Shown here: positions 1 to 64,000 of the stretch, piece after piece
Layout of the letters: each line of letters starts with the position of its first letter
How positions within the stretch are numbered: the first letter of the stretch is position 1
From: Escherichia coli
GTDB taxonomy: Bacteria > Pseudomonadota > Gammaproteobacteria > Enterobacterales > Enterobacteriaceae
Length of the DNA: 64,000 nucleotides
Reading direction: 5' to 3' (one strand)
NCBI RefSeq assembly: GCF_017348835.2
Contig: NZ_CP071375.1
Translations under genes and position numbers: made by a program
The notes under the pieces: generated by a model
Told to the model about the DNA's origin: nothing
Database searches by the model: none
The model's input: only the letters and a program-made list of their open reading frames with translations

Positions 1-952
1 TCAGTGTCAAAACCCGGTTTAAAGTAGCGCTACTCATTGGCGCATCGGAATCGTACCGCGAAGGAAGGATAAAATCAGAGCTACCGGCAAAGGTTTTGAG
101 AGCAATCATAATATCCATTGCCTGTCTGGAAAGAAAAACCAAATGTGGATTACGTCGTTTCATCCTTTCCTTTGGTATCGTCCATAATGCCTCACTAAAA
201 TTGATCTCGTTCCAGGTTGCGTTAGTAAGCTCACTTTTACGTACCATCGTTAACAGCAAAAGTTTAACCGCTGCTCTGATTGATGGCGTCGTTCCTACCC
301 GTTCCATGTACCGATACATCAGACCAATTTCAATTGGCGTCAATGCCCTGTCTCGAGGCTCAAATTTCGCTATGCTTGCAGGCCGTACCAGATCAGCAGG
401 ATTCTCCACCTTCTGACCGCGCTCAATAGCCCAGCGATAGACTTGCAATACAATCTCTCTGGCGTGTACAGCTGTCGCTGGTGCCCCTCTCTCGACAATG
501 TTATCGGTTAATGCGCGTAAGTCTTCATGTGTAATCTCACTAAGTTTCTGCTGGGCAAATTTTGACTTCAACTCCCTTTGATATACCGAACGCCGCATAT
601 CACGCGTCGATTCAGCCATTTGATAACCGCGTAACCATTTCTCAGTCCACGCACCAAAAGTCTCCGCATCTTTAATACGCGCTTTATCTCTGGCTTTTTC
701 CCTCGCAGGCGATATTCCACTGGCAACCATTTTTTTGGCTTCATTGAGCCGTTCACGCGCTTCTGCAAGCGTGATCCCTCCAACACCATAGCGGCCAAAA
801 ATAACAGTCTCCTGTCTTCCGTTTATTGAATAGTTATAACGAAATGAAATAGTTCCAGCCGGAGTGACCGCAACATACAGACCATCACGGTCATTAACTT
901 TATAGAGTTTCTCCTTCGGCTTAAGGTGACGCAGCCTGGTGTCAGTCAACAT
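1..952 (-). CDS. P4-type tyrosine integrase, 5' part only (start codon at 950-952; 3' end lies beyond base 1)
   Basis: Hand translation of the minus strand from 952 gives an open frame with no stop to base 1: MLTDTRLRHLKPKEKLYKVNDRDGLYVAVTPAGTISFRYNY..., matching the N-terminal arm-binding region of P4-like integrases. Not in the ORF track because the frame runs off the window. Confidence 0.75.
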   Translation of the reverse strand, partial: MLTDTRLRHLKPKEKLYKVNDRDGLYVAVTPAGTISFRYNYSINGRQETVIFGRYGVGGITLAEARERLNEAKKMVASGISPAREKARDKARIKDAETFGAWTEKWLRGYQMAESTRDMRRSVYQRELKSKFAQQKLSEITHEDLRALTDNIVERGAPATAVHAREIVLQVYRWAIERGQKVENPADLVRPASIAKFEPRDRALTPIEIGLMYRYMERVGTTPSIRAAVKLLLLTMVRKSELTNATWNEINFSEALWTIPKERMKRRNPHLVFLSRQAMDIMIALKTFAGSSDFILPSRYDSDAPMSSATLNRVLTL

Positions 953-1175
953 GGTTTATTGTTTTCCTTTATCAAAAATACCATGTTGTAAAAAATTCAG
1001 AAAAGTTGTTTAACTATCTGTTTTTAATTGAGTTATAAAAAAAATACCATAACTCAACCGAAATTTATCACATGGTACTTTTTCAAACCTGAATTCGAAA
1101 CCAGAGAGTACCATCAAAAATTCCATTGAAAAAACCGTGCTTCCCGTTGCTAACAGCTGCCAGAAAGTGCCAGAC

Positions 1176-1208
1176 ACAAAAACAAAAAAGCCCGCAGTTA
1201 CGCGGGCT
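1176..1208 (-). terminator. Rho-independent terminator of guaA
   Basis: GC hairpin agcccgcagttacgcgggct followed on the minus strand by a U-run, about 50 nt after the guaA stop. Confidence 0.7.
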
Positions 1209-1256
1209 TAGAGGTACTTTACTGCTTTTACGTGCAGGCTGTTGCCAGACGTTAAA

Positions 1257-2834
1257 TCATTCCCACTCAATGGTAGCCGGCGGCTTGCCGCTGATGTCAT
1301 ACACCACGCGGGAAATACCGTTCACTTCATTGATAATGCGGTTGGAAACGCGACCGAGGAAATCGTACGGCAGATGCGCCCAGTGTGCGGTCATAAAGTC
1401 GATGGTTTCGACAGCACGCAGAGAGACAACCCAGTCATACTTACGACCATCGCCCATTACGCCAACGGAACGTACTGGCAGGAAGACGGTGAACGCCTGG
1501 CTGACTTTGTCGTACAGGTCCGCTTTACGCAGTTCTTCAATGAAGATGGCGTCAGCACGGCGCAGCAGGTCACAATACTCTTTCTTCACTTCACCCAGAA
1601 CACGAACGCCGAGGCCTGGTCCCGGGAACGGGTGACGGTACAGCATGTCGTACGGTAGACCCAGCTCCAGACCAATCTTACGCACTTCGTCTTTGAACAG
1701 CTCTTTCAGCGGTTCAACCAGGCCCATCTTCATCTCTTTCGGCAGGCCGCCCACGTTGTGGTGAGATTTGATGACGTGTGCTTTACCGGTTGCAGACGCC
1801 GCAGATTCGATAACGTCAGGGTAGATGGTGCCCTGTGCCAGCCACTTCACGTCTTCCAGTTTCAGCGCTTCTTCATCGAATACTTCAACGAAAACGCGAC
1901 CGATGATTTTACGTTTTGCTTCCGGATCGTTTTCGCCAGCCAGCGCTGACAGGAAGCGATCTTCTGCCGGAACGTGAACAATGTTCAGACCAAAGTGATC
2001 GCCAAACATATCCAGAACCTGCTCTGCTTCGTTGAGACGCAGCAGGCCGTTGTCGACGAATACGCAAGTCAGGTTTTTACCGATAGCGCGGTGCAGCAGC
2101 ATTGCGGTTACGGAGGAATCCACACCACCAGAGAGGCCGAGGATGACTTTATCGTCGCCTACCTGCTCGCGGATGCGAGCTACAGCATCGTCGATAATTT
2201 TCGCTGGCGTCCACAGGGCTTCACACTGGCAGATATCACGCACAAAACGCTCCAGCATGCGCATACCCTGGCGGGTGTGAGTCACTTCCGGGTGGAACTG
2301 TACGCCATAGAAGCGTTTTTCTTCGTTAGCCATAATGGCAAACGGGCAGCTTTCGGTGCTGGCTACGGTGACGAAGTCGGACGGGATAGCGGTAACTTTA
2401 TCGCCGTGGCTCATCCAGACATCGAGCAGCGGTTTACCGTCTGCGGTCAGCGCATCTTCGATACCGCGAACCAGTGCGCTGTCGTTTACGACTTCAACCT
2501 GCGCGTAGCCAAATTCACGTTCGTTAGAGGCTTCAACGTGACCGCCCAACTGCATTGCCATGGTCTGCATGCCATAGCAAACGCCGAATACCGGTACGCC
2601 TGCTTCAAAGACATACTGCGGCGCACGCGGGCTGTTTTCTTCAGTAGTACTTTCCGGGCCGCCGGAAAGAATAATGCCGCTTGGATTGAAGTCACGAATT
2701 TGTGCTTCTGTCACATCCCACGCCCACAGTTCGCAGTAAACACCCAGCTCACGCACGCGGCGCGCAACCAGTTGAGTGTACTGAGAACCGAAGTCCAGAA
2801 TGAGGATGCGATGCTTATGAATGTTTTCCGTCAT
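1257..2834 (-). CDS. guaA: GMP synthase (glutamine-hydrolysing)
   Basis: 525-aa [25 protein letters not shown]... to ...PPATIEWE; glutamine amidotransferase plus ATP-pyrophosphatase layout. Confidence 0.97.
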
Positions 2835-2902
2835 TGACGCTTATTCCGAGGCAAGTGAAACAGATAATATAAATCGCCCGACATGAAGTCGGGCGAAGAG
2901 AA

Positions 2903-4369
2903 TCAGGAGCCCAGACGGTAGTTCGGGGACTCTTTAGTAATGGTCACGTCGTGAACGTGGCTTTCCTGAATGCCCGCACCGCTGATACGTACAAACTCCG
3001 CTTTAGTACGCAGTTCGTCGATAGTACCACAGCCGGTCAAACCCATACAGGAGCGCAGGCCGCCCATCTGCTGGTGAATGATCTCTTTCAGGCGACCTTT
3101 ATAAGCTACGCGACCTTCGATACCTTCCGGCACCAGTTTGTCGGCAGCGTTATCGCTCTGGAAATAACGGTCAGAGGAACCTTTGGACATCGCGCCCAGG
3201 GAACCCATACCACGGTAAGATTTGTAAGAACGGCCCTGGTAGAGTTCGATTTCACCCGGAGATTCTTCAGTACCCGCCAGCATGGAACCTACCATCACCG
3301 CGCTTGCGCCAGCGGCGATAGCTTTGGCGATGTCGCCGGAGAAGCGAATACCACCATCTGCGATAACCGGAATACCGGTGCCTTCCAAGGCTTCAACTGC
3401 GTCAGCAACGGCAGTGATCTGCGGAACACCTACGCCAGTAACGATACGAGTCGTACAGATAGAACCAGGGCCGATACCGACTTTAACCGCGCTGCAACCA
3501 GCTTCTGCCAGAGCGCGTGCACCTGCAGCTGTTGCCACGTTGCCGCCGATGATTTGCAGATCCGGATATTTAGCACGGGTTTCACGGATACGCTGCAAAA
3601 CGCCTTCTGAGTGACCGTGGGAGGAGTCGATCAGCAGAACGTCAACGCCAGCGGCAACCAGCGCGTCAACACGCTCTTCGTTACCCGCACCTGCGCCAAC
3701 TGCAGCACCAACACGCAGACGGCCTTGCTCGTCTTTACAGGCGTTCGGTTTACGTTCCGCTTTCTGGAAATCTTTCACGGTGATCATGCCGATCAGGTGG
3801 AATTCGTCATCAACCACCAGCGCTTTTTCAACGCGTTTTTCGTGCATTTTTGCCAGCACCACTTCACGGGCTTCACCTTCACGCACGGTGACCAGACGCT
3901 CTTTCGGCGTCATGTAAACGCTAACCGGCTGGTTCAGGTCGGTAACAAAACGCACGTCACGACCGGTGATAATACCCACCAGTTCGTTTTCTTCGGTAAC
4001 GACCGGATAGCCCGCAAAACCGTTACGCTCGGTCAGTTCTTTCACTTCGCGCAGCGTCGTGGTTGGCAGAACAGTCTGCGGATCAGTCACCACACCAGAT
4101 TCGTGTTTTTTCACACGGCGAACTTCTTCTGCCTGGCGTTCAATGGACATGTTTTTGTGGATAAAGCCGATACCGCCTTCCTGAGCCAGAGCAATAGCCA
4201 GGCGCGCTTCCGTTACGGTATCCATTGCTGCGGAAAGCATAGGGATATTCAGACGAATAGTTTTCGTCAGCTGGGTGCTGAGGTCAGCAGTATTCGGCAG
4301 AACGGTAGAATGAGCAGGAACGAGGAGAACGTCGTCAAACGTCAGAGCTTCTTTAGCGATACGTAGCAT
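2903..4369 (-). CDS. guaB: IMP dehydrogenase
   Basis: ORF track frame 2903..4438; start trimmed to [16 protein letters not shown] (488 aa). CBS domains and catalytic [11 protein letters not shown] loop present. Confidence 0.95.
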
Positions 4370-4500
4370 GGGCAATATCTCGACCAGAGTGGTTAATAAA
4401 TATTGCCGCGGCATTATACAGAGCGTAACCGATTGCATCTACCCCTTTTTGCAAAAAATGCTTGCTATCCCCGAAGGGCGGGTTACTATCGACTGAATAA

Positions 4501-5907
<1,407 letters not shown>

Positions 5908-5975
5908 GCCGGAAAAAAGGCGCCAGCATCGCATTAGGCAATAGCGCCCAGGCTACGCCAAATGCGCTCCCCTCG

Positions 5976-8900
5976 TCACTGGAAACAAGTAACCAGACCA
6001 GGTTTATTGGCTAACGTGATACAACAATCCTCTGTGCCAGTGCTCTCGTCCATCCCACACCGTTGAGAGGACAAGTAAGGGAAACTTGGCGAAGCTGGCC
6101 ATCCCAGCGAATTAAACACAGTATACAATGTCTCTAACTCATTGTATGTCGGTGCATTTTCTATATTTCCACACTGCTTCGAGATATCCCATTTGCTGGC
6201 ATCAGTAATATGCGCAGAAGCCCAGTTTTCGTAGTTAATAATCGGTGAGGATACGGGATTGGCCCCGGACGGTAATTCAGTTGTCAGTATCGGTCGATGT
6301 AATGTTTTTCCATTCACCACTGCCGTGTCTGCCATATGCCCCCAGAAGTGAGCAGAAGATACATTTGGGCTGGTCAATACGGTGAAAATAGTGTCCATCA
6401 TTGCAGTCACTGTTGGGTATTTATCCAGCGTTACCGTCAGCGGCATTTTATAACCCGGCGTATTGTCCTGACGAACAGTAAAGTTTGCCGTGCCGTCTGC
6501 CCCCGTCACGCCACTGATCTCGTTCCCACTAACCGCCAATAGGGTAGCCGCCCCCGATGATGGCTGGATGGTAATATCATCCATAGCCGCCACATCGCCA
6601 TATAGCGTCGCCCCACTATTACGCGGAGAGGCATCACCACGTCGCAGAGTAAACGCCACATTTGGCACAGGTTTCCCGGCGCTGTCTTTCACCGTCACGG
6701 TGACTGGCATTGCCTCGCCCTTCTTCACTTTCGCCGCCTGAGCGGTGGAGTCAAATGCCGTTGACGTCAGGGTGACGGTAGAAACCGTTGAGTGAGGGTG
6801 CACCAGGCACGCCTGGAAGGCGCGGCTTTTAGATACAGTCACAAGTTGACCTGTGTTGAAGTCAAATGATTCACAAGAATTCGCGCCCGCAGGACAATCT
6901 GCATTTGTCCACCACACATAGCTATTCTGTTTCACCGGCCAGCCAATCTCATTGACGATAGAGCCATTCGGATAGCGGTTGTATAAAGATTGAAGCTCAT
7001 CCAATGATGGATATCGTGCGCTTTCACAAGGGATAAGCTCCGGCAAATATCGCTGGGTAATATATGGCGCAGGCCAGCTTTCATTATTTATATTCACTTT
7101 AGTGAGCGAATAACCGCCACCGCTGGTTGCCCCCATTTCGGCCCACAGTTTCATCCGCTCAAACTGCGTTCCGTCTGCTGAGCTTACCGTTTCTGGCATA
7201 TGTCCCCAGAAGTTGGCTTTTGGCGTATCCGGGCTTGTTACTACGGTATACATCAGGTCGAGATCTGACTTTACCCCTGTTTCACGTGCAAGCGTCGCCG
7301 TAAACGGTGTTACCAGTCCCCAGGTATTATCCTGCGTAGCGGTTAACGTGATGATGCCATTACCGTCCGTAACCCCGTTCCAACTGGCGTTATCATCTGC
7401 AAATTTGTAATTGGCTTGCGCAACCGGCGTCAGGAACTGTAGCAGCAGATCATCTGCTGTCGAGCTTGTGAAATCACTCGGCGTGCGCACTTGTGCTGTC
7501 GCACGCGACAACCTGACGCTTTCATAGGCGGCAGGTCTGCCCGCATCATCCGTGACCTTGATAGTTAACGGTATTGATACGCCCTTCTTCGCCCATGCAG
7601 TCGGACGGTTGTCGTTGATGCCTGTTTTGTCCGCATTCAGCAACGTAGACGTCAACTCAATCGTCGTTGCCTCAGTGTGCGGGTCAACCAGGCAGAGCAT
7701 TAAATTGCCCGCCGTCGATGTTGTACTTTCGTTGCGGATAGCACCGCTCATCAGATCAAGCACCTGGTTATACCATGTTGAACTTGAAACAGTTTGGTCG
7801 TACGCCCACCAGTAATTACCTGCGTTAAGAGGCAGCCCCAAATCAGTTTCCAGCGCACCATTTGGATGGTCGTTGTAAAGCCCCATTAGCTCACTACTGA
7901 AGGGTTGATAAGGCGAAGTGCAGCCTGAGATCGAACTGTTCGCTTTGTTGGTTGCATCTGGTCGCGCCCAGTCTTCATTGTTGATATTAAAGGACGCAGT
8001 CCCGGACAACTCGGCCTTCAACTGTGGTCGCCTGAACGCGACGCCCGCGCTGCTGGTAAAGGTTTCCGGCATATGGCCCCAATAGTTAGCCTTCGGCGTA
8101 TCCGGGCTGGTGATCACTGTGAAAATCGCACTTAAAGATTGTGAAGCAATCGAACCATCGTCCAGTTTCGCCAACAACGGAATACGAACGCCATATCCTT
8201 TATGGAACTGATATACCGTCAACGTCGCCGTTCCGTCAGGCCCGGTAACACCATAAAAATCATCGCCCTCATTAATGATTGGCGTTTGATGATTGGATGA
8301 ATCCGTGATGTAAATTAATTTCGACTGGTAATCTGAACTTACTACATTCTGACGGCTAAGCGTCGCACCATGTTCCAGCAAGAAGGGTACATTACCCAGC
8401 AGATTTCCCTGCGCGTCGCGCGTTGTGACCTTAATGGTGATGAAATCATGATCAACTTCATAATTGGTTTTTGCTTTAACCCCCTGATTACCATCATAAA
8501 CCTGCGCTTGTTCAGAGGTTAACTCAATTGTGGCGACCTTCGGGTTAGCCGTTGTCTGGCAGGTTAAATACCCCCCTTTTGACTCCAGTACACTGCTGGT
8601 GCCATTACTCAGTTGCACACCAAGGTAATTACGATTACTTACGCTGGCACCATCGGCGGTGCTGGTGTCATAGACTTTTAATACTGGCCAGCCGTCTACA
8701 GCATGACCGCCCCAGCTTGTCGATAACGTGGTTAATGCATCTTTGGTCGGGATATTATCTGCGCCACAACCGTTATTTTTCGCATTCTTACTTGCCTGCG
8801 CTTCAGTAAACAGCGCCCAAATTTCGTTATCCTCTTCCGGGCTTTTACGTCCATTGCCGGGAGAACCACTCAGTTCTGAAAACAGGATCGGTCGCTTAAA

Positions 8901-11900
8901 CGTCAATCCTCCCGCTGTGAGTGTTTCTGGCATATGCCCCCACATTTTTGCCTTGTTAGTGTCAGGGCTGGTGACAACGGTAAAAATAGTGTCTAACGAT
9001 GCGTTTTTTGTTGGATCGGAATAGAGCGCAGCGGTAATTGCCGTTTTCGTGCCGTGAGTGTCCGGGCGGGTGATGGTGAGAATTTTGCTACCGTCACTCC
9101 CCGTTAACCCAGCGTATGCACTGGCAGTATCGTTAAGCGACATTTCATCTGACATTCCGGCATCCACCACGACCGGTGAAACGATCCCGTCACCGCTTCC
9201 TGCAATATGCTTTTCATTGCTACGGGTGTAACCATCGCCACGCTTCAGGGTAAAGGGCATTCCCGGCATCGGGTTACCCGCCGTATCTTTCACCGTGACT
9301 TTTACCTGTAGCGTTTCACCCTTTTTCAGTTTCGCTGCATTAAGCGTGCTATTCCACTGTGCCTGATCGACCACTTCCAGCGTAATGGTGCTGGCGGGTG
9401 GGTTAGCGTCCTTCAGGCAGGAGATATAAATTTCCGAGGAACTTGTTTGCACGTTTCCGTTATTCAGCCAAACCGCTGCAAAGTGCGGGACTTTATCGGT
9501 AGGCGTGCTACTCCAGTAAGGCTGGCGCTGAGTCGGCCAACCATGCTCAGTTTGAATCGCGTTATTACTGTTGGCGCGATAGAGCGCATCAAGCTGTGAC
9601 TGGCGTGGCACTTTATTGGCCTCACAACCGCCCACCGCGCTATTTTCGATCTCGGACTGATCGACGCGTAACCAGGTTTCATTATTTTCATCAAAGGGAC
9701 GCCCGGAACCGCTTACCTCCACCGCCAGTTTGGGGCGATTAAATGTAATAGAATCCACAGTTATCGTGTCATCCATGTGCCCCCACATTCTCGCTCCCAT
9801 CACATCCGGGCTGGTGGGAACCGTAAAGATTACATAGTAGTTAATGGTATTCGGCAGAACAGAATTAGGAGGCGTGACAACAAGTCGCGTTCTTAAGCCA
9901 ACGCCTTGTGGCTGCTCAACAACAACGGTTGCCTGCCCCTGTGCGTCTGTAATACCGGAGTAAACCATTGAGGATTGTGAGGTACCGTACTGCGTCCCAT
10001 TCAGGGTTATTGCGCCGTTACTGGGATCGGTAAACCCGGTTGCGCTTTCTTCACGGTCAAGACTGATATCTTTGGTAATAGTAAAAGCCGTGAACGGCAC
10101 CCGCTCGCCATTCAGAGCATTAACTGTGCGCACCGTCATGGTGATTTGTTCACCGACTTTCGCCCGTGCCAGGCTGCCCGAGGTAGTATCACGATCGGTT
10201 GTCACTTCAACCTTCGCCACCATCTCATTACCAGAGCACGAGAGATAGTTTTGTTTAAAACCGCTATAACTGTCGACGTTCCCTGTTCCGAGGTTTACCG
10301 ATGAATGCGTTGTCTGCTCCGCGGCAGTTAAATAGTCCTTTACTGCGGTTGGCCAGCCATACTCAGTCCCGATGATATTGCCAGGGTAAGCCGAATACAG
10401 ACTTTCCAGTGAGATCTCACGCGGTATATGCCCCGTGCCGCATTCTGCCTGCATACTGGTATTTTGATCGAATAACGCCCAGTCTTCGTTATTTTCCCGT
10501 ACTGTGCCTATTTCATGCGTGGTTTCAGCCGCCAGCAGCGGTCGTTTATATAAACTGCCAGCATCAATAATGCCGTGCATGTGGCCCCACATCCGCGCAT
10601 ATTCGCTGTCCGGACTGGTCACCACCGTAAAGACCACATCTTTGGCATCTTCAGCAGTGAAATTACTGCGCATTTTCGCCGTAATATGCGTTTTAACGCC
10701 TGCGCCGTCAGGCTGCGTCAGCAGCAGAGTTGCCTGACCATTGACGTCGGTCATTCCCTCATAATTATGATCATCTACCTTTTGCAGGTTGGTGCCGCCG
10801 GAAATTTGTACCGGATGCGCTTCCCACGCCGGATCGGTTTGATTTTTGCGGTTAACGCCGTCATCGAGATGCAGCGAGAAGTAGTAATAAGCCAGCGGCT
10901 GATTGTTATTTTTTTTATCGGTAATGGTCAGGCGTATCGTAGTGCTGTCACCGACCTCTGCCTTCGCGGCATTTATACTTTCATCAAAGTTACTGGGCGT
11001 GAGCACCAACTCTGGCTCAACATCGGGTTCTGCTTTATCCACACAGCTCACGATATACTTTGTACTGTCTGGTTTTTGCGCTTCGCTGCGGTTAGACACA
11101 TCAGCCGCGTGGTGCTGCCCGGTACTTCCTGCCAGAGATGACCAGTAATAATCACCCTGCATCGGCCAACCGGCGGTCTCCTGAATAGAGTTAGGGATCA
11201 CCGTAGCCAGCGCGCCAAACTGGCGCATGCCAGGCAAAATATCGCAGTGGTTATCTGCGCCACTCCAGGTGAAGGTCGACCAGGTTTCACCGTGATCGTT
11301 CACACTGCCATCTTCGTTATCAACTTCCGCCGCCAATTTCGGACGACTAAAGGTGTAATTCATGGCCGTCAGGGTTTCCGCCATATGGCCCCACATATTG
11401 GCCTGCGGGGCATCCGGGCTGGTGAGTACAGTAAATATCACCGCCGTTTCACTGGTTTGCGAGATGCCAGAAAGGCTGACCACCAGCGGCGTTTTGACAC
11501 CTGGACCATTGGGCTGCGTCACCGTGACGGTAGCTGCGCCATCAGCATTAGTCGTGCCCCGATACTCCGTTGCTGTGGTGGTGAGTTCAGTGGTATCAAG
11601 ATTGACAGGTGAGGTGTTATTCACCACTCCCTGGCGGTTTTCAGCATCTTTTCGTTTGATAACAAAAGGGATATTGCTCGCAATATTACCTTCACAATCT
11701 TGGGTGGTTACGGTTAAGGTGATTGAACCATCGACAGTAGTCTTTGCCGCTTGTAACGTATCGTCATAGCCACTGGCGCTAATTGTCACCAGGTCGCCCT
11801 GGGCGGGAGCAATATTCAGCGTCACTTTATGTTCAGCCAACGGCACCGTCCCCTGATTAGGCACACCAGTTAACGTGTAGAGGTAGAGTAAAGGTAGCGC

Positions 11901-12386
11901 TTCCTGCTCATTGATTCGCGGCCACGCCACCAAAGAACGCCCTGCCAGATTCTGCGCGCAGAAAGAGCGGTCCGGGCGCGGTTGTGGGCTGAGCGGCGTA
12001 TCTGGCGTCGCGGCATCCGTCCACACAAGAGATACAGCAGGAGGCGTCTGGTTTTGCCAGCCTAGCACGGGGGGATTAGAAAAAAGATCGCCTTCAGGAT
12101 CGTGAGGGTTAACCAGAATCATTCTCGCCGCTGTGTCATCAACACTGAATGCGCTGGGTTTTACAGATGCCTGAATGTCGTAGGTTTTGCTCGGATCAAG
12201 CTGAACGCTTCCCTGATAAACGGGTACGCTGGCGCTCTCTGCCCCGGGCACTGTGCCATTGATTGCGTCGGTCGAGATGCCAGTTTGTTGCCACTGGCCA
12301 CCTTTTAATACTGCCCCAACCTGAAAAGAGAGGAAGAGCAGAAAAACCGCCGTTATCGCTTTTATCAGTTTCAAAGTCCCGTCCAT
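5976..12386 (-). CDS. ratA: Giant repetitive secreted surface protein with seven Ig-like modules (RatA-like, CS54-island type)
   Basis: 2136-aa ORF with N-terminal signal peptide; an approx. 290-aa module recurs seven times, each ending in a T-V-(V/L)-T-S-P-D ... (M/F/Y)-W-G-H-M signature. Position next to sinI/sinH between xseA and yfgJ matches the Salmonella CS54 island. Confidence 0.7.
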
Positions 12387-12520
12387 GATTGAAACCTGCC
12401 CGTTTAAAGTTATTTTTTCACTTCAACCCACTTTGCTTAACGCTGGCTAAGCAAAGTGTGCGGAGAAGCACCATTCCCTTGCTGAAATGACCAGATTGTT
12501 GACAAAGTGCGCGTTATTCA

Positions 12521-12620
12521 TGCCGGATGCGGCGTTAACGCCTTATCCGACCTACAAAATCGTGCAAATTCAATACATTGCAGGAACCATGTAGGCCTGA
12601 TAAGCGAAGCACATCAGGCA
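12521..12620. repeat. REP elements (BIME-like pair)
   Basis: tgccggatgcggcgttaacgccttatccgacctac and inverted partner gtaggcctgataagcg...catcaggca match the E. coli REP consensus. Confidence 0.5.
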
Positions 12621-12676
12621 GTTTTGCCTTTGTCATCAATCTGACCATTCCCTTGCGGGAATGGTGCTGGTAAAGA

Positions 12677-13642
12677 TTATTTTCTCTGGTAATCGATGGA
12701 CAAACCGTAGCCCTGAACACCATCCGCGCCAAGGGTGAGGCCACCTTCGCTGTAGTCGAACGCAGTTTTCGCTTCGGCGTTGGTAACTGGGATAACCAGG
12801 TCGCTGTTGTTGTAGCTCGGGTTGACAATCCCACCGTTGGTACGCAGTTGCAGACTGGTACCGGTAAAGCGCCAGCGGTAGTTGTACTGGCTGGTAACCT
12901 CTTCGCCAGTGTCGTAGGAGCCGTTGCTGTTTTTATCTTTCCACAGCATGACCTGATAAGTGGTATTGGTTTTGAGTTTGGTTTCTTTGCCCAGCAGGTT
13001 GGTGTTAACACCCTGCTCATGAATGACAACTTTAACCGCATCGTCAAATACCGGACCTTCCGGAATATCATCGCTGTCAGAACCACCGCCCGCGTTGGTG
13101 GAGAGGTCTAACAGGATCAGTTGTTCTGCAACGTTAGGATCACCGGTCGTGGTGGTCGGGGTAATTTTCAAACCGATGTAGCGATCGGCATCCGCTGCGG
13201 CAATGGTATAGGTGTCACTGCCCGTTGTACCGATCTCTTTCGGATCACCCCCCGCCTGGTCGCTATAGCTCATCCATTGCAGCGTCGCTTTGGTTGCAGT
13301 GTTGTTGTCGTCAAGGTCGCCCTGGGTATCGCCAATGGCCCAGTTTGCAGTTAACTTGTCACCAATATGAAATTGCTTCTCGCCATCGGTTGAAGCAGAA
13401 CGTCCGCCACGATCAACGGTAATGGACACATGAGATTTATCGGCATCAGTCGTTTCTGACGCGCTACGGGTGATCCACGGCACGGTACCCTGAATCGTTC
13501 CGGTCGTTTGCGTCTCTGACTGCCACTGGCCCGCTCTAAGGTTGCCCTGCCCTTCTGCCATGGCGGCAGGCACTGCGCAGTACCCCGCTAAAGCCAGCGC
13601 CAGCGCGACTTTAGTCATCGGTCGCTTTAAATAGTGTTTCAT
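12677..13642 (-). CDS. sinI: Secreted protein, SinI-like (CS54-island type)
   Basis: 321-aa ORF with signal peptide MKHYLKRPMTKVALALALAGYCAVPAAMA; C-terminal approx. 90 aa are homologous to the C-terminus of the adjacent SinH-like protein. Confidence 0.6.
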   Translation of the reverse strand: MKHYLKRPMTKVALALALAGYCAVPAAMAEGQGNLRAGQWQSETQTTGTIQGTVPWITRSASETTDADKSHVSITVDRGGRSASTDGEKQFHIGDKLTANWAIGDTQGDLDDNNTATKATLQWMSYSDQAGGDPKEIGTTGSDTYTIAAADADRYIGLKITPTTTTGDPNVAEQLILLDLSTNAGGGSDSDDIPEGPVFDDAVKVVIHEQGVNTNLLGKETKLKTNTTYQVMLWKDKNSNGSYDTGEEVTSQYNYRWRFTGTSLQLRTNGGIVNPSYNNSDLVIPVTNAEAKTAFDYSEGGLTLGADGVQGYGLSIDYQRK

Positions 13643-13697
13643 TCAACTCTCTCCTTGATTAATTTCCAGCGGCTGGCCGATCGGCCATTACGCCGAT

Positions 13698-15878
13698 CTA
13701 GTGCTTGCTGTAAACCACACGTAATCCATACCCCTGCACGCCATCCTCTTTTTGGGCACCAAATTTCTGTACCGCTTCCTCGTTAGTGGCAGGGATGACA
13801 ATATCTTCATTACTGGTATTCGATTGCGCACCGGTGTAGCCATTGACGCTGTGTCCGGTAAATTCCCACTGGTAGTCGTATTGCGCCATTTCTTCTTCCG
13901 TCAGTTTTTCCGACTGCTGGAAAACGCCATCTTTGTTGACATCGCGCCACAGGACAAAACGATAGGCGTTATCAACAGGCAAATGCTCTTTCTCATTGCC
14001 GATAAGATTGATGGGGTTAGTCGCGGATACACGGTAGATAAAGGCATTAACATCGTTGCCCCCCGCGCCGAGGAAAGTCACATCGACATAGTTACTATCG
14101 TCATACGGTGCGGCCTTTGCTTTCCAGCGGAAGGTGCCGGGCAAAGTACTGGAGAGGGTGACGGTTCCTTTCTCTTTATCTTGCTTCGCGATAAAGACGC
14201 ACGGGTTATCGGTCGAGCAGGGTTTATTGGTGAGGGTGACTTTTTTATCCTGAGCATCGTAAAGCTGCGGACTCAGGCCATCTTCCGGCAGCGCATTACC
14301 GTTACGGTCAGTGTCATCACCAAAGCTATCGGTAACATCGAGATCCATCACCACGCCATCGACGCCATCCGCCTGAGCGCTGGCTTCATGACTGTGATTG
14401 TTTTCATCCGGCACATCCGCAATGTTGTTGACGATCAGTTCAATTTTGCGATCCTGCTGAACGGTGATTTCCACCACGCCGGAGTTTTGCCGGTTGCCTT
14501 TTTCATCTTCCAGAGCCAGACGCACGCGCCAGGTATTGAGTTTTTCCTGTTCGGCGGGATCAGAGCTGTACTGCCAGGCTGGCAGCACCAGATTCCAGTG
14601 GTTGTTGTTCCCTTCCGTGAGGGTATTTTCTTTGATAACCGGCATCACCAGAGTACGCGCAGCGTTGTTTCTCGCCTGCCAAGAGGCGACGACAATCTTA
14701 TAGTGATGATTGATTAGCGCATTGATTGTCCACTTACATTTTTCCAGCCCTACCGCAGCTTCGGGGGTGTCCTTGATGACACAATCCGGGTGTTCATTGG
14801 TGGCGTCAGCCTTCAGCCACAACGTAACGTCGAGAGGATCTTTTTCTTTATATTCCAGAACAATAAAATTATTGCGCTCAACAAAGTCATGGCGGCTGCC
14901 CATCAGCGAGTGAGCTGCTTTGACGTTATCGCTATTCAGTTGATCTTTTAGCGGAACACCGAACTGATAGTTAATCGTGGCGTTAACGCTAAGATCACTG
15001 TTATCTCCGGTACCTGCTTTATAATCCGTCCCGACCGTCAGTAACGGAACGGGTTGATAGTTCACGCCAAGCGTCACTGCATAGGGATCTTTTTCTAAAT
15101 TATCGGTGCCGAAGAGCGCCACTTCGTCACCATAATATTGCTCGAAAACAATTTTGCTCCCCAACTGAGGATAAGAAGGAAGCCTGGCTTCCGCCCGGAC
15201 ATCCCAGCCACGTGCGGGGCGTTCTAAATAGAAATCAAAATCTTTTGAATCTTTCCACTCTGAAAGCGGATGATAATAGTTACCAGAAAATTTTAAATAA
15301 TCCGTCCAGGCTTCTGTTCCCAAACCTAAACGGCGATGTCCGCGGGTGAAATCATAATCATAAAATATATTCCCCCCCAGAAGCCATTTATCAAAATTAT
15401 GTCTTACACCTAAACCTATATTACCTATCGTGCGTTCTTCTTTTCGTTGCGCAGAAAACTGACTGAAATAGACTGTGCTCTGATTGTCATACCAGGGGAC
15501 AAAATAGTCGATTGAACTGCCGTCCAGATCGCCACCCTGACCGATGGAAAGGTTAGAGCGAACTTTACCATAAGGAGAAAGCGCACCTTCGATATAAGAC
15601 TGTGCAGATGATGTGATTTGCCCTTGCAGATAGCTTCTCGCCTGGGATTCAAGAGCTTCTGGAGTCAGGTTCTCAAAGCCCTGCTGGGCGGACTCGGTAA
15701 CGTAATTGGCACCACGTTCCTTGAAAGATTTGCCTTTGTTACTTTGTTCCTCTTGTTGAGCCGTTTCGCTTGCCAGATCAGGTAATGAAGATTCGCTTTG
15801 CTTAATATTTATCTCCGGTGCCGCATAAGCAGCACCAGAAATAACGATTAGCGTTATATAGCGAATCCATCGCAGCAT
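13698..15878 (-). CDS. sinH: Intimin/invasin-family outer-membrane adhesin (inverse autotransporter), SinH-like
   Basis: 726-aa ORF with signal peptide; aromatic-rich N-terminal region typical of the intimin/invasin beta-barrel, then extracellular domains; AT-rich upstream region. Confidence 0.7.
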   Translation of the reverse strand: MLRWIRYITLIVISGAAYAAPEINIKQSESSLPDLASETAQQEEQSNKGKSFKERGANYVTESAQQGFENLTPEALESQARSYLQGQITSSAQSYIEGALSPYGKVRSNLSIGQGGDLDGSSIDYFVPWYDNQSTVYFSQFSAQRKEERTIGNIGLGVRHNFDKWLLGGNIFYDYDFTRGHRRLGLGTEAWTDYLKFSGNYYHPLSEWKDSKDFDFYLERPARGWDVRAEARLPSYPQLGSKIVFEQYYGDEVALFGTDNLEKDPYAVTLGVNYQPVPLLTVGTDYKAGTGDNSDLSVNATINYQFGVPLKDQLNSDNVKAAHSLMGSRHDFVERNNFIVLEYKEKDPLDVTLWLKADATNEHPDCVIKDTPEAAVGLEKCKWTINALINHHYKIVVASWQARNNAARTLVMPVIKENTLTEGNNNHWNLVLPAWQYSSDPAEQEKLNTWRVRLALEDEKGNRQNSGVVEITVQQDRKIELIVNNIADVPDENNHSHEASAQADGVDGVVMDLDVTDSFGDDTDRNGNALPEDGLSPQLYDAQDKKVTLTNKPCSTDNPCVFIAKQDKEKGTVTLSSTLPGTFRWKAKAAPYDDSNYVDVTFLGAGGNDVNAFIYRVSATNPINLIGNEKEHLPVDNAYRFVLWRDVNKDGVFQQSEKLTEEEMAQYDYQWEFTGHSVNGYTGAQSNTSNEDIVIPATNEEAVQKFGAQKEDGVQGYGLRVVYSKH

Positions 15879-16087
15879 GTTTTTCCCTGTGAAAATTTAA
15901 TTCTGAAATAATGTCTAATATTGTATTCCAGATAGCACAGGAACTGCACTCCATAAGTGCTAAATATAATCTTAAAATTATAAGAATGTGACTTTACACA
16001 TTTTTAATTAGTCGTTAATCTAATAGGAAAGAGATTATAATATTTATATTAGGAATATATAATGTGAAATCATATATTCCAGTGATA

Positions 16088-16303
16088 TTAAACAATGACA
16101 AATTCAATACGGGTTTTAGAAATTAAACCGTGACCATGCAGGCAGAAATAATCCACCGCACCACACGCTTTTAATACCTGCAACGGTTGGTGGCAGTCAG
16201 GACAAAGAGCCTGGACTATGAAATCTTTGTTACACGTTGCGCAGTGAGTAGCCTCGCCATTACGTTCGAGAGGGTTTTGGCAGATTGGGCAGCTGAGTTC
16301 CAT
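16088..16303 (-). CDS. yfgJ: Small zinc-ribbon protein YfgJ
   Basis: 71-aa ORF with two CxxC pairs (CPICQ...CATC; CPDC...CLHGH); conserved position upstream of der. Confidence 0.8.
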   Translation of the reverse strand: MELSCPICQNPLERNGEATHCATCNKDFIVQALCPDCHQPLQVLKACGAVDYFCLHGHGLISKTRIEFVIV

Positions 16304-16365
16304 AAATGATCCTCACATTTTTATGGGTTTCCCTCTCCATATGGAAAGGGAAACCAGATAAGTAA

Positions 16366-17838
16366 TTACTTACTTTTCTTGATATGCTTCATCAGGCGCT
16401 TACGCTTGCGCATCTGGGTCGGCGTCAGGGTGTTACGCTTATTCGCATACGGGTTTTCCCCTTCTTTGAACTGAATACGAATCGGCGTCCCCATCACATC
16501 CAGAGACTTGCGGAAATAGTTCATCAGATAACGCTTGTAGGAATCCGGCAGGTCTTTTACCTGGTTACCGTGAATCACCACAATCGGCGGGTTATAGCCA
16601 CCTGCGTGAGCATACTTCAGCTTCACACGACGACCACGTACCAGCGGCGGCTGGTGATCTTCAACTGCCATGGTCATAATACGTGTCAGCATAGACGTTC
16701 CCACACGACGGGTGGAGCTGTCATACGCTTCACGTACTGATTCAAACAAGTTACCAACACCACTGCCGTGCAAGGCAGAGATAAAGTGCACACGAGCAAA
16801 ATCGATAAAGCCCAGACGGAAGTCCAGCGTTTCTTTCACCTGCTCTTTCACTTCCTGACTCAGGCCATCCCACTTATTCACCACAATGACAAGTGAGCGC
16901 CCACTATTGAGAATAAAGCCCAGCAGCGAGAGATCCTGATCGGAAATACCTTCGCGCGCATCAATCACTAACATCACCACGTTGGCATCTTCAATGGCCT
17001 GCAACGTTTTGATTACGGAGAATTTCTCTACAGCATCGGTGATTTTGCCGCGTTTACGTACGCCAGCGGTGTCAATGAGCACATACTCACGTCCATCGCG
17101 TTCCATTGGGATGTAGATGCTGTCACGCGTCGTGCCAGGCATGTCGTAAACAACAACGCGCTCTTCACCAAGAATACGGTTAGTGAGTGTAGACTTACCT
17201 ACGTTCGGACGACCCACAATCGCCAGTTTGATCGGCAGACTTTGCGGGTCGAAGTCGTCTTCCTCTTCTTCTTCGCCGTTCTCTTCCGCTTCAAATTGCG
17301 CCCAGTATTCAGCGTCTTCGTCGACTTCCTCTTGCGGTGCGAGATCTTCCATCCACGGCAGCAGCACATGCTCCAGCAGACTTAATACGCCACGACCGTG
17401 AGACGCGGCGATCGGGTAGATTTCACCTAAACCAAGCGAGTAGAAATCAACCACTGCCTGATCGGGATCCAGACCGTCAGTTTTGTTTGCCACCAGGAAG
17501 GTCGGTTTTTCACGGGAGCGCAGATGTTTGGCAATCGCTTCATCTGCCGGCATCAGGCCCGCGCGCGCATCCACCATAAACAGTACGACGTCCGCTTCTT
17601 CAATCGCCAGCAGCGACTGTTCCGCCATGCGGGTTTCTACACCGTCTTCTGTGCCATCAATCCCGCCGGTATCAATACAGATAAACTCACGGCCTTCAAT
17701 TTCCGCACGACCGTACTTACGGTCACGAGTCAGACCCGGGAAATCCGCAACCAGCGCATCTCGGGTGCGAGTTAGACGGTTAAATAACGTGGATTTTCCT
17801 ACGTTAGGGCGCCCGACAAGCGCGACCACAGGTACCAT
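16366..17838 (-). CDS. der: Ribosome-associated GTPase Der (EngA), two GTPase domains
   Basis: ORF track 16366..17877; start trimmed to [22 protein letters not shown] (490 aa) with GAGG Shine-Dalgarno 8 nt upstream; two G1 motifs GRPNVGKS. Confidence 0.93.
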
Positions 17839-17955
17839 GTTTAAAGCCTCATTTTTATAAATCATCAGACAACGCACGCTATATTCGCGTCGTTGTTAAA
17901 AACAGGAAAACGGCCCCTGTCCAGGAGCCGTTTTCAAAGTGAACGACAGAGACGA

Positions 17956-19134
17956 TTAACGTGTAATAGAGTACACGGTTCCGTCTTTTGCCTGGATCAG
18001 CAGTTTGCCGTCAGCGGCAACCGGTTCAGTCTGGAAACCGGAACTATCAACTTTTTGCTGGGCAACGAAACGACCATCTTCGACGTTAATCCAGTGCAGA
18101 TAACCTTCACTGTCACCTACCACCAGGTTGCCATTATACAGCACCGGAGAAGTCAGCAGGCGATGCAACAGATCGCTTTGTGTCCACAGCGTAACGCCGC
18201 CATCAATGGTCAACGCCATCACCCTGTCATTTTGATCGACCAGATAGATGCGATTGCCGTCGACGATGAAATCATTCACCGAACCCAGTTCGCGTTTCCA
18301 CATAATCTGACCACTGCGCAGATCAAGCGCCGTCAGGTTACCATTATAGGCCAGCGCGAAAACAACGCCGTTAACAACGACGGGAGTCGTGTCAACATCG
18401 CTCAGACGGTCAATTTCGGTAGAACCGGTCGCCTGGGAAATACGCTGCTGCCAAATCATCTGGCCCTGTTCCATCAGCACTGCGCTGACGCGACCATTAT
18501 CGCCACCCACGACGGCCGCACCAAAAGCCGTTGCCGGCGCAGACTCGCCACGCAAAGAGAGCGAAGGCATATCGAGGTTAACTGTCCATTTGACAGCGCC
18601 GTCAGCTTCGTTCAGCGCTTGTAACTGACCGTTACTGGTGTGGATTAACACCAGACCGTCGCTGACCACCGGGCGCGAAAGTGCTTCACCCGCGACTTTA
18701 GTTTGCCATGCCACAGTACCATCGCTGGTATTCAGCGCGTAAACCTGCGCCTTTTCGCTGCCAATGTAGACATGTCCACCAGACACGGTCACACCGCCAG
18801 AAAGTAATGCAGGCTCTTTAGAGAACCAGCCATCTTTCTCGGCCAGGCTGACAGACCAGATTTCTTTGCCATCATCCGCATTCAGCGCTTTTACTAAACC
18901 AGCGCGGTCCGCTGCATAGACAACGTTGTCCGCCAGTGCCGGATGAAGATTGGAATAGAAGTTGCCAATGCCGCTACCAACGGAAGTGCTCCACGCCGTG
19001 GTCGGCGTAAACTGGTTTTCAACGGTTGGCAATGGGGACATCTTTACCACATCTTCTTCGCTGTTAAACAGCGAACAGCCGCTTAAAAGGGTAACGGAAA
19101 GCAGTCCTGGCAGCAGTAATTTACGCAATTGCAT
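17956..19134 (-). CDS. bamB: Outer-membrane protein assembly factor BamB (lipoprotein, beta-propeller)
   Basis: 392-aa ORF with lipobox LLSGC. Confidence 0.93.
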   Translation of the reverse strand: MQLRKLLLPGLLSVTLLSGCSLFNSEEDVVKMSPLPTVENQFTPTTAWSTSVGSGIGNFYSNLHPALADNVVYAADRAGLVKALNADDGKEIWSVSLAEKDGWFSKEPALLSGGVTVSGGHVYIGSEKAQVYALNTSDGTVAWQTKVAGEALSRPVVSDGLVLIHTSNGQLQALNEADGAVKWTVNLDMPSLSLRGESAPATAFGAAVVGGDNGRVSAVLMEQGQMIWQQRISQATGSTEIDRLSDVDTTPVVVNGVVFALAYNGNLTALDLRSGQIMWKRELGSVNDFIVDGNRIYLVDQNDRVMALTIDGGVTLWTQSDLLHRLLTSPVLYNGNLVVGDSEGYLHWINVEDGRFVAQQKVDSSGFQTEPVAADGKLLIQAKDGTVYSITR

Positions 19135-19144
19135 CGGGTCCCTC

Positions 19145-19765
19145 TCAGATGGACAAATTATTAATTTTCATCTGCATCATTTCGCTCAGTGCCGGAGTAA
19201 CATCGCTTTTCACGCCTGCTTCCCATGCACTACGCGCACCTTGCTTATCACCTTTGCTCAGCAATGCTTCACCACGCAGGTCGGCAACAATGGCAGCCCA
19301 CCCTTCACCTTTGATGGTATCAAGGGTTTTCAGCGCGGCATCAGCCTGCTTGAGCTGTACCTGAACGCGAGCAAGACGCAGATTTATCACGGCTTTGAGA
19401 TTTTCATCGCTCGTGTCTGCCAGCCCCTGTTGTAACTGGGCGGCAGCTTTCTCTAGTTCATTTTTGTCAACAAATTGCTGCGCAAGTTCCAAAGAAGCCA
19501 GCGCACCATAAGTATTTTTATTTTCAGCAGCAAATTTTTCCGCCGCCGGGATGCTATCCGGTTTGCCTTCGCTCACTGCGGTAACCGCATTTTGATAGGC
19601 AAGAGAAGCGGAGCGTGCAGAATCAACCTGATGGCTGTTCCAGTAGCGCCAGCCAATCAGTGCGCCAACGCCCAAAATCACCCCAACAGCCAGTGCTTTG
19701 CCATTTTCAGCAAAAAAGCGTTTAACCGCTTCTACCTGGTCGTTTTCGTTCTCGTAAATTTCCAC
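19145..19765 (-). CDS. yfgM: Membrane-anchored TPR-like protein YfgM
   Basis: 206-aa ORF with a single N-terminal transmembrane segment; conserved position between hisS and bamB. Confidence 0.85.
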   Translation of the reverse strand: MEIYENENDQVEAVKRFFAENGKALAVGVILGVGALIGWRYWNSHQVDSARSASLAYQNAVTAVSEGKPDSIPAAEKFAAENKNTYGALASLELAQQFVDKNELEKAAAQLQQGLADTSDENLKAVINLRLARVQVQLKQADAALKTLDTIKGEGWAAIVADLRGEALLSKGDKQGARSAWEAGVKSDVTPALSEMMQMKINNLSI

Positions 19766-19782
19766 GCTGTCCTTCTCCTTCC

Positions 19783-21057
19783 TTAACCCAGTAACGTGCG
19801 CAAATGCGCGGCTACGCTATCCTGCGCAACTGCCGTTTGCTCACCAGAGCGCAAATCCTTCACTACTGCTGTGCCGTTAGCCACTTCAGACTCACCCAGC
19901 ACCACAGCAACGCGGGCACCCCATTTATCAGCACGGGCAAACTGTTTCTTAAAGTTGCCGCCGCCGTGGTTGGTCATCAATTTCACGCCCGGTAATTCAT
20001 CACGCAGACGCTCAGCTAATGCCATAGCCGCAGATTGTGTATCAGCACCTGAAGCCACCAGGTATATATCGACAACAGGATCGGCTTTAAATTCCGGATT
20101 AACGGCCTGTACTAACAATACAAGACGTTCGAGGCCCATCGCAAAACCGACAGCCGGTGTTGCACGACCGCCCAGTTGTTCCACAAGACCGTCATAACGA
20201 CCGCCTGCACACACGGTGCCCTGGGAGCCGAGACTGTTAGTCACCCACTCGAAAACGGTACGGTTGTAGTAATCCAGACCACGCACCAGACGCTGGTTTA
20301 CGGTGTAAGCGATCCCCGCGCTCTCAAGCAGTTTGCACAGACCGGCAAAATGCTCACGAGATTCCTCGTCCAGATAATCACCTAATGCCGGAGCGTCGTT
20401 GAGAAGCGCCTGCACTTCCGGATTTTTTGAATCCAGCACGCGCAGCGGGTTAGTGTACATGCGGCGTTTGCAGTCTTCGTCCAGCTTTTCTTTATGCTGC
20501 TCAAGGAATGCCACCAGCGCATCGCGGTAATTGGCGCGTGCTTCCAGCGAACCGATAGAGTTCAGCTCAAGAGTTACGTGCTCGGAAATACCCAGCGCGC
20601 GCCACCAGCGGGCAGTGAGCATAATCAGTTCAGCGTCGATATCCGGACCTTGCAGACCGAAAACTTCGCAGCCCAACTGATGGAACTGACGATAACGCCC
20701 TTTCTGCGGACGCTCGTGACGGAACATCGGCCCGATATACCACAGACGCTGTTCCTGATTGTACAGAAGACCATGCTCGATGCCGGCGCGTACACAGCCC
20801 GCCGTCCCTTCAGGGCGCAGAGTCAGGCTGTCGCCATTGCGATCCTCAAAGGTGTACATCTCTTTTTCAACCACGTCGGTGACTTCACCAATCGCACGTT
20901 TGAATAGCGGGGTCTGCTCTACAATCGGCAAGCGGATTTCACTGTAACCGTAGCTGCCGAGCACGTTTTTCAGTGTGCCTTCAATGCGCTGCCAGATGGC
21001 CGTTTCGCCAGGCAGGTAATCGTTCATGCCGCGAATGGCTTGAATGTTTTTTGCCAC
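19783..21057 (-). CDS. hisS: Histidine--tRNA ligase
   Basis: 424-aa [21 protein letters not shown]...; class II aaRS motifs. Confidence 0.95.
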
Positions 21058-21061
21058 GTTT

Positions 21062-21160
21062 ATTCTCTTTCTGAATATAAAAATGAACCCTCAACGCTTC
21101 CCTCAATGTTTCGGGAGCCATGCGGGTTCAATCATACACGGGAAGCGAGGCGCTTCCCAT
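21062..21160 (-). ncRNA. sroE: Candidate SroE-type small RNA in the ispG-hisS intergenic region
   Basis: 110-bp spacer with a stable hairpin (gggaagcgaggcgcttccc); an sRNA is known at this position in E. coli. Boundaries approximate. Confidence 0.3.
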
Positions 21161-21167
21161 CACGTTA

Positions 21168-22286
21168 TTATTTTTCAACCTGCTGAACGTCAATTCGACG
21201 CGCTTCGTCCAGCTGACTGGCTTTCGCACGAATGCGTGCTTCCAGCTGGTCGATCATATCGTTGTTGTCCAGACGGTCTTTGCGCACGCCATCTTCATAG
21301 AGGCCGCTTTTCTTGTTGCCGCCGGTGACGCCGAGTGTAGAAACCAGCGCCTCACCTGGGCCATTCACCACGCAGCCGATAATCGAAACGTCCATCGGAG
21401 TGATGATATCTTCCAGGCGTTGCTCCAGCGCGTTAACCGTACCGATAACATCAAATTCCTGACGCGAACAGGTCGGGCAGGCGATGAAGTTGATCCCTCG
21501 CGAACGGATACGCAGCGATTTCAAAATATCGAAACCGACTTTGATCTCTTCGACCGGATCGGCCGCCAGTGATACGCGCAGCGTGTCGCCGATGCCTTCA
21601 GACAGCAGCAGACCTAAACCAATGGCGGATTTTACTGCCCCGCTGCGCGCGCCACCCGCTTCGGTGATCCCCAGATGCAGCGGCTGATCGATTTGTTTTG
21701 CCAGCAAACGATAAGACTCAACAGCGAGGAAGACGTCAGACGCTTTCACGCTGACTTTGAACTGATCGAAGTTCAGGCGATCGAGATGATCAACATGGCG
21801 CATGGCGGATTCCAGCAACGCCTGCGGCGTCGGTTCGCCATACTTTTCTTGCAGATCTTTTTCCAGCGATCCGGCGTTAACGCCAATACGGATCGGAATG
21901 TTTTTATCGCGCGCACAGTCAACCACCATGCGAATACGCTCTTCATTACCGATATTGCCGGGGTTAATACGCAGACAATCGACGCCGTATTCCGCTACTT
22001 TCAGCGCAATGCGATAGTCGAAGTGGATGTCAGCCACCAGCGGCACGTTAACCCGCTGTTTGATGAGTTTGAACGCTTCTGCCGCGTCCATCGTCGGTAC
22101 GGAGACACGGACGATATCAGCGCCAACGCGTTCCAGCGCCTTGATTTGATTGACCGTTGCTTCGACATCTGTCGTACGCGTATTGGTCATGGACTGTACG
22201 GCGATGGGAGCACCATCGCCAATCGGCACATTCCCAACGTAAATACGTGTTGATTTTCTACGTTGAATTGGAGCCTGGTTATGCAT
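21168..22286 (-). CDS. ispG: 4-hydroxy-3-methylbut-2-enyl diphosphate synthase (flavodoxin)
   Basis: 372-aa [39 protein letters not shown]...; C-terminal Cys ligands CPTC. Confidence 0.95.
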
Positions 22287-22312
22287 GAAAAATCTCCCGC
22301 GTTACCCGTCTG

Positions 22313-23326
22313 TTACTGCGCCGGTGATTGTTCGGCATTGAGGGTCAGACGCGCAACCTGGTTAGTTCTGATAAAACGACTCAGATCGACAGGTTTCCCT
22401 TGATACTGGATCTGTACTGCGGCTGGCGCACCAATTTTCAGTTTGTACGGTGCCTGGCCGGTTAAGTTCAAATTACCGTCTTTACGCTGCATACCGCTAA
22501 ACAATTTTTTACCGGTAGCATCAGTAACCTCCAGCCAACAATCGGCAGTAAAGTTCATCACCAGCGCATTCGGATCAGCCACCGGCGTGGTCACGCCAGC
22601 CTGATCGGTTGGCAACGGCGCAGCACCATCTGGCGTTGTTGCTGCCGTTGGTGCCGGGGTCGCGGCGGTATCAACATTTGCCTGCGAAGGCGAAACAACC
22701 GCATTCTGTTGCGGATCAACAGCTGGTGCTGGCGCAGTTACGGCAGGTGTTTGCGTGTTGGTTGCGGTAGTATCCACAGACGCTGGCGGCGTGGACGTTG
22801 TAGCCGGGTCTGTAGTTGTCGACGTATTTAACGGAACACTCTGCCCCTGCTCGCTATTACTGCTCAGTTCCGCCGAAGATTGATCGGCCATAGTGGTGAT
22901 CTCTTCCTGCTGAGCTTTGTGGTCTTGCCACCACCAGGCACCGCTCAGGCCGATAACCACAAACAACACCAGCCAGGTGAAGGTCATCAGCCAGCCGTCG
23001 CGTTTTTTGCGGCGTTTACCGAGAGAAAAACTCTGCATCGGCGCAACTTTTGCAGCCCGAAGTGGAGCCTGCTTTTCCAGCCCTGGCAGCAGTTCTTCTT
23101 CTGGAATATGTACCAGACGCGCATAAGAGCGGATATATCCGCGCAGGAATGTTGAAGCAAGATCGGCGGGTGCCTTATCTTCTTCAATGTCGCGTACCGT
23201 GGAAACCTTCAGGCAAAGTCGCTCGGCAACGGCCTGCTGACTAAGTCCTAGTTGTTCGCGAGCATTACGCAGGCGAGCGCCGGTAGTAAGTGCTTCATTT
23301 TGGTCGTGCGTGGCTTCAGTATTCAT
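22313..23326 (-). CDS. rodZ: Cytoskeleton protein RodZ
   Basis: 337-aa ORF; N-terminal helix-turn-helix, single transmembrane segment, Pro/Thr/Ala-rich periplasmic linker. Confidence 0.9.
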
Positions 23327-23569
23327 TCGCTGCAGGTACGTTTAAATGAGAATTGAGATGCCGGTGAACCATCATGCTCACCCACACCGCGAAACATCCG
23401 TTAAGTTAACCGTTATCATACAGTATAAGACCGTCTGTGTGCTCGTGACAAAGCCCACATTCACTAAGGCTAACTTACTGTTGCATCGTTACATACTGCC
23501 TTAAAGTCAGCAAAAACGCACCGTTAATATTGACCAGACAATTGCAACTTAATACTTCATTCATAAAAC

Positions 23570-23603
23570 ATTACGCCACGGTACATAAAGTAACCGTGGC
23601 GTA
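23570..23603 (-). terminator. Hairpin just downstream of rlmN (possible attenuator or terminator)
   Basis: Inverted repeat cgccacggt/accgtggcg directly after the rlmN stop; U-tract is weak. Confidence 0.35.
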
Positions 23604-23610
23604 ATGGCTA

Positions 23611-24765
23611 TCAGACCGCTTTAATGTCGATGGCTTCACCCTGCATCCGTTTACGCAGGGTACGTTTCGTACGGTCGATAACATCGCCCGCCAACTGACC
23701 ACAGGCAGCATCGATATCATCACCACGCGTTTTACGCACAATAGTGGTGAAACCGTAGCTCATCAGCACTTTTGAGAAACGGTCGATACGGCTGTTCGAA
23801 CTGCGTCCATACGGTGCGCCCGGGAACGGGTTCCACGGGATCAGGTTGATCTTACACGGCGTATCTTTCAACAGTTCCGCCAGTTGGTGAGCGTGTTCAG
23901 TGCCGTCGTTAACGTGGTCAAGCATCACGTATTCAATAGTGACTCGGCCTTGATTGGCGTTGGATTTCTCCAGATAACGGCGCACCGCAGCAAGGAACGT
24001 TTCGATATTGTACTTTTTGTTGATCGGCACAATTTCGTCACGAATTTCGTCGTTCGGCGCGTGCAGGGAAATTGCCAGCGCAACATCGATCATATCGCCC
24101 AGTTTATCCAGCGCTGGAACTACACCGGAAGTGGAAAGCGTCACGCGACGTTTAGACAGACCAAAACCGAAATCATCAAGCATGATTTCCATCGCCGGAA
24201 CGACGTTGTTCAGGTTGAGCAGCGGCTCGCCCATGCCCATCATCACTACGTTAGTGATCGGGCGCTGACCGGTGACTTTTGCTGCGCCGACGATTTTCGC
24301 CGCACGCCACACCTGGCCAATAATTTCCGATACCCGCAGGTTGCGGTTAAAGCCCTGCTGGGCGGTGGAACAGAATTTACACTCCAGCGCACACCCCACC
24401 TGCGAAGAGACGCAGAGCGTAGCGCGGTCGTCTTCCGGGATGTACACCGTTTCGACACGCTGGTCACCCACGGCAATCGCCCATTTAATGGTGCCGTCAG
24501 ATGAACGCTGTTCTTCAACCACTTCCGGTGCGCGGATTTCCGCCACCTCTTTCAGCTTGCCGCGCAACACTTTGTTGATGTCAGTCATCTCATCAAAATT
24601 GTCGCAGCAATAGTGATACATCCACTTCATCACCTGATCGGCGCGGAAGGGCTTTTCACCTAAATCTTTAAAAAACTCCCGCATCTGCTGACGATTGAGA
24701 TCCAGCAGGTTGATTTTTCCATCTTTGGTGGTGACGTTTTCAGGTGTGACTAATTGTTCAGACAT
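23611..24765 (-). CDS. rlmN: Dual-specificity RNA methyltransferase RlmN (radical SAM)
   Basis: 384-aa ORF; radical-SAM CxxxCxxC motif (CALECKFC). Confidence 0.95.
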
Positions 24766-24809
24766 ATGCTATTCCGGCCTCGTTATTACACGTTATGGCC
24801 CCTGGAGGG

Positions 24810-24856
24810 TTGAAAAAAGAAACGCCCCGGTGAGCGGCTGCTCGTCCGGGGGCGCT
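24810..24856 (-). terminator. Rho-independent terminator downstream of ndk
   Basis: GC-rich hairpin cgccccgg...ccgggggcg followed on the minus strand by ttcttttttca. Confidence 0.55.
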
Positions 24857-24914
24857 GCATTGTACAAATTCTGGCGCACGGATGCCACGTTTGCACGCGG
24901 CATTTACGAAATTA

Positions 24915-25346
24915 TTAACGGGTGCGCGGGCACACTTCACCTTCGCCGAAGAAATAAGCGATTTCGCGAGCGGCAGATTCGACGGAGTCAGAGCCGTGGG
25001 TACCGTTTTCGGTCAGGCTGTCAGCGTAATCAGCGCGCAGAGTACCGGCCAGTGCGTTTGCCGGATTGGTCGCGCCCAGCAGATCGCGGTGACGCTGAAC
25101 GGCGTTTTCACCTTCCAGCACGGAAACCACGATCGGGCCAGAGGTCATGAATTCAACCAGACCATCAAAGAACGGTTTTCCATCGTGTTCAGCATAAAAG
25201 CCACGAGCCTGTTCAACGGTCAGGTGCAGCATTTTGGTGCCGACAATTTTGAACCCTGCAGCTTCAAAGCGCGCAAAGATATTACCAATGACGTTTTTTG
25301 CTACCGCGTTCGGTTTGATAATGGAAAAAGTACGTTCAATAGCCAT
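24915..25346 (-). CDS. ndk: Nucleoside diphosphate kinase
   Basis: 143-aa [24 protein letters not shown]... Confidence 0.95.
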
Positions 25347-25486
25347 TTTTACCTCTGTAAATTGTTCTGTTGTTGTCTGTACCAGCGTACGAGATGGCGC
25401 GGATTATAATGAGCAACAGAGCCGTTGACTATTGATGAAGGTAACATTTTTTTAAAATAAAATGAGTTTTAGCAACAACTCGACTT

Positions 25487-26341
25487 TTATGGTGTTCTCA
25501 TCCCATAGCGATGACGTTGGCAATAAAGACAATTTTGCGCATTTTGCTGAAAAGTAAGAAAGGATTTTTGACAGGTTTTACAGACTTTGCGATTAGCATG
25601 AAGATTCACAATTTTTGCCGGTAGAATCGTCAATTCAACGGTCATTGCCTGATGAAAACAAACAGCAATACAATTTTGGCATCCGTTACACAAGGCATCA
25701 TTTATTTGTAAATGGCCTTCGTTAAGCGAAAAGACCTGTTGCTCGCAGGCCCGCCAGCATGCACCGCAAAGCTGACACTTTTGAGGATCCATCATCGGGC
25801 GAGCATCACTAATCTGGGGCCAAAAATAATGTAACCGACGTAATCCTGGTTGTATTTGTGTCATCTGAACATCCGCACGCTGCACATGGAACAAACGACG
25901 CCGGGAAACATTCACCTCACTGGTATGTGGAGATACCACAGACCAGCCTTCCTCGCCATATTGCCGTAAGCGTTCGTTTAACAGCAATAATGCGCGCTCC
26001 CATGCCTTCGCCTGACTCAGATCAATCGCGATCGCTGTGATCCCCTGCTCTTTATGCCATAGCAAAAGTTCTTCCAGCGTCGGCGCAATAGTGGTGAAAG
26101 GTGCGACCAGGGTGTGATTGCGAAAATAACGTAAAGGGGAATTAACGCCACGAATAGCCTCTTGCGGGCAAATAAACTGGCAAACCGCACACTCAATACA
26201 TTGTTCCGCGTCGACCGCTACGCCCTCTTCTGTCAGCGTTAGCGCCTGTGCCGGGCAAGCCTCGACACAGGCATGACATGTTGCAAAACGAAAGCGTTGG
26301 CGCGCGCATTCCGCGCCAATCGTTATGTTATGACTTAACAT
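25487..26341 (-). CDS. Poly-ferredoxin-like protein ([4Fe-4S] CxxCxxCxxxC motifs plus C-terminal CxxC...CxxC), last gene of the Dms-like operon
   Basis: 284-aa ORF with CIECAVCQFICP, CQLCGACWRAC, CNGCQNCIAVC and CKTC...CLYC; stop/start overlap with the upstream gene at 26341. Confidence 0.6.
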   Translation of the reverse strand: MLSHNITIGAECARQRFRFATCHACVEACPAQALTLTEEGVAVDAEQCIECAVCQFICPQEAIRGVNSPLRYFRNHTLVAPFTTIAPTLEELLLWHKEQGITAIAIDLSQAKAWERALLLLNERLRQYGEEGWSVVSPHTSEVNVSRRRLFHVQRADVQMTQIQPGLRRLHYFWPQISDARPMMDPQKCQLCGACWRACEQQVFSLNEGHLQINDALCNGCQNCIAVCFHQAMTVELTILPAKIVNLHANRKVCKTCQKSFLTFQQNAQNCLYCQRHRYGMRTP

Positions 26342-27162
26342 TAGCCGATACTAAAAAAGACAAAACGCAGCATAACTTCACTCCCCACTAGCATTACGCT
26401 ACCGAATAACGCCGCCGGGATATTCTTTTTACAACCACCGACAGCAAAGAACATCATCCCAATGACGGAAATTCCCCAGCTTAGTGTCAGTATGGGTTTT
26501 AACTGTCCCAGCATCGCTAATGGCGCATGTGGCAATGTGGCTATCTGCATCGCATTTGCCGTTAAATCCCCTATCCACAACGGCTGAACCAACAAGCGCA
26601 ACAGAACCAGGAGAGCGATCACCAATACGCATCCATTACGCAGGGCATCAATCTGCGGCAAAATTCCGCTAATACGAAACACGGCTACCAGCGCTGAACC
26701 GAGAATTCCCACTGTACCTAAGAACATAATCAGCGTGTTGTAATGCTGCCAGGTGATAATCGACGTATGGATGTAAACTTGCGCCATGCAGAAAACATCA
26801 ACAATCCCGACCACTGCCGCTAGCATAAGCAGGAGTTGCCAGCCGCCTTTGCGTAACATGACCAGTAATGTGGATAAACCCAATAGCGCCAGATACAGCG
26901 TACCAAAGATAATTTCCCGACTCAGCCATGAACTGGAAAAGTGACTTAGCGCATGCATCGCATTAAGTGGATAACCCAGGTGTAAGGTAGAAATCAGTAA
27001 CCCTACGGCCCCTGCCAAAAAAGCCAACAGTAATGGCGGCCGCATAACCGGGCGGGCGCTGGAGGTGATTAAAATATGACGATGAAGAAACGCCAGCCAC
27101 AGCGTCATACCGACCGATGCCTGTAACAACAGCGTAAAAGCCATTAACGGTAATTCATGCAT
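26341..27162 (-). CDS. DmsC-family membrane anchor subunit of a DMSO-reductase-type enzyme
   Basis: 273-aa polytopic membrane protein; N-terminus MHELPLMAFTLLLQ resembles the DmsC/YnfH start; overlaps the B-subunit stop by 8 nt. Confidence 0.65.
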   Translation of the reverse strand: MHELPLMAFTLLLQASVGMTLWLAFLHRHILITSSARPVMRPPLLLAFLAGAVGLLISTLHLGYPLNAMHALSHFSSSWLSREIIFGTLYLALLGLSTLLVMLRKGGWQLLLMLAAVVGIVDVFCMAQVYIHTSIITWQHYNTLIMFLGTVGILGSALVAVFRISGILPQIDALRNGCVLVIALLVLLRLLVQPLWIGDLTANAMQIATLPHAPLAMLGQLKPILTLSWGISVIGMMFFAVGGCKKNIPAALFGSVMLVGSEVMLRFVFFSIG

Positions 27163-27784
27163 GATGTGACGCCTCCTTTTCCGCGCCCTGATGCGGTTTA
27201 ATCACCAGATTTGGCTGCGTAATCGACGAATCAGGTAAACCTTTCACATCACTGACATCGCCATACTTTTCACGCAACTCATCAATAGGGCCGAACTTAA
27301 TCGCCCCCAACGGGCACGTTGCCACGCAAATGGGTTGTTCTCCTTTAGCTTGCAGATCAATACAGAAATCGCATTTCGACATCTGCCCGGTCTGCTCATT
27401 CATTTGCGGTGCGCCGTAAGGACAGGACCATGCGCAGTAACCGCAACCGACGCACTTATCAGTATTCACGCGCACAATACCGTCTCCGGGACGCTTATGC
27501 ATCGCCATCGTCGGGCAATTTTTGGTACAGATCGGATCCGCGCAATGGTTACAGGAAACAGAAAGGGTATAAGCAAAGACATTATGACTCACACCGCCCT
27601 CTCCAGTGGCGATAAAGCCACCGCCGTTCACTTCATACACGCGGCGAAAACGTCGCCCAACCTCAAGGTTGTTTTTGTCTTTACAGGCCACCTGACACGC
27701 TTTACAGCCAGAACAACGCGAAGAGTCAATAAAGAACCCTAATTGTTTGTCGCTGACAGATGCAAATTCTTTAAATTGGCTCAT
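27155..27784 (-). CDS. DmsB-family four-cluster [4Fe-4S] ferredoxin subunit
   Basis: 209-aa ORF with four Cys-cluster motifs (CKACQVAC, CNHCADPIC, CVGCGYCAWSC, CDFC...C); overlaps the A-subunit stop by 4 nt. Confidence 0.8.
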   Translation of the reverse strand: MSQFKEFASVSDKQLGFFIDSSRCSGCKACQVACKDKNNLEVGRRFRRVYEVNGGGFIATGEGGVSHNVFAYTLSVSCNHCADPICTKNCPTMAMHKRPGDGIVRVNTDKCVGCGYCAWSCPYGAPQMNEQTGQMSKCDFCIDLQAKGEQPICVATCPLGAIKFGPIDELREKYGDVSDVKGLPDSSITQPNLVIKPHQGAEKEASHHA

Positions 27785-30162
27785 GCTTTCTCAACCTCCA
27801 CCAGCATTGTTTGATGTGAATTCCCTTTCGCCAGCGCCGTAATGCGGGTCGAACTCAGTACATTGGCGCAGCCTCCGCGATCAATACCTTGTGCATCCGG
27901 TTGCCACCATGCCCCCGCCTGCATAGCAACTACGCCAGGGATGATACGGGGGGTTATTTCCACCGGGATAATGCTCACACCACGATCGTTATAAATTTTT
28001 ACGCTATCTCCTTCGACAATCCCGCGCTGTTTTGCATCTTGCGGATTCAGCCAGAGTTTTTGCGTCTGAACTTCTTGCAGCCACGGGTTAGCATACTGGG
28101 TGGAATTAGCACGGTTTTTCCCTTTCCAGGTGATGAGCTGCAACGGGTATTTCGCCGTCAGTTTATCTTCTGGCCCTTCAAAGGCAGGGACATAGTGCGA
28201 AAGCGCGGGAATTTCTGGATCTTGCATATCAAAAAGACGCTTAGAGAAGATCTCAATTTTGCCGGAAGGCGTCGGGAAAGGATTATTCTGCGGATCGCGA
28301 ATATTTGCTTCGAAAGCGATGTGCGGCGCGCTTTTGAAAAGATGTCGACGTGTTTTTTGCAGGGTCGCGAAGTCCGGCAAATTTTCATCCGGCATCGCCA
28401 GACGAGTTTGCTCCCAGATATGCTCGATCCATTGCTTCTCATCACGTCCTTGACTGAACTCGGCTTCGACACCCAGTTTTTTCGCCACGTCACGCAACCA
28501 GTCATAATCGGTGCGACGTTCAAACTCCGGCTCAATCAGTTTTTCTGACAGAATGAGATAGCTCGCCGTTCCCCATGTTTCGCCGATATTCCAGCGTTCC
28601 ATAAAGCTGGTTTCCGGCAGCAACACATCGGCATATTTCGCGCTCGGAGTCATGAACAGATCGCTGAGTACGATGAATTCTATTTTAGATTCGTCTTCAA
28701 GGAGCTTCGCGGCCTGGTGGACGTCCGGGTTCTGGTTCGCCAGATAATTACCTGCCAGTGAGAACAGCAGGCGGATATTACTGTCGAGTTTATCGACACC
28801 TTTAAGCCCATCTTGTGGCGTAACTTTAGAAGCATCATCCGCCGCCTGCATCCAGTTCATAATCGAGATTTTCGCTTGTACCGGATTTTCTGGCATATCT
28901 GGTCCAACGCAGAATTTACGATTAGAACTACCGCCATAACCTGCCGCCCAGCCACCTTTGATGCCGACGTTACCGGTAATCGAGGCCAGTAAAGTTGAAC
29001 CTCGGGCGGTGCGTTCGCCGCAAATATGTCGCTGCGGTCCCCATCCCTGAATCAACGCTGCGGGTTTCGTGTTGGCGTAATCACGGGCCAGTTGACGAAT
29101 AGTTTGCGCTGGAACGTGGGTAATTTTTTCTGCCCATTCCGGCGTTTTGTGTATCCCATCTTTTGCGCCAAAAAGGTAGGCAACCAACGATTCGTTGGCT
29201 GGTACGCCTTCCGGCATGGAGTTTTCATCAAAACCGAGAGTATATGTGTCGATAAATGTCTTATCATGGAGATTCTCGCTGATAATGACGTACATCATCG
29301 CGTCCATCAACGCATTGTCCGTGGTCGGCAACAGCGGGATCCACTGATCGGCAAGTGAAGATACGGTGTCGGAATAGCGCGGATCCACCACGATAAAACG
29401 TGTACCGTTTTGCTTCATTTTTTGAAAATAGTAATTGGTGTGACCGAATATGGTTTCCGTTGGGTTATGCCCCCAGAGAATCACCAGTTTGGTATCCAGA
29501 AGAGTATCCATCGAGTTACCGCTCGCGGCCACGCCATACGTGTAAGGCGTGGCCGCCGCAGTATTACCCAGACTAACTGAGTGATAATATTCAAGATAAC
29601 CACCGGTTAAATTTAACAGCCGACGCGCCATCGCATCGCCAGAAAATGTTCCACCAGAAACAGCCGTCCCGACATGGACATAACGTGAAGCCGGGCCATA
29701 TTGTTGCGTGATCCTTTTCAGGTTATCGGCAATTAAGGTCGTCGCCTCATCCCATGAAATACGCTCAAATTTCCCCTCGCCCCGTTTACCGACCCGTTTC
29801 ATCGGATATTTCAGGCGGTCTGGATGATAAACAAATTTACGATAGCCGCGACCACGAACACAGGCGCGCATAATCGGCATTTGTGGATCCAATTCGTTAT
29901 CGGGAAGCGTGGTAATTTGCGTCACCACACCGTCGCACATATGCGCCCGAATATCGCACTTACCACCGCAGTCAAATGTGCTACAGGTGGGCACGACTTT
30001 ATCAGCTACTGGAGCTGTAACTTCTGGCGACGCATCTGGGGATTGCGCCTTTGCGGTAGAAGAAATAAAAGGCAAAGTGATAAGCGCGGAAGTCGCTTGT
30101 AAAAAACTACGTCGTGATACTTGCGGAAATGTAATGCGTTCCTTTTCGTCTGGCGTATCCAT
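27781..30162 (-). CDS. Tat-exported molybdopterin oxidoreductase catalytic subunit (DMSO reductase family, DmsA/YnfE-like)
   Basis: 793-aa ORF with twin-arginine signal (SRRSFLQATSAL...AKA) and an N-terminal Cys cluster (CSTFDCGGKCDIRAHMCDG) typical of the FS0-binding region. Confidence 0.85.
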   Translation of the reverse strand: MDTPDEKERITFPQVSRRSFLQATSALITLPFISSTAKAQSPDASPEVTAPVADKVVPTCSTFDCGGKCDIRAHMCDGVVTQITTLPDNELDPQMPIMRACVRGRGYRKFVYHPDRLKYPMKRVGKRGEGKFERISWDEATTLIADNLKRITQQYGPASRYVHVGTAVSGGTFSGDAMARRLLNLTGGYLEYYHSVSLGNTAAATPYTYGVAASGNSMDTLLDTKLVILWGHNPTETIFGHTNYYFQKMKQNGTRFIVVDPRYSDTVSSLADQWIPLLPTTDNALMDAMMYVIISENLHDKTFIDTYTLGFDENSMPEGVPANESLVAYLFGAKDGIHKTPEWAEKITHVPAQTIRQLARDYANTKPAALIQGWGPQRHICGERTARGSTLLASITGNVGIKGGWAAGYGGSSNRKFCVGPDMPENPVQAKISIMNWMQAADDASKVTPQDGLKGVDKLDSNIRLLFSLAGNYLANQNPDVHQAAKLLEDESKIEFIVLSDLFMTPSAKYADVLLPETSFMERWNIGETWGTASYLILSEKLIEPEFERRTDYDWLRDVAKKLGVEAEFSQGRDEKQWIEHIWEQTRLAMPDENLPDFATLQKTRRHLFKSAPHIAFEANIRDPQNNPFPTPSGKIEIFSKRLFDMQDPEIPALSHYVPAFEGPEDKLTAKYPLQLITWKGKNRANSTQYANPWLQEVQTQKLWLNPQDAKQRGIVEGDSVKIYNDRGVSIIPVEITPRIIPGVVAMQAGAWWQPDAQGIDRGGCANVLSSTRITALAKGNSHQTMLVEVEKA

Positions 30163-30217
30163 CTTGCGTTCCCGAAAATGAAAAAATAAATATTCACGTA
30201 TTTATTCGAGAACAATG

Positions 30218-30231
30218 CTGATAACAATCAA
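30218..30231. promoter_or_regulatory. Candidate FNR/CRP-family box upstream of the Dms-like operon
   Basis: cTGATaacaATCAA matches the FNR consensus TTGAT-N4-ATCAA at 9 of 10 positions, centred about 62 bp upstream of the A-subunit start codon in an AT-rich spacer. Confidence 0.3.
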
Positions 30232-30325
30232 ATAATTAGTCGTTTAAAAAAACGTGAGATTATTAAATTATTAATGTATTCCAAATATAAATGCCATAAT
30301 TAGATTAATAAATATTTTGTATATT

Positions 30326-32638
30326 TCACTGAAATGAAAAATATACTGTCGCGATTTGCCCCACCTCATCCATCACCAGCAATTGATAATCGCCTTTATC
30401 CATCAAATGCAGGGTCACGTTGCGCCCGCGTTCAGTTAACGGTTCGCCATTCAGAAACCACCAGCGTTCACCTGCTCCTCCACTTGATTGCACCGGCAAA
30501 GTCGCTTCTGCTGCGCCCGGTAAACGTTTAATAATCGCGCCATCGCGAACGCCTGTCAGCTGCAGCGGGAGTTGTGCATGGTGACCGTATGGCGGGCAAA
30601 TTGTCGAGGCCGGTGGTAAGCGCACAGCGCGACGTTCTGATGCGGGCAACCAGGGTTCCAGCGGTAGCGGCCAGACATTTATCATTTCTTGTCGCGCTTG
30701 CGGGCAATCAGCGGCAACACGTTTGCCATTTTCATCCAGCCAGATGGGGAAACGAATGCCATTAATGCCTTCCTGCTCCGGCAGTAATAGAGTTGGCGGC
30801 TGACTCCTGTCCAGCAGCCAGGTTGCCAGGCGGCGGCGACAGTTACCGTCACCTTCCGGCAAAGACTGTCCGCCCGGCCAGCAGATAACGCCACGAGTGA
30901 CTGAGTTCGGGCGCGGGTCTTCCGGCAGATTAGCACTGCGCGACAGTAAGATATTATTGACCTGATTCAACAATGGTACGGCGCTGGCAAAACCAAACTG
31001 ACCAACAACGGGCGTGCCGTCCGGTCTGCCAGTCCAGATCCCAATGACATAGCGAGCGTTAACCCCAATCGCCCAGGCGTCACGATAGCCATAGCTGGTG
31101 CCCGTTTTCCATGCCAGTGGGGCGACGCGCGGCAAGGCACCATCCGGCAAGGGTTGCGCTTCATCAGCCATAATCCGGCGAATGATCCACGCAGCCCCCG
31201 ACGACATTAAAGGCCGTTCAAGCAGCGGATCGTCAGGCTGTAAGCGCAATTTGCCTGCCTTGCCGTGGCGAGCAAACGCGGTATACGCTGCCGCCATATC
31301 TTCCAGTTTTGCACCAGCGCCGCCGAGAATGAGCGAAAGATTCGGCGCCGCACCGTTGGGCAAATATAACGGCAATCCAACATTGCGTAACTTTGCCGCA
31401 AACCGTTTCGGTCCATAGGCTTCCAGTACCTGCACAGCAGGTAAATTCAGCGAGCGCACCAGCGCCTCGCTCATGCTGATCGGGCCATGAAAACCGCTAT
31501 CAAAGTTACCTGGTCGATAATCACCGGTGCGCCGGGGGACGTCTTGCAGCAGTGATGCCGGGTGGATCAAGCCTTCATCCAGCGCCAGACCATAAACAAA
31601 CGGTTTGAGCACCGATCCTGGCGATCGGATCGCATTGACCATATCAACATGACCAAAGCGTGAATCATCGTTGAGATCTACCGATCCCACCCAGCCGCGA
31701 ACACGCATATCGGTATGATCAACCACGATCATCGCCAGTGAGCTGCGCGGCGGCAATCGTCCTTTCCAGTTTTGCGCCAGTTCTTCCAGACGTCGCTGAA
31801 GCCCGGCATCCAGCGTAGTAACGATTTTGTCGCTTTTACTTTTACCGAGCATCATGCGCGAAAACAGCGGTGCCAGTTGCGGCATTTGTCGGGGTGCCAG
31901 CCAGATGGGTTCTTCCCTTGACTCTTTTACCTGCTCACGGGACCACACACCTTGCACGGCCATCCGTTCGAGCACTTTATTACGCGCGGCTTCGGCACGC
32001 TCCGGCCAACGATCCGGGCGAAGACGGCTGGGCGCTTGCGGCAAAACCGCCAGCATTGCCGCCTCGGAATAGCTTAAATTCGCAGGCGATTTTCCGAGAT
32101 AAGCCCAACTTGCCGCACCGATCCCCTGCAACGTACCGCCAAACGGAGCGCGGTTAAGATACAAGGTCAGAATTTCACGCTTAGACAAATGCCACTCCAG
32201 TTGCAACGCGCGCCAGAGCTGGCGAATTTTGCCGCCAAATGTTTTGGGGTGAGGATCAAGCAGACGAGCAACCTGCATAGTGAGCGTGCTGCCACCGGAA
32301 ATAACCCGTCCCGAAGTGAAATCTTGCCATGCTGCGCGCGCCACCGAGAATGGATTCACCCCAGGATGCTTCCAGAACCAGCGATCTTCATAATTGATCA
32401 GCGCTTCAAGGTAACGTGGAGAAACATCTTCGATTGTTACAGGATAACGCCAGATGCCGTCAGCATCGGCGAAGCGCCAGAGCGGCGTACCATCCTGCGC
32501 CACGACCACTCGTGCGGGATTGACTTCATGCAGCGGTAGAGGCCAGAGTTTATCTGCTCCCCACGCTGCAAGAAAAAGGAGAAATGGCGCAGCTGCCAGC
32601 GTTATCCAGCAGCCGCGTTTGGTTAACAAGCGAGGCAT
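30326..32638 (-). CDS. pbpC: Penicillin-binding protein 1C (transglycosylase/transpeptidase)
   Basis: 770-aa ORF; abuts the upstream yfhM stop. Confidence 0.93.
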   Translation of the reverse strand: MPRLLTKRGCWITLAAAPFLLFLAAWGADKLWPLPLHEVNPARVVVAQDGTPLWRFADADGIWRYPVTIEDVSPRYLEALINYEDRWFWKHPGVNPFSVARAAWQDFTSGRVISGGSTLTMQVARLLDPHPKTFGGKIRQLWRALQLEWHLSKREILTLYLNRAPFGGTLQGIGAASWAYLGKSPANLSYSEAAMLAVLPQAPSRLRPDRWPERAEAARNKVLERMAVQGVWSREQVKESREEPIWLAPRQMPQLAPLFSRMMLGKSKSDKIVTTLDAGLQRRLEELAQNWKGRLPPRSSLAMIVVDHTDMRVRGWVGSVDLNDDSRFGHVDMVNAIRSPGSVLKPFVYGLALDEGLIHPASLLQDVPRRTGDYRPGNFDSGFHGPISMSEALVRSLNLPAVQVLEAYGPKRFAAKLRNVGLPLYLPNGAAPNLSLILGGAGAKLEDMAAAYTAFARHGKAGKLRLQPDDPLLERPLMSSGAAWIIRRIMADEAQPLPDGALPRVAPLAWKTGTSYGYRDAWAIGVNARYVIGIWTGRPDGTPVVGQFGFASAVPLLNQVNNILLSRSANLPEDPRPNSVTRGVICWPGGQSLPEGDGNCRRRLATWLLDRSQPPTLLLPEQEGINGIRFPIWLDENGKRVAADCPQARQEMINVWPLPLEPWLPASERRAVRLPPASTICPPYGHHAQLPLQLTGVRDGAIIKRLPGAAEATLPVQSSGGAGERWWFLNGEPLTERGRNVTLHLMDKGDYQLLVMDEVGQIATVYFSFQ

Positions 32639-35600
32639 TTACGGTCTGACAATCAGCAAATCTTCAGCCGCGCCGGTCGCCCGCCATTGGGGAACATACA
32701 TTGATTCCACCATCGGTTGCGGTACCTGATACGTTCCCGGCGTCACCGCCCGCGCCAGATACACCAGCGTTACCGGTTGGTATTCATCAACGGCAACCGC
32801 CGCCACAAAGCGATCGTCACGGAACTCAATGTGCTTAATACTCGCCTGCTGCATCTGGTTCAGTAAGTTCTGCACTTCGCCACCACTTTGCTCCAGGCTG
32901 GCGCTACCGTTCGCCAGATTCTGGTTTTCCAGTTCCAGACCCGCAGGCAGCAGATCCACGACCAACGCATCCGGCACGCTGTTACTGGCTTTTACCTGCA
33001 ACCAGACCAGCACCAGATCGCCGCTACGTAACGAGTCCAGCGATTTGCTCTTACCATCAGTACCAAGAATATGACGCTCAATTTGCAGCACATTGTTCGC
33101 CGGTAAAGGTGCGGATTGCGGATAACCGCTGGCATCCACACGCAGCCATAACGGCTGCTCGCCACTGTTGGTCACCTGCAAGGTGGCAAGTTGATCGCTA
33201 TTCAGATTGCTGTTTTGCGCTTTCTCGCCTGTCAGCGGCTCAGTTGAGAAAGAGGTTTGCGCCTGCCATTTACCTGGTAAATCCTGAATCGTACGGGCAG
33301 CCAGGAACAACGCGTTACTTTCCTGCGTCGATAGCCAGCGTTCACCAAACGCCTGCTGCGAAAGTGTGTTCAGCAAAGTGTACTGCTCATCGGGTAGCAG
33401 TTTATTTTCTTCCAGCAAGGAGAGCATTAACGCGTTGTCGCGCAGTGGACTACCGTAATCACCCAGCCATATCCGCTCATCACTATTTCTCGGCGTTTTC
33501 AGCGCCAGCACAATCGCTTCTTCACCACGCGTTGCATCACCCATGGTTTTCAGCGCAACGCCAAGTTGCAGCAGCGGTAAACCAGAAGCGGCATCTGCAC
33601 GATGCTCCCAGATTTCACGCAGCGCACCCAACGGAGCCTTTTGCTGACGGGCCAACACCAGCGCAGCGTAAGACTGTACGGCGAATTTACTGGCTTTGAG
33701 ATTATCCGCGTACGGGATCGACATCATGCCCGGATCTTGTAAATAGCGCAGCAGACGCTCATTACCCCGGTTAATGGCGTCTGTCGGCACGCTGTAACCC
33801 TGTTCGCCTGCGCGGACCAGGAAATCCATCACGTAAGCCGTCAGCCAGTACTCTTCGTCACCGTTTTTATCCCACAGCGCAAAGCCGCCGTTATCACGTT
33901 GCATTTGCAGCAAACGGGAAATGCCGATATCGACCGATGCACGGCGTTTCTCATCACTGTCGCCTTTGATGCCCAACGCCTGCAGTTGGGCTGCGTTGGT
34001 ATAAAGTGACGGGAACAGGCCGCTGGCGGTTTGCTCAAGACAGCCGTACGGATACGCTTTTAACTCTTTGATATAACGTGCGATGTTCAGCGGTGGTTTG
34101 CCGCTCAACAACAATTGCCCTTCCAGCGTAACAGGCGAGAAGTTTTGCAATCCATCCGCCGGAATCGCCCATGTCTCACCAGGCTGTAACGCCGTACCGT
34201 AATTAACCGTTTGTGCCGGGAACGCCGGACGGACGCCGATTTTCCACTGCTTATGCTGATCGGCAACGGTTTCACCCGGTAACGCTAACCCGCTAATGGT
34301 GGCCTGAATTTCTCCATCGCCATAACCCGGCAATGCTCGCACCGGGATAAACAGCGTAGTACGCACACCTGGCGCTAATTCAACGGCTGCGGGTGAATCG
34401 CTGACCAGTTCAAGCAAACCACTGGCGGTCAGGGCAACGTTCAGTTTTTGCGGTTTATCGGTAAGATTAGTGATATCCAGCGTCAGACGCGAGGTATCGC
34501 CACTCGCCATAAAGCGCGGCATGTTCAGTTCAGCAATCACCGGTGCGGCAACTATCACTTTGCTTTCGTTGCTACCGAAGTCATCTGCCGTCCAGGCTTG
34601 CGCCATGACGCGCAATTCACCGTTAAAATCGCCAATCGGCAGTGTAACCGAGCCTTCGCCCTGTTCGTTGAGCGTTACCGGCAGCGCCTGCTGCGCGACA
34701 ATATTGACGTGATTGACCGGCGGTTTACCACCACGTTTCAGCTCATCACCATCGCCACCGAAACGCAGAGCTGCCAGACGCCCCTGACCTTCAATAACCT
34801 GACCGTAAATATCGTAAATGTCCGCGCCATAGCGTTTCTGACCAAAGAACGCCTGCCACGGATCTGGCGTGACGTAGTCAGTAATATTCAGCACACCACT
34901 ATCAACGGCAGACACCAGCACATTCACCTGTTTAGGCTTCTCGCCATTTTTAGTGCTGGCTTTAATTTTCACGGTTAATGGTTGATTGGGACGCATTTTT
35001 GCTGGTGTTTCCAGCGCCAGATCGAGGCGACGGTTTTCATCACCAAGCGGCAGATGCAACACACCAACCGCGCGTTTTGGCGTCGCGGAGCGAGATTTAT
35101 CGCCAGGACGCACCACCAGCGTACTCAAATAAAGATCATGACGATGCCAGGTTTTATCGACCGGAATCGTCAGATCCAGCCCTTGAGCCGGAACATCAAT
35201 CTCTTGCCACCACAGCGGCCCTTCACTGGACTCGACCATCGCATAACCTTTACCCGCCGTTGGCGCGGCAATATGCAACTTAATGGTGTCGCCTGGGCGA
35301 TAACTGGCTTTATCCAGTTTCATCGTGACACGGTCGGGTCGCACGACACCGCTCCCGTCGCTGTTGTCCTGCCAGCTATAGCCAGCCCAGAAACGCACAC
35401 TACTGACCGCTTCATTCGGCGCTTTGACTTCCAGACGATAAGCGCCCCACTCTACCGGGAAACTGACCTTGCCGGTTTCGTCCGCTTTCAGATCCAGAGT
35501 TTGTTCATTTTCAATCAGATCTTTTTGATCAAACTGTGATTGCCAGCCTTCATCTTCTGACCAGTTCCAGTAGTAATCGCGGCGTTCGCGAATCAGGCGC

Positions 35601-37600
35601 ACCTGCAAGCCCGACACGGCTTTTTTCACGCCTTGCGCATCGCTATAAACGATGTCAAAAGCGGCGTTACTGCCTTCATCAACAATGGGCTGTTTCACCG
35701 TGCTGTCAGTGCGATAATCGTAAACCGATTTCGAGGCGAACTGCGGACGGAGCCCCGGCAATGCATCGGCAGGCCAGATAGCCTGCTCAGCGCGGCGCGT
35801 CACCGGGCGACCGCCCGATTCCAGCAAACTGCCCTGGAAAATAACCTGCAAAGGGGAATGCGTTTCCTTCCACTGGCTTTCTGTAGAAACTTCGCCGCGC
35901 CCTTTATCATCCAGCGTCAACTGAACTTCATCCAGCGTGCGGGAAAGGTTTTCGGCAGCTATATCGCCGAATTCAAAACCAGGTAAGGCTGACACAGCCT
36001 CACGCAGTGGGCGCAGGAAAAGTTGCCCTTGCAAAGTATTACCATTAGCAGGCGCACCGTACAGGTAGTATCCCACCACGGAGAATTTCACTTCATCATT
36101 CGGCGTAAGCGGGGTTTTCTCACCGGTCAGATTCAGCGCCATACGCTCTGGCATAAAATCTTCGACGTGGAAATCCCACATCCGATACTGGTTATCGCCC
36201 GTGTTAGCACGAATATGCCACATACCGGTTGCCGCATTGCTATCGAGTGGCCAGGTAAAGTGGTAGAGGCCATTTTCCGGCTGACTAACGACGCTCCTGA
36301 GTACCTGCCCATCGGGTTTAATCACGTCTAACTTGATGGGTTGATTGGGCAACGCTTTACCGTCTGCATCACGCAGCAAACCATTGAGGATGACCGTTTC
36401 TCCCGGGCGATAAAGATCGCGCGGGCCAAACATGAAAAACTGTTTGCTATAGCCTGGCGCACCTGCAATGTTAAATTCTGCTAAGTCCAGCGCCGGAAGT
36501 TTTAAATCGAGTAGCGTTGTCTGACCGTCTTTACGTGCCAGCAGTAATGCCGCATTTTTATCATTTTCCAGCTGCACATGCCCCTGAGCGTCACTGGTTG
36601 CCTGAGTCAGAGTCTGCCCTTTCTCATTTAATAAAGAGACTTCAATTCCTTGCTGGGCCGCGCCGTTTTCCAGACTTTGGGTAAAGATATCCAGACGATT
36701 GTGATAACGGTGAGCTGAAACGCCGATATCACTTAACGTAAACAGCGTCGCGGGATTACTGTAATCGTAACGTCCAGCCTGATTCATCACAGCCAGATAC
36801 ACGCCCGCCTGCTGAAGCGGTTTGATATCGCCCAGCGGCAGCAATAATTTTTCACGGGTGTTACGCGCAGGATTGAGATCAAACCGTCCGGTGTAGACCA
36901 GATCCGCCATCTGCAGCAGTTTGTCTGACTGCCAGTTCGCCAGCGAATTGCGGTATTCCCATTGGCTAATGAATGCTGGCAGAGATTCTGGCTTAACGCG
37001 GAAGAAGTTAACATCGACATTATTAACGTTGAGCGCCATTACCGGCAGCCCTTCAACGACTTTACCAGGCAGCAGCGAACCACGGCTGGCAAAACCGACG
37101 CTGGGTTGGATGTCGCGGGTAGTTATAGTTTTTTCGTAATCTTTACTGAAGGTTGCGTTGTTGAGTGCTTTGACCTCCTTGCCAATAGTAACGATCAAAT
37201 CACGTTTCGGTTCGAGGTGGCGTAAACGCAGCTCTTTAAGATTATCTGACAGCTCCCAGGCACCATCCACTTTGCCGCTTTTTTTATCGACGACATGAAT
37301 AACGCGTGAGAAATCCTGATCCGGGTCGAGAGGGATGGAGAACGTCAGCACCAGCGTGGCTGCACCATCAAGTTGGACTTCAGAGAGATCCAGCAATGTC
37401 AGCGCCTTACCGGCACTCTGTTGTGCCAGTTTTTGTCGCTCTGGCGCGGAGAGTTTTGCTGAACTCGCGTTTTCTGAAGAGGCCGCTTTAGTAACTTCAG
37501 AAGGCGCATCTTTTTTCACCGCTGTTGGCGCGTTATCGTTGTTGTCGCACCCTGCCAGCGCCAGCATTAGCATGCAGGCGGCTACGCGTAACTTTTTCAT
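32639..37600 (-). CDS. yfhM: Alpha-2-macroglobulin family lipoprotein
   Basis: 1653-aa ORF with lipobox LALAGC; operon partner of pbpC. Confidence 0.93.
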   Translation of the reverse strand: MKKLRVAACMLMLALAGCDNNDNAPTAVKKDAPSEVTKAASSENASSAKLSAPERQKLAQQSAGKALTLLDLSEVQLDGAATLVLTFSIPLDPDQDFSRVIHVVDKKSGKVDGAWELSDNLKELRLRHLEPKRDLIVTIGKEVKALNNATFSKDYEKTITTRDIQPSVGFASRGSLLPGKVVEGLPVMALNVNNVDVNFFRVKPESLPAFISQWEYRNSLANWQSDKLLQMADLVYTGRFDLNPARNTREKLLLPLGDIKPLQQAGVYLAVMNQAGRYDYSNPATLFTLSDIGVSAHRYHNRLDIFTQSLENGAAQQGIEVSLLNEKGQTLTQATSDAQGHVQLENDKNAALLLARKDGQTTLLDLKLPALDLAEFNIAGAPGYSKQFFMFGPRDLYRPGETVILNGLLRDADGKALPNQPIKLDVIKPDGQVLRSVVSQPENGLYHFTWPLDSNAATGMWHIRANTGDNQYRMWDFHVEDFMPERMALNLTGEKTPLTPNDEVKFSVVGYYLYGAPANGNTLQGQLFLRPLREAVSALPGFEFGDIAAENLSRTLDEVQLTLDDKGRGEVSTESQWKETHSPLQVIFQGSLLESGGRPVTRRAEQAIWPADALPGLRPQFASKSVYDYRTDSTVKQPIVDEGSNAAFDIVYSDAQGVKKAVSGLQVRLIRERRDYYWNWSEDEGWQSQFDQKDLIENEQTLDLKADETGKVSFPVEWGAYRLEVKAPNEAVSSVRFWAGYSWQDNSDGSGVVRPDRVTMKLDKASYRPGDTIKLHIAAPTAGKGYAMVESSEGPLWWQEIDVPAQGLDLTIPVDKTWHRHDLYLSTLVVRPGDKSRSATPKRAVGVLHLPLGDENRRLDLALETPAKMRPNQPLTVKIKASTKNGEKPKQVNVLVSAVDSGVLNITDYVTPDPWQAFFGQKRYGADIYDIYGQVIEGQGRLAALRFGGDGDELKRGGKPPVNHVNIVAQQALPVTLNEQGEGSVTLPIGDFNGELRVMAQAWTADDFGSNESKVIVAAPVIAELNMPRFMASGDTSRLTLDITNLTDKPQKLNVALTASGLLELVSDSPAAVELAPGVRTTLFIPVRALPGYGDGEIQATISGLALPGETVADQHKQWKIGVRPAFPAQTVNYGTALQPGETWAIPADGLQNFSPVTLEGQLLLSGKPPLNIARYIKELKAYPYGCLEQTASGLFPSLYTNAAQLQALGIKGDSDEKRRASVDIGISRLLQMQRDNGGFALWDKNGDEEYWLTAYVMDFLVRAGEQGYSVPTDAINRGNERLLRYLQDPGMMSIPYADNLKASKFAVQSYAALVLARQQKAPLGALREIWEHRADAASGLPLLQLGVALKTMGDATRGEEAIVLALKTPRNSDERIWLGDYGSPLRDNALMLSLLEENKLLPDEQYTLLNTLSQQAFGERWLSTQESNALFLAARTIQDLPGKWQAQTSFSTEPLTGEKAQNSNLNSDQLATLQVTNSGEQPLWLRVDASGYPQSAPLPANNVLQIERHILGTDGKSKSLDSLRSGDLVLVWLQVKASNSVPDALVVDLLPAGLELENQNLANGSASLEQSGGEVQNLLNQMQQASIKHIEFRDDRFVAAVAVDEYQPVTLVYLARAVTPGTYQVPQPMVESMYVPQWRATGAAEDLLIVRP

Positions 37601-37806
37601 TTTTCATCCCTGCCACAATGGCCCGTTAGCAACGTCGAATAATTATTATGCGTGAGAATTTACGTTATGTAATTCAGTATCACGCCCATACAATCCGAAT
37701 TTTAGTGAGAATTGTGGCTCAGACAGCCAAATCAGCCTCTTTTGCTTGTCGCTTTTCACTAAACATCCGACAATTTAGCCTAACCCCGGCAAAAATGGAG
37801 ATGCCT

Positions 37807-38652
37807 ATGTCCACGACATGGTTTGTAGGAGCCGACTGGCTCGCCGAACATATTGATGACCCGGAAATTCAGATTATCGATGCCCGCATGGCGTCGCCTG
37901 GACAGGAAGATCGTAACGTTGCTCAGGAGTATCTGAATGGACATATTCCCGGCGCAGTGTTTTTTGATATCGAAGCGCTTTCTGATCACACTTCCCCGCT
38001 TCCGCACATGCTGCCGCGCCCGGAAACGTTCGCCGTGGCGATGCGTGAATTAGGCGTTAACCAGGATAAGCACCTGATTGTCTATGACGAAGGTAATCTT
38101 TTCTCAGCCCCACGAGCATGGTGGATGCTGCGCACCTTTGGTGTAGAGAAAGTGTCGATTCTGGGGGGTGGACTTGCAGGCTGGCAGCGCGATGATCTTT
38201 TGTTAGAAGAAGGTGCAGTAGAGCTGCCGGAAGGAGAGTTTAACGCCGCGTTTAATCCTGAAGCAGTGGTGAAAGTAACCGATGTGTTATTGGCAAGCCA
38301 TGAAAATACGGCGCAAATTATTGATGCCCGCCCGGCTGCACGTTTTAACGCAGAAGTTGATGAACCTCGCCCAGGTTTACGTCGCGGACATATTCCCGGT
38401 GCATTGAACGTTCCGTGGACGGAACTGGTGCGCGAAGGCGAACTAAAAACGACCGATGAACTGGATGCGATATTTTTTGGTCGCGGCGTCAGCTACGACA
38501 AACCAATTATCGTCAGCTGCGGCTCTGGTGTAACGGCAGCCGTGGTTTTGTTAGCACTCGCGACGCTGGATGTGCCAAACGTGAAACTGTACGACGGCGC
38601 ATGGAGTGAATGGGGCGCGCGGGCAGATTTACCGGTTGAGCCAGTGAAATAA
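37807..38652 (+). CDS. sseA: 3-mercaptopyruvate sulfurtransferase (tandem rhodanese domains)
   Basis: ORF track 37648..38652; start trimmed to MSTTWFVGADWLAEH (281 aa) with GGAG Shine-Dalgarno; active-site CGSGVTA. Confidence 0.9.
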   Translation: MSTTWFVGADWLAEHIDDPEIQIIDARMASPGQEDRNVAQEYLNGHIPGAVFFDIEALSDHTSPLPHMLPRPETFAVAMRELGVNQDKHLIVYDEGNLFSAPRAWWMLRTFGVEKVSILGGGLAGWQRDDLLLEEGAVELPEGEFNAAFNPEAVVKVTDVLLASHENTAQIIDARPAARFNAEVDEPRPGLRRGHIPGALNVPWTELVREGELKTTDELDAIFFGRGVSYDKPIIVSCGSGVTAAVVLLALATLDVPNVKLYDGAWSEWGARADLPVEPVK

Positions 38653-38667
38653 GTATTTTACAGGCAA

Positions 38668-38698
38668 TAAAAAACCGCCGAATTTGGCGGTTTTTTAT
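38668..38698 (+). terminator. Bidirectional rho-independent terminator after sseA
   Basis: aaaaaaccgccgaatttggcggtttttt: hairpin flanked by an A-run and a T-run, usable from either strand. Confidence 0.7.
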
Positions 38699-38994
38699 TG
38701 CTGGTCTGGTTCGCGGCCTTTCCAGCAGGTTGACTTGTGTTGCCGGAGCAACGCAGGCACCCCACAGTGTTGAAATACTCTCTTTTATGCCTGGCTGTGT
38801 CAAGATAATAAACAGAGTAATTATTCAAACATGAGAGTATTATTCTTAATGGCCCTTTTCGCCGTCTCGCAAACGGGCGATGGCTTTAGGAAAGGATGTT
38901 CCATGACCGTAAATACAGGCACCCCACAGTGCTTGCTATCGCGGCAATATCGCCAGTGGTGCTGTCGTGATGCGGTCTTCGCATGGACCGCACA

Positions 38995-39120
38995 ATGAAG
39001 ATACGGTGCTTCTGTATCGTACTTATTGTTTCTGGTGCGCTGTTAACCGAGGTAAATAATAACCTGAGTCTCTCCGGCGACAATTTACTGGTGGTTAACA
39101 ACCTTCAGAGCAGCAAGTAA
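38995..39120 (+). CDS. Small hydrophobic protein, candidate type I toxin (RyfA/TimP-like), copy 1
   Basis: 41-codon ORF MKIRCFCIVLIVSGALLTEVNNNLSLSGDNLLVVNNLQSSK followed directly by a terminator; an in-frame ATG 12 nt upstream is an alternative start. Confidence 0.45.
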   Translation: MKIRCFCIVLIVSGALLTEVNNNLSLSGDNLLVVNNLQSSK

Positions 39121-39152
39121 GCCCGAATGCCGCCCTTTGGGGCGGCATATTT
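39121..39152 (+). terminator. Rho-independent terminator of toxin transcript 1
   Basis: gcccgaatgccgccctttggggcggcat followed by attttag. Confidence 0.5.
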
Positions 39153-39156
39153 TAGA

Positions 39157-39237
39157 TTATCCGATTCTGTTTAAAGTCACGCAAAAAACCACCCCAGCGA
39201 CGTTCATAGAATGGCGCAATATGTTCGATATTAAAAT
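39157..39237 (-). pseudogene. Duplicated 3' fragment of sseB (about 26 codons)
   Basis: Minus-strand translation ...IEHIAPFYERRWGGFLRDFKQNRI* matches the SseB C-terminus; homology to 39830..39907 stops abruptly at 39237. Confidence 0.55.
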
Positions 39238-39351
39238 GACCTGGCTTATTAGTCCGAATTCAGACAAATATAAACAAATCCCGCTCAATATTAAAAATAC
39301 TAACCGGTAAAAGATATTACTTAAACATGTAAATTCACTTTCTTTAAGCAA

Positions 39352-39907
39352 CAAAAAACCGCCAAAATCAGGCGGTTATTTGTTGCCGGTTTGGTTCGCG
39401 GCCTCTCCAGCAGGTTGTATTACCGTAGTAATGCAAGCGCGTCTCAGCGGAGACAATACTCGCCAGTAACTCTCTTTTTGTCAAGTAAAAGAGAGTTATT
39501 ATTGTTCTGTTAGTGTATTATCCACTGCGGCCCTTTCCGCCGTCTCGCAAGCGGGCGCTGGCTTAAGGAAAGGATGTTCCGCGACCGTTAGAGCAAGCGC
39601 GTCTCAGCGCTTGCTATCGCGGCAATATCGCCAGTGGTGCTGTCGTGATGCGGTCTTCGCATGGACCGCACAATGAAGATACGGTGCTTCTGTATCGTAC
39701 TTATTGTTTCTGGTGCGCTGTTAACCGAGGTAAATAATAACCTGAGTCTCTCCGGAAACAATTTACTGGTGGTTAACAACCTTCAGAACAGCAGGTAAGC
39801 CCGAATGCCGCCCTTTGGGGCGGCATATTTTAGATTATCCGGTTCTGTTTAAAGTCACGCAAAAAACCACCCCAGCGACGTTCATAGAACGGCGCAATAT
39901 GTTCGGT
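39352..39907. repeat. Tandem repeat unit 2 of the ryfA-type small-toxin locus (approx. 556 bp)
   Basis: Begins with a terminator-like hairpin aaaaaaccgccaaaatcaggcgg and runs into the real sseB 3' end. Confidence 0.7.
39673..39798 (+). CDS. Small hydrophobic protein, candidate type I toxin (RyfA/TimP-like), copy 2
   Basis: 41-codon ORF MKIRCFCIVLIVSGALLTEVNNNLSLSGNNLLVVNNLQNSR; three substitutions relative to copy 1. Confidence 0.45.
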   Translation: MKIRCFCIVLIVSGALLTEVNNNLSLSGNNLLVVNNLQNSR

Positions 39908-40606
39908 AATAAAGTGGCTAATTCCTTTTTCCCCTTTTTTCACCTGACAAATATCGATTGGTTCATCGCCAGGTAATGTATCGGTCGCTACACTTCCCGC
40001 CACCTGAATAATTTCTTCGATATCACCATCGGCTTCAATGCCAATAAGTAAATTAGGCTGTGCCTCTTCATTCTCTTTAATTGAACAAATAAAAGCACGC
40101 TTCACAGGCTTAATGGTTTTAAATAAGGTGGTGAGTGAATCAATCATTTGTGCTGGCGGCTCTGCGACTTCCGATAATATCAGCGATTCACCGCCTTCCA
40201 GGATTTCCTGGCTGCTCAGCGGATTTCCCTCTTCACCAATCAACAAACTGATTTCACGCGGCATAAATTCTTTACCGGTCGGCAGTTTGGCATTAAGGAA
40301 GAGCGTTTCGCCAAGGGTCATCTCAAACAATGTGCGAACGGGCATTACGACAAATGCCTGTTCGTCTTCAACCGCCTGTTGAAGTGCTTCTAACGAGGTA
40401 AAAAAAGGAATGACGCTGGTGCCGTCTTCTTTTTCCCAGTGCTGTAAATCAAGCGCGCCATCTTCAACCACAGCCTCGCCCTGCGCCGCCGTACCAGGCA
40501 CCCAGACGGTGGATTCCAGTAGAGTACGGAAAAAGGCCGGGCGGTGCGCCGGTTCGGTTGCTGCTTTTTCCAGCAGGTCTTCAAGTTCATTTTTTGTTTC
40601 GGACAT
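39830..40606 (-). CDS. sseB: Enhanced serine sensitivity protein SseB
   Basis: ORF track 39830..40615; start trimmed to MSETKNELEDLLEKAATEPAHRPAFF (258 aa). Confidence 0.88.
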   Translation of the reverse strand: MSETKNELEDLLEKAATEPAHRPAFFRTLLESTVWVPGTAAQGEAVVEDGALDLQHWEKEDGTSVIPFFTSLEALQQAVEDEQAFVVMPVRTLFEMTLGETLFLNAKLPTGKEFMPREISLLIGEEGNPLSSQEILEGGESLILSEVAEPPAQMIDSLTTLFKTIKPVKRAFICSIKENEEAQPNLLIGIEADGDIEEIIQVAGSVATDTLPGDEPIDICQVKKGEKGISHFITEHIAPFYERRWGGFLRDFKQNRII

Positions 40607-40640
40607 AAGAACCACAATTCATTCAACGTTCGGGGCACAA

Positions 40641-40745
<105 letters not shown>

Positions 40746-40748
40746 AGT

Positions 40749-42032
40749 TTACGCCGTTAACAGATTAGCAATCGTGCGCACACCAAGTCCCGTAGCACCC
40801 GCAGACCACTGTTCAACCGGCGCTTTACGGTAAGTCGCCGAGCAGTCGATATGCAGCCAGCCTTGCTGATAGTTCTCAACAAAGTGCGACAGGAAGCCCG
40901 CCGCCGTGCTCGCGCCTGCCGGATACGCCGCGCTTCCGGTATTGTTCAGTTCGGCAAAGTTAGACGGCAGCTGGCTGCGGTGGAACTCCGCCAGCGGCAG
41001 ACGCCAGAATGGTTCGTTCTCTTGTGAGGCACTCGCCAGCAAACGACCGGCAAGCGCATCGTCAAAACTGAACAACGCGTGATAATCATTACCCAGCGCA
41101 GTTTTCGCCGCCCCGGTGAGGGTCGCCGCATCAATGATCAGTTCCGGTTTCTGCGCACTGGCATCAATCAGACCATCGGCCAGCACCAGACGCCCTTCGG
41201 CATCAGTGTTCATCACTTCAACTTTTTTACCGTTGCGATAGGTGATGATATCGCCCAGCTTGAACGCATTGCCGCTAATCAGGTTATCCGCACAGCAGAG
41301 GAACAGCTTCACGCGCTTGTTCAGTCCGCGCGTAATGGCAAATGCCAGCGCCCCGGTAACCGTTGCCGCGCCGCCCATGTCCGACTTCATCGAGTCCATA
41401 AACGCAGTCTGTTTGATGCTGTAGCCGCCGGAGTCAAAAGTGATACCTTTACCTACCAGGCACGCGTACACTGGCGCTTCTTTATCGCCAGTTGGATTGT
41501 AATCCAGCGCCAGCAATACCGGAGAACGTTCTGAACCGCGTCCGACGGTGTGCAGCCCCATATAACCTTGCTCACGCAGATCTTCGCCTTTGGTGATCCG
41601 ATAAGTCACACGATCGCCTGCGACGTTGCTGATCAGATCAACAGCACGCTGTGCCAGTTGCGATGGCCCCAGCTCTTCCGCCGGTGCGTTGATGGTGTCA
41701 CGCACCCAGTCGATGATCATCAGGCGGTTATCCAGTTCCTGGCGCTGGGCATCGTCCAGATCCGGCCACTCCACTTTACGCGTGCCTTTCGGGGCTTTGT
41801 AACCTTGCCAGAATGCCCAGCAGCGATCCGCATCCCAGCCTTCACCGCTTAACTGAACATGCTTGATGCCCAGGCCGTCAATCTTGCGCGCCGCACGCTG
41901 GATCAGCCCCAGATCGTCTGCCCCGTTCAAATGCAGGGTAATGCCGTCATTATTAATGCTGTAAGTTGCTTTTTCTCCCCAGCGCGCGTCGGCAGGTTGG
42001 GTAGAGAGGGTAATCTTCATCGCTTCTGTCAT
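40749..42032 (-). CDS. pepB: Peptidase B (M17 leucyl aminopeptidase family)
   Basis: ORF track 40749..42119; start trimmed to [22 protein letters not shown] (427 aa). Confidence 0.93.
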
Positions 42033-42209
42033 TTTAGTTATCCTTCTTTGTAAAAGGGCCGCCAGTTGGCAGCCCCAGGATTTTTCCGCTAAATGATTCG
42101 CGTTGCAGGAAGGCGGCAAGTGAGTGAAGCCCCAGGAGCATAGATAACTATGTGACTGGGGTGAACGAGCGCAGCCAACGCATCTGCGGCGTGAAGCATG
42201 ACGCGGAAA

Positions 42210-42410
42210 TTATTCGGCTTCGTCCAGCCAGACTAACAAAATCGCTTCGAGGATTTTCTCGTTGGATGCCTGCGGGTCGTCGTCGAAATCTTCCAGATCG
42301 CAAATCCACTGATGCATATCGGTGAATCGAACCGTTTTCGGATCAAGATCGGGATACGCATCGTACAGTGCTTCGCCAATTTCGCGGCTATCGGTCCACT
42401 TAAGTCCCAT
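42210..42410 (-). CDS. iscX: Fe-S assembly protein IscX
   Basis: 66-aa acidic [27 protein letters not shown]... Confidence 0.9.
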
Positions 42411-42421
42411 ACTAACCTCTG

Positions 42422-42757
42422 TTAATGCTCACGCGCATGGTTGATAGTGTAACGCGGGATTTCGACCACTAAATCTTCGTCGGTGACGCGCGCCTGGCAG
42501 CTTAAACGGCTTTCCGGCTCCAGTCCCCAGGCTTTGTCCAGCATGTCGTCTTCCTGCTCTGAGCTTTCCGGCAGTGAGTCAAAACCTTCACGAACGATGC
42601 AGTGGCAGGTGGTGCAAGCACAGGATTTTTCACAGGCGTGTTCAATCTCGATACCGTTACGCAGAGCTGCGTCGAGAATGGTTTCACCGCTATTAGCTTC
42701 CAGAACAGCGCCATCAGGGCAGAGATCCTGATGAGGCAAAATAACAATCTTTGGCAT
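42422..42757 (-). CDS. fdx: [2Fe-2S] ferredoxin of the isc operon
   Basis: 111-aa ORF with Cys ligands ([12 protein letters not shown] ... C). Confidence 0.93.
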
Positions 42758-42758
42758 A

Positions 42759-44609
42759 TTAAACCTCGTCCACGGAATGGCCTTTCAGCGCACGACGAAC
42801 CGACTGGTCCATGCGGCGAGCGGCGAAATCCTGGGTTTGTTTGTCTACGTTTTTAATCGCTTGTTCGATGGCGTCAACGTCATCGCCCTGCGCCACTTCA
42901 CTCAGGTGAGCGGCAGCATCGTCAATGACCTGACGTTCTGCGGCGCTTAACAGCGCGGCATCAGCAACCAGCGCGCCGTGCAGACTTTCCAGCACACGCG
43001 CCGCTTCTACTTTTTGTTCTGCCAGCATTCGGGCTTTTACGTCCTGCTCGGCATAGCTCATTGAGTCTTTGATCATCGAAGCGATTTCGCTATCGGTCAG
43101 ACCGTAAGACGGTTTGACCTGAATAGACGCCTCAACGCCGGTGGATTTCTCCATCGCCGTCACGCTCAAAAGACCGTCGGCATCGACCTGGAACGTCACG
43201 CGAATATGCGCACCGCCAGCCGGTAGCGCCGGAATACCACGCAGCGCAAAACGCGCCAGTGAGCGGCAGTCCTGCACCAGTTCGCGCTCACCCTGCATTA
43301 CATGGATAGACATCGCCGTCTGACCATCTTTAAAGGTGGTGAAATCCTGAGCGCGGGCCACCGGAATAGTGGTATTACGCGGAATCACTTTCTCCACCAG
43401 GCCGCCCATCGTTTCGAGGCCCAGCGACAGTGGGATCACATCAAGCAACAGCATTTCGCTGTCTGGCTTGTTACCCACCAGAATATCCGCCTGAATCGCC
43501 GCGCCAATAGCGACGACTTTATCCGGGTCGATGGAAGTCAGCGGTGGACGACCGAAAAATTCGCCTACCCGTTCACGCACCAGCGGCACGCGAGTAGAAC
43601 CGCCCACCATCACCACTTCCAGTACTTCGTCAGCCTCAACACCCGCATCTTTCAGCGCGCGACGACAGGCCAGTAAGGTTCGTTTTACCAGTGGCGCGAT
43701 CAGTTCATTGAATTGTTCACGGCTGATTTCGCCCTGCCAGCCCGCAACGTTAACGGTCACGGAGTCCGCATCGCTCAGCGCGATTTTGGCTGCAATGGCG
43801 GCATCCAGCAGTTCACGCTGAACGCGGTTATCGCTACGATCAGGAATGCCCGCCTGCTCGCGAATGTAATCCGCCAGCAGATGGTCGAAATCATCGCCGC
43901 CGAGCGCGGAATCACCGCCGGTTGCCAGCACTTCAAACACGCCGCGACTTAAGCGCAGAATGGAAATATCAAACGTCCCGCCACCGAGGTCATAAACGGC
44001 GATCACGCCTTCCTGACCGGAATCCAGCCCGTAGGCGATAGCCGCAGCGGTCGGTTCGTTAAGTAAGCGCAGGACGTGAAGGCCCGCCAGACGCGCCGCG
44101 TCTTTGGTGCCCTGACGCTGGGCATCGTCAAAGTACGCCGGAACGGTGATAACTACACCATCCAGCTCGCCTGCCAGGGCTTCAGTTGCCCGCGCCGCCA
44201 GTGCTTTGAGGATGTCCGCAGAAACGCGCACCGGGTTCAGCAGCCCCGCCGCCGTTTCAATCATCGGCAGGCCGTTTTCGCTGGCCTGGAATTGATAAGG
44301 CAGATGCGGATAGCGTTGCTGGATATCAGCCAGCGAGCGTCCCATCAGGCGTTTAACAGAACTAATTGTGTTGGCGGTATCGAGCGCTGCATTAGTACGC
44401 GCGTCATAACCCACCGAATGCCCTTGCTGTTGATAGTGAACAACAGATGGCAGCAGGTGACGGCCTTCATGGTCGGCTAACGTTTCGGCCTGACCGCTGC
44501 GCACTGTCGCCACCAGCGAGTTGGTTGTGCCCAGGTCAATACCGGCCGCCAGACGACGCTGATGCGGCGCAGCACTCAAACCAGGTTCACTAATTTGTAA
44601 TAAGGCCAT
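42759..44609 (-). CDS. hscA: Hsp70-type Fe-S cluster chaperone HscA
   Basis: ORF track 42759..44663; start trimmed to MALLQISEP (616 aa); Hsp70 signature IDLGTTNS. Confidence 0.93.
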
Positions 44610-44625
44610 GTTTAGCTTCCAGAAA

Positions 44626-45141
44626 TTAAAAATCGAGCAGTTTTTCTTCGAGTTGTTCGGCACTGCTTCGCAGTTTATCGAGAAAACGCAGCTTACGCAC
44701 GGTATCCGCCGCCGCGTCCCACGTCTCGTTGTCTAACTGTTCAACCATCAACTGATGGCGGGTATCAAACATCTTTTTCACACGTTTGATAAAGCTTTCC
44801 AGCCGCGCTTCATCTTTCGCCTGTTCGATCTCGTCCAGCTCTTCGCGCAGCTCCAACTGTTCCATCAGGAACGCGGTGTCGCGCACAGTATGCTGCTCGC
44901 TGGCGAGATCAAAGCCGTGCAAAGAAAGCAAATATTCCGCGCGCATTAACGGATGACGCAGCGTTTGCCAGGCCTGGTTAATGGTTGCAGATTGCTGTAC
45001 GGCGGCGAGTTGTTCCGCCTGGCTTCCGCTGGCGAATTTATCAGGATGATACTGACGTTGTAGATCCTGAAAACGCAGGCTCAGCGCCTGGGTATCGAGT
45101 TGATAACGGGCAGGCAAGCCAAAGAGGGTGAAGTAATCCAT
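44626..45141 (-). CDS. hscB: J-domain co-chaperone HscB
   Basis: 171-aa ORF with HPD motif (QRQYHPDKF). Confidence 0.93.
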
Positions 45142-45236
45142 AACATTCTCAGGGCTGCGATCCGCCGCGATAACGGCGAATCAGGTAAAACAAACCCCAC
45201 ACGCAGGCGACCACGGTGGGGTTATCGGTATGCGCA

Positions 45237-45560
45237 TCAAACGTGGAAGCTTTCGCCGCAACCACACTCATCTTTAACGTTCGGGTTGGTGAATTTAAAC
45301 CCTTCGTTCAGGCCTTCTTTTACGAAGTCCAGCTGCGTACCGTCCAGAAATTGCAGGCTTTTGCCATCGACCACGACTTTCACGCCTTTGTCTTCAAACA
45401 CGATGTCTTCCGGCGTCGGTTCGTCAACAAATTCCAGTACATAAGCCATACCTGAACATCCGGAGGTTCTCACGCCCAGACGCAGGCCAAACCCTTTGCC
45501 GCGGTTAGCCAGAAAGGTATTTACTCGCGCTGCTGCACTGTCGCTCAGTGTAATCGACAT
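45237..45560 (-). CDS. iscA: Fe-S cluster insertion protein IscA
   Basis: Start trimmed to [13 protein letters not shown] (107 aa); C-terminal CGCGESF. Confidence 0.93.
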
Positions 45561-45576
45561 AACCAAACCTCAACTC

Positions 45577-45963
45577 TTATTTTGCTTCACGTTTGCTTTT
45601 ATAGTCCGCAATGGCGGCTTTGATCGCGTCTTCTGCCAGAATAGAACAGTGAATTTTCACCGGCGGCAGTTCAAGTTCTTCAGCAATATCGGTGTTTTTG
45701 ATCGCCTGCGCTTCGTCGAGAGACTTCCCTTTCACCCATTCGGTGACCAGGGAGCTGGAAGCGATAGCGGAACCGCAGCCGTAAGTTTTAAAACGCGCGT
45801 CTTCAATGATACCTTCATCGTTGACTTTAATCTGCAACTTCATTACGTCGCCACAGGCCGGTGCACCCACCATGCCGCTGCCGACGTTCTCGTCGTTGTT
45901 GTCAAAGGAACCCACGTTACGCGGATTCTCGTAATGGTCGATAACTTTTTCGCTGTAAGCCAT
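45577..45963 (-). CDS. iscU: Fe-S cluster scaffold IscU
   Basis: 128-aa ORF MAYSEKVIDHYENPRNVGSF... with LPPVK motif. Confidence 0.95.
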   Translation of the reverse strand: MAYSEKVIDHYENPRNVGSFDNNDENVGSGMVGAPACGDVMKLQIKVNDEGIIEDARFKTYGCGSAIASSSLVTEWVKGKSLDEAQAIKNTDIAEELELPPVKIHCSILAEDAIKAAIADYKSKREAK

Positions 45964-45990
45964 TATAAATTCTCCTGATTCCGATACCGA

Positions 45991-47205
45991 TTAATGATGA
46001 GCCCATTCGATGCTGTTCAGATCCACGCCCTGCTTGTACATTTCCCACAGCGGAGAAAGGTCACGCAGACGACCGATGGATTTACGAACTAACTCGATGG
46101 TGTAGTCGATCTCTTCTTCAGTAGTAAAACGACCTAAAGAGAAACGGATAGAGCTATGTGCCAGCTCGTCGTTCAGCCCCAGCGCGCGCAGCACGTAGGA
46201 CGGTTCGAGGCTTGCCGACGTACAGGCGGAGCCGGAAGAAACCGCGAGGTCTTTCAGCGCCATAATCAGCGACTCACCTTCAACGTAGTTGAAGCTGACG
46301 TTGAGAATGTTCGGCGCACCGTGTTCCAGGTCACCGTTCAGGTAAACTTCTTCGATATCTTTGATGCCGTTCCACAGACGGTTACGCAGGCCGCGCAGAC
46401 GTTCCATCTCGGTCGCCATCTCTTCTTTTGCGATGCGATAGGCTTCGCCCATTCCGACGATCTGGTGAACAGGCAGAGTGCCGGAACGCATACCGCGCTC
46501 ATGACCACCGCCGTGCATTTGCGCTTCGATGCGTACGCGCGGTTTACGACGCACATACAGCGCACCGATACCTTTCGGGCCATAGATTTTGTGACCGGAG
46601 AAAGACATCAGGTCAACTTTCAACTGGCTCAGGTCGATAGGCAGTTTGCCCACGCTCTGGGTTGCATCAACGTGATAGATAATGCCACGAGCACGGCACA
46701 TTTCGCCGATAGCCGCGATATCCTGCACCACGCCGATTTCGTTATTCACGTGCATGATAGAAACGAGGATGGTGTCGTCACGCATCGCCGCTTCGAGTTC
46801 TTTCAGGTCGATAATACCGTTACGCTGCGGTGCCAGGTAGGTGACTTCGAAACCTTCGCGCTCCAGCTGACGGCAGGTATCCAGTACCGCTTTGTGTTCG
46901 GTTTTACTGGTGATGATGTGCTTGCCTTTTTTCTGATAAAAGTTGGCTGCACCTTTGATCGCCAGGTTGTCAGATTCGGTTGCACCAGAGGTAAAGACGA
47001 TTTCACGCGGATCAGCGCCGACCAGATCGGCAATCTGATTACGGGCGATATCTACCGCTTCTTCAGCCTGCCAGCCGAAACGGTGAGAACGGGAGGCCGG
47101 GTTACCAAAGGTTCCGTCCATCGTCATAAACTGCATCATTTTCTCGGCAACACGCGGGTCCACCGGCGTGGTTGCGGAGTAGTCGAGATAAATCGGTAAT
47201 TTCAT
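45991..47205 (-). CDS. iscS: Cysteine desulfurase IscS
   Basis: ORF track 45991..47229; start trimmed to [14 protein letters not shown] (404 aa); PLP-lysine motif [12 protein letters not shown]. Confidence 0.95.
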
Positions 47206-47320
47206 TGCTCTATAAACTCCGTACATCACTCAATGCAAGGAACCAGGCTACCGGCTGGATGTACGACCGTGTTTACGGAGCGCGATACGCTCCGGCCTGA
47301 TTCTGAATACTTTTTATCTT

Positions 47321-47809
47321 TTATGCGCGCAACTTAACGTCGATCGCGTCTTGTGTGCGGGTGCGTGGCGCGTCGTGAGTATGCTGACGTCCAGACACAT
47401 CCAGCACTTCCTGATTATTAACCAGTTCGCCTAAAGTAATGTTGTTGAGAAAACCGGTGAGACGGTCGCTCAAATCACGCCACAGCGCGTGGGTCAGGCA
47501 TTTATCGCCGCCCTGGCAGCCGCCTTTACCCTGACAACGGGTGGCATCTACAGATTCGTCAACGGCGCTAATCACTTCGCCAACGGCGATGCTGCTGGCA
47601 TCTTTGCCTAACAGATAACCACCGCCTGGTCCACGTACGCTGGAAACCAGACCATTTTTACGCAGACGGGAAAACAGTTGTTCCAGATAAGAAAGGGAAA
47701 TTCCCTGACGTTCGGAAATATCAGCCAACGGTACCGGGCCCGCTTCAGAGTTGAGCGCAACGTCAAGCATTGCGGTCACGGCATAGCGCCCTTTAGATGT
47801 CAGTCTCAT
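47321..47809 (-). CDS. iscR: Rrf2-family Fe-S regulator IscR
   Basis: 162-aa [22 protein letters not shown]... Confidence 0.95.
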
Positions 47810-47887
47810 GTCTTACTTCACCTCAAACTCGCCCCTGCCCGGGGTTTTTTATTGTAAAAGTGGGGGTATTGCATAGCAGGGTCAAGT

Positions 47888-47946
47888 CTGACATTCCCGA
47901 GTAAATTGGTCAACTATTTACTTGACTGATTTAGTCGGGTATTTAA
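47888..47946 (-). promoter_or_regulatory. iscR promoter with IscR operator sites
   Basis: Minus-strand sequence atacccgactaaatcagtcaagtaaatagttgaccaatttactcgggaatg matches the IscR type-1 operators I recall for this promoter. Confidence 0.55.
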
Positions 47947-47984
47947 CCTTCAGTGCCATTTTTTTATCGTGGCGTTTGTACCTG

Positions 47985-48072
47985 TTGTCGGATGCGGTGT
48001 GAACACCTTATCCGACCTGGGATTCCGTGCACTTACAGGCCTGATAAGACGCGTTAAGCGTCGCATCAGGCA
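47985..48072. repeat. REP elements
   Basis: gtcggatgcggtgtgaacaccttatccgacc ... aggcctgataagacgcgttaagcgtcgcatcaggc. Confidence 0.5.
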
Positions 48073-48079
48073 ACCACTG

Positions 48080-48820
48080 TTATTCTGCCTTGTTACCTTT
48101 ATTCTGCTGCTCAATAGAAGCCAGAATCCCGCGCAGGATATTCAATTCCTGGCTTTCCGGGCGCGCACGGGTAAACAGACGGCGCAATTTATTCATCACC
48201 TGCCCCGGATGGTTTTCACGGATAAAACCGGTTGCCAGCAGCGTTTGTTCCAGATGACCATAAAAACGCTCCAGATCATCGACCAGCGGATACGGCGTCT
48301 CTTCATGCTCGACCTGCTCGCCATTTTCCTGAGTTGCCAGCCAGGCCATACGCACTTCATAGGCAATAACCTGAACCGCCATCGCCAGGTTCAGCGAGCT
48401 GTATTCAGGGTTTGCCGCAATCGCGACATGATAATGACACTTCTGCAACTCTTCATTGGTCAGGCCGACACGTTCGCGACCAAACACCAGCGCCACCGGG
48501 GTATTTGCCGCTTCAGCGACGCTTTTCAGACCGCATTCGCGCGGGTCGAGCATCGGCCACGGCAGCGTGCGGGAACGTGCGCTGGTGCCCACCACCAGGC
48601 TACAACCGGCTAACGCTTCGTCGAGCGTATCGACGATGTGAGCATTACCAATCACATCGCTGGCCCCCGCCGCCAGGGCAATCGCCTGGGAGTCAGGTTT
48701 CACCAGTGGATTAACCAGCCACAGATTGGTTAATCCCATTGTTTTCATGGCACGGGCAACAGAACCCATATTGCCGGTGTGTGACGTCTCCACCAGCACA
48801 ATTCGAATATTTTGCAGCAT
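48080..48820 (-). CDS. trmJ: tRNA (cytidine/uridine-2'-O-)-methyltransferase TrmJ
   Basis: 246-aa [33 protein letters not shown] (SpoU family). Confidence 0.93.
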
Positions 48821-48938
48821 TGTCTTTCTTCGTCTAAAGATTATTCGCGCATCTTATCATAAAACGAAGACAGATGCCGATCTCGCTGCTATACTCTGCG
48901 CCGTTTTCCCGTTCTTTAACATCCAGTGAGAGAGACCG

Positions 48939-49742
48939 ATGCATCCGATGCTGAACATCGCCGTGCGCGCAGCGCGCAAGGCGGGTAATTTAATTGCCAA
49001 AAACTATGAAACCCCGGACGCTGTAGAAGCGAGCCAGAAAGGCAGTAACGATTTCGTGACCAACGTAGATAAAGCTGCCGAAGCGGTGATTATCGACACG
49101 ATTCGTAAATCTTACCCACAGCACACCATCATCACCGAAGAAAGCGGTGAACTTGAAGGTACTGATCAGGATGTTCAATGGGTTATCGATCCACTGGATG
49201 GCACTACCAACTTTATCAAACGTCTGCCGCACTTCGCGGTATCTATCGCCGTTCGTATCAAAGGCCGCACCGAAGTTGCTGTCGTATACGATCCTATGCG
49301 TAACGAACTGTTTACCGCCACTCGCGGTCAGGGCGCACAGCTGAACGGCTACCGTCTGCGCGGCAGCACCGCTCGCGATCTCGACGGTACTATTCTGGCG
49401 ACCGGCTTCCCGTTCAAAGCAAAACAGTACGCCACTACCTACATCAACATCGTCGGCAAACTGTTCAACGAATGTGCAGACTTCCGTCGTACCGGTTCTG
49501 CGGCGCTGGATCTGGCTTACGTCGCTGCGGGTCGTGTTGACGGTTTCTTTGAAATCGGTCTGCGCCCGTGGGACTTCGCTGCAGGCGAGCTGCTGGTTCG
49601 TGAAGCGGGCGGCATCGTCAGCGACTTCACCGGTGGTCATAACTACATGCTGACCGGTAACATCGTTGCTGGTAACCCGCGCGTTGTTAAAGCCATGCTG
49701 GCGAACATGCGTGACGAGTTAAGCGACGCTCTGAAGCGTTAA
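48939..49742 (+). CDS. suhB: Inositol monophosphatase SuhB
   Basis: 267-aa ORF MHPMLNIAVRAARKAGNLIAKNYE...; motif WVIDPLDGTTNF. Confidence 0.95.
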   Translation: MHPMLNIAVRAARKAGNLIAKNYETPDAVEASQKGSNDFVTNVDKAAEAVIIDTIRKSYPQHTIITEESGELEGTDQDVQWVIDPLDGTTNFIKRLPHFAVSIAVRIKGRTEVAVVYDPMRNELFTATRGQGAQLNGYRLRGSTARDLDGTILATGFPFKAKQYATTYINIVGKLFNECADFRRTGSAALDLAYVAAGRVDGFFEIGLRPWDFAAGELLVREAGGIVSDFTGGHNYMLTGNIVAGNPRVVKAMLANMRDELSDALKR

Positions 49743-49886
49743 TGACTCAGGCGGGTGATATCACTCACCCGCCCCCGCCTTTCAGGCGCTATTCCGAAAT
49801 ACTTCCTCACCGCTTTACTTTCTTTCGTCACTCTCCCACCATCTTTCCCCGATTAATGGATGATAAAGAAGTCGCAAGGAAAGGTT

Positions 49887-50741
49887 ATGGCGCTGCCAGT
49901 GAACAAACGCGTTCTCAAAATTCTGTTTATTCTCTTTGTTGTTGCCTTCTGCGTTTATTTAGTGCCGCGCGTTGCCATCAACTTCTTCTATTATCCTGAC
50001 GATAAAATTTACGGTCCCGACCCCTGGTCGGCGGAATCCGTCGAATTTACGGCTAAGGACGGTACTCGTCTGCAAGGCTGGTTTATTCCTTCTTCGACGG
50101 GCCCTGCTGACAACGCCATCGCAACCATCATTCATGCTCACGGCAATGCCGGAAATATGTCCGCCCACTGGCCGCTGGTCAGTTGGTTACCCGAGCGTAA
50201 TTTCAACGTTTTTATGTTTGATTATCGCGGGTTTGGTAAATCAAAAGGCACGCCGTCCCAGGCCGGATTGCTGGACGATACGCAAAGCGCCATCAATGTG
50301 GTGCGCCATCGCAGTGATGTAAACCCACAACGGCTGGTGCTGTTCGGGCAGAGTATTGGCGGGGCGAATATTCTTGCTGTTATTGGTCAGGGTGATCGTG
50401 AAGGCATACGTGCGGTGATCCTCGACTCCACATTTGCCTCTTATGCAACCATCGCCAACCAGATGATCCCCGGCAGTGGCTACTTACTTGATGAGAGTTA
50501 CAGCGGCGAAAATTACATCGCCAGCGTCAGCCCGATCCCGCTTTTACTCATTCACGGTAAAGCTGATCACGTTATCCCATGGCAGCACAGCGAAAAGTTG
50601 TATAGCCTGGCAAAAGAGCCAAAACGGTTGATCCTAATCCCGGATGGCGAACACATTGATGCTTTTTCCGATCGTCACGGCGATGTTTATCGCGAACAGA
50701 TGGTGGACTTTATCCTTAGCGCGTTGAATCCGCAGAACTAA
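49887..50741 (+). CDS. yfhR: Alpha/beta-hydrolase (peptidase S9 family) YfhR
   Basis: ORF track 49860..50741; MALPVNKRVLKILF (284 aa) chosen as start, the upstream ATG at 49860 is possible; nucleophile motif GQSIGG. Confidence 0.8.
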   Translation: MALPVNKRVLKILFILFVVAFCVYLVPRVAINFFYYPDDKIYGPDPWSAESVEFTAKDGTRLQGWFIPSSTGPADNAIATIIHAHGNAGNMSAHWPLVSWLPERNFNVFMFDYRGFGKSKGTPSQAGLLDDTQSAINVVRHRSDVNPQRLVLFGQSIGGANILAVIGQGDREGIRAVILDSTFASYATIANQMIPGSGYLLDESYSGENYIASVSPIPLLLIHGKADHVIPWQHSEKLYSLAKEPKRLILIPDGEHIDAFSDRHGDVYREQMVDFILSALNPQN

Positions 50742-50931
50742 CCCATGATCGCTAGCACGATAATCATTCACAAAACCACCTTAAGACATGCTAATCCACT
50801 GGTCAGAACAGTTTAAGATGAGAAAAATTCTGTGACGCTTGCCAACATTTCTGATGATTAGCATTCCCTTCGCCATTTCCCTGAGCAAACTTTAGCTATT
50901 CTTATCAATTATGCTTATGGGAGATCTACAG

Positions 50932-52212
50932 ATGATGCCTACGCTTGCTCCACCATCTGTCCTTTCGGCTCCCCAGCGCCGCTGCCAGATCTTGCTGACG
51001 CTCTTTCAGCCGGGGTTGACCGCCACCATGGCAACCTTCAGCGAGCTTAATGGTGTGGATGATGATATTGCCAGTCTTGATATCAGCGAAACAGGACGGG
51101 AGATCCTGCGCTATCATCAACTCACACTGACGACTGGTTATGACGGTAGCTACCGGGTTGAAGGTACAGTGCTTAACCAACGTTTGTGTTTATTTCACTG
51201 GCTACGACGTGGTTTCCGTCTGTGTCCGTCATTTATTACCAGCCAATTCACCCCCGCCCTGAAGAGTGAACTGAAGCGGCGCGGAATTGCGCGTAACTTT
51301 TACGACGATACCAATCTACAAGCGTTAGTGAATCTCTGCTCCCGACGGCTGCAAAAACGCTTTGAATCGCGCGATATTCATTTCCTGTGTCTGTATCTGC
51401 AATATTGTTTGCTGCAGCACCACGCTGGAATTACGCCTCAGTTTAATCCGCTCCAACGTCGCTGGGCGGAATCCTGCCTTGAATTTCAGGTAGCGCAGGA
51501 AATTGGACGCCACTGGCAGCGTCGGGCGCTCCAGCCTGTACCACCTGATGAGCCACTGTTTATGGCACTACTTTTTTCCATGTTGCGGGTTCCCGATCCA
51601 TTGCGGGATGCGCATCAGCGGGACAGACAATTGCGTCAGTCTATCAAACGTCTGGTAAACCATTTTCGTGAGCTGGGAAATGTTCGTTTTTATGATGAAC
51701 AGGGGTTATGCGATCAGCTTTATACCCACCTCGCCCAGGCGTTAAATCGCAGTTTGTTTGCCATCGGTATTGATAATACCCTGCCGGAAGAGTTCGCCAG
51801 ACTGTACCCACGCCTGGTGCGCACCACCCGCGCGGCGCTGGCCGGATTTGAAAGTGAATACGGCGTCCATCTTTCTGATGAGGAAAGTGGTCTGGTCGCG
51901 GTGATTTTCGGTGCCTGGCTAATGCAGGAAAACGATCTGCATGAAAAACAGATTATTCTACTGACCGGGAATGATAGCGAGCGAGAAGCGCAGATTGAGC
52001 AGCAGTTACGTGAACTAACGTTACTACCGCTCAACATTAAACATATGTCGGTAAAGGCATTTTTGCAGACAGGCGCTCCGCGCGGCGCGGCACTGATTAT
52101 TGCGCCTTACACCATGCCGTTACCGCTCTTTTCACCACCGCTGATCTATACGGACCTGACGCTGACAACACATCAACAGGAGCAGATCCGCAAAATGCTC
52201 GAATCAGCATGA
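50932..52212 (+). CDS. csiE: Stationary-phase-inducible protein CsiE
   Basis: ORF track 50911..52212; start trimmed to MMPTLAPPSVL (426 aa) with GGAGA Shine-Dalgarno. Confidence 0.85.
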   Translation: MMPTLAPPSVLSAPQRRCQILLTLFQPGLTATMATFSELNGVDDDIASLDISETGREILRYHQLTLTTGYDGSYRVEGTVLNQRLCLFHWLRRGFRLCPSFITSQFTPALKSELKRRGIARNFYDDTNLQALVNLCSRRLQKRFESRDIHFLCLYLQYCLLQHHAGITPQFNPLQRRWAESCLEFQVAQEIGRHWQRRALQPVPPDEPLFMALLFSMLRVPDPLRDAHQRDRQLRQSIKRLVNHFRELGNVRFYDEQGLCDQLYTHLAQALNRSLFAIGIDNTLPEEFARLYPRLVRTTRAALAGFESEYGVHLSDEESGLVAVIFGAWLMQENDLHEKQIILLTGNDSEREAQIEQQLRELTLLPLNIKHMSVKAFLQTGAPRGAALIIAPYTMPLPLFSPPLIYTDLTLTTHQQEQIRKMLESA

Positions 52213-53343
52213 GGGAACAACTTTCGGGCGCAAAAACATTGCCGGAAGCGCCACCAGCGCCATCACCCAGAACACGCCGTGGCCCAGATATTGATACAGG
52301 AAACCGGCGAAAACGGTCATGATAGCGATACTGCCGCCCATCGCGACGGCAGAGTAAACCGCCTGTAAACGGATGACTTCGCTACCCTGGCGAGCAGCAA
52401 TATAACGCATGGCGGCCAGGTGGCAGACCGTGAAGGTGCCGCAATGCAGAATTTGCACCACTATCAACCACGGCAACGCCGTAGTTGCTCCCATAATGCC
52501 CCAGCGCACTACGCCGCAAATCGCTGAGATCAACAGCATATCGCGTGCACTACAACGGCGGAAAAGTTTATTACTCAGTGCAAAGATAATGACTTCCGCC
52601 ACCACGCCCAGCGACCACAAATACCCCACCGCCGAGGCCGAGTAGCCAGCTGCCTGCCAGTAAATGGCGCTAAAACCGTAATAGGCCGCATGCGCCCCCT
52701 GCAATAAACAAACGCAGGCCAGAAAGCGCCAGTTCTGCCGAACCAGCGCCAACCACGCTGACCAACCGGTGCTCTCCTGTTGGCGGCTTGCCCCTTGTGG
52801 CTGAATCGTCGGACGGATGAGAAAGCCGAGCAGCATGGATGCCACGCCCAACGTCAACAGCACGAGGATCACCCGATAATCAAACATAGTGACCAGTTTG
52901 CCCGTCAGCGCCGAGCCAATGACAAACGCCACCGAGCCCCACAGTCGCACTTTGCCGTAATCAAGCGGGAACTGCTTTTGCCACGTATTCGCCAGTGCAT
53001 CGGTCAACGGTACCAGCGGTGAGAAAAAGAGATTAAAGCCAATCATCACCAGCATCAACCACGCTACGTGCGCCCCCGCCCAGAAGGCGACAGCAAAGAG
53101 AAGTGTCAGCAGTGCCAGCACGCGCAAGGCGGAAATCAGGCGAGAAGGATCGCTGACTCGGGGCGCGATGAGCAAACTCCCGAGAAAACGGGCAACCAGA
53201 CCTGCCCCCAATAACAGGCCGATGGTTTCTGGCGTTAAACCAATCCCTTTAAGCCAGACGCTCCAGAAAGGTAGAAAAATGCCGTAACTAAAAAAGTATG
53301 TGAAATAGCCGAGCGCCAACCAGCGCGTGGATTGCAAAACCAT
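52204..53343 (-). CDS. hcaT: MFS transporter HcaT (3-phenylpropionate transport, putative)
   Basis: 379-aa polytopic membrane ORF. Confidence 0.88.
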   Translation of the reverse strand: MVLQSTRWLALGYFTYFFSYGIFLPFWSVWLKGIGLTPETIGLLLGAGLVARFLGSLLIAPRVSDPSRLISALRVLALLTLLFAVAFWAGAHVAWLMLVMIGFNLFFSPLVPLTDALANTWQKQFPLDYGKVRLWGSVAFVIGSALTGKLVTMFDYRVILVLLTLGVASMLLGFLIRPTIQPQGASRQQESTGWSAWLALVRQNWRFLACVCLLQGAHAAYYGFSAIYWQAAGYSASAVGYLWSLGVVAEVIIFALSNKLFRRCSARDMLLISAICGVVRWGIMGATTALPWLIVVQILHCGTFTVCHLAAMRYIAARQGSEVIRLQAVYSAVAMGGSIAIMTVFAGFLYQYLGHGVFWVMALVALPAMFLRPKVVPSC

Positions 53344-53502
53344 GAGTCCCTCCCGTCAGGAGGCGTTAGTCTGGAGTTAATCGAATGTTGGTGCAAGTTG
53401 AAAAATAAGAATATTCGAGCCTGCTTCCCGATGTCTGTAACGCCAGTTCACAAGCACTCAAAAACTGCGATCCGTGACGCATGTTGCAAAGATAATGCGT
53501 AA

Positions 53503-54393
53503 TTATGCCGTTACGCTTGCCAAACGTTCCTGCACAATGGCGATGAAATCGCGTAATGCCGGCTTCATCTCCCCTTTCTTCCACGCCATCAGTAAAGCAA
53601 TGGAAGGCACATTTCCGGCAATGGGACGAAAAACAACCTGCCCGGTATTAAAATTATTCATATAACCGGGTATCAAAGTGACGCCCAGCCCCATGCTCAC
53701 CAGATTCATGGTCACCAGAATATTCGTTGCCACCTGGACGATATTTGGCTGGCTGTTTTCTTGTGCAAACCACGCTTTAACGATCGGCGCAAGCGAACCG
53801 GAATACGCCGGATCGGTACTGACGAAATTCACGCCATCCAGTTGCGCGGCGGTGATCTCTTTTTCATGTGCTAAAGGGTGATCAACCGGTAACACCACCA
53901 CTAATGGTTCGTCAAAAAGCTCCAGATAATCAATCTCCGGGCTATAAACAGGATGGCGCATTAAGCCGACGTCGAGTTCACCACGGCGAATTTTTTCCTC
54001 CTGTTGCGTGGTGATTAAACTCACCAGCTCAATCAAGGTGTCTGGCTGTCTGAGACGAAACATCGGTAATACTTTTGGCAGTAAATTCACTTCCGCCGAT
54101 GGCACAAAGCCAATGGTTAATTGTCTGTCTTCCTGAACAATTTTCCGCGCCCGTAATTTGGCATTTTCCGCTTGTTCGAGGATTGCCAGCGCGTCCTGGA
54201 GAAAACATTCTCCCGCCGCCGTCAACGCGACTTTGCGCTTATCCCTCACCAGTAACGGAACACCGACACAGTTTTCAAGATCGCGGATCTGGCTGCTTAA
54301 CGAAGGCTGTGAGGTATGCAGTTTTTCCGCCGCACGGGTAAAGTTCAGTGCCTGCGCCACTGCGACGAAATAGCGTAAATGCCGTAGTTCCAT
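53503..54393 (-). CDS. hcaR: LysR-type transcriptional activator of the hca operon
   Basis: ORF track 53503..54486; start trimmed to MELRHLRYFVAVAQ (296 aa). Confidence 0.9.
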   Translation of the reverse strand: MELRHLRYFVAVAQALNFTRAAEKLHTSQPSLSSQIRDLENCVGVPLLVRDKRKVALTAAGECFLQDALAILEQAENAKLRARKIVQEDRQLTIGFVPSAEVNLLPKVLPMFRLRQPDTLIELVSLITTQQEEKIRRGELDVGLMRHPVYSPEIDYLELFDEPLVVVLPVDHPLAHEKEITAAQLDGVNFVSTDPAYSGSLAPIVKAWFAQENSQPNIVQVATNILVTMNLVSMGLGVTLIPGYMNNFNTGQVVFRPIAGNVPSIALLMAWKKGEMKPALRDFIAIVQERLASVTA

Positions 54394-56404
<2,011 letters not shown>

Positions 56405-56405
<1 letters not shown>

Positions 56406-56725
56406 TGAATCGAATTTATGCGTGTCCCGTTGCGGATGTGCCGGAGGGTGAGGCTCTCCGGATCGATGCCTCGCCCGTTATCGCCCTGTTCAACGTCGGC
56501 GGCGAGTTTTATGCCATTAATGATCGTTGCAGTCATGGTAATGCGTCGATGTCAGAAGGGTATCTGGAAGATGACGCCACGGTGGAATGCCCACTGCACG
56601 CCGCCAGTTTTTGCCTGAAAACGGGCAAAGCGTTATGCCTGCCCGCCACCGATCCGCTAACCACTTATCCAGTACACGTTGAAGGTGGTGACATCTTCAT
56701 CGACTTACCGGAGGCGCAGCCATGA
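56405..56725 (+). CDS. hcaC: Rieske ferredoxin component
   Basis: 106-aa ORF with CSHG...CPLH. Confidence 0.93.
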
Positions 56726-57534
56726 GCGATTTATATAACGAATCCATTTTTATTACCGGCGGCGGATCGGGATTAGGGCTGGCGCTGGTCGAGCGATTTA
56801 TCGAAGAAGGCGCGCAGGTTGCCACGCTGGAACTGTCGGCGGCAAAAGTCGCCAGTCTGCGTCAGCGATTTGGCGAACATATTCTGGCGGTGGAAGGTAA
56901 CGTGACCTGTTATGCCGATTATCAACGCGCGGTCGATCAGATCCTGACTCGTTCCGGCAAGCTGGATTGTTTTATCGGCAATGCGGGCATCTGGGATCAC
57001 AATGCCTCACTGGTTAATACTCCCGCAGAGACGCTGGAAACCGGCTTCCACGAGCTGTTTAACGTCAACGTACTCGGTTACCTGCTGGGCGCAAAAGCCT
57101 GCGCTCCGGCGTTAATCGCCAGTGAAGGCAGCATGATTTTCACACTGTCAAATGCCGCCTGGTATCCTGGCGGCGGTGGCCCGCTGTACACCGCCAGTAA
57201 ACATGCCGCAACCGGACTTATTCGCCAACTGGCTTATGAACTGGCACCGAAAGTGCGGGTGAATGGCGTCGGCCCGTGTGGTATGGCCAGCGACCTGCGC
57301 GGCCCACAGGCGCTCGGGCAAAGTGAAACCTCGATAATGCAGTCTCTGACGCCGGAGAAAATTGCCGCCATTTTACCGCTGCAATTTTTCCCCCAACCGG
57401 CGGATTTTACGGGTCCGTATGTGATGTTGGCATCGCGGCGCAATAATCGCGCATTAAGCGGTGTGATGATCAACGCTGATGCGGGTTTAGCGATTCGCGG
57501 CATTCGCCACGTAGCGGCTGGGCTGGATCTTTAA
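56722..57534 (+). CDS. hcaB: cis-dihydrodiol dehydrogenase (SDR family)
   Basis: 270-aa ORF with TGGGSGLG nucleotide-binding motif. Confidence 0.93.
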
Positions 57535-58746
<1,212 letters not shown>

Positions 58747-58842
58747 CCAGGATAATTAGCGAATATCTCAACGCCTGGGGCGTGGCGAGGTACCAAAGTG
58801 TGTATTACGTTTAAATCACATTATCTTGCAAAGGGATTGGTT

Positions 58843-59265
58843 ATGAACACACTACGTTATTTTGATTTTGGTGCTGCCCACCCCGTTTTGTTATTAATTG
58901 CCCGTATCGCCGTGGTCTTAATTTTCATTATTTTTGGTTTTCCCAAAATGATGGGCTTTGACGGTACGGTCCAATATATGGCCTCGCTGGGCGCGCCGAT
59001 GCCGATGCTGGCAGCGATTATTGCGGTAGTTATGGAAGTGCCCGCCGCGATATTAATCGTGCTTGGCTTTTTCACCCGTCCGCTGGCGGTGCTGTTTATT
59101 TTCTACACGCTGGGTACGGCGGTGATTGGTCACCATTACTGGGATATGACCGGCGATGCGGTTGGGCCAAATATGATTAATTTCTGGAAGAATGTCAGTA
59201 TCGCTGGCGCGTTCTTGCTATTGGCAATTACCGGGCCGGGGGCAATTTCTCTCGATCGGCGTTAG
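58843..59265 (+). CDS. yphA: DoxX-family inner-membrane protein YphA
   Basis: ORF track 58798..59265; start trimmed to [10 protein letters not shown] (140 aa). Confidence 0.8.
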
Positions 59266-59269
59266 GAAA

Positions 59270-59305
59270 GATGCCGGATGCGGCGTGAACGCCTTATCCG
59301 GCATT
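59270..59305. repeat. REP element
   Basis: gatgccggatgcggcgtgaacgccttatccggca. Confidence 0.5.
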
Positions 59306-59312
59306 TTATAAA

Positions 59313-60185
59313 TTACAGCCACTCTACCCGCAACGACATCTCTGAGGTTGTTGATTCCCCCGGCGCAAGCGCAATGAGGTCACCCCCTTCCGGGCGATGA
59401 TGGTCATCCGGCGCATGGCTCATCGGCTCCAGACAGAAGAAATCAAACGCATATCCTTTATCAAACGCCGGGTCGGAAACAAAGATGAAATAACACGGTG
59501 CAGGTGGCGTCGTTTCTATGATGATGGCATAACCCTCCTGCGGCTGCTCGATGCGGGCCTGACCATTCCATCCGGCAAAACCATTGTTCACCCACTGGCG
59601 CGGCAACGGCGCGAGCTGGTTAAAATCCAGTTCCTGCGGTAGCGGCTCGCAAAACTCACCCGCCAGCCACTGCTCCCGCTCCAGCCAGTAACCGCTCGCC
59701 TGTGCCTGAATCCGTGTTTGTGGTGACAACGGAAAATAAGGATGCCAGCCGGTACCAAATGGCAGCGTCTCTGCCCCTTGATTGGTGACAGAGAGCGTCA
59801 CCGTCAGCGTATCCGCCGTTAAATGAAACGTCTGGCTTACCCGATAGTGATAAACACCGCTGCGATGTTCATACACCAGACACAAGCTATCATCATTGCG
59901 CGAGACACATTGCCACTGCCCCAGCCAGCCGTCGCCGTGCAGATAATGCGCATCCCATTCAACATTCGGTTGCAGTTGATACTCACGCCCCTGCCAGACA
60001 AAATGATTGCCGCTCACCCGGTTTGCAAACGGCACCAGCGGAAAACAGGAGGCATCGGTTGCCACACCGATTTTTTTACCAGGACGTAAGAGCGGCGTCG
60101 TATCACGCCAGAAACCTTCGATGACACCGCCCTGGTCAGAGACTTCCAGCTTTAGCGGCCCGTGAGATAAGGTATAGATGGTCAT
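59313..60185 (-). CDS. yphB: Aldose 1-epimerase-family protein YphB
   Basis: 290-aa ORF. Confidence 0.85.
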   Translation of the reverse strand: MTIYTLSHGPLKLEVSDQGGVIEGFWRDTTPLLRPGKKIGVATDASCFPLVPFANRVSGNHFVWQGREYQLQPNVEWDAHYLHGDGWLGQWQCVSRNDDSLCLVYEHRSGVYHYRVSQTFHLTADTLTVTLSVTNQGAETLPFGTGWHPYFPLSPQTRIQAQASGYWLEREQWLAGEFCEPLPQELDFNQLAPLPRQWVNNGFAGWNGQARIEQPQEGYAIIIETTPPAPCYFIFVSDPAFDKGYAFDFFCLEPMSHAPDDHHRPEGGDLIALAPGESTTSEMSLRVEWL

Positions 60186-60196
60186 CCGCTAACTCC

Positions 60197-61258
60197 TTAA
60201 TCCGGGAAGTTAATCACAACTTTCCCGCATTTGCCGCTCGCCATCAGCGCATAGGCATCACCTGCCTGTTCCAGCGTGAAGCGATGGGTAATGGCGTTAC
60301 GCGGCCACAGTTTCCAGTCAGTCAAATCGTGGGCGCATTTTTCCATATGGAACAAACTGGTCACCCAGGAGCCAATAATCCGCCGTTGATGGTGCATCAG
60401 GTCGGCGCTAACCTCGAACTCTACTTTTCCGGTTTCACCAATGTAAACCACCCGCCCCCAGTCAGCAGTGGATTGCAGTGCCAGCAAGCGACCTGCGGCA
60501 TTACCTGAACAATCAAGAGCAACATCCGCGCCACCGTGGGTAAGTTCAGCAATTATCTGCGGCAGACCTTCGGTGGTCGCTAAATAGCCGTGATCCATCA
60601 CCCCTAACTGTTTTGCCATCGCCAGACGTTCCGGCAGCATATCAACGCCGATGATCCGTTTTGCACCGCGACCTTTCGCCAGCATCATCGCCATCATGCC
60701 GACCGGCCCCAGACCGACCACCAGCACGTTATCGCTGCCGGAAACTTCGCCGCGCAAAATCCCTTCATAGGCCGTGCCAACGCCGCAACTGATAAACGCA
60801 CCATCTTCGTAGCTCAGCGCATCCGGCAGGAGGATCAGATCTTTTTCTTCCGCCAGCAGATATTCGGCATGACCGCCGTCACGCTGCCAGCCGTAAGCCG
60901 CTTTTCCTTTGCCAGTACAAGAGATAGGAAAGCCGCGGCGGCAGTTCGGGCAAAAACCACAGCCAGAAATGTGATACACCAGCACGCGATCACCCTCTTT
61001 AAAATGGCGACAGCCTTGCCCCATCGCCACAATTTGCCCGCACGGCTCATGACCGTTGATAAAGCCCTGGTATAACGGTTTATCGGGCGCCGCCGCCGTG
61101 GCGCGGTGTTGATGGTAGATATAGTGGACATCGCTTCCGCAAATCCCGGAGGATTTCATTTTGATCAGTACCTGGTTAATCCCCGGCGTCGGCACCGCAA
61201 CTTCCCGCAGATCGACGGTCGAATTTCCTGGTAAATAAGCTGCCAGCATCGTTTTCAT
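60197..61258 (-). CDS. yphC: Zinc-dependent alcohol dehydrogenase-family oxidoreductase YphC
   Basis: ORF track 60197..61291; start trimmed to MKTMLAAY (353 aa); zinc ligands GHEPCG, NAD motif GLGPVG. Confidence 0.85.
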   Translation of the reverse strand: MKTMLAAYLPGNSTVDLREVAVPTPGINQVLIKMKSSGICGSDVHYIYHQHRATAAAPDKPLYQGFINGHEPCGQIVAMGQGCRHFKEGDRVLVYHISGCGFCPNCRRGFPISCTGKGKAAYGWQRDGGHAEYLLAEEKDLILLPDALSYEDGAFISCGVGTAYEGILRGEVSGSDNVLVVGLGPVGMMAMMLAKGRGAKRIIGVDMLPERLAMAKQLGVMDHGYLATTEGLPQIIAELTHGGADVALDCSGNAAGRLLALQSTADWGRVVYIGETGKVEFEVSADLMHHQRRIIGSWVTSLFHMEKCAHDLTDWKLWPRNAITHRFTLEQAGDAYALMASGKCGKVVINFPD

Positions 61259-61323
61259 AAATCCCTCATTAACAATACGATTAATTTTCATCCCTGCCGC
61301 ACCCGCGCCAGGGGCGTTAAGGT

Positions 61324-62322
61324 TTAGCGTTTCGCTTTACTGCTACGCTGGGTCAGCAAGATATTCGCCAGCACCGCCACCACGATGATGACGCCGCGCA
61401 CCACCTGCTGGAAAAAGGAGTTAATCCCGAGCAGCACCAGACCGTTACCGATTAGCGTAATCACCAGTACGCCAAGCAGCGTACCGAACAACGAGCCGCG
61501 ACCACCGGAAAGCGCCGTACCGCCAACCACGACTGCGGCGATGACGTCAAACTCCAGACCGTTTGCGGCACCTGCGTTACCAGAACCGAGGCGCGCCGCC
61601 AACAAAATGCCGGTCACCGCCGCTAATAATCCCGAAAGGGTAAAGATAAGAATGCGTACCCGACGAACGTTAATACCGCACAACTGCGCCGCCGTGGCAT
61701 TACCGCCAACGGCAAAAACCGAGCGCCCGAAGGCGGTTTTGCGGCTGATGAACACAAACAGCGCAAACAGCACCATCATGATCAGCGCGGATACCGGCAC
61801 ACCGAGAAATTGTCCGCCCAGCCAGTCCAGCACCTCGTTTTCGTCAATCGGCACTGGCAGTGCGTTGGTCATAAACAGCCCCATTCCGCGCAGGGCGCTC
61901 CACAGCCCCAGTGTGGCAACGAAACTTGGTACGTTAAACACGCCGCGCAGCACCCCGGCCAGCGTTCCCATCAGCGCGCCTAACAGCAACACCAGCAGAC
62001 ACGCCACCGCCAGCGGAACTTCAAATTGCAGCAAAAATGCCAGGCACACCGAGACAAAAGCCACCATAGGCCCAACGCTGACATCAATTTCACCGGAGAT
62101 AATAATCAGCGTCATCGCCCAGGCGGCAATCCCAATGGTGGCGGCATCGCGCAGCACGTTCATCTGGTTATTCAATGAGATAAAGCCAGGCGCGTTCAGG
62201 GAGAAGACCAGATAAAGAATGGCAATCACCACCAGCAAACCGATCTCATTAATATGGCGACTGACAAATTGTTTGAGCGAGACGCTCTTGCCCTGCGGCA
62301 ATGGTAATGACGAAGCAGACAT
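61324..62322 (-). CDS. yphD: ABC sugar transporter permease YphD
   Basis: 332-aa polytopic ORF. Confidence 0.85.
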   Translation of the reverse strand: MSASSLPLPQGKSVSLKQFVSRHINEIGLLVVIAILYLVFSLNAPGFISLNNQMNVLRDAATIGIAAWAMTLIIISGEIDVSVGPMVAFVSVCLAFLLQFEVPLAVACLLVLLLGALMGTLAGVLRGVFNVPSFVATLGLWSALRGMGLFMTNALPVPIDENEVLDWLGGQFLGVPVSALIMMVLFALFVFISRKTAFGRSVFAVGGNATAAQLCGINVRRVRILIFTLSGLLAAVTGILLAARLGSGNAGAANGLEFDVIAAVVVGGTALSGGRGSLFGTLLGVLVITLIGNGLVLLGINSFFQQVVRGVIIVVAVLANILLTQRSSKAKR

Positions 62323-62346
62323 CTTCAGGTTCCTCGGTAAAATTCA

Positions 62347-63858
62347 TCAATGCACAGACAGAATGGCGGACATCAGCTCATCCACATTGACCGGAGCGTG
62401 AAACTCCTGCGAGAACGTGCCGTGCTGTAATAACAGGATGCGGTCACACACCAGCGGCAACTCCTCCACTTCACTGGAGATAAACACCACGCTTTTTCCT
62501 TCGGCAGCCAGCTCACGGACAATACGGTAAATCTGCTGTTTGGCTTCGATATCGACGCCGCGCGTTGGCTCGTCGAGCAACAAAATCTGGCTGGCGGCAT
62601 AGACCCAACGACCGATCACTACTTTTTGCTGATTGCCGCCAGAAAGCGTGCCGATGGGCGTTTCGCTACTGGCGGCCTTGACCGTCATCCGCTGCATCAC
62701 TTCTTCGGTCAGGCGGCGGATGGTGGACCATTGCAGCACACCGTTGGCGCTGATTTTTTGCCGATTGGTCAGCACTGTATTTTCGTCAACGCCCAACCAG
62801 GGAATGATCCCCGCTTCTTTGCGGTTTTCTGGCGTATAGCCAATGCCGCGTTTCAGCATGTCGCCGTAATCGGGGCGCGTGATTTTCTCGCCGTTGATAA
62901 CAATTTCGCCCTGTTCATACGTCTCCAGCCCAACAATCGCCTTCAGCAATTCACTGCGCCCTGCCCCCAGCAGACCAGCAATGCCGAGCACTTCGCCACG
63001 ACGTAGCGTAAAACTGATATCCTCCAGCTTGGGCTTATGGCGTAACGCACGGACTTCCAGCACGGCCTGATCCACAATTTCCTGAGGTGCAACCGGCGCA
63101 ATATCAACGTGATCGCGCCCTAGCATTAGCGACACAATATGATGCGTGGAAGTGTTTTCGAGCATCACATCGCCAGCCACCTGCCCGTCGCGCATAACGG
63201 TGGCACAGGAGGCAATGCGGCGAATTTCTTCCATCCGGTGGCTGACATAAATCACCGCCACGCCCAGTGCCGACATCTTTTTCACCGCGCTGATCACCAG
63301 TTCAACTTCCGCACTGGCAAGCGAACTGGTAGGTTCATCAAGAATGACCACGCGCGGCTCGCCCTTCATCACCCGCGCAATTTCCACCAGCTGCTTTTGC
63401 GCCGGGCTTAGTGTTGAAACAAGTTGTTCAGGACTAACGTCAACGCCCAACGCCTGTAAGCAACGTTGGGCATCCTGCGCCATTTGCAGGTAATCAATCA
63501 TGCCGTTGCGGCGGGGCCACTGACCGAGGCAGAGGTTTTCCGCCACCGTCAGCCCTTCCACCAGACTTAACTCCTGATAAACCGCGCGTACCCCCAGTTC
63601 AGCGGCACGGCGAGTCAGCGTAGCTTCGTCGCCTTCCAGTCGCGTCTCGCCAATCCAGATATCACCGCTATCCGGACGTTCGCTACCGGTAAGCATTCGA
63701 ATGAGGGTCGATTTGCCCGCGCCGTTTTTGCCTAACAGCGCACGAACTTCGCCTTTATTGAGCGTGAAGTTAACGTTATCCAACGCAACGACGCCGGGAT
63801 AACGCTTATTTCCTGCCACCACTTTTGCTACCGGGACTGCCTCTGTTGCCGTGAACAT
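62347..63858 (-). CDS. yphE: ABC sugar transporter ATP-binding protein YphE (two ATPase domains)
   Basis: 503-aa ORF with two Walker A motifs (GKNGAGKS; GLLGAGRS) and LSGGNQQK signature. Confidence 0.88.
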   Translation of the reverse strand: MFTATEAVPVAKVVAGNKRYPGVVALDNVNFTLNKGEVRALLGKNGAGKSTLIRMLTGSERPDSGDIWIGETRLEGDEATLTRRAAELGVRAVYQELSLVEGLTVAENLCLGQWPRRNGMIDYLQMAQDAQRCLQALGVDVSPEQLVSTLSPAQKQLVEIARVMKGEPRVVILDEPTSSLASAEVELVISAVKKMSALGVAVIYVSHRMEEIRRIASCATVMRDGQVAGDVMLENTSTHHIVSLMLGRDHVDIAPVAPQEIVDQAVLEVRALRHKPKLEDISFTLRRGEVLGIAGLLGAGRSELLKAIVGLETYEQGEIVINGEKITRPDYGDMLKRGIGYTPENRKEAGIIPWLGVDENTVLTNRQKISANGVLQWSTIRRLTEEVMQRMTVKAASSETPIGTLSGGNQQKVVIGRWVYAASQILLLDEPTRGVDIEAKQQIYRIVRELAAEGKSVVFISSEVEELPLVCDRILLLQHGTFSQEFHAPVNVDELMSAILSVH

Positions 63859-63880
63859 AGGGACCTCTGCGAATCAGCGA

Positions 63881-64000
63881 TTAGGGCAGACCATCAACGT
63901 GCGTTGCCAGCCACTGTTTACCGTCTTCCGTTTTGGTATAGAGATCGATTGGCACCTGAATCACTTTTTCACCGTCGGCTTGTTTATTGATAACCTTCAA
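63881..64000 (-). CDS. yphF: ABC transporter periplasmic binding protein YphF, 3' end only
   Basis: Minus-strand frame open from the window edge to TAA at 63881-63883 (...DGKQWLATHVDGLP*); position matches yphF. Confidence 0.6.
   Translation of the reverse strand: MKVINKQADGEKVIQVPIDLYTKTEDGKQWLATHVDGLP

Follow-up and report, generated by a model that had tools for sequence, protein, structure and literature searches.

The left edge of the window, the 64,000-nucleotide stretch of Escherichia coli DNA analysed here, is very probably the guaA-proximal edge of an integrative mobilizable element (IME) of the GIsul2/PIME family, PIME1 subfamily. The edge lies at positions 1-1256, and the element survives as an IS-truncated remnant of 9.4 kb. 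Both the island type and the guaA hotspot are already known, and the present case is a decayed copy. Our own data provide the identity and domains of the integrase, the target site and the gene content, as well as the deletion and the direct repeats of relatives. Recombination by the GIsul2 integrase and IncP-dependent excision of PIME1 are taken from the literature.

An ATG at 952-950 opens a minus-strand reading frame that meets no stop before base 1. The 317 codons in the window (1-952) are the 5' 80% of an integrase gene of 396 codons. The earlier note had this gene start 305 bp after the guaA stop and run off the window, and this holds, as the gap measures 304 nt (953-1256) and the frame is open to base 1. 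Two E. coli isolates from pigs, PE164 and F2_81, match window 1-1300 at 100% identity. Window 1-21300 matches PE164 exactly, and the rest differs at 2 positions in 42.9 kb. The PE164 locus (L001, 41.3 kb) reaches 20 kb beyond base 1, and a window position equals the L001 position minus 20000. In PE164 the full int gene occupies L001 19762-20952 and encodes 396 aa, the first 317 of which are the window translation. A frame that ends just outside the window as a remnant with no adjacent island is ruled out, since the 396-aa ORF heads a set of island genes.

The 396-aa protein was classified by its domains. Pfam matched the tyrosine recombinase domain (Phage_integrase, PF00589, 4.7e-22, residues 204-375), an arm-binding domain (Arm-DNA-bind_3, PF13356/DUF4102, 8e-19) and a central domain (Phage_int_M, 5.5e-11). 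Structure matches for the N-terminal domain were 3ju0 (3e-13) and 3jtz (4e-11), both arm-binding domains of CP4-like integrases, and the C-terminal half aligns with structures of the lambda Int catalytic domain. All catalytic residues (R238, K265, H335, R338, H361 and Y370) are present in the full protein. They were placed by motif, not by structure superposition, and the H-to-Y spacing is 9, as in lambda Int. The portion within the window holds the arm-binding domain, the central domain, R238 and K265, while H335, R338, H361 and the nucleophile Y370 lie past base 1. The closest NCBIfam family, NF007246 (PRK09692 integrase), scored 148.8 bits. This is far under its curated cutoff of 434, so the protein is P4/CP4-57-type by its three-domain architecture and related to the named family, of which it is no member. 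The ORF beside guaA is a P4/CP4-57-type tyrosine integrase, as first proposed, and not a chance frame. Two plus-strand ORFs antisense to int (96-416 and 280-429) have no support and were treated as chance.

The guaA gene (minus strand, 1257-2834) is intact and encodes GMP synthase, 525 aa long and ending normally in ...ATIEWE*. Integration is targeted to the 3' end of the gene. In K-12 MG1655 the order is yfgG-yfgH-yfgI-guaA and there is no integrase downstream of guaA, as the earlier note stated. Homology of the window to K-12 breaks at the guaA stop; it begins, within a few bases of that stop, at a 16-bp repeat, AAATCATTCCCACTCA. This repeat (1254-1269) overlaps the last four guaA codons plus the stop codon and constitutes the integrase-proximal att site, attL in the GIsul2 nomenclature. 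Within it the core GAGTGGGA, at which the GIsul2 integrase has been shown experimentally to recombine in the guaA 3' end (PMC9376610), reads TCCCACTC on the plus strand at 1261-1268. The earlier note proposed guaA itself as the target given the lack of a nearby tRNA gene. Both points stand up: ARAGORN found no tRNA or tmRNA in window 1-8000 or in the 41.3-kb PE164 locus, which excludes a tRNA as the integration target, and the same guaA-end repeat flanks the island in intact relatives.

Alignments to K-12 and GIsul2 show that the spacer (953-1253) derives from the island and forms the arm of the attachment site on the integrase side. It bears no relation to the spacer between yfgI and guaA in K-12 and shares with the GIsul2 arm conserved motif islands amid diverged sequence. 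One such motif, (A/G)TACCAT, occurs four times (978-984, 1044-1050 and 1108-1114 on the plus strand, 1072-1078 on the minus strand). The 64-kb window has 14 copies in total, and nowhere else in it do four fall within 301 bp. Three of the four are exact in the GIsul2 arm and the fourth has a single base changed. One copy also lies ~75-90 bp from the distal att repeat in the strains Br_167_kylling (L003) and WP2-S18-ESBL-08 (L004). The copies are candidate arm-type binding sites for the N-terminal domain of the integrase. A second motif, TGCCAGA, forms three boxes (1158-1164, 1168-1174 and 1243-1249), the last of them 5 nt from the att repeat. The cluster is found once in the 64-kb window, and in GIsul2 two of the boxes are exact and one has a single change. 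They may be sites for an accessory protein, either AlpA/excisionase or core-proximal.

A terminator scan placed a strong rho-independent terminator for guaBA in the same spacer (AAGCCCGCGTAACTGCGGGCTT followed by a T-run, minus strand, 1178-1209). Its hairpin (1209-1188) and T-run lie on the guaA strand and are conserved in GIsul2. In the intact island of L003 the native guaA hairpin (7520-7550) has stayed on the yfgI side, beside the distal att site. An Rfam scan of window 1-1500 yielded sub-threshold matches only, to Leu_leader and to Trp_leader, the latter at 30.6 bits where the gathering score is 41. Both cover the terminator hairpin, and the presence of an RNA family was rejected.

Beyond base 1 the PE164 annotation supplies the body of the island that the earlier note had expected there. 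The order is yfgG, an IS3-family element, trbL, trbJ, traJ, a 253-aa ORF, a RepA helicase, an AlpA-like HTH regulator, luxR, a 209-aa ORF, int and guaA. The remnant spans L001 11859-21268, with just its last 1,268 bp within the window. The luxR-family gene (L001 17460-18431, plus strand) is divergent from alpA (L001 17152-17382, minus strand), and trbJ lies at L001 13625-14419. All five genes of the core set used as a search criterion for the family (int, alpA and repA together with trbJ and trbL) are present. An oriT region was located upstream of traJ at L001 14850-15000, with 17-nt inverted-repeat arms at 14934-14970 followed by ...GTCCTGCTCTGCGAGGCTG. When aligned with the oriT regions of IncP plasmids it is of the IncP type, with a conserved nic region. 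Just downstream of the repA-linked 253-aa ORF there are three to four tandem 21-bp repeats (CGGGCCG...; L001 15480-15560 and L004 14698-14781), which are probably the iterons of the island oriV.

This neighbourhood bears on whether the integrase might come from a P4-like satellite, a PICI or a prophage remnant instead of a conjugation-dependent island. The P4/CP4-57-type architecture, the best NCBIfam match being PRK09692, and the fact that phage satellites can share attB sites (bioRxiv 10.64898/2026.01.12.698999) all point in that direction. Against this, the PRK09692 score is far below its cutoff and the neighbours of int are repA, traJ, trbJ, trbL and an IncP-type oriT. No capsid, primase-helicase or packaging genes were found beside int in L001, L003 or L004, and the variant island of ET220, described below, is likewise without phage or satellite genes. 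A prophage or satellite origin, which we regard as extremely improbable, was rejected on this gene content of conjugation, replication and regulatory genes only.

The same backbone is present in Br_167_kylling and WP2-S18-ESBL-08, where it sits between guaA and an intact yfgI and continues into cargo that varies. In L003 the island has an exact 16-bp direct repeat, AAATCATTCCCACTCA, at both ends, 13,683 bp apart; in L004 the end repeats match at 17 of 18 bp and are 17,557 bp apart. ET220 (L012) carries an 18.13-kb variant with the same att repeat and a non-homologous central module. Intact E. coli copies contain higA in the backbone and defence genes as cargo, including helicase-DUF2290, PsyrTA and PDC-M68/ABC-three-component genes. 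An integrase that is 59% identical lies ~300 bp downstream of guaA in Ralstonia, which indicates that the target is conserved across classes.

The copy in the present genome has lost its far boundary. In a pairwise BLAST comparison, PE164 has a 1313-bp IS3-family element (L001 10546-11858, ~8.1-9.5 kb left of window base 1) in place of L003 6136-11858. The element has ends TGAACCGCCCCGG... and resembles IS629/IS1203. Lost with the replaced 5.7 kb were the distal att site and the cargo, yfgH and yfgI, and higA in its 3' part. No target-site duplication was found in the IS flanks, and the IS insertion and the deletion could be separate events. The junction between IS and island occurs in 2/5426 genomes, PE164 and F2_81 only. 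The att core is present in one copy in the window and one copy in L001 (20 kb either side). Extension past base 1, which was to reveal both the island body and its distal end, was thus successful for the body but not for the boundary, and a direct repeat of the guaA 3' end was found in the intact relatives (L003, L004 and L012) but not in the present genome. The missing repeat is explained by a secondary deletion and not by a different origin; that the distal end was deleted is suggested by comparison with the other strains.

These data also address the possibility that the island at the window's edge is intact and at present mobile, able both to excise and to transfer. In favour of it, int is a full-length ORF with every catalytic residue, alpA, luxR, repA, oriT, traJ, trbJ and trbL are annotated as intact, and close relatives are themselves intact. 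However, 20 kb to either side contain only a single att copy, an IS without target duplication stands in place of the distal end, yfgH and yfgI, and higA is truncated. We therefore consider a mobile island very improbable. With one att site left, the remnant of our preferred reading should be unable to excise by attL x attR recombination, and its mobility by this route has presumably been lost.

The distribution of the island was surveyed in 5426 complete E. coli genomes. The integrase gene was found at >=95% nucleotide identity in 120/5426, always adjoining guaA. Beyond PE164 and F2_81, 118 genomes match window 1-1300 at 95-99.3%. The adjacent alpA-luxR module is retained, at the megablast level, in 33/120 int-bearing genomes, and RHB23-C07 is not among these 33. 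ABWA45 (L011) keeps int together with IS debris only. The yfgI-guaA junction is uninterrupted in 4570/5426 genomes, and ~16% carry an insert; that of TB06052 consists of two DUF262 genes without an integrase. Island decay is common at the guaA locus, and int often persists where the other island genes have gone.

Such decay raises the question of whether the int left in the remnant has become domesticated, or has no role any more and is an inert pseudogene-in-waiting. The retention of the alpA-luxR module in just 33/120 genomes and the state of ABWA45 are consistent with either. So is a scan with the sigma-70 consensus, which found no promoter-like site upstream of int in window 900-1300 (in the whole island the scan gave 24 sites against 15.6 expected, an uninformative excess). 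On the other hand, the arm sites, the core and the ORF itself are intact, and the ORF shows 97-99% conservation between strains. We felt that this outcome was fairly unlikely. It is compatible with a decayed PIME1 island and not exclusive of it.

Other features were noted elsewhere in the window and in PE164. Between xseA and yfgJ (5976-15878) lies a block encoding a 2136-aa adhesion-domain protein, a SinI-family protein and the inverse autotransporter SinH; it is absent from K-12, L003 and L004. A four-gene cluster for a reductase of the DMSO/selenate family (25487-30162) separates pbpC from ndk. It is not at that position in L003 or L004, where pbpC abuts ndk. Positions 38664-39238 and 39348-39916 form an imperfect direct duplication of ~580 bp with ~85% identity, containing two timP small-toxin genes and an sseB fragment. 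In PE164, yphE (window 62325-63858) is annotated as frameshifted and pdeF (L001 7722-9965) as carrying an internal stop; both are possible pseudogenes.

GIsul2 is one point of comparison for the attachment mode. This 15.4-kb integrative element occurs in Shigella flexneri 2457T, Enterobacter cloacae and A. baumannii pAB3 (Nigro & Hall 2011; PMC9376610). Its integrase excises and integrates the element at a 19-bp attB in the 3' end of E. coli guaA, a reaction that needs int and the att sites (PMC9376610). The present island uses the same target and the same core, and leaves the guaA ORF intact. Identities to the GIsul2 (pAB3) proteins are 86.6-86.8% for Int, 79% for AlpA, 62% for RepA, 53% for TrbJ and 45% for TrbL, so the suggestion of a GIsul2-type attachment was well founded. 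From the 87% identity of the integrases and the junction sequences, the present integrase is predicted to be active on this target. The arms are alike as well, with the conserved terminator, the three TGCCAGA boxes and the four TACCAT sites, and both elements have a KorB operator at the trbJ 5' end.

The present island is nonetheless not GIsul2 in the strict sense, an assignment that was rejected because the defining cargo genes are absent. It is without sul2, ISCR2 (CR2), the ars operon, resG, repC and the internal attLR. The CR2-sul2 unit, ars, resG and internal attLR are absent from L001, L003 and L004, whereas pAB3 has them. It does have luxR, traJ together with an oriT, and a 209-aa ORF that lies between int and the regulators, none of which GIsul2 contains, and unlike GIsul2 it is IS-truncated. 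In GIsul2 (L005) an internal att-like site, GAGTGGGAGTGA, was seen at 28853, upstream of the ISCR2 transposase, in agreement with the published attLR.

The gene set corresponds better to the PIME family, ~1,100 elements defined by int, alpA and repA together with trbJ and trbL, in which divergent alpA and luxR are the hallmark of subfamily PIME1 (bioRxiv 10.64898/2026.01.12.698999). The type element, PIME1EcRHB23-C07, is a 22.2-kb E. coli element with no relaxase and an IncP-like oriT with a 17-bp inverted repeat, and the IncP plasmids pB10 and pKJK5 cause its excision, with no mobilisation (bioRxiv 10.64898/2026.01.12.698999). Like the type element, the present island is beside guaA, has int, divergent alpA/luxR, repA, traJ, trbJ and trbL, lacks a relaxase, possesses an IncP-like oriT with a 17-bp inverted repeat, and carries immune-system cargo in its intact copies. 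It belongs to the PIME1 subfamily, having been matched to the type element by the described gene set and hallmarks, not by sequence. The type element is described as intact, whereas the present copy is a remnant without the distal att site and cargo.

Two further groups of islands invite comparison. The IncP island of Brucella suis and Burkholderia glumae (PMC5704250) also has a tyrosine integrase at the guaA 3' end, IncP-related TraJ, TrbJ and TrbL, RepA and an antitoxin. It differs in having its own MobP relaxase and TraK and in its alpha- and beta-proteobacterial hosts, the likeness being one of description, not sequence (PMC5704250). The SGI1/MGI elements, which are IncC- or SXT-dependent IMEs, similarly combine an integrase, a mimic of oriT, a small number of mating-pore subunits and excision triggered by a helper. 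They have no sequence relationship to the island, target trmE/yicC and respond to another helper and activator (AcaCD).

The following course of events would account for the locus. A P4-like tyrosine integrase would recombine GAGTGGGA in the last guaA codons with the same sequence on the circular element. Insertion would restore the end of guaA, with the island providing a substitute terminator and the native guaA terminator staying with the yfgI side. Intact copies consist of 16-bp direct repeats enclosing int, alpA/luxR, repA with iterons, oriT with traJ, trbJ-(trbK)-trbL, higA and variable anti-phage cargo, and their induction and transfer would depend on IncP plasmids. In the lineage of the present genome the 1313-bp IS629/IS1203-like element would have taken the place of the distal 5.7 kb, leaving one att site.

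Operators are also shared between the island and IncP plasmids. TTTAGCSGCTAAA is the KorB operator OB of the IncP plasmid RK2 (PMC11790492). It occurs in the PE164 backbone at L001 14366, 15253, 18857 and 19693, three times exactly and once with a single mismatch, the chance expectation being an estimated ~3e-4 per 10 kb. The sites are located after int, in the long intergenic region past luxR, in the oriV/oriT region and at the trbJ 5' end; the nearest (L001 19693) is 307 bp left of window base 1. The ET220 variant has exact OB at the same four relative positions (L012 12814, 14042, 16936 and 17746) despite its non-homologous central module. GIsul2 (L005 21648) and a Vibrio relative (L007 21457) have one each, at the trbJ 5' end. 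The IncP plasmid p14EC001a has 13 OB sites, one of them at this same trbJ position, and DNA homology between island and plasmid starts exactly there. The KorA operator GTTTAGCTAAAC was not found in the islands at <=1 mismatch. KorB, KorA and their operators are unmentioned in the PIME preprint (bioRxiv 10.64898/2026.01.12.698999), and a literature search found no paper tying KorB to guaA islands. The islands may, as a family, be connected directly to the KorB system of IncP-1.

The Vibrio relative resides on pL29 (L007), a 29.7-kb 'plasmid' of Vibrio alginolyticus. Besides a guaA-type island that has a retron Eco8 effector, it contains genes of chromosomal type, namely yfgM, bamB-like fragments and a yfgJ-like zinc ribbon. 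Its appearance is that of an excised region or a chromosomal segment and not of a true plasmid.

Comparison of the transfer genes suggests which plasmids could act as helpers. Some ~110 enterobacterial IncP plasmids, the mcr-1 plasmid p14EC001a (87%) among them, encode a TrbJ with 85-87% identity to that of the island. For the tested IncP-1 beta and epsilon plasmids, which induce the element without mobilising it, the TrbJ identity is ~59%. For TraJ the identity is 60% with p14EC001a and 46% with IncP-1 beta, for which pNB8c was the comparison plasmid. The oriT inverted repeat differs from that of p14EC001a by one base per arm, while the IncP-1 beta repeat is unrelated; the nic region is common to all three. 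Judged on these sequences, the enterobacterial IncP-1 clade of the mcr-1 type (p14EC001a-like) may be the mobilising helper of E. coli PIME1. When such a plasmid is present, the stranded remnant, with int, oriT, traJ and operators, could serve as an Hfr-like chromosomal origin of transfer beside guaBA. KorB wiring, a p14EC001a-like helper and an Hfr-like remnant oriT taken together form a tentative reading, to which we give somewhat less than an even chance.

At the guaA hotspot, intact copies of the island bring in anti-phage systems. If confirmed, the KorB and helper data would address which plasmid mobilises E. coli PIME1 and by which plasmid factor these elements sense the helper, and would tie the guaA islands to the plasmids spreading mcr-1.

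What the first reader, a model, noticed from the sequence alone, without database searches (positions are those of the whole stretch)
953..1130. Repeated (A)TACCAT motifs and an inverted repeat in the int-guaA spacer: candidate att and arm sites
The AT-rich spacer contains aaaaaataccatg (958-970), aaaaaaaataccata (1035-1049) and the inverted pair atggtact / agtaccat (1073-1080 and 1106-1113). Repeats of this kind next to an integrase start are typical of arm-type binding sites and the attachment core.
Basis: inference. Interest (0 to 1): 0.3.

Follow-up and report, generated by a model that had tools for sequence, protein, structure and literature searches.

The report
Integrase arm-binding repeats beside guaA
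The repeated TACCAT words lie in the integrase-side arm of a known mobile island (GIsul2/PIME family) inserted at the end of guaA and are conserved at both island ends across proteobacteria, so they are most likely integrase arm-binding sites, while the real crossover site lies about 140 bp away at the guaA stop codon.

Summary
TACCAT lies at 979-984, 1045-1050 and 1109-1114 (+), and ATGGTA at 1072-1077. The spacer 954-1253 is island DNA: K-12 lacks it, and only 306 of 5426 E. coli genomes have anything similar. The island is a PIME1/GIsul2-family mobilizable element at the guaA 3' end. Its integrase is 87% identical to the GIsul2 Int and has an Arm-DNA-bind_3 domain. The att core is not in the finding. 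It is the direct repeat AAATCATTCCCACTC at 1254-1268 (published core GAGTGGGA), which overlaps the guaA stop codon. In 73 distinct arms from alpha-, beta- and gammaproteobacteria (median 59% identity to the window), the blocks RAT(A/G)CCATG are the best-conserved elements and sit at fixed positions. A tandem pair of the same motif is the only conserved block besides the core in 11 integrase-distal arms. Best reading: arm-type Int sites, not described in the papers I could search. Two of them overlap a weak candidate int promoter, as in KplE1/P4. This is an ordinary kind of feature in a known family. Binding is inferred, not shown. In the strain identical to the window, the island has lost its other end.

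The parts
1..953 (-). 5' part of int (codons 1-317 of 396; the gene runs off the window's left end). It encodes a heterobivalent tyrosine recombinase of the GIsul2/PIME family.
   Evidence: The ORF and translation were read from the identical locus L001. Pfam finds Arm-DNA-bind_3 at residues 2-88, Phage_int_M and Phage_integrase. It is 87% identical to the GIsul2-type Int. PDB hits are 3ju0/3jtz for the N-domain and lambda Int for the C-domain.
977..985 (+). Site A, AATACCATG, a candidate arm-type Int site. It lies 25-32 nt upstream of the int ATG, just before the RBS.
   Evidence: TACCATG is present in 100% of 73 unique arms and is invariant in 7 E. coli lineages.
1043..1051 (+). Site B, AATACCATA, a candidate arm-type Int site.
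   Evidence: TACCAT is present in 98.6% of 73 arms. The block reaches conservation decile 9.
1071..1079 (-). Site C, read as CATGGTACT on the + strand. It is the same motif in the opposite orientation.
   Evidence: TACCAT is present in 98.6% of 73 arms, and T[AG]CCAT in 100%. It is invariant.
1088..1096 (-). Remnant of site D. The family has CATGGCATC here; the window's lineage has CCTGAATTC, so the site is lost.
   Evidence: 89% of 73 arms have T[AG]CCAT at this position. The window and its closest relatives do not.
1107..1115 (+). Site E, AGTACCATC. It is the motif copy that overlaps the candidate int -10 element.
   Evidence: 84% of arms have NRCCAN here, but only 23% have TACCAT. The -10 of the sigma70-like match falls here in 49 of 73 arms.
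1118..1126 (+). Site F, AATTCCATT (family: AATGCCATG). It is a degenerate copy 12 bp from site E.
   Evidence: 92% of arms have NRCCAN and 60% have T[AG]CCAT. The 12-bp spacing is the same as in the distal-arm tandem pair.
1105..1132 (-). Candidate int promoter, weak in this lineage: -35 TTTTCA (1132..1127), 16-nt spacer, TGgTACTCT (1113..1105).
   Evidence: A positionally conserved sigma70-like match (for example TTGAGC-16-TATTAT) occurs in 49 of 73 arms. The window itself scores only 7 of 12, and the strict scan found nothing. This is a consensus match only.
1158..1174 (+). Two direct TGCCAGA boxes (1158-1164 and 1168-1174, 10-bp spacing). They are conserved, and I suggest them as AlpA (RDF) sites, a guess from their tandem 10-bp spacing.
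   Evidence: Conservation deciles are 7-9 across 73 arms. GCCAGA occurs 3 times in the arm. The function is inference only.
1188..1209 (-). Island-borne intrinsic terminator that ends guaA transcription before int.
   Evidence: The terminator scan finds it. It is conserved in all lineages. K-12 has a different terminator. The sub-threshold Rfam Trp_leader hit is this hairpin.
1243..1249 (+). Third TGCCAGA box, 4 nt from the att direct repeat.
   Evidence: It is conserved as TGCC(A/G)GACG.
1254..1271 (.). att core region. The direct repeat is AAATCATTCCCACTC, with TCCCACTC (reverse complement GAGTGGGA) at 1261-1268. It covers the last four guaA codons, the stop codon and 3 nt beyond.
   Evidence: It is duplicated at both ends of the intact island L003 (family D7). 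Homology with the empty K-12 site begins here. GAGTGGGA is the published GIsul2 core (PMC9376610).
1257..2834 (-). guaA, the integration target. The ORF is kept intact.

Best explanation
The interval 954-1253 is the integrase-proximal arm of the attachment site of a PIME1/GIsul2-family integrative mobilizable element inserted at the 3' end of guaA. The copies of RAT(A/G)CCATG are arm-type sites. In the window these are A 977-985, B 1043-1051, C 1071-1079 (inverted) and E 1107-1115. F 1118-1126 is a degenerate copy, and D 1088-1096 is lost in this lineage. The N-terminal arm-binding domain of Int (residues 2-88) would bind them. Its C-terminal domains would bind the core at 1254-1271. DNA bending would let one Int bridge an arm site and a core site, forming the intasome with the tandem pair in the distal arm, as with lambda Int. 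The terminator at 1188-1209 blocks read-through from guaA, so int must be transcribed from inside this arm. The best candidate promoter lies over sites E and F, so Int binding there would also repress int, as in KplE1 and P4. Shown here: the island boundary, the core, the Int domain architecture, and motif conservation, position and presence in both arms. Inferred: that Int is the binder, the bridging, the promoter and the autoregulation.
For: 1. The spacer is island DNA. The K-12 yfgI-guaA site lacks it and homology starts at about 1232/1254. Only 306 of 5426 E. coli genomes have any match to int plus spacer.
2. The intact islands L003 and L005-L008 are flanked by the repeat ATCA(T/C)TCCCACTC. 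This is the published core.
3. Int has an Arm-DNA-bind_3 domain (E = 4.6e-19), a central domain and a catalytic domain. Its N-domain matches PDB 3ju0/3jtz and its C-domain matches lambda Int.
4. In 7 E. coli lineages the arm DNA has diverged (blastn identity 69-75% to the window over int plus arm), and in the arm alignment the motif blocks are invariant. In 73 unique arms from 80 genomes of three proteobacterial classes (median 59% identity to the window), sites A, B and C are TACCAT in 99-100% and site D is T[AG]CCAT in 89%. These blocks are conservation peaks.
5. The core lies about 315-320 nt from the int start in 76 of 80 loci.
6. In 11 distal arms (mean column identity 49%), the only conserved block beyond the core is a tandem pair, NRCCAYG then ATACCAT, with 12-bp spacing, 76 and 88 nt from the start of the core repeat. 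The CR2-sul2 unit carries its own copy.
7. In five complete islands, 29 of 40 TACCAT copies lie in the arms, which make up 2.9% of the DNA.
8. No conserved ORF covers the arm.
9. A plasmid with only int plus attL integrates into attB (PMC9376610).
Against: There are no binding data. The invariance of both motif and Int allows no covariation test. AlpA is also conserved (55-78% identity) and cannot be excluded as the binder. ACCAT fits the loose core half-site pattern AYNATY, and the E. coli attB half-site is TACCATT, so the core-binding domains could be the readers. Sites E and F are much less motif-like across the family and may be conserved as promoter elements instead. No IHF consensus is present in the arm. 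In the strain identical to the window the distal end is deleted, so the sites may no longer function there.
Confidence: 0.68

Rival explanations
1. The motifs are transcriptional operator or promoter elements for int. A regulator would bind them (AlpA, the LuxR-family protein or an IncP helper factor), or RNA polymerase would, and they would have no role in assembling the recombination complex.
For: The int promoter must lie in this arm because of the terminator at 1188-1209. A sigma70-like match has its -10 over site E in 49 of 73 arms. Excision of PIMEs requires alpA, luxR and an IncP helper (preprint 10.64898/2026.01.12.698999).
Against: In the integrated state the same motif sits as a conserved tandem pair in the distal arm, 12-20 kb from int, and also on the CR2-sul2 unit, which has no int. 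GIsul2-type islands lack luxR yet keep the motif. Sites A-D lie downstream of the candidate promoter.
Confidence: 0.14
2. The repeats are extra core-type-like half-sites. The core-binding and catalytic domains of Int would read them, not the N-terminal arm domain.
For: The half-sites flanking the 7-bp overlap read ATCATT, AC(G/C)AT(T/C) and A(C/T)AAT(C/T). ACCATG fits this pattern, and the E. coli attB half-site is TACCATT, 1-2 nt from the core.
Against: The attB half-site varies among hosts (mostly GACGAT), whereas the arm motif is invariant over 8-9 nt including the flanking AT and G. Int carries a dedicated arm-binding domain that would otherwise have no target. No arm copy has an inverted partner at 7-bp spacing.
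Confidence: 0.1
3. The inverted copies form a hairpin or nested helices in the int leader RNA (sites C and D pairing with B and A) that control int translation. Alternatively, the repeats are chance words in AT-rich DNA.
For: The window's - strand 1060-1125 folds at -14.9 kcal/mol, z = -2.05. On the mRNA, sites C/D are complementary to B/A. The two observed deviations, G in site D and C in site B of L010, are wobble-compatible. 24% of shuffles give some hexamer at 4 copies.
Against: Complementarity stops at the motif edges. Flank positions pair at 17-65%, which is close to chance, and equally for non-partner combinations, so there is no covariation. The distal-arm copies are not in the int transcript. 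Chance cannot explain invariance across 73 diverged arms.
Confidence: 0.04

Closest known systems
Arm-type sites of phage lambda Int (P1, P2, P'1-P'3) and the lambda intasome
   Same: Short repeated motifs occur in both arms of attP, in both orientations, at fixed distances from a core. They lie next to a recombinase that has a separate N-terminal arm-binding domain and lambda-like catalytic domains. A tandem pair lies in one arm.
   Different: The motif differs (RATACCATG, against lambda's C/AAGTCACTAT, the latter from my own knowledge). There are six positions in the int-proximal arm and two in the distal arm. No IHF consensus was found. The target is the 3' end of a protein gene. Binding is untested.
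KplE1 IntS/attL and phage P4 int, where the attL arm overlaps the int promoter and Int (with its RDF) represses int (PMC2951348)
   Same: int is transcribed away from the core, from a promoter that must lie inside the att arm. Arm-type sites overlap the -10 region. There is a separate RDF gene (alpA here). The Int is P4-like with the same N-domain family.
   Different: The promoter here is only a weak consensus match (7 of 12 in the window). There are no expression data. The arm is longer (about 300 bp), and an island-borne terminator sits between the core and the sites.
GIsul2 att sites (attL, attLR, attR; core GAGTGGGA) and PIME elements at guaA (PMC9376610; bioRxiv 10.64898/2026.01.12.698999)
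   Same: It is the same integrase family (87% identity), the same target and the same core. The backbone in the identical strain is int, luxR, alpA, repA, traJ, trbJ and trbL, which is the PIME1 layout.
   Different: Those papers define only the 19-bp core sites. The words 'arm' and 'binding' do not occur in the 2022 paper, and 'arm' does not occur in the preprint. The conserved flanking motif described here adds to that picture.

Membership tests
Arm-type binding sites of a heterobivalent tyrosine recombinase | The adjacent recombinase has a dedicated N-terminal arm-binding domain as well as core-binding and catalytic domains. | tested here: met
   Pfam finds Arm-DNA-bind_3 at residues 2-88 (E = 4.6e-19), Phage_int_M and Phage_integrase. 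PDB hits are 3ju0/3jtz and lambda Int.
Arm-type binding sites of a heterobivalent tyrosine recombinase | The sites lie in element DNA that flanks the core, not in host DNA. | tested here: met
   The spacer is absent from K-12. It lies between int and the terminal direct repeat. Only 306 of 5426 genomes have any match to it.
Arm-type binding sites of a heterobivalent tyrosine recombinase | The same short motif is repeated in both arms of attP. | tested here: met
   There are up to six positions in the proximal arm. A tandem pair occurs in 11 distal arms. The distal arm itself is not in the window.
Arm-type binding sites of a heterobivalent tyrosine recombinase | The motif is conserved in sequence and position among diverged relatives while the surrounding arm diverges. 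| tested here: met
   Across 73 unique arms with median 59% identity, the motif blocks reach conservation decile 9.
Arm-type binding sites of a heterobivalent tyrosine recombinase | The motif is distinct from the core-type half-sites. | tested here: inconclusive
   ACCAT fits the loose half-site pattern AYNATY, and the E. coli attB half-site is TACCATT. In most hosts, however, it is GACGAT.
Arm-type binding sites of a heterobivalent tyrosine recombinase | The Int N-domain binds the sites directly, and the sites are required for recombination. | not testable with these tools
   This needs EMSA or footprinting and site mutagenesis.
att core (crossover) site | The sequence is duplicated at both island ends and present once in the empty site. 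| tested here: not met
   Nothing in 953-1130 is present in K-12 or repeated at the far junction. The repeat with these properties is at 1254-1268.
GIsul2/PIME family of guaA-specific integrative mobilizable elements | An integrase of the GIsul2 family, inserted at the guaA 3' end with core GAGTGGGA. | tested here: met
   Int is 87% identical to WP_000954590, the Int found next to sul2/repAC remnants. The core is at 1261-1268.
GIsul2/PIME family of guaA-specific integrative mobilizable elements | The backbone carries alpA, a replicase, trbJ and trbL, plus divergent luxR for subfamily 1. | tested here: met
   These genes are annotated in L001, which is 100% identical to the window over 1-1400, and in L003/L004. 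AlpA has a Pfam hit. These genes lie outside the window.
GIsul2/PIME family of guaA-specific integrative mobilizable elements | Excision and mobilization depend on an IncP helper plasmid. | not testable with these tools
   This was reported for two PIME1 elements in the preprint and cannot be tested here. PE164 lacks the second att site.

The most novel reading that the evidence does not exclude
RAT(A/G)CCATG is the so far undescribed arm-type recognition sequence of the GIsul2/PIME integrase family. The tandem pair that sits 60-90 bp from the core next to sul2 would then be what lets the integrase move CR2-sul2 resistance units in trans. The E/F pair over the int promoter would give KplE1-like negative autoregulation.
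Probability: 0.55. Interest if true: 0.4.

Novelty: new member of a known kind. Interest (0 to 1): 0.3.

Why it matters
GIsul2/PIME elements occur in about 100 proteobacterial species. They carry sul2, arsenic resistance and many anti-phage systems. Only their 19-bp core has been defined so far. A conserved arm motif would define the minimal functional att sites. It would make integrase binding and autoregulation directly testable. It would also give a sequence signature for intact versus decayed islands and for the CR2-sul2 units that depend on the same integrase. For this window the practical result is modest: the feature is an ordinary part of a known element, and the island here is probably immobile.

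Tried and rejected
- A strict sigma70 scan of 900-1300 found no promoter. Only a relaxed, family-wide scan gave a positionally conserved weak candidate.
- The IHF consensus WATCAANNNNTTR has no match in the arm.
- Rfam gave only sub-threshold hits. Trp_leader scored 30.6 against a gathering score of 41, and that hit is the terminator hairpin.
- The 55-aa ORF at 1010-1177 (-) is not conserved. 17 of 73 arms have no ORF of 40 aa or more, including the 99%-identical-Int relative L011.
- A hairpin or leader-RNA model finds no complementarity or covariation beyond the motif itself.
- The 14-nt repeat AATACCATGTTGTA inside L003 (family D13) is at chance level for a 17.5-kb island (my estimate, about 0.5 expected pairs).
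- Read on the - strand, the TGCCAGA boxes resemble a sigma54 promoter (TGGCAC...TGGCA), but the spacing is one base short and the -12 element is TGGC, not TTGC. I rejected this by inspection.
- A covariation test between the Int N-domain and the motif is not possible. The best 80 relatives kept by the scan, of 383 found, are all 85-99% identical and the motif is invariant.
- The paper on the Brucella IncP island (PMC1273839) is not in the held library. Harmer et al. 2017 was not found by my searches, so I cannot exclude that arm repeats were mentioned there.

Full report
**Observation.** The window starts inside an integrase gene on the - strand, with its ATG at 953..951. An AT-rich spacer follows, and then guaA (- strand, 1257-2834), guaB and xseA. 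TACCAT occurs at 979-984, 1045-1050 and 1109-1114 on the + strand. Its complement ATGGTA occurs at 1072-1077. Four of the window's 25 copies fall within 136 bp, where about 0.05 would be expected at the window-wide density. None of 5000 dinucleotide shuffles of the arm reached four copies. However, 24% of shuffles had some other hexamer at four copies. Within one sequence, then, the repeat is only suggestive.

**What the spacer is.** Aligned with the empty yfgI-guaA site of K-12, the window shares nothing to the left of about 1232, and clear homology starts at 1254. Only 306 of 5426 complete E. coli genomes have any similarity to int plus spacer.

In strain WP2-S18-ESBL-08 (L003) a 17.6-kb island lies between yfgI and guaA. 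It is flanked by the direct repeat AAATCATTCCCACTC(G/A)AT (family D7). Four further diverged islands (L005-L008) are flanked by ATCA(T/C)TCCCACTC. In the window this repeat is at 1254-1268. It covers the last four guaA codons, the stop codon and 3 nt beyond. It contains TCCCACTC, the reverse complement of GAGTGGGA, which is the core shown experimentally for GIsul2 (PMC9376610). The att core is therefore outside the finding, and 954-1253 is the integrase-proximal arm.

**The element.** Int has an Arm-DNA-bind_3 domain (residues 2-88), a central domain and a catalytic domain. It is 87% identical to the GIsul2-type Int, which is the protein found next to sul2 and repA/repC remnants on plasmids. 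Its N-domain matches solved CP4-like integrase N-domains, and its C-terminal part matches lambda Int.

In PE164, which is 100% identical to the window over 1-1400, the neighbours are a hypothetical gene, luxR, alpA, repA, traJ, trbJ and trbL. This is the PIME subfamily 1 layout of a 2026 preprint, which showed helper-dependent (IncP plasmid pB10) excision that requires int, alpA and luxR. In PE164 an IS3 element replaces the island's distal part together with yfgH and yfgI, and only one core copy remains. That island probably cannot excise precisely.

**Comparative test of the motifs, proximal arm.** In seven E. coli lineages with diverged arm DNA, the motif blocks are invariant islands in a variable background. 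A scan of 100,044 species genomes returned 80 loci from alpha-, beta- and gammaproteobacteria, with Int 85-99% identical to the window's. In 76 of these the core lies about 315-320 nt from the int start. Among 73 unique arms (median 59% identity to the window), conservation peaks at six positions:

| Site | Window coordinates | Orientation | Conservation across 73 arms |
|---|---|---|---|
| A | 977-985 | + | TACCATG in 100% |
| B | 1043-1051 | + | TACCAT in 98.6% |
| C | 1071-1079 | inverted | TACCAT in 98.6% |
| D | 1088-1096 | inverted | T[AG]CCAT in 89%; degenerate in the window's lineage |
| E | 1107-1115 | + | NRCCAN in 84% |
| F | 1118-1126 | + | NRCCAN in 92% |

The consensus is RAT(A/G)CCATG.

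**Comparative test of the motifs, distal arm.** In 11 integrase-distal arms (mean column identity 49%), the only conserved block beyond the core is a tandem pair of the same motif. The two copies are 12 bp apart and lie 76 and 88 nt from the start of the core repeat. Sites E and F have the same 12-bp spacing. In five complete islands, 29 of 40 TACCAT copies lie in the arms, which make up 2.9% of the DNA. The CR2-sul2 unit of GIsul2 carries its own distal-type arm with the pair. No conserved ORF covers the arm.

**Mechanism.** The best reading is that these are arm-type sites for the Int N-domain. The catalytic part of Int would bind the core. Bridging of arm and core sites, helped by bending proteins and by the AlpA directionality factor, would assemble the recombination complex as in lambda. 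This mechanism comes from established knowledge of heterobivalent integrases and is an inference here. A plasmid carrying only int plus attL integrates into attB (PMC9376610), which fits a functional proximal arm.

An island-borne terminator (1188-1209) ends guaA transcription, so int must be transcribed from within the arm. A positionally conserved sigma70-like match, for example TTGAGC-16-TATTAT, has its -10 over site E in 49 of 73 arms. The window has only TTTTCA-16-TGgTACTCT, which scores 7 of 12. Int binding at sites E and F could then repress int, as shown for KplE1 IntS and P4 (PMC2951348). This step is speculative.

**Rivals.**
- *Regulator operator only.* This is weakened by the conserved copies in the distal arm and on the int-less CR2-sul2 unit, and by islands that lack luxR yet keep the motif.
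- *Core-type-like half-sites.* ACCAT fits the loose half-site pattern AYNATY, and the E. coli attB half-site is TACCATT. But the attB half-site varies among hosts, while the arm motif is invariant over 8-9 nt.
- *Leader-RNA helices.* Complementarity ends at the motif edges, with no covariation.
- *AlpA as the binder.* This cannot be excluded. I suggest the three TGCCAGA boxes (1158-1164, 1168-1174, 1243-1249), which were seen only in the proximal arm, as the AlpA sites, because the first two form a tandem pair 10 bp apart. This is a guess.

**Novelty.** The island family, its target and its core are known. The two key papers do not mention arm sites, and my full-text searches found none. Harmer et al. 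2017 was not found by these searches. The result is a new instance of a well-known kind of feature. It is well supported by conservation but untested biochemically.

Noticed in passing
window 1158-1164, 1168-1174, 1243-1249: Three direct copies of TGCCAGA lie in the integrase-proximal arm. Two are tandem with 10-bp spacing, and one is 4 nt from the att direct repeat. They are conserved across 73 arms and were not seen in the distal arms examined. They may be AlpA (RDF) sites.
   Followed up: partly
window 1188-1209 (- strand): The island brings its own intrinsic terminator for guaA, conserved in all lineages. The native K-12 terminator stays behind at the distal junction next to yfgI (L003 about 3650-3680).
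   Followed up: partly
window 1269-1275; loci L011-L090: In E. coli the attB half-site next to the overlap reads TACCATT (guaA codons Thr-Ile), the same word as the arm motif. In most other hosts it is GACGAT(T/C). Whether this is a coincidence is unknown.
   Followed up: partly
L001 10602-12046 (strain PE164, identical to the window over 1-1400): An IS3-family element replaces the distal part of the island together with yfgH and yfgI. Only one att core remains, so this copy is probably immobile.
   Followed up: partly
L003 13581-13602, 14469-14490, 18856-18877, 19692-19713: There are four palindromes containing TTTAGC(G/A)GCTAAA. From my own knowledge this matches the IncP-1 KorB operator consensus TTTAGCSGCTAAA. 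That would fit the reported dependence of PIMEs on IncP helper plasmids.
   Followed up: no
L003 14698-14781: Four tandem 21-bp repeats (CGGGCCGCTGTAGCACGCTAC-like) lie near the repA-side genes. They probably correspond to the iteron oriV described for PIME1 in the preprint.
   Followed up: no
L091 3983-7780 (E. coli WP5-S18-ESBL-07 resistance region): This is an attP-like junction. Its order is truncated int, proximal arm, core, distal-type arm, sul2, glmM', ISCR2, a second core (attLR), a second distal arm, then resG. The CR2-sul2 unit thus carries a core plus its own distal-type arm with the tandem TACCATG pair.
   Followed up: partly
loci L011-L090: Int is 85-99% identical in amino acids across alpha-, beta- and gammaproteobacteria, while the adjacent arm DNA is only about 59% identical. 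This is unusually strong conservation of the recombinase across hosts.
   Followed up: no
window 5976-12386 and onward (compare L001 25976-35878): A 2136-aa adhesion-domain protein lies between xseA and the yfgJ homologue (zinc-ribbon gene), with SinI and SinH genes annotated next to it in L001. K-12 has nothing between xseA and yfgJ. This is a second variable region beside the guaBA-xseA block.
   Followed up: no

Follow-up and report, generated by a model that had tools for sequence, protein, structure and literature searches.

The sinH-sinI-ratA gene cluster of Escherichia coli was published as the ila locus, with its sinH gene named iatB (PMC12928451, PMC12525524, PMC6714894). IatB (SinH) is located on the cell surface, is induced by LeuO and promotes biofilm formation, which in K-12 it does by itself with no need for the downstream gene, and it is scarcely expressed under laboratory conditions (PMC6714894). 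SinH was also reported to be a protective surface antigen (PMC9937491), and Ig-like domains and surface exposure were described for SinH alleles other than the one reported here (PMC9937491, PMC6714894). The sinH and sinI genes are co-transcribed, and ila mutants were attenuated in a mouse UTI model (PMC12525524, PMC12928451). These functional data all come from other alleles, those of ExPEC, SMS-3-5 and Salmonella. In Salmonella, the CS54 island has five genes in the order xseA-shdA-ratB-ratA-sinI-sinH-yfgJ. The Salmonella ZirTSU system is composed of the inverse autotransporter ZirT and the secreted proteins ZirS and ZirU; its analogy to the sinH cluster is already in print (PMC4943183, PMC6714894), as is the idea of SinH as a ZirT-like translocator for SinI and Rat proteins (PMC4943183).

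The window, a 64,000-nucleotide stretch of E. coli DNA analysed as a whole, contained three intact minus-strand open reading frames of 2136, 321 and 726 aa within positions 5908–16087. They were exactly those that an earlier sequence-only reading had described. The locus and its flanks were composed of the following features.

4531–5907, plus strand: core gene xseA on the left flank; identity to K-12 drops to 93% in the final ~800 bp
5908–5975, no strand: xseA–ratA spacer, 68 bp between convergent stops, GC 0.618; on the minus strand, a GC stem and then UUUUUU
5976–12386, minus strand: gene of a Rat-like protein of 2136 aa (ratA by position), with an apparent signal peptide, an N-domain (aa 1–196) and seven BIg21 + InvE_AD units
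12387–12676, minus strand: sinI–ratA spacer with two conserved hairpins
12490–12643, no strand: BIME of two REP sequences in the loop of hairpin 1 (Rfam ES036, 52.4 bits; naRNA4, 35 bits)
12677–13642, minus strand: sinI, 321 aa, with an apparent signal peptide, an N-terminal module as in Rat proteins and a C-terminus that is paralogous to the final domain of SinH
13698–15878, minus strand: sinH, 726 aa, an intimin-like inverse autotransporter by NCBIfam, Pfam and structure matches
15879–16087, minus strand: sinH upstream spacer, AT-rich (GC 0.249), presumed to hold the promoter and silencing sequences; two weak matches of sigma-70 type
16088–16303, minus strand: yfgJ, the right flanking gene, a strongly diverged allele with ~81% identity to K-12 across only about half its length

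In K-12 (C600), xseA and yfgJ were convergent with a 4-bp overlap and were followed by der, the adjacency that the sequence-only reading had given. The alignment of K-12 to the window stopped at 5825 and resumed at 16087, bracketing the extra DNA. Since the xseA tails of the window and K-12 still aligned as protein, the extra DNA was assigned to 5908–16087, bounded by the stop codons of xseA and yfgJ. The window was 100% identical to E. coli PE164 (NZ_CP114128.1), a pig isolate in which the three genes are annotated; their RefSeq names are sinH, "SinI family autotransporter-associated protein" and "adhesion domain-containing protein". By inspection, the N-termini of all three proteins resembled Sec signal peptides: MLRWIRYITLIVISGAAYA before AP in SinH, a second ending in ALALAGYCAVPAAMA before EG, and a third ending in 15 residues not shown here. 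The 10 kb that separate xseA from yfgJ here are almost certainly the E. coli sinH-sinI-ratA surface-adhesin cluster ("ila", similar to Salmonella CS54), a reading that was favoured by the protein searches, the domain searches and the K-12 alignment alike. The cluster has already been described as the ila locus with IatB, so the find is an ordinary one; the copy in the window is a rare, intact allele at the usual xseA/yfgJ site.

When compared with the ila locus of ExPEC strains such as CFT073, ST131 and SMS-3-5, the window cluster shared the site, gene order, strand, domain architecture and RefSeq product names. SinH was 85% identical, most differences being found at its two ends, in residues 1–63 and the final domain, whereas SinI and RatA were only 45% and 55% identical, and the RatA protein had seven units (2136 aa) against nine (2693 aa). 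The islands of extraintestinal pathogens invoked by the sequence-only reading are thus the same published ila cluster but not the same allele, and by sequence the window cluster is a different allele class. When compared with Salmonella CS54, the site, as defined by yfgJ and der, and the sinH-sinI-rat order were common to both, and the proposed match to CS54 minus shdA and ratB agreed with the Salmonella order der-yfgJ-sinH-sinI-ratA-ratB. The hairpins of the sinI–rat spacer were also shared. However, three genes stood in place of the five of CS54, with one rat gene and not two, no shdA, and a distance from rat to xseA of just 68 bp.

The SinH protein was divided into an N-terminal barrel and a C-terminal passenger.

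14868–15689, minus strand: SinH beta-barrel translocation domain, aa 64–337 (Pfam IAT_beta PF11924, E 7.8e-105)
13701–14846, minus strand: SinH passenger, aa 345–726, of which the last ~115 aa (nt 13710–14051) were SinI-like

SinH matched the SinH equivalog model NCBIfam NF033423 with 1481.1 bits (cut-off 999), residues 1–726 being aligned to model positions 1–730, and was 74% identical to Salmonella SinH over its full length; its assignment to the intimin/invasin family in the earlier reading was well founded. Residues 102–344 matched the barrel crystal structures of invasin and intimin (4E1T, E 2e-71; 4E1S, E 3e-63), and the barrel was N-terminal to the passenger, as in inverse (type Ve) autotransporters. 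SinH is therefore well supported as a type Ve autotransporter whose 12-stranded barrel, of intimin/invasin type, spans residues ~100–344 behind a putative Sec signal peptide. Pfam detected no Big domain in residues 338–726 and, in SinH as a whole, no LysM domain and no Big_1 repeats. The SinI-like end of the passenger was the most variable part between alleles. SinH is very likely a surface adhesin. By analogy with other alleles, for which display and phenotypes have been published, surface display of the ~380-residue C-terminal passenger as an adhesin and biofilm factor is well supported.

The sinI gene lay directly downstream of sinH, with a gap of 55 bp, and its product was composed of two distinct regions.

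13295–13552, minus strand: SinI N-terminal module, aa 31–116, with family-invariant W40, T47, G52, P55 and W56 (pLDDT 57–69)
12680–13039, minus strand: SinI C-terminal domain, aa 202–321, 33–44% identical to the SinH C-terminal domain

SinI scored 419.8 bits against NCBIfam NF040711 (cut-off 165) and was 66% identical to Salmonella SinI, which bore out the proposed relation. It contained no barrel and had no Pfam match; its predicted structure consisted of two beta-sandwich domains, and residues 212–321 matched the SinH model (E 1.8e-19). The N-domain matched the ZirU family model with an E-value of 2e-8 and 34.5 bits, below the cut-off of 100. We infer from this match a remote relationship of the SinI N-domain to ZirU, one of the proteins that ZirT carries as cargo.

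The Rat-like protein was built from tandem units behind an N-terminal domain, and no beta-barrel was found in it.

5979–11798, minus strand: seven BIg21 + InvE_AD units, aa 197–2136, ~268–291 aa each, from domain matches and D1/D2 periodicity
12066–12311, minus strand: Rat-like N-terminal module, aa 26–107, homologous to the SinI N-terminus, with LKGGQWQ..ST.AINGTVP and D-x-EGD motifs

Four BIg21 and four InvE_AD domains alternated in the first 1200 aa, and seven unit junctions were located across the full length. The units were 25–38% identical among themselves, and each resembled the Ig and adhesion-domain tip of a solved "putative invasin" (5N40; unit match E 1e-29). The N-domain matched all three Rat models, and the architecture was that of the Rat family (DUF823/DUF824, equivalent to BIg21/InvE_AD); this domain was not the best-conserved part of the protein, with 61% identity against 77% for units 1–2. 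The protein fell below the equivalog cut-offs for Salmonella RatA (NF011843; 1638 against 3700), RatB (NF011842; 1945 against 4079) and the E. coli RatA-like protein (NF011844; 3237 against 3870). It was about equally far from Salmonella RatA (43% identity) and from the available N-terminal part of RatB (49%), and its seven units compared with six in Salmonella RatA. The name ratA in the sequence-only reading was therefore right as to the Rat-family BIg21/InvE_AD repeat architecture but not as to equivalence with RatA.

Transcription probably begins in the AT-rich sequence that precedes sinH, a probable target of H-NS/LeuO like the one reported for iatB. The flanks had been called AT-rich; this held for the sinH upstream spacer but not for the GC-rich xseA–ratA spacer. 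The GC stem and UUUUUU of the latter may be a ratA terminator; the folding energy of this spacer was no better than that of shuffled sequences. In the sinI–ratA spacer, the arms of conserved hairpin 1 (12657–12668 and 12467–12478) were kept apart by the inserted BIME, and in relatives this hairpin was followed by a U-run. Conserved hairpin 2 was at ~12428–12462, and 12 of the 27 pairs in the spacer hairpins showed compensatory changes. The window shared the BIME with Escherichia sp. E1V33, whereas E. whittamii, E. coli E69, Citrobacter and Salmonella lacked it. The terminator-like conserved hairpin 3' of sinI probably curbs read-through into ratA.

The window allele class was found in ~48 of 5426 complete E. 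coli genomes, for example in O145:H28 STEC, and in isolates from pig, calf and baboon. The order xseA-ratA-sinI-sinH-yfgJ was also found in E. whittamii, other Escherichia, Pseudocitrobacter, Citrobacter, Superficieibacter, an Enterobacteriaceae and Salmonella; for Salmonella it was read from the yfgJ side, and E. albertii showed only the sinH-sinI-yfgJ part, on a contig without xseA. A recently acquired pathogenicity island, transferred horizontally into the xseA/yfgJ site, would be in line with a review that describes the locus as horizontally acquired (PMC12525524) and with the presence of sinH in 1570 of the 5426 genomes, ~71% of them, including K-12, being without it. The sinH DNA identity of only 78–81% between E. 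coli allele classes, with nothing in between, also favours acquisition, and the unusually diverged flanks adjoining the cluster (86–93% to K-12) fit import by homologous recombination. Such a recent origin is nevertheless unlikely in view of the shared gene order across these taxa. Neither was the cluster a classical horizontally acquired genomic island, as no integrase or transposase was found inside it, neither of its ends had direct repeats, the window contained no tRNA, and the gene GC (0.48–0.53) equalled the background (0.52 across the whole window). SinH and SinI divergence roughly followed that of the flanks in several species, and the mosaicism seen, for example, in E. whittamii (SinH 97%, SinI 92%, RatA only 63% identical to the window) is explained by recombination between pre-existing alleles. 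Because of the synteny in at least five genera and the background GC, the word "inserted" used in the earlier reading is not supported; the cluster is a long-resident polymorphic locus and not a fresh insertion. It is very improbable that the cluster has fallen silent or is in decay and no longer has a function in this strain. The AT-rich promoter region typical of H-NS-silenced genes, the scarce expression of iatB in the laboratory (PMC6714894), the conserved hairpin broken by the BIME, and IS insertions or deletions in the locus of some related genomes point in that direction. However, all three open reading frames were intact, including the 6.4-kb repeat gene, a second isolate from pig had an identical 10-kb copy, and ~45 genomes had intact relatives with ~96% identity. 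Domain-level conservation across genera further points to purifying selection.

The layout of the cluster resembled ZirTSU, with an inverse autotransporter gene followed by genes of barrel-less, signal-peptide-bearing Ig-fold proteins. The ZirTSU partners are secreted; for SinH, secretion of partners is a prediction, and ZirTSU has no counterpart of the giant Rat repeat protein. When compared with intimin and invasin, classical type Ve proteins, the SinH barrel was homologous and the Rat units resembled the invasin-type tip (5N40), whereas the SinH passenger was short, LysM and Big_1 were not detected by Pfam, and the tip-like adhesion modules were located in seven tandem copies on a separate barrel-less protein. 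Apparent signal peptides, but neither barrel nor anchor, were present in SinI and in the Rat-like protein; these two would therefore reach the periplasm and need help beyond it. Both appear to start, right behind the signal peptide, with a common module of ~80–150 residues. Its motif was present at residues ~32–55 in all the RatA and RatB proteins examined, in all SinI proteins but one (E. albertii, in which the W was missing), and in no SinH examined. The two modules shared 11 of 21 residues by BLASTP and were related by hhalign with a probability of 94–95% (E 1.5e-7 and 1.8e-8). The module profile matched only 73 clusters among 1.84 billion representatives, at residues ~23–113 in the strongest matches on non-fragment proteins; all ten matches checked were SinI- or Rat-family proteins, and no Zir protein was retrieved by this search. 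Among the families checked, the module was found only in SinI and Rat proteins. The motif region was family-invariant yet of only moderate confidence in the monomer model. Separately, the motif appeared to co-vary between two allele types, which may reflect one inherited event.

SinH could also be a self-contained adhesin, with SinI and the Rat protein being periplasmic (perhaps serving SinH as Ig-fold chaperones or as regulators) or exported otherwise, and the common module reflecting descent or domain shuffling. This is a real possibility at somewhat less than even chances. IatB by itself yields biofilm in K-12, intimin and invasin structures have their own linker filling the barrel pore (cited in PMC4943183), and a folded 2136-aa repeat protein would be a hard cargo for a 12-stranded barrel. 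However, the three genes were linked in every genus examined, the module was limited to two co-encoded families and located at the mature N-terminus, and ZirT with ZirS and ZirU provides a precedent (PMC4943183) to which the ZirU-like SinI N-domain adds. A periplasmic role also makes little sense for Rat units that resemble receptor-binding invasin tips. Given the common module and the kinship of the SinI N-domain with ZirU, a ZirTSU-like two-partner mode is considered the most likely mechanism, and SinH-dependent export of SinI and RatA is put forward tentatively, by analogy, at odds clearly below even. Counting against it are the ZirU match below the family cut-off, the module search that retrieved no Zir protein, and the Rat N-domain, which is less conserved than units 1–2.

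The window cluster is very probably the E. coli ila locus, the counterpart of the sinH-sinI-ratA part of CS54, with a proposed ZirTSU-like mechanism. In this mechanism, SinH or its passenger would receive SinI and the Rat protein through their common N-terminal module and bring them to the surface. There, the seven invasin-tip-like Ig and adhesion-domain units of the Rat protein may provide multivalent binding.

The sinH–sinI–ratA cluster was located between xseA and yfgJ and consisted of three open reading frames on one strand, with exactly the coordinates and sizes claimed in the sequence-only reading. The quoted names are those of the RefSeq annotation of the pig isolate E. coli PE164, whose chromosome (NZ_CP114128.1) was 100% identical to the window.

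5976–12386, minus strand, Rat-like gene (positional ratA), 2136 aa, "adhesion domain-containing protein"
12490–12643, BIME composed of two REP sequences, within the loop of hairpin 1, the first of two in the sinI–ratA spacer, Rfam ES036 (52 bits) and naRNA4
12677–13642, minus strand, sinI, 321 aa, "SinI family autotransporter-associated protein"
13698–15878, minus strand, sinH, 726 aa, "sinH: intimin-like inverse autotransporter SinH"

In the K-12 strain C600, xseA and yfgJ were convergent with a 4-bp overlap and were followed by der, in agreement with the K-12 gene order given in the sequence-only reading. The K-12 alignment to the window matched up to 5825 and resumed at 16087. Since the final 27 codons of xseA were diverged alleles and not new sequence, the extra DNA was assigned to 5908–16087, from the stop codon of xseA to that of yfgJ. 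The K-12 xseA tail was also considered as a remnant of island DNA and was rejected, as no significant matches were found and the tails were diverged alleles that could be aligned as protein. The GC content of the island genes was 0.48–0.53, compared with 0.52 for the window. AT-rich flanks had been expected on both sides; the spacer upstream of sinH was AT-rich, with a GC content of 0.249, whereas the xseA–ratA spacer was not (0.618). The signal peptides of all three proteins were seen by inspection only. Promoter and terminator scans gave counts equal to those of shuffled sequence, and the hairpin 3′ of ratA folded no better than shuffles. The der–yfgJ spacer contained a 20-nt near-perfect palindrome, GGTTTCCCTCTCCATATGGAAAGGGAAACC (16326–16355).

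Protein and domain searches bore out the proposed relationship to RatA, SinI, and SinH. SinH, at 1481 bits, passed the cut-off of the NCBIfam SinH equivalog (999 bits), and its only Pfam domain was IAT_beta (residues 64–337). Residues 102–344 matched the solved barrels of invasin and intimin with E values of 2e-71 and 3e-63, respectively. SinI scored 420 bits on its family model (cut-off 165), gave no Pfam match even at an E value of 10, and likewise found nothing in a PDB sequence search. The Salmonella proteins were 74% (SinH) and 66% (SinI) identical to those of the window. Judged by cross-hits with E values of 1e-19 to 1e-22, the last ~110 residues of SinI are paralogous to the last domain of SinH. 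Concerted evolution of these C-terminal domains was rejected because their identity inside a locus (33–44%) was no higher than across loci, and no homogenisation inside loci was found. The SinI signal peptide (residues 1–29; 13556–13642) was unusually conserved among 55 sequences that were otherwise 45–86% identical. Leu16, Ala19, Gly20, Cys22, and Ala29 were invariant and Tyr21 was nearly invariant, and the resulting LAGYC stretch was no canonical lipobox.

The Rat-like protein was composed of an N-domain of ~196 residues and seven BIg21 + InvE_AD units. The mutual identity of the units was only 25–38%, which indicates an old array without recent tandem expansion. One unit matched the solved "putative invasin" 5N40 with an E value of 1e-29, and each unit therefore resembles the Ig and adhesion-domain tip of an invasin-type passenger; a literature search for PDB entry 5N40 turned up no accompanying publication. 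The protein scored below all three Rat equivalog cut-offs (RatA, RatB, and E. coli RatA-like), and shared 43% identity with Salmonella RatA and 49% with the first 1372 residues of RatB. The gene is thus called ratA by position only.

The cluster is already known and annotated, and is represented here by a rare allele class. The fetched Salmonella locus had the order der–yfgJ–sinH–sinI–ratA (1865 aa)–ratB (2435 aa). The CS54 island of Salmonella has ratB and shdA, both of which were missing from the window locus, so that the window order was the Salmonella order without these two genes, as had been proposed. The E. coli cluster (sinH, sinI, ratA) has been published as ila, "probably derived from CS54", and ila mutants were attenuated in mouse urinary tract infection (PMC12928451). 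Co-transcription of sinH and sinI is also published (PMC12525524). The protein SinH is also known as IatB, which is surface-located, biofilm-promoting, and induced by LeuO (PMC6714894). SinH is a vaccine candidate and occurs mostly in phylogroups B2, D, F, and G (PMC9937491). Because the literature largely covers the locus, the earlier reading of the cluster was supported and the feature was already known. In this literature, no description was found of an N-terminal module shared by SinI and Rat proteins or of conserved spacer hairpins, and only these two points go beyond it.

The earlier reading had described the island as inserted between xseA and yfgJ. A synteny scan, using one genome per species and exact peptide words, found the order xseA–rat–sinI–sinH–yfgJ in E. 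whittamii, Escherichia sp. E1V33, two further Escherichia lineages, three Pseudocitrobacter species, two Citrobacter species, Superficieibacter, and one further Enterobacteriaceae genome. The scan missed Salmonella, which was recovered via a SinI protein search. In E. albertii, only the yfgJ–sinH–sinI side was visible on a short contig without xseA. Each complete locus in the scan contained one rat gene, of 1852–2997 aa. No integrase was found inside the island and no tRNA in the 64-kb window, and the ends of the island lacked direct repeats. Compared with the window, E. whittamii was 97% identical in SinH, 92% in SinI, and only 63% in RatA, and Escherichia sp. E1V33 was collinear and 93% identical throughout. 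In such identities, the island alleles are mosaic across species. The synteny across genera, the background GC content, the missing mobility signatures, and the mosaic alleles together point to an old, polymorphic locus and are at odds with a recent insertion.

The flanking sequences also differed from K-12. The identity was 93% over the final 800 bp of xseA (5001–5825) and 86% in the first 900 bp past the island (16088–17000; yfgJ plus the der 3′ end), returned to 99–100% beyond these stretches, and was mostly 98–100% in the rest of the window. The K-12 yfgJ was about 80% identical to that of every island-bearing lineage, with no single one closer as the source allele of the empty site. Old haplotypes appear to be tied to the presence or absence of the island, and recombination breakpoints would lie near the indel and between sinI and rat. 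The empty K-12 haplotype may derive from either an ancient deletion or import. Damaged loci were also observed: ratA was split into two open reading frames in the locus of one Escherichia lineage (locus L007, 13338–19765), sinH was interrupted in that of another (locus L018, 10001–12958), and several E. coli genomes matched to the island (H44, H62, and H63) had IS insertions in the locus. These cases suggest recurrent inactivation.

Among 5426 complete E. coli genomes, sinH was present in 1570. The sinH gene was at least 95% identical to that of the window in 48 of these and 78–81% identical in all others, with none between. In 47 genomes, matches covered at least 80% of the 10-kb island; among these 47 were O145:H28 STEC as well as pig, calf, baboon, human, and wastewater isolates. 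The ExPEC-type locus of strain 1450 was 85%, 45%, and 55% identical to the window in SinH, SinI, and RatA, respectively. By segment, its SinH was 71% identical in the signal region, 89% in the barrel, 83–92% in the passenger domains, and 74% in the last domain. The ExPEC-type RatA had nine units, whereas the window protein had seven; units 1–4 and the last unit paired one to one, and the central units were the most different. The window SinI was nearer to SinI of Salmonella, Citrobacter, Kluyvera, and Superficieibacter (66–74%) than to that of ExPEC E. coli.

The sinI–ratA spacer (12387–12676) contained two hairpins kept from Salmonella to Escherichia, with compensatory changes in 12 of 27 pairs. 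With a U-run on its 3′ side, hairpin 1 resembles a terminator or an attenuator downstream of sinI. Hairpin 2 was located at about 12428–12462, some 45 nt before the start of ratA, and was also found in the compared loci L002, L005–L018, and L028. It had an invariant core, TTTGCTTA...TAAGCAAA, and a covarying stem base, and may serve as an operator or as part of a ratA leader. The BIME insert of ~175 bp, with a 20-nt flanking duplication, was common to the window and Escherichia sp. E1V33 and missing in other relatives. Despite the BIME, the window spacer folded far better than shuffles (z = -8.7). The Rfam search gave REP-derived families only (ES036 and naRNA4); a fluoride riboswitch match was dismissed as chance (E value of 0.85).

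Directly after the signal peptide, the window SinI contained the motif LRAGQWQSETQTTGTIQGTVP, to which a 21-residue stretch of the Rat-like protein corresponded. The motif, L-K-x-G-x-W-Q...T-x-x-I-x-G-T-x-P, occurred once per protein at residues ~32–55 in all SinI but one and in all of the RatA and RatB proteins examined; the Trp was missing in E. albertii SinI. The motif was found in none of the SinH proteins examined. BLASTP of SinI against Rat aligned only the 21-residue stretch. Profile–profile comparison extended the homology to ~80–150 residues, with D-T-E-G-D following the motif at the same spacing (probability of 94–95%, E values of 1.5e-7 and 1.8e-8). In the window proteins, this module was placed at residues 31–116 of SinI and 26–107 of the Rat-like protein. 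The Rat N-domain matched the SinI model weakly (E value of 0.063), and the SinI N-domain matched the ZirU family (E value of 2e-8). Against 1.84 billion representatives, the module profile matched only 73 clusters, and 10 of 10 matches checked were SinI-family or Rat-family proteins. The strongest matches on non-fragment proteins covered about residues 23–113, and weaker multi-stretch matches occurred elsewhere.

The SinI motif residues were invariant in the 55 sequences, yet they fell in a lower-confidence part of the monomer model (pLDDT of 57–69), which would fit a segment ordered only on a partner. SinI and Rat had matching motif variants per allele type, ..T-x-x-I-x-GTVP or ..T-x-EF-x-GT-x-P, although this pairing may reflect one historical event because the genes are linked. 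ZirT-like export of SinI and Rat-like proteins by SinH is a hypothesis in print (PMC4943183, PMC6714894), and is possible, if doubtful. If such a two-partner mode exists, the N-terminal module is the strongest candidate for its signal for docking or secretion. In a fuller scheme of a two-partner type Ve system, the shared module would act like the TPS domain of TpsA proteins and be recognised by SinH, and the terminator-like sinI–ratA hairpin would set the cargo-to-translocator ratio; this scheme as a whole is rather unlikely.

Several other regions of the window differed from K-12 or were otherwise unusual. A four-gene DMSO/selenate-family reductase cluster (25487–30162), consisting of A, B, and anchor subunits and a 4Fe-4S protein, was located between pbpC and ndk, which are directly adjacent in C600; 25479–30333 had no K-12 alignment. 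A local duplication at 38995–39798 gave two copies of timP, a small toxin gene, and a partial extra sseB; K-12 has one timP, and the identity to K-12 falls to 87–94% in this region. The window begins inside a tyrosine recombinase/integrase gene (1–952) adjoining guaA. Beyond this gene, PE164 has a LuxR regulator and a RepA-family helicase, and the counterpart site in K-12 has yfgI and yfgH. A second island, probably mobile, lies just outside the window. The yphE gene, encoding a sugar ABC transporter ATPase (62325–63858), is annotated as frameshifted in PE164.

Genome annotation is little affected by these results, with the genes named in RefSeq and the locus published. The shared N-terminal module of SinI and Rat offers a concrete handle on the proposed export by SinH. 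SinH is an ExPEC vaccine antigen in development, and the window allele class is found in O145:H28 STEC and in animal isolates. Since the SinH of this class differs most in the domain used for immunisation (the last domain, 74% identity), cross-protection should not be assumed. The locus is commonly viewed as a horizontally acquired ExPEC island; the synteny across genera and the normal base composition argue instead for an old enterobacterial locus that is polymorphic and has undergone loss in particular lineages and exchange of alleles.

What the first reader, a model, noticed from the sequence alone, without database searches (positions are those of the whole stretch)
12430..12665. REP/BIME element that appears to have inserted into a hairpin, flanked by a 13-bp direct repeat
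accattcccttgc occurs at 12470-12482 and again at 12644-12656, bracketing a 161-bp segment that holds the REP pair. Joining the flanks recreates a clean hairpin, gcaccattccc-ttgc-gggaatggtgc, which would be the sinI terminator. This looks like a REP-containing segment inserted into a terminator loop with duplication of the target, in the spacer between sinI and ratA.
Basis: seen in the sequence. Interest (0 to 1): 0.3.

Follow-up and report, generated by a model that had tools for sequence, protein, structure and literature searches.

The report
BIME-1 repeat inserted at sinI terminator
A 152-bp copy of a common E. coli intergenic repeat (a BIME-1 element) landed at the terminator hairpin after sinI and duplicated that hairpin; three other E. 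coli loci show the same hairpin-duplicating footprint, which bears on the unsolved question of how these repeats spread.

Summary
ACCATTCCCTTGC occurs exactly twice in the window, at 12470-12482 and 12644-12656, bracketing a REP pair.

E. coli E69 and E. whittamii, and more distantly Citrobacter and Superficieibacter, carry one uninterrupted hairpin (GCACCATTCCC-loop-GGGAATGGTGC followed by TTTTCC) after sinI. The empty site is therefore ancestral, and this island lineage gained an insertion.

The insert is a sharply bounded 152-bp BIME-1 (RIP-type) unit, 12492-12643. It consists of a Y REP, an L linker with an IHF-type site and a Z1 REP, framed by 16-nt terminal inverted repeats. It is 79-91% identical to copies at dppA-dppB, fepA-entD, barA-gudD and mngB.

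The duplication is better read as the whole 22-bp hairpin core. Of those 22 positions, 13 are still identical and 9 have decayed in the left copy.

Filled and empty alleles at yfeX-pbp4b (30-bp duplication), satP-mog (20 bp) and dppA-dppB (5 bp) each add exactly 152 bp plus the duplication. This variable, structure-defined target duplication fits neither the duplication-free IS200/IS605 model nor a fixed-stagger transposase.

The instance itself is an ordinary new member of a known family. The general footprint may be under-described and is mechanistically informative.

The parts
12492..12643 (+). The inserted 152-bp BIME-1 (RIP/RIB-type) unit: left outer motif, Y REP, L linker, Z1 REP, right outer motif.
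   Evidence: Homology with copies at dppA-dppB, barA-gudD, mngB-downstream and fepA-entD starts at CAGATTG and ends at TCT (+1 nt) in every case. Pairwise identity to those copies is 80-91%. The segment is absent from the empty alleles L012 and L018. The single strand folds with its termini paired, z = -6.7.
12492..12507 (+). Left terminal inverted repeat CAGATTGTTGACAAAG.
   Evidence: One search finds a reverse-complement match at 12628-12643 with 1 mismatch. The motif is conserved at the left end of all family members. The 30-nt left motif occurs at a median of 6 places per E. coli genome.
12628..12643 (+). Right terminal inverted repeat CTTTGTCATCAATCTG.
   Evidence: (I1). The right motif occurs at a median of 7 places per genome.
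12522..12555 (-). Y-type REP (palindromic unit). GTAG is at its 5' end on the minus strand.
   Evidence: Palindrome I2. One mismatch to the REP 3' consensus. Invariant block in alignments A1 and A5.
12556..12590 (.). L linker with an IHF-type site, AATTCAATACATTG (12567-12580).
   Evidence: Full-length match to Rfam RF02751 (ES036), 52.4 bits against a gathering score of 37.6. This model corresponds to the BIME-1 L motif plus the first 8 nt of the Z1 REP. The match to WATCAANNNNTTR with one mismatch was read from the sequence. That the L linker carries an IHF site is stated in PMC3333891.
12591..12620 (+). Z1-type REP, starting with GTAG.
12644..12665 (+). Right, intact copy of the target hairpin core: ACCATTCCC-TTGC-GGGAATGGT.
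   Evidence: Perfect 9-bp stem (I4). The arms are identical to those of the single hairpin in the empty alleles.
12470..12491 (+). Left copy of the hairpin core: ACCATTCCC-TTGC-TGAAATGAC. The first 13 nt are identical to the right copy. The last 9 nt are a decayed 3' arm.
   Evidence: 18 of 22 positions are identical to the right copy. On the sinI-sense strand the 9-mer still pairs 8 of 9 with GGGAAUGGU if G.U pairs are allowed; only 0.7% of all 9-mers do as well (a post hoc test). The 9-mer is not found next to any other copy of the unit in E. coli.
12468..12469 (+). Outer GC of the original stem, not duplicated. Pairs with 12666-12667.
   Evidence: Comparison with the empty alleles.
12666..12667 (+). 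Outer GC of the original stem, not duplicated.
12462..12467 (-). Remnant of the U-tract. It reads TTCTCC on the sinI-sense strand, against TTTTCC in all empty alleles.
12429..12458 (.). Second, sequence-conserved palindrome CACTTTGCTTA-N8-TAAGCAAAGTG, upstream of ratA. It is context only and not part of the insertion.
   Evidence: (I3).

Best explanation
SHOWN.
- The ancestral sinI-ratA spacer held one conserved, covarying hairpin followed by TTTTCC. This is an intrinsic-terminator or attenuator type structure 14 nt after the sinI stop codon.
- In the ancestor of this E. coli island lineage a 152-bp BIME-1 unit was inserted at that hairpin. The unit has a Y REP and a Z1 REP head-to-head, an L linker with an IHF-type site, and 16-nt terminal inverted repeats.
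- The product is [hairpin copy] - unit - [hairpin copy].

INFERRED (anatomy).
- The duplicated target is the 22-bp hairpin core.
- The left copy, which on the sinI-sense strand is the one next to the old U-tract, has since lost 4 of 9 positions in one arm.
- The U-tract has also changed, from TTTTCC to TTCTCC. This suggests the original terminator is no longer maintained.

INFERRED (mechanism).
- The unit moves as a precise 152-bp entity.
- It is joined to target strands that are cut at, or within 2 nt of, the two feet of a hairpin: one strand at each foot. At dppA-dppB the cuts are 5 bp apart, directly beside a hairpin foot.
- Gap filling then duplicates whatever lies between the cuts. That explains duplications of 5, 20, 22 and 30 bp with a constant insert.
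- The likeliest catalyst is the REP-associated Y1/HUH transposase TnpAREP (RAYT). It would act in the same way on both strands, because both the element and the target are palindromic. This was not tested.

INFERRED (consequence).
- The sinI 3' end now carries a REP pair and an IHF site.
- From what is known of REP and BIME elements, this should stabilise upstream sinI mRNA and alter read-through into ratA.
For: Insertion polarity.
- Six independent empty loci from three genera carry a single hairpin.
- Four stem pairs of that hairpin show compensatory changes across genera.
- All 48 E. coli complete genomes with the locus, plus Escherichia sp. E1V33, carry the insert.

Unit boundaries.
-.

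Constant insert size.
- Filled minus empty equals 152 bp plus 22 bp at sinI-ratA.
- It equals 152 bp plus 30 bp at yfeX-pbp4b.
- It equals 152 bp plus 20 bp at satP-mog, less a 2-nt flank indel.
- It equals 152 bp plus 5 bp at dppA-dppB.

The flank duplication is locus-specific and significant.
- Cognate left-versus-right flank alignment scores are 50, 30, 23 and 17 at four of eight loci.
- The maximum among 56 non-cognate flank pairs is 16.

Junctions.
- No microhomology is visible between the unit ends and the target flanks at any of the four filled/empty junctions (read).
- This argues for enzymatic joining rather than copy-choice.

Literature.
- TnpAREP binds REPs and cleaves nearby single-stranded DNA, and the route by which REPs spread is still called unknown (PMC3333891; PMC8266576; bioRxiv 10.64898/2026.03.23.713779).
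- REPs sitting inside small palindromes were reported in other phyla (PMC3733652).
Against: - The 22-bp reading needs 4 changes concentrated in 9 nt while the adjacent 13 nt stayed identical. A 13-bp duplication plus 9 nt of filler cannot be excluded for this locus.
- The unit's ends do not coincide with the C|T cleavage rule reported for TnpAREP, and IS200/IS605-type transposition makes no target duplication. The enzyme assignment is therefore weak.
- Four of the eight family members examined show only short flank repeats or none clear: dppA-dppB, fepA-entD, barA-gudD and yfeS-cysM.
- The simple terminator scan did not call the ancestral hairpin a terminator, because its U-tract has only 4-5 U.
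- No expression data were available.
- Older subscription papers on BIME polymorphism could not be read.
Confidence: 0.75

Rival explanations
1. A 161-bp segment (the unit plus 9 extra nucleotides) was inserted into the loop of the hairpin, with a 13-bp target duplication made of the 5' arm plus the loop. The 9 nt TGAAATGAC would be filler, or donor flank carried along.
For: The 13-bp repeat is perfect while the next 9 nt match at only 5 of 9 positions. The mngB copy also has a poorly matching stretch between the left repeat and the unit.
Against: - No other E. coli copy of the unit has TGAAATGAC beside it. Only the 48 sinI loci cover at least 80% of the junction query.
- The 9-mer retains 8 of 9 pairings with the hairpin arm if G.T pairs are allowed, p about 0.007.
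- At yfeX-pbp4b and satP-mog the entire hairpin is duplicated and both copies directly abut the unit.
- With a 22-bp duplication the insert is exactly 152 bp, as at the other three loci.
Confidence: 0.15
2. Insertion without a transposase. A nascent strand stalled at the terminator hairpin switched template to another BIME-1 copy, copied it, and returned upstream of the hairpin, so that the hairpin was copied twice.
For: The duplication length varies from 5 to 30 bp and tracks hairpin size. Hairpins are known polymerase pause sites (general knowledge).
Against: - The same 152-bp unit with identical end points was added at four independent loci.
- None of the junctions shows microhomology between the unit ends and the target. 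Template switching normally needs microhomology and gives ragged end points.
Confidence: 0.15
3. The filled arrangement is ancestral, and the short alleles arose by deletion between the direct repeats (precise excision).
For: Direct repeats flanking a long palindrome are deletion-prone (general knowledge). 'Excision of a whole BIME-1' is how such polymorphism was described in 1997 (title and abstract as recalled and as cited in PMC3333891).
Against: - All six loci that diverge from the window lineage by 7-33% in SinI, from Escherichia, Citrobacter and Superficieibacter, have a single hairpin with lineage-specific loops and compensatory stem changes.
- The insert is confined to alleles at least 97.6% identical to the window across the aligned spacer and gene ends.
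- Y and Z1 REPs of this type are E. coli repeats.
Confidence: 0.03

Closest known systems
BIME-1, also called RIP or RIB elements, of E. coli: a Y REP, an L linker with an IHF site and a Z1 REP. In RAYT terminology it is a REPIN.
   Same: - The REP types and their head-to-head arrangement, with GTAG/CTAC facing the linker.
- A 35-nt L linker with an IHF-type site.
- A single-copy element.
- Location in the 3' region of a transcription unit.
- 80-91% identity to copies in standard K-12 spacers.
   Different: - It sits in an accessory adhesin island present in only about 48 of 5426 complete E. coli genomes. REPs are said to avoid laterally acquired DNA (PMC3686654).
- It belongs to the sub-family that also carries 16-nt terminal inverted repeats. 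The other BIME-1 in this window lacks them.
IS200/IS605-type single-strand transposition and its domesticated relative TnpAREP (RAYT).
   Same: - Subterminal REP hairpins with a GTAG foot are the recognised substrates.
- The target is a DNA that can fold as a hairpin.
- The element is non-autonomous.
   Different: - IS200/IS605 elements have no terminal inverted repeats and make no target duplication.
- Here there are inverted repeats and duplications of 5-30 bp.
- The unit ends do not sit at the reported C|T cleavage sites.
Bacterial MITEs, for example ERIC/IRU, Correia and RUP.
   Same: - About 150 bp in size.
- Terminal inverted repeats.
- Flanking direct repeats.
- Folds into a long stem-loop.
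- An IHF site, as in Correia elements (PMC3184786).
   Different: - MITE target duplications have a fixed, short length set by the transposase. Here the length varies and follows the size of the target hairpin.
- No IS with matching ends is known.
Cas1-Cas2 spacer integration at a CRISPR repeat. This is an analogy of outcome only.
   Same: Two strand-transfer events at the two borders of a partly palindromic target duplicate the whole target on either side of the insert. IHF is involved in E. coli (recalled knowledge, not tested).
   Different: The insert is a 152-bp repeat, not a 33-bp protospacer. No cas genes are implicated, and no sequence relationship exists.
REPs found inside small palindromes in Thermomicrobium roseum and Halothiobacillus neapolitanus (Di Nocera et al. 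2013, PMC3733652).
   Same: A REP or REP dimer framed by the two halves or copies of a short GC-rich palindrome.
   Different: Those are different phyla and different REP families. That paper gives no empty-site comparison and makes no statement about duplication.

Membership tests
BIME-1 / RIP (RIB) element | One Y-type and one Z1-type REP in inverted orientation. | tested here: met
   Y REP at 12522-12555 and Z1 REP at 12591-12620, with CTAC and GTAG facing the linker. Both align as near-invariant blocks with K-12 copies. Definition taken from PMC3333891.
BIME-1 / RIP (RIB) element | A long, conserved L linker carrying an IHF consensus. | tested here: met
   The 35-nt linker is conserved across copies. 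It gives a full-length Rfam ES036 hit above the gathering score. AATTCAATACATTG matches WATCAANNNNTTR with one mismatch (read from the sequence).
BIME-1 / RIP (RIB) element | Actual binding of IHF. | not testable with these tools
   Needs a gel-shift assay or ChIP.
BIME-1 / RIP (RIB) element | Extragenic, single copy per locus, at the 3' end of a transcription unit. | tested here: met
   The element lies 33 nt after the sinI stop codon, inside the 290-bp sinI-ratA spacer, as a single unit.
MITE (non-autonomous DDE-type transposon) | Terminal inverted repeats. | tested here: met
   16-nt inverted repeats with 15 of 16 positions complementary, conserved across copies.
MITE (non-autonomous DDE-type transposon) | Target-site duplication of a fixed, element-specific length. 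| tested here: not met
   The duplications are 5, 20, 22 and 30 bp at four filled/empty pairs of the same unit.
MITE (non-autonomous DDE-type transposon) | A parent IS with the same inverted repeats in the host. | not tested
   No IS-sized hit appeared among the matches to the end motifs, but no dedicated search was run.
IS200/IS605-like, RAYT-mobilised REPIN | REP hairpins with a 5' GTAG, recognised by TnpAREP. | tested here: met
   Both REPs carry GTAG. Recognition rules are from PMC3333891.
IS200/IS605-like, RAYT-mobilised REPIN | Insertion without target duplication. | tested here: not met
   Duplication is present at all four filled/empty pairs.
IS200/IS605-like, RAYT-mobilised REPIN | A tnpAREP gene in the same genome and dependence of mobility on it. 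| not tested
   The gene was not looked for in the 64-kb window or elsewhere. Dependence needs genetics.
Intrinsic (Rho-independent) terminator, as the target | A GC-rich hairpin maintained by selection. | tested here: met
   A 10-12 bp stem with 4 pairs showing double compensatory changes across six loci.
Intrinsic (Rho-independent) terminator, as the target | A U-tract directly after the stem, with termination activity. | tested here: inconclusive
   TTTTCC or TTTTTCC follows the stem in five of the seven empty loci (six have a T-run of at least 3; the Citrobacter Res13 locus L016 has none). However, the consensus scan, which needs at least 5 T in 8 bases, does not call it. Activity needs Term-seq or reporter assays.

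The most novel reading that the evidence does not exclude
BIME-1 units of the type with terminal inverted repeats integrate by a structure-guided reaction. The two target strands are cut at the two feet of an intrinsic-terminator hairpin, so each insertion duplicates the whole terminator.

This would be a distinct, previously undescribed integration mode for REP-family repeats, perhaps TnpAREP acting symmetrically on palindromic donor and target. It would explain why these repeats accumulate at the 3' ends of genes, and it would make their spread experimentally testable.
Probability: 0.4. Interest if true: 0.7.

Novelty: new member of a known kind. Interest (0 to 1): 0.45.

Why it matters
How REP and BIME repeats, roughly 1% of the E. 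coli genome, spread has been open since 1984. The 2021 and 2026 papers I read still call the dissemination and insertion mechanism unknown.

Clean filled/empty pairs are rare, because estimated REPIN duplication rates are about 1e-8 per generation. This locus gives an unambiguous insertion polarised by outgroups.

Together with three polymorphic core-genome loci it shows three things:
- a constant 152-bp insert;
- junctions without microhomology;
- a target duplication that equals a terminator hairpin.

That contradicts the simple IS200/IS605 picture, which has no duplication. It points to hairpin feet as the sites of strand joining, and it suggests a direct assay: a terminator hairpin as a trap, with and without TnpAREP.

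Locally, the insertion has replaced a conserved terminator or attenuator between sinI and the large adhesin gene ratA. It may therefore change their relative expression in the lineages that carry this island, including O145:H28 STEC.

Tried and rejected
1. Search for a donor carrying TGAAATGAC next to the unit.
- BLAST of the junction against 5426 E. coli genomes found it only at the sinI locus.
- An exact 16-mer scan of metagenome contigs returned only chance hits, none continuing into the unit.

2. Empty alleles were sought but not found at some loci.
- mngB-downstream: every genome that has the locus is filled.
- fepA-entD: the unit is fixed.
- barA-gudD: only an alternative allele was found, with a boxC-like repeat in place of the unit.
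- yfeS-cysM: the unit lies at the edge of a larger indel.

3. Inverted duplication of the flank through the palindromic unit is rejected. The loop TTGC has the same orientation in both copies, and the non-palindromic GTATG repeat at dpp is direct.

4. Fixed stagger across an extruded cruciform (duplication = palindrome + N) is rejected as stated. Duplication minus palindrome length is -4, 0 and +1 to +2, not a constant.

5. I noticed that most differences between decayed and intact hairpin copies are transitions, and that in two loci they are G-to-A on the unit's plus strand. I considered single-strand deamination during gap repair. The sample is far too small, the test is post hoc, and ordinary decay explains the pattern.

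6. Cas1-Cas2 as the catalyst is rejected. The substrate size is wrong and there is no supporting evidence. It is kept only as an analogy of outcome.

7. Key older papers could not be read: Gilson 1991, Boccard and Prentki 1993, Bachellier 1997. I therefore cannot say whether flanking hairpin duplication was already noted there.

Full report
**1. Observation**

The window is E. coli. The query stretch 12200-12900 is 100% identical to strain PE164. The finding lies in the 290-bp spacer of a CS54-like adhesin island between xseA and der, whose genes are all on the minus strand:
- sinH (13698-15878);
- a SinI-family gene (12677-13642);
- a 2136-aa RatA-like gene (5976-12386).

ACCATTCCCTTGC occurs at 12470-12482 and 12644-12656 and nowhere else in the window, even with one mismatch; no shuffle gave two matches. 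The 161 bp between the copies hold a Y-type REP (12522-12555) and a Z1-type REP (12591-12620).

The repeat finder adds two things. The direct repeat continues to 20 nt at 18/20. The two flanks also form a 41-nt inverted repeat.

**2. What the inserted thing is**

About 5180 of 5426 complete E. coli genomes contain a sequence up to 92% identical to window 12492-12642 somewhere else. The two places identified are the dppA-dppB and barA-gudD spacers.

Alignment of these copies, and of further copies downstream of mngB and between fepA and entD, shows that homology always begins at CAGATTG and always ends at TCT, followed by one variable base. Outside those points the flanks are unrelated between loci.

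The unit is therefore 152 bp (12492-12643) and consists of:
- left motif CAGATTGTTGACAAAG;
- Y REP;
- a 35-nt L linker with an IHF-type site;
- Z1 REP;
- right motif CTTTGTCATCAATCTG, which is the inverted repeat of the left motif (15/16).

This is the composition of a BIME-1 as defined in PMC3333891. The same elements are called RIP or RIB elements in the older literature (recalled, not checked).

The L linker is what the Rfam model ES036 matches. I take that hit as repeat-derived, not as evidence for an sRNA gene here.

The end motifs occur at a median of 6-7 places per E. coli genome. They define a sub-family: the other BIME-1 in this window (about 40640-40745) lacks them.

The unit's single strand folds with its termini paired (z = -6.7).

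**3. Insertion or deletion?**

All 47 E. coli complete genomes with the full locus, and one with a truncated ratA, carry the same arrangement. O145:H28 strains have an extra CATT inside the left repeat. So no empty allele exists in that collection.

A protein-guided scan of one genome per species recovered eight sinI loci:
- Escherichia sp. E1V33 is filled; its spacer and gene ends are 97.6% identical to the window.
- E. coli E69 has one uninterrupted hairpin, GCACCATTCCC-GTAT-GGGAATGGTGC followed by TTTTCC.
- E. whittamii has the same stem with loop CTTG.
- Three Citrobacter, one Superficieibacter and one further Escherichia locus (67-74% SinI identity) also have a single hairpin at this position, in most followed by a run of T (TTTTCC or TTTTTCC in three of the five).

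In an alignment of six of these seven empty loci, four stem pairs show compensatory double changes. The single hairpin is thus ancestral and under selection, and the window lineage gained the unit.

Both copies in the filled allele share the loop TTGC, which differs from the loops of the empty alleles. This shows that the loop belongs to the duplicated segment.

**4. Extent of the duplication**

The 9 nt between the left 13-mer and the unit (TGAAATGAC, 12483-12491) are not part of the repeat family. No other E. coli copy has them.

They match the hairpin's 3' arm GGGAATGGT at 5 of 9 positions. On the sinI-sense strand they keep 8 of 9 pairings if G.U pairs are allowed, which only 0.7% of 9-mers would do (a post hoc test).

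If they are a decayed arm, then:
- the duplication is the 22-bp hairpin core (12470-12491 and 12644-12665);
- both copies abut the unit;
- the insert is exactly 152 bp.

The U-tract next to the decayed copy has also changed from TTTTCC to TTCTCC. The alternative, a 13-bp duplication with 9 nt of filler, cannot be excluded from this locus alone.

**5. The same footprint elsewhere**

Three more spacers are polymorphic for the same unit within E. coli.

yfeX-pbp4b:
- 1401 genomes are filled.
- The empty allele has one terminator, AGGCCAGGCAGTAACATTACTGACTGGCCT followed by TTTT.
- The filled K-12 allele has this 30-mer on both sides of the unit, 28 of 30 identical.

satP-mog:
- 467 genomes are filled.
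- The empty allele has ATCCCCCC-GCTC-GGGGGGAT followed by a T-run.
- The filled allele has CTCCCCCCGCTCGAAGGGAT, then the unit, then ATCCCCCCGCTTGGGGGGAT followed by the T-run.

dppA-dppB:
- 3250 genomes are filled and about 2175 are empty.
- The filled allele has a 5-bp repeat, GTATG, directly beside a hairpin foot.

In every case filled minus empty equals 152 bp plus the duplication.

Scoring left against right flanks, four of eight loci (scores 50, 30, 23, 17) exceed all 56 non-cognate flank pairs, whose maximum is 16. The other four loci show only short repeats or none clear.

None of the four filled/empty junctions shows microhomology between the unit ends and the target.

**6. How it most likely works**

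*Shown:*
- a precise 152-bp unit;
- a target that is a hairpin, or lies next to one;
- a direct duplication, not an inverted one, since loop orientation is preserved;
- a duplication whose length follows the hairpin.

*Inferred:*
- The two target strands are cut at the two feet of the hairpin.
- The unit is joined to them.
- Gap repair copies the hairpin on both sides.

A constant insert with clean junctions argues for an enzyme rather than template switching. The variable duplication argues against a fixed-stagger DDE transposase. The presence of any duplication argues against simple IS200/IS605-type single-strand insertion.

The REP-associated transposase TnpAREP is the obvious candidate, because it binds these REPs and cuts nearby single-stranded DNA. 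Because both the element and the target are palindromic, the same reaction on each strand would give cuts offset by the hairpin length. However, the unit ends do not fit its reported C|T sites, and nothing here tests the enzyme.

*Consequence:*
- In the sinI-sense RNA the first hairpin copy is now followed by the unit instead of a U-tract.
- The copy next to the old U-tract is weakened.
- The most stable predicted fold is one long nested stem (-122 kcal/mol, z = -8.7), against two separate hairpins in the empty allele.

From what is known of REP and BIME elements (mRNA 3' protection, attenuation, IHF binding), I expect changed sinI mRNA stability and changed read-through into ratA. This is inference only.

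**7. Comparison with what is known, and novelty**

The element is a BIME-1, and all testable defining features are met. Presence/absence polymorphism of whole BIME-1 elements was reported in 1997, known to me only from the title and abstract as recalled and as cited.

What I could not find in the searchable literature is that such units are flanked by duplicated terminator hairpins:
- Reviews state that REPs lack MITE signatures.
- Mechanistic papers still call the route of spread unknown.
- The nearest statement is that REPs in two unrelated bacteria lie inside small palindromes.
- Several older key papers were not readable, so prior description cannot be excluded.

**8. Verdict**

I refine it to a 152-bp unit and a probable 22-bp whole-hairpin duplication.

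As an instance it is a new member of a known family, in an unusual place: an accessory island present in about 1% of E. coli genomes. The recurrent hairpin-duplicating footprint is the part that a specialist might find useful.

Noticed in passing
window 12429-12458: A perfect 11-bp-arm palindrome, CACTTTGCTTA-N8-TAAGCAAAGTG, lies between the terminator hairpin and the ratA start. Its sequence, not only its pairing, is conserved in the Escherichia, Citrobacter and Superficieibacter loci. It occurs once per locus and nowhere else in the window. It looks like an operator or an RNA element controlling ratA.
   Followed up: partly
L009 (E. coli 2018-05-2CC), corresponding to window 12447/12448: This strain has lost the 5' part of ratA. 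The deletion breakpoint falls at the centre of the conserved palindrome just described.
   Followed up: no
L006 and L010 (O145:H28), corresponding to window 12472-12475: O145:H28 alleles carry a 4-bp CATT tandem duplication inside the left hairpin copy. This breaks the 13-bp direct repeat.
   Followed up: no
window 12556-12598: The Rfam family ES036 (CssrF 'sRNA') matches in full and above its gathering score. The matched stretch is the L (IHF) linker of BIME-1 plus the first 8 nt of the Z1 REP, and it is antisense to sinI here. The family appears to model a dispersed repeat rather than a specific sRNA gene.
   Followed up: partly
window about 40640-40745: A second BIME-1 (Y REP, L linker, Z1 REP on the minus strand) directly after a stop codon. 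It lacks the outer CAGATTG...CAATCTG motifs and shows no flank duplication.
   Followed up: partly
L026 (E. coli NY1601) barA-gudD spacer: About 220 E. coli genomes carry a different GC-rich palindromic repeat (boxC-like...CCCCTCGCCCCTCCGGGGAGAGGGCGAGGGG...) where other strains have the BIME-1 unit. The right junction is the same, next to the gudD-side terminator.
   Followed up: partly
L150 (E. coli KSC64) near rhlE; L149 yfeS-cysM: One unit is truncated on its left by IS621. Another lies exactly at the boundary of a larger yfeS/yfeK gene-content indel. Units of this family thus coincide with other rearrangement end points.
   Followed up: no
L023 and L003, 29-32 nt left of the unit: The mngB and barA-gudD copies share TAGCAATC at nearly the same distance to the left of the unit. 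This could be chance, or a trace of shared flank.
   Followed up: no
window 38849-39831, 21077-21168 and 47207-47316: Two ryfA copies flanking an IS128 RNA, plus sroE and the iscRS element. These are known features and unrelated to the finding.
   Followed up: no

What the first reader, a model, noticed from the sequence alone, without database searches (positions are those of the whole stretch)
12677..13980. SinI and SinH share a homologous C-terminal module of about 90 residues
SinH ends ...YRFVLWRDVNKDGVFQQSEKLTEEEMAQYDYQWEFTGHS...DIVIPATNEEAVQKF...DGVQGYGLRVVYSKH and SinI ends ...YQVMLWKDKNSNGSYDTGEEVTSQYNYRWRFTGTS...DLVIPVTNAEAKTAF...DGVQGYGLSIDYQRK. The shared module sits at the distal tip of the outer-membrane adhesin and at the end of the small secreted protein, which suggests a common binding or lectin-like domain, or that SinI is a soluble form of the SinH tip.
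Basis: seen in the sequence. Interest (0 to 1): 0.5.

Follow-up and report, generated by a model that had tools for sequence, protein, structure and literature searches.

The report
Shared tip domain of SinH and SinI
The outer-membrane adhesin SinH and the small exported protein SinI encoded next to it really do end in the same ~120-residue domain, but this was already reported for Salmonella; here it turns out to be a family-specific beta-sandwich with a calcium-loop-like motif, not a lectin.

Summary
SinI residues 215-320 align with SinH residues 624-725 at 40% identity (E=3e-17; z=26.6 against 1000 shuffles). The module is about 118-122 residues, not 90.

It is not new. The SinH/SinI similarity was reported by Kingsley 2003, as cited in Heinz 2016, and NCBI's SinI and SinH family models cross-match on this region.

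What I add:
- **Loop.** An EF-hand-like loop (D-x-N-x-N-G-x-x-D-x-x-E) is present in 44 of 49 module sequences.
- **Synteny.** The SinH-type/SinI-type gene pair, both ending in the module, is conserved in 16 of 16 enterobacterial loci where both genes lay within the fetched DNA.
- **Phylogeny.** The modules group partly by lineage rather than by protein, which implies at least one secondary copy between the two genes.
- **N-terminus.** SinI and the downstream RatA-like protein share a motif directly after the signal peptide.

Most likely SinI is a ZirS/ZirU-type exported partner of SinH that carries a second copy of the adhesin's distal head. Export, docking, calcium binding and ligand are all inferred.

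The parts
13698..15878 (-). sinH, intimin-like inverse autotransporter (726 aa)
   Evidence: NCBIfam NF033423 scores 1481 bits against a cutoff of 999. Pfam IAT_beta covers residues 64-337, E=7.8e-105. Invasin and intimin barrels 4e1t/4e1s match at E=2e-71 and 3e-63. RefSeq annotates it as sinH.
13701..14054 (-). SinH C-terminal tip module (aa 609-726). It corresponds to 'Ig-like domain 3 / RBD / SinH-3' in the literature.
   Evidence: The module HMM covers 609-726. BLASTP to SinI. Xing 2023 defines SinH-3 as residues 602-724.
13908..13943 (-). EF-hand-like loop in SinH, DVNKDGVFQQSE (aa 646-657)
   Evidence: Coordinates. Loop conservation.
12677..13642 (-). sinI, SinI-family autotransporter-associated protein (321 aa). 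It lies 55 nt downstream of sinH and has its own AGGAG ribosome-binding site.
   Evidence: NCBIfam NF040711 scores 419.8 bits against a cutoff of 165. No Pfam hit. Sequence read. No terminator-like site between the two genes.
13556..13642 (-). Predicted Sec signal peptide of SinI (aa 1-29, ending AMA|EG)
   Evidence: Read from the sequence: basic n-region, hydrophobic core, AxA site. No prediction tool was run.
13478..13531 (-). N-terminal motif GQWQSETQTTGTIQGTVP of mature SinI
   Evidence: The pattern occurs only twice in the six-frame translation of the window. It is conserved in all SinI-like proteins examined.
13103..13462 (-). SinI N-terminal beta-rich domain (about aa 61-180), weakly ZirU-like
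   Evidence: NCBIfam ZirU_fam E=1.5e-6, 28.5 bits against a cutoff of 100, over residues 61-213. Conserved GD..T..W..D.EGD.D ... Y.I...D...YIG..ITP pattern.
13046..13102 (-). Gly/Asp-rich linker (aa 181-199, ...STNAGGGSDSDDIPEGPVF)
   Evidence: Variable in length across homologs. Model residues 1-9 (SinI aa 190-198) have pLDDT below 50.
12680..13045 (-). SinI C-terminal tip module (aa 200-321)
   Evidence: The module HMM covers 200-321. AF2 pLDDT 87.7, pTM 0.81.
12902..12937 (-). EF-hand-like loop in SinI, DKNSNGSYDTGE (aa 236-247)
   Evidence: Coordinates. D1 is present in 49 of 49 sequences; D1/[DNS]3/[DNS]5/[ED]12 in 44 of 49. The only PDB sequence hits are a lanthanide-binding tag and an EF-hand protein, both through this loop and neither significant.
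5976..12386 (-). ratA-like giant repeat adhesin gene (2136 aa), third gene of the cluster. It carries no tip module.
   Evidence: Best NCBIfam match is PRK15316 'RatA-like protein', at 3237 bits, below that model's cutoff of 3870. The module HMM finds nothing in it.
12246..12299 (-). N-terminal motif [18 protein letters not shown] of the RatA-like protein
   Evidence: hhalign of the SinI N-region against the RatA N-region gives probability 86%, E=4.9e-6.

Best explanation
The shared segment is one domain family: a ~120-residue beta-sandwich found only in SinH-type inverse autotransporters and their SinI-type partners. It forms the last (distal) passenger domain of SinH and the C-terminal domain of SinI.

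SinI is built as signal peptide, conserved N-terminal motif, weakly ZirU-like domain, flexible Gly/Asp linker, then tip module. Most likely it is a Sec-exported partner of SinH of the ZirS/ZirU kind. In this reading it reaches the cell surface or the medium in a SinH-dependent way. It then becomes part of a multi-protein adhesin together with the RatA-like protein, and presents a second, diverged copy of the adhesin's head. The head is probably stiffened by Ca2+ bound in its EF-hand-like loop.

The N-terminal motif, which SinI shares with RatA, is the better candidate for the partner-recognition or export signal. The tip module is the functional end, used for ligand binding or head-to-head docking.

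Shown here: homology, domain limits, predicted fold class, loop conservation, synteny, the N-terminal motif, and the lineage pattern of the tips. Inferred: export route, dependence on SinH, docking, Ca2+ binding and the ligand.
For: - **Homology and fold.**
- **Restricted family.** The profile search of 1.84 billion proteins returned 78 hits at E<=0.001. The full-length module lies at the C-terminus of proteins of about 300-400 aa and about 730-750 aa. Foldseek against AFDB50 has 27 matches at E<=0.001; those that carry an informative name are SinI-like, SinH-like or invasin/intimin-annotated, several are unnamed, and two carry an unrelated name.
- **Conserved pairing.** In all 16 enterobacterial loci where both genes lay within the fetched DNA, the autotransporter gene is directly followed by the partner gene and both end in the module. 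The same layout recurs in four further loci with more diverged tips.
- **Link to ZirU.** SinI residues 61-213 match the ZirU family model weakly. ZirS secretion depends strictly on the autotransporter ZirT (PMC2270342). Heinz 2016 proposed SinI and Rat-like proteins as SinH substrates (PMC4943183).
- **Shared N-terminus.** The motif occurs only in SinI and RatA within the window, and in every partner gene of the other loci. hhalign gives E=4.9e-6.
- **Exposed rather than housekeeping.** E. coli sinI alleles are only 40-48% identical, while sinH is 74-96% identical, with its tip the most divergent of the folded domains.
- **Copied more than once.** Clade-B SinH tips score 118-124 bits against clade-B SinI tips but 52-59 bits against clade-A tips. 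Quartet support is 497-499 of 500 and the neighbour-joining split has 99% support.
- **Co-transcription.** sinH and sinI are reported as co-transcribed (PMC12525524).
Against: - No experiment on SinI localisation, secretion or binding was found in the searchable literature.
- IatB (the E. coli SinH) forms biofilm without the downstream gene (PMC6714894), so SinH has functions that do not need SinI.
- The ZirU match is far below the family cutoff (28.5 against 100 bits).
- Tips are not always closely matched. In L026, L019 and L018 the autotransporter tip is a Cys-containing variant without the loop, while the partner keeps the loop. Some SinI-like genes have no adjacent autotransporter (L020, L025).
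- The EF-hand-like loop is a sequence pattern only.
- I could not model a complex, because the tool returns no inter-chain confidence.
Confidence: 0.5

Rival explanations
1. SinI is essentially a free, soluble copy of the SinH head. Both heads bind the same host ligand, possibly a sugar, so SinI acts as a soluble competitor, primer or bridge.
For: The modules are homologous and have the same predicted fold. SinI has a signal peptide and no barrel or anchor. Residues invariant in both proteins include the loop aspartate, W257, P285 and the C-terminal G-x-Q-G.
Against: No lectin fold appears among the listed matches; there are only weak Ig-like matches. Tips within a locus are only 31-51% identical, so a shared specificity is not implied. 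SinI has a conserved extra domain and an N-terminal motif shared with RatA, which a simple soluble head would not need.
Confidence: 0.2
2. The two-partner-like translocation model of Heinz 2016. The SinH passenger stays or returns to the periplasm, recognises SinI (and RatA) through Ig-like domain contacts, and the SinH barrel then exports them. Under this model the shared module would be the recognition surface.
For: The ZirT/ZirS precedent. The model and operon survey in PMC4943183. Conserved gene order.
Against: RatA lacks the module but shares the N-terminal motif, so the module cannot be the general export signal. IatB/SinH is reported as surface-exposed. The barrel lumen is occupied by the linker, a problem Heinz 2016 itself discusses. 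A 2136-aa RatA passing through a 12-strand barrel is hard to picture.
Confidence: 0.15
3. SinI is a periplasmic chaperone or assembly factor that holds the SinH tip before export by pairing with its look-alike domain.
For: SinI is always co-encoded with SinH and is beta-rich, like several periplasmic chaperones (a general point made).
Against: Allelic divergence of SinI within E. coli is very high (40-48% identity) while SinH stays at 74-96%. That pattern is unlike a housekeeping chaperone and typical of exposed proteins. Orphan SinI-like genes exist with no adjacent autotransporter.
Confidence: 0.1
4. The similarity is chance, low complexity, or a recent gene-conversion artefact.
For: None beyond the short acidic and Asn-rich loop.
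Against: z=26.6 against shuffles and E=3e-17. The similarity is conserved across 49 sequences. Nucleotide identity is 47-54% with no long exact runs.
Confidence: 0.01

Closest known systems
sinH-sinI-ratA of the Salmonella CS54 island / E. coli 'ila' cluster (IatB locus)
   Same: Same genes in the same order, next to der/yfgJ. NCBIfam equivalog and family scores are above cutoff for SinH and SinI. The SinH/SinI similarity is already documented (Kingsley 2003 via PMC4943183; PMC6714894).
   Different: The window carries a rare E. coli allele, found in 46-48 of 5426 genomes. Its SinI tip is closer to the Salmonella and Citrobacter proteins (68-76% tip identity) than to the common ExPEC SinI (43-45%).
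ZirT-ZirS-ZirU of Salmonella
   Same: An inverse autotransporter followed by Sec-signal partner genes that resemble its passenger domains. ZirS secretion requires ZirT. SinI's N-terminal domain weakly matches the ZirU family model.
   Different: The ZirU match is below the family cutoff. The ZirU model did not align to the tip module. No secretion data exist for SinI.
Distal domains of intimin (D3) and invasin (D5), C-type lectin-like
   Same: They occupy the same position, at the tip of an inverse-autotransporter passenger, and are presumed to be the receptor-binding end.
EF-hand-like (DxDxDG-type) calcium loops in beta-sandwich adhesin domains such as SdrD B repeats (from my own knowledge)
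   Same: A 12-residue D-x-[DN]-x-[DN]-G-x-x-D-x-x-[ED] loop sits between two beta-strands. The weak repeated hits in giant repeat proteins come mainly through this loop.
   Different: There is no significant Pfam or PDB match to those domains. The resemblance is local and probably convergent.

Membership tests
SinI family autotransporter-associated protein (NCBIfam NF040711) | Whole-protein HMM score above the curated cutoff | tested here: met
   419.8 bits against a cutoff of 165, residues 7-318.
SinI family autotransporter-associated protein (NCBIfam NF040711) | Encoded directly downstream of a SinH-type inverse autotransporter, with a signal peptide and no beta-barrel | tested here: met
   55-nt gap after sinH. 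No IAT_beta or any other Pfam hit. The signal peptide was read by eye only.
SinH inverse autotransporter (NCBIfam NF033423, equivalog) | HMM score above cutoff and an IAT beta-barrel | tested here: met
   1481 bits against 999. IAT_beta E=7.8e-105. Invasin and intimin barrels in the PDB match.
ZirU family (NCBIfam NF040485) | HMM score above the curated cutoff | tested here: not met
   28.5 bits against a cutoff of 100; E=1.5e-6 over SinI 61-213 only. This indicates remote similarity, not membership.
ZirTSU-type autotransporter-plus-partner system | Autotransporter gene followed by Sec-signal partner gene(s) that share a passenger-type domain | tested here: met
ZirTSU-type autotransporter-plus-partner system | Partner secretion depends on the autotransporter | not testable with these tools
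   Needs fractionation of tagged SinI with and without sinH.
C-type lectin-like tip domain (intimin D3 / invasin D5) | C-type lectin fold | tested here: not met
Bacterial Ig-like (Big) / IgSF domains | Pfam Big-type match or a clear structural match to an Ig-like sandwich | tested here: inconclusive
EF-hand-like calcium-binding loop | 12-residue pattern with D1, [DNS]3, [DNS]5, G6 and an acidic residue at 12 | tested here: met
   D1/[DNS]3/[DNS]5/[ED]12 in 44 of 49 tips; D1 in 49 of 49; G6 in 31 of 49.
EF-hand-like calcium-binding loop | Binds Ca2+ | not testable with these tools
   Needs ITC or DSF, or a structure with metal.
Classical two-partner secretion substrate (TpsA) | N-terminal TPS domain | tested here: not met
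   SinI has no Pfam hit at all. Its conserved N-terminal motif spans only about 18 residues.

The most novel reading that the evidence does not exclude
Every non-barrel protein of SinH-type operons begins, right after its signal peptide, with the same short motif ([ST]-x-x-x-I-x-G-T-x-P, extended to G-x-W-Q... in Escherichia and Citrobacter). This covers SinI, RatA-like giants and extra paralogs. The motif would be the so-far undescribed targeting or docking signal that couples these proteins to the inverse autotransporter, a type Ve counterpart of the TPS signal. The tip module would be an exchangeable head that has been copied between partner and autotransporter more than once.
Probability: 0.3. 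Interest if true: 0.6.

Novelty: already known. Interest (0 to 1): 0.3.

Why it matters
The SinH tip (SinH-3, residues 602-724) is being developed as an ExPEC vaccine antigen (PMC9937491). A co-expressed exported protein with a homologous domain could cross-react with those antibodies, soak them up, or escape them. Its alleles differ far more than those of SinH. The role of SinI-type partners is also the open question in how inverse autotransporters such as ZirT and SinH handle co-encoded proteins. The domain limits, the calcium-loop prediction and the shared N-terminal motif give concrete constructs and mutants to test that question. As a discovery, though, the similarity itself is a rediscovery.

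Tried and rejected
- **Single-sequence AF2 of full SinI.** It gave pLDDT 36 and was useless. The module had to be modelled from a 49-sequence alignment.
- **Word-indexed homolog search with the module.** It returned only 9 hits, several of them short or frameshifted.
- **Giant repeat proteins in the profile search** (up to 16 weak stretches, about 10 bits each). I first considered these a wider domain family. On inspection they are unrelated repeat types that match mainly through the W-x-D-x-N-x-N-G loop, so I rejected them as homologs. By eye they resemble Cna_B/SdrD-like, pre-peptidase C-terminal and LRR-associated repeats; I ran no family search on them.
- **Pfam on all 49 tips.** Only a weak DUF5057 hit in 5 members, through the loop region.
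- **PDB sequence profiles for the tip and for the SinI N-domain.** Nothing significant.
- **Recent gene conversion between the sinH and sinI 3' ends.** Rejected.
- **Tips co-evolving tightly within each locus.** Rejected. Within a clade, same-locus and cross-locus H-I identities are equal (38.1 against 38.6%; 46.1 against 46.0%), and some loci carry mismatched tip types.
- **Fused SinH-tip/SinI complex prediction.** Not attempted, because the tool reports no inter-chain confidence.
- **Primary papers.** Kingsley 2003 and Prehna 2012 are not in the held library, so I cite them only through Heinz 2016.
Full report
**What is at the site.**
On the minus strand the window carries four genes in a row:
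- der, at 16366-17877
- a small zinc-ribbon gene, at 16088-16303
- sinH, at 13698-15878 (726 aa)
- sinI, at 12677-13642 (321 aa), followed by a 2136-aa ratA-like gene at 5976-12386

RefSeq annotates identical E. coli DNA as 'intimin-like inverse autotransporter SinH', 'SinI family autotransporter-associated protein' and 'adhesion domain-containing protein'. SinH has an IAT_beta barrel (Pfam E=7.8e-105), and its sequence matches the solved invasin and intimin barrels. SinI has no Pfam match.

**Checking the observation.**
BLASTP aligns SinI 215-320 with SinH 624-725 at 40% identity, E=3e-17, and finds nothing else of note. The Smith-Waterman score is 178, against a mean of 30.2 and a maximum of 54 in 1000 shuffles (z=26.6). 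NCBI's curated SinH and SinI models cross-match on exactly this region (E=1.8e-19 and 1.7e-22).

A module HMM places the domain at SinH 609-726 and SinI 200-321. At the DNA level the two copies are 49.5% identical with no exact run over 8 nt. The homology is old and kept at the protein level.

**Is it known?**
Yes. Heinz et al. [quoted passage not shown] 2003)', and compare the arrangement to ZirT/ZirS/ZirU (PMC4943183). Goh et al. 2019 say the same for the E. coli orthologue IatB and its downstream gene (PMC6714894). Xing et al. [quoted passage not shown] I could not open Kingsley 2003 or Prehna 2012.

**What the module is.**
A profile of four module sequences was searched against 1.84 billion representative proteins and found 78 hits at E<=0.001. 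The full-length module occurs at the C-terminus of proteins of about 300-400 aa (SinI-like) and about 730-750 aa (SinH-like). Weak repeated hits in giant proteins proved to be unrelated repeat types that match mainly through one short loop.

From 49 tips I built an alignment and an AF2 model of SinI 190-321 with pLDDT 87.7 and pTM 0.81. It has five main strands and one helix.

Foldseek against AFDB50 has 27 matches at E<=0.001. Those that carry an informative name are SinI-like, SinH-like or invasin/intimin-annotated; several are unnamed and two carry an unrelated name:
- Salmonella SinI at TM 0.88-0.91
- E. coli and Hafnia SinH at TM 0.71-0.75, E about 1e-7
- a Yersinia invasin

Against solved structures the picture is weak:
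- Foldseek gives nothing below E=0.1.
- Neither intimin, invasin nor any lectin-named chain is among the listed matches.

No Pfam family covers the module. It is therefore a family-restricted, loosely Ig-like beta-sandwich, and 'lectin-like' is not supported.

**A conserved loop.**
Between the second and third strands lies D-K-N-S-N-G-S-Y-D-T-G-E in SinI (aa 236-247) and D-V-N-K-D-G-V-F-Q-Q-S-E in SinH (aa 646-657). This is the spacing of an EF-hand calcium loop. The first Asp is invariant in 49 of 49 tips, and 44 of 49 have D1, [DNS]3, [DNS]5 and [ED]12. The only PDB sequence hits of the tip profile, none significant, include a lanthanide-binding tag and an EF-hand protein, both through this loop. 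Calcium binding is a prediction only. Other invariant positions are W257, P285 and the C-terminal G-x-Q-G.

**Conservation of the pair.**
A genome scan returned 17 loci from Escherichia, Citrobacter, Superficieibacter, Leminorella, Rahnella, Lelliottia, Ewingella, Buttiauxella and Hafnia, plus one MAG labelled Collinsella. In all 16 loci where both genes lay within the fetched DNA, a SinH-type gene is directly followed by a SinI-type gene, and both end in the module. Four further metagenomic or genomic loci show the same layout with more diverged tips. In these, the autotransporter tip is a Cys-containing 'CGDQGF' variant without the loop, while the partner keeps the loop. Two SinI-like genes have no adjacent autotransporter.

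**How the two copies are related.**
The loci fall into two clades:
- **Clade A:** Escherichia, Citrobacter, Superficieibacter, Leminorella
- **Clade B:** Rahnella, Hafnia, Ewingella, Buttiauxella

Mean tip identities are:

| Comparison | Identity |
|---|---|
| H_A vs H_B | 31% |
| I_A vs I_B | 44% |
| H_A vs I_A | 38% |
| H_B vs I_B | 46% |

A four-point test with Kimura distances prefers (H_A,I_A)|(H_B,I_B) in 497-499 of 500 bootstraps. A neighbour-joining tree gives the split {H_B+I_B} 99% support.

HMM cross-scores show the direction:
- The H_B model scores I_B at 124 bits, but H_A at 55 and I_A at 52.
- The I_A model scores I_B at 106.

The simplest reading is that the SinI tips are orthologous across clades, and that the clade-B SinH tip is a later copy of the neighbouring SinI tip. 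So the module moved between the two genes at least twice.

Within a clade, same-locus and cross-locus H-I identities are equal, so there is no ongoing homogenisation. This analysis uses distance methods on about 110 columns and needs a maximum-likelihood test.

**Allele picture in E. coli.**
The window's allele is found in 46-48 of 5426 complete genomes, while about 1770 carry a sinH at about 78-80% nucleotide identity. Compared with two such strains, identity to the window allele is:

| Region | Identity |
|---|---|
| SinH barrel | 90% |
| SinH D1 | 94-96% |
| SinH D2 | 88-90% |
| SinH tip | 74% |
| SinI (N-domain and tip) | 40-48% |

The window's SinI tip is closer to Citrobacter (76%) and Salmonella (68%). 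The locus is therefore mosaic, and SinI is much more variable than SinH. That fits an exposed protein better than a periplasmic helper.

**The rest of SinI, and RatA.**
After a predicted signal peptide (AMA|EG, read by eye), mature SinI starts with NLRAGQWQSETQTTGTIQGTVP. The RatA-like protein starts with [21 protein letters not shown]. The pattern G.W[QIV]...[ST]..I.GT.P occurs exactly twice in the six-frame translation of the 64-kb window, at these two places. The core of the motif is found at the mature N-terminus of every SinI-like, RatA-like and extra partner protein examined in the other loci. Profile-profile comparison of the SinI and RatA N-regions gives probability 86%, E=4.9e-6 over 74 columns. 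SinI 61-213 weakly matches the ZirU family model (E=1.5e-6, below cutoff). RatA has no tip module.

**Mechanism.**
I commit to the partner model at a confidence of about 0.5. SinI is a Sec-exported, ZirS/ZirU-type partner of SinH. The N-terminal motif it shares with RatA is the likelier coupling or export signal. The tip module is a second copy of the adhesin head, probably calcium-stabilised, used for ligand binding or head-to-head docking.

Support from other work:
- ZirS secretion depends strictly on ZirT (PMC2270342).
- sinH and sinI are reported as co-transcribed (PMC12525524), and I found no terminator-like site between them.

Against the model:
- IatB/SinH makes biofilm without the downstream gene.
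- No data on SinI's fate were found.

The rivals are listed with their tests: a soluble head with a common ligand, translocation through the SinH barrel, a periplasmic chaperone, and chance.

**Verdict.**
The 'lectin' idea is not supported, and the 'soluble tip' idea is too simple. The extras found here are modest, testable additions: the fold class, the calcium-type loop, the repeated copying of the tip, the mosaic sinI alleles, and the N-terminal motif shared with RatA.

Noticed in passing
window 13478-13531 (-) and 12246-12299 (-); also L001-L017, L019, L024, L026, L027: SinI and the RatA-like protein share a motif directly after their signal peptides (GQWQ....[ST]..I.GTVP). It has only these two hits in the six-frame window, and its core recurs in every partner gene of SinH-type operons examined. 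hhalign of the two N-regions gives E=4.9e-6. Heinz 2016 described Rat N-termini as highly divergent, so this may not have been described before.
   Followed up: partly
window 12677-13642 compared with L022 8099-9091 and L023 8018-8995: The sinI allele in the window is only 40-48% identical in protein to the common ExPEC sinI, while the adjacent sinH is 74-96% identical. The window's SinI tip is closer to the Citrobacter and Salmonella proteins (68-76% tip identity). The locus is mosaic, and the window allele occurs in about 46-48 of 5426 complete E. coli genomes.
   Followed up: partly
window 12440-12676 (sinI-ratA spacer): The spacer holds a REP/BIME-type palindromic repeat, present at 30 to more than 40 places per genome in 5425 of 5426 E. 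coli genomes. A 41-nt imperfect inverted repeat lies around it (12467-12507 and 12628-12668).
   Followed up: partly
window 13577-13588 (-), SinI aa 19-22; clade-B loci L011-L017: The signal-peptide core of SinI carries an invariant A-G-Y-C in clade-A homologs, which is unusual conservation for a signal peptide. Clade-B homologs have F-[VA]-[GS]-C at the aligned place, which fits a relaxed lipobox. Some family members may therefore be lipoproteins.
   Followed up: no
L018 3-641, L019 3093-5906, L024 2400-3848, L026 2817-4928: In other lineages the autotransporter tip is a variant with two cysteines and a 'CGDQGF' end and without the EF-hand-like loop, while the partner protein keeps the loop. 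L024 encodes two SinI-like partners with different tip types.
   Followed up: partly
L020 6001-7074 and L025 2157-3356: SinI-like genes (P0039, P0066) lie beside the rpoA-rplQ ribosomal cluster. No inverse autotransporter gene is present in the DNA fetched around them.
   Followed up: no
L011, L013, L014, L016, L017 (gene after the sinI-like gene): Clade-B loci have no giant RatA. Instead they carry a second partner-type gene of 355-388 aa with the same N-terminal motif; where its sequence was long enough to read, it continues with a D.EGD.D pattern like that of the SinI N-domain.
   Followed up: no
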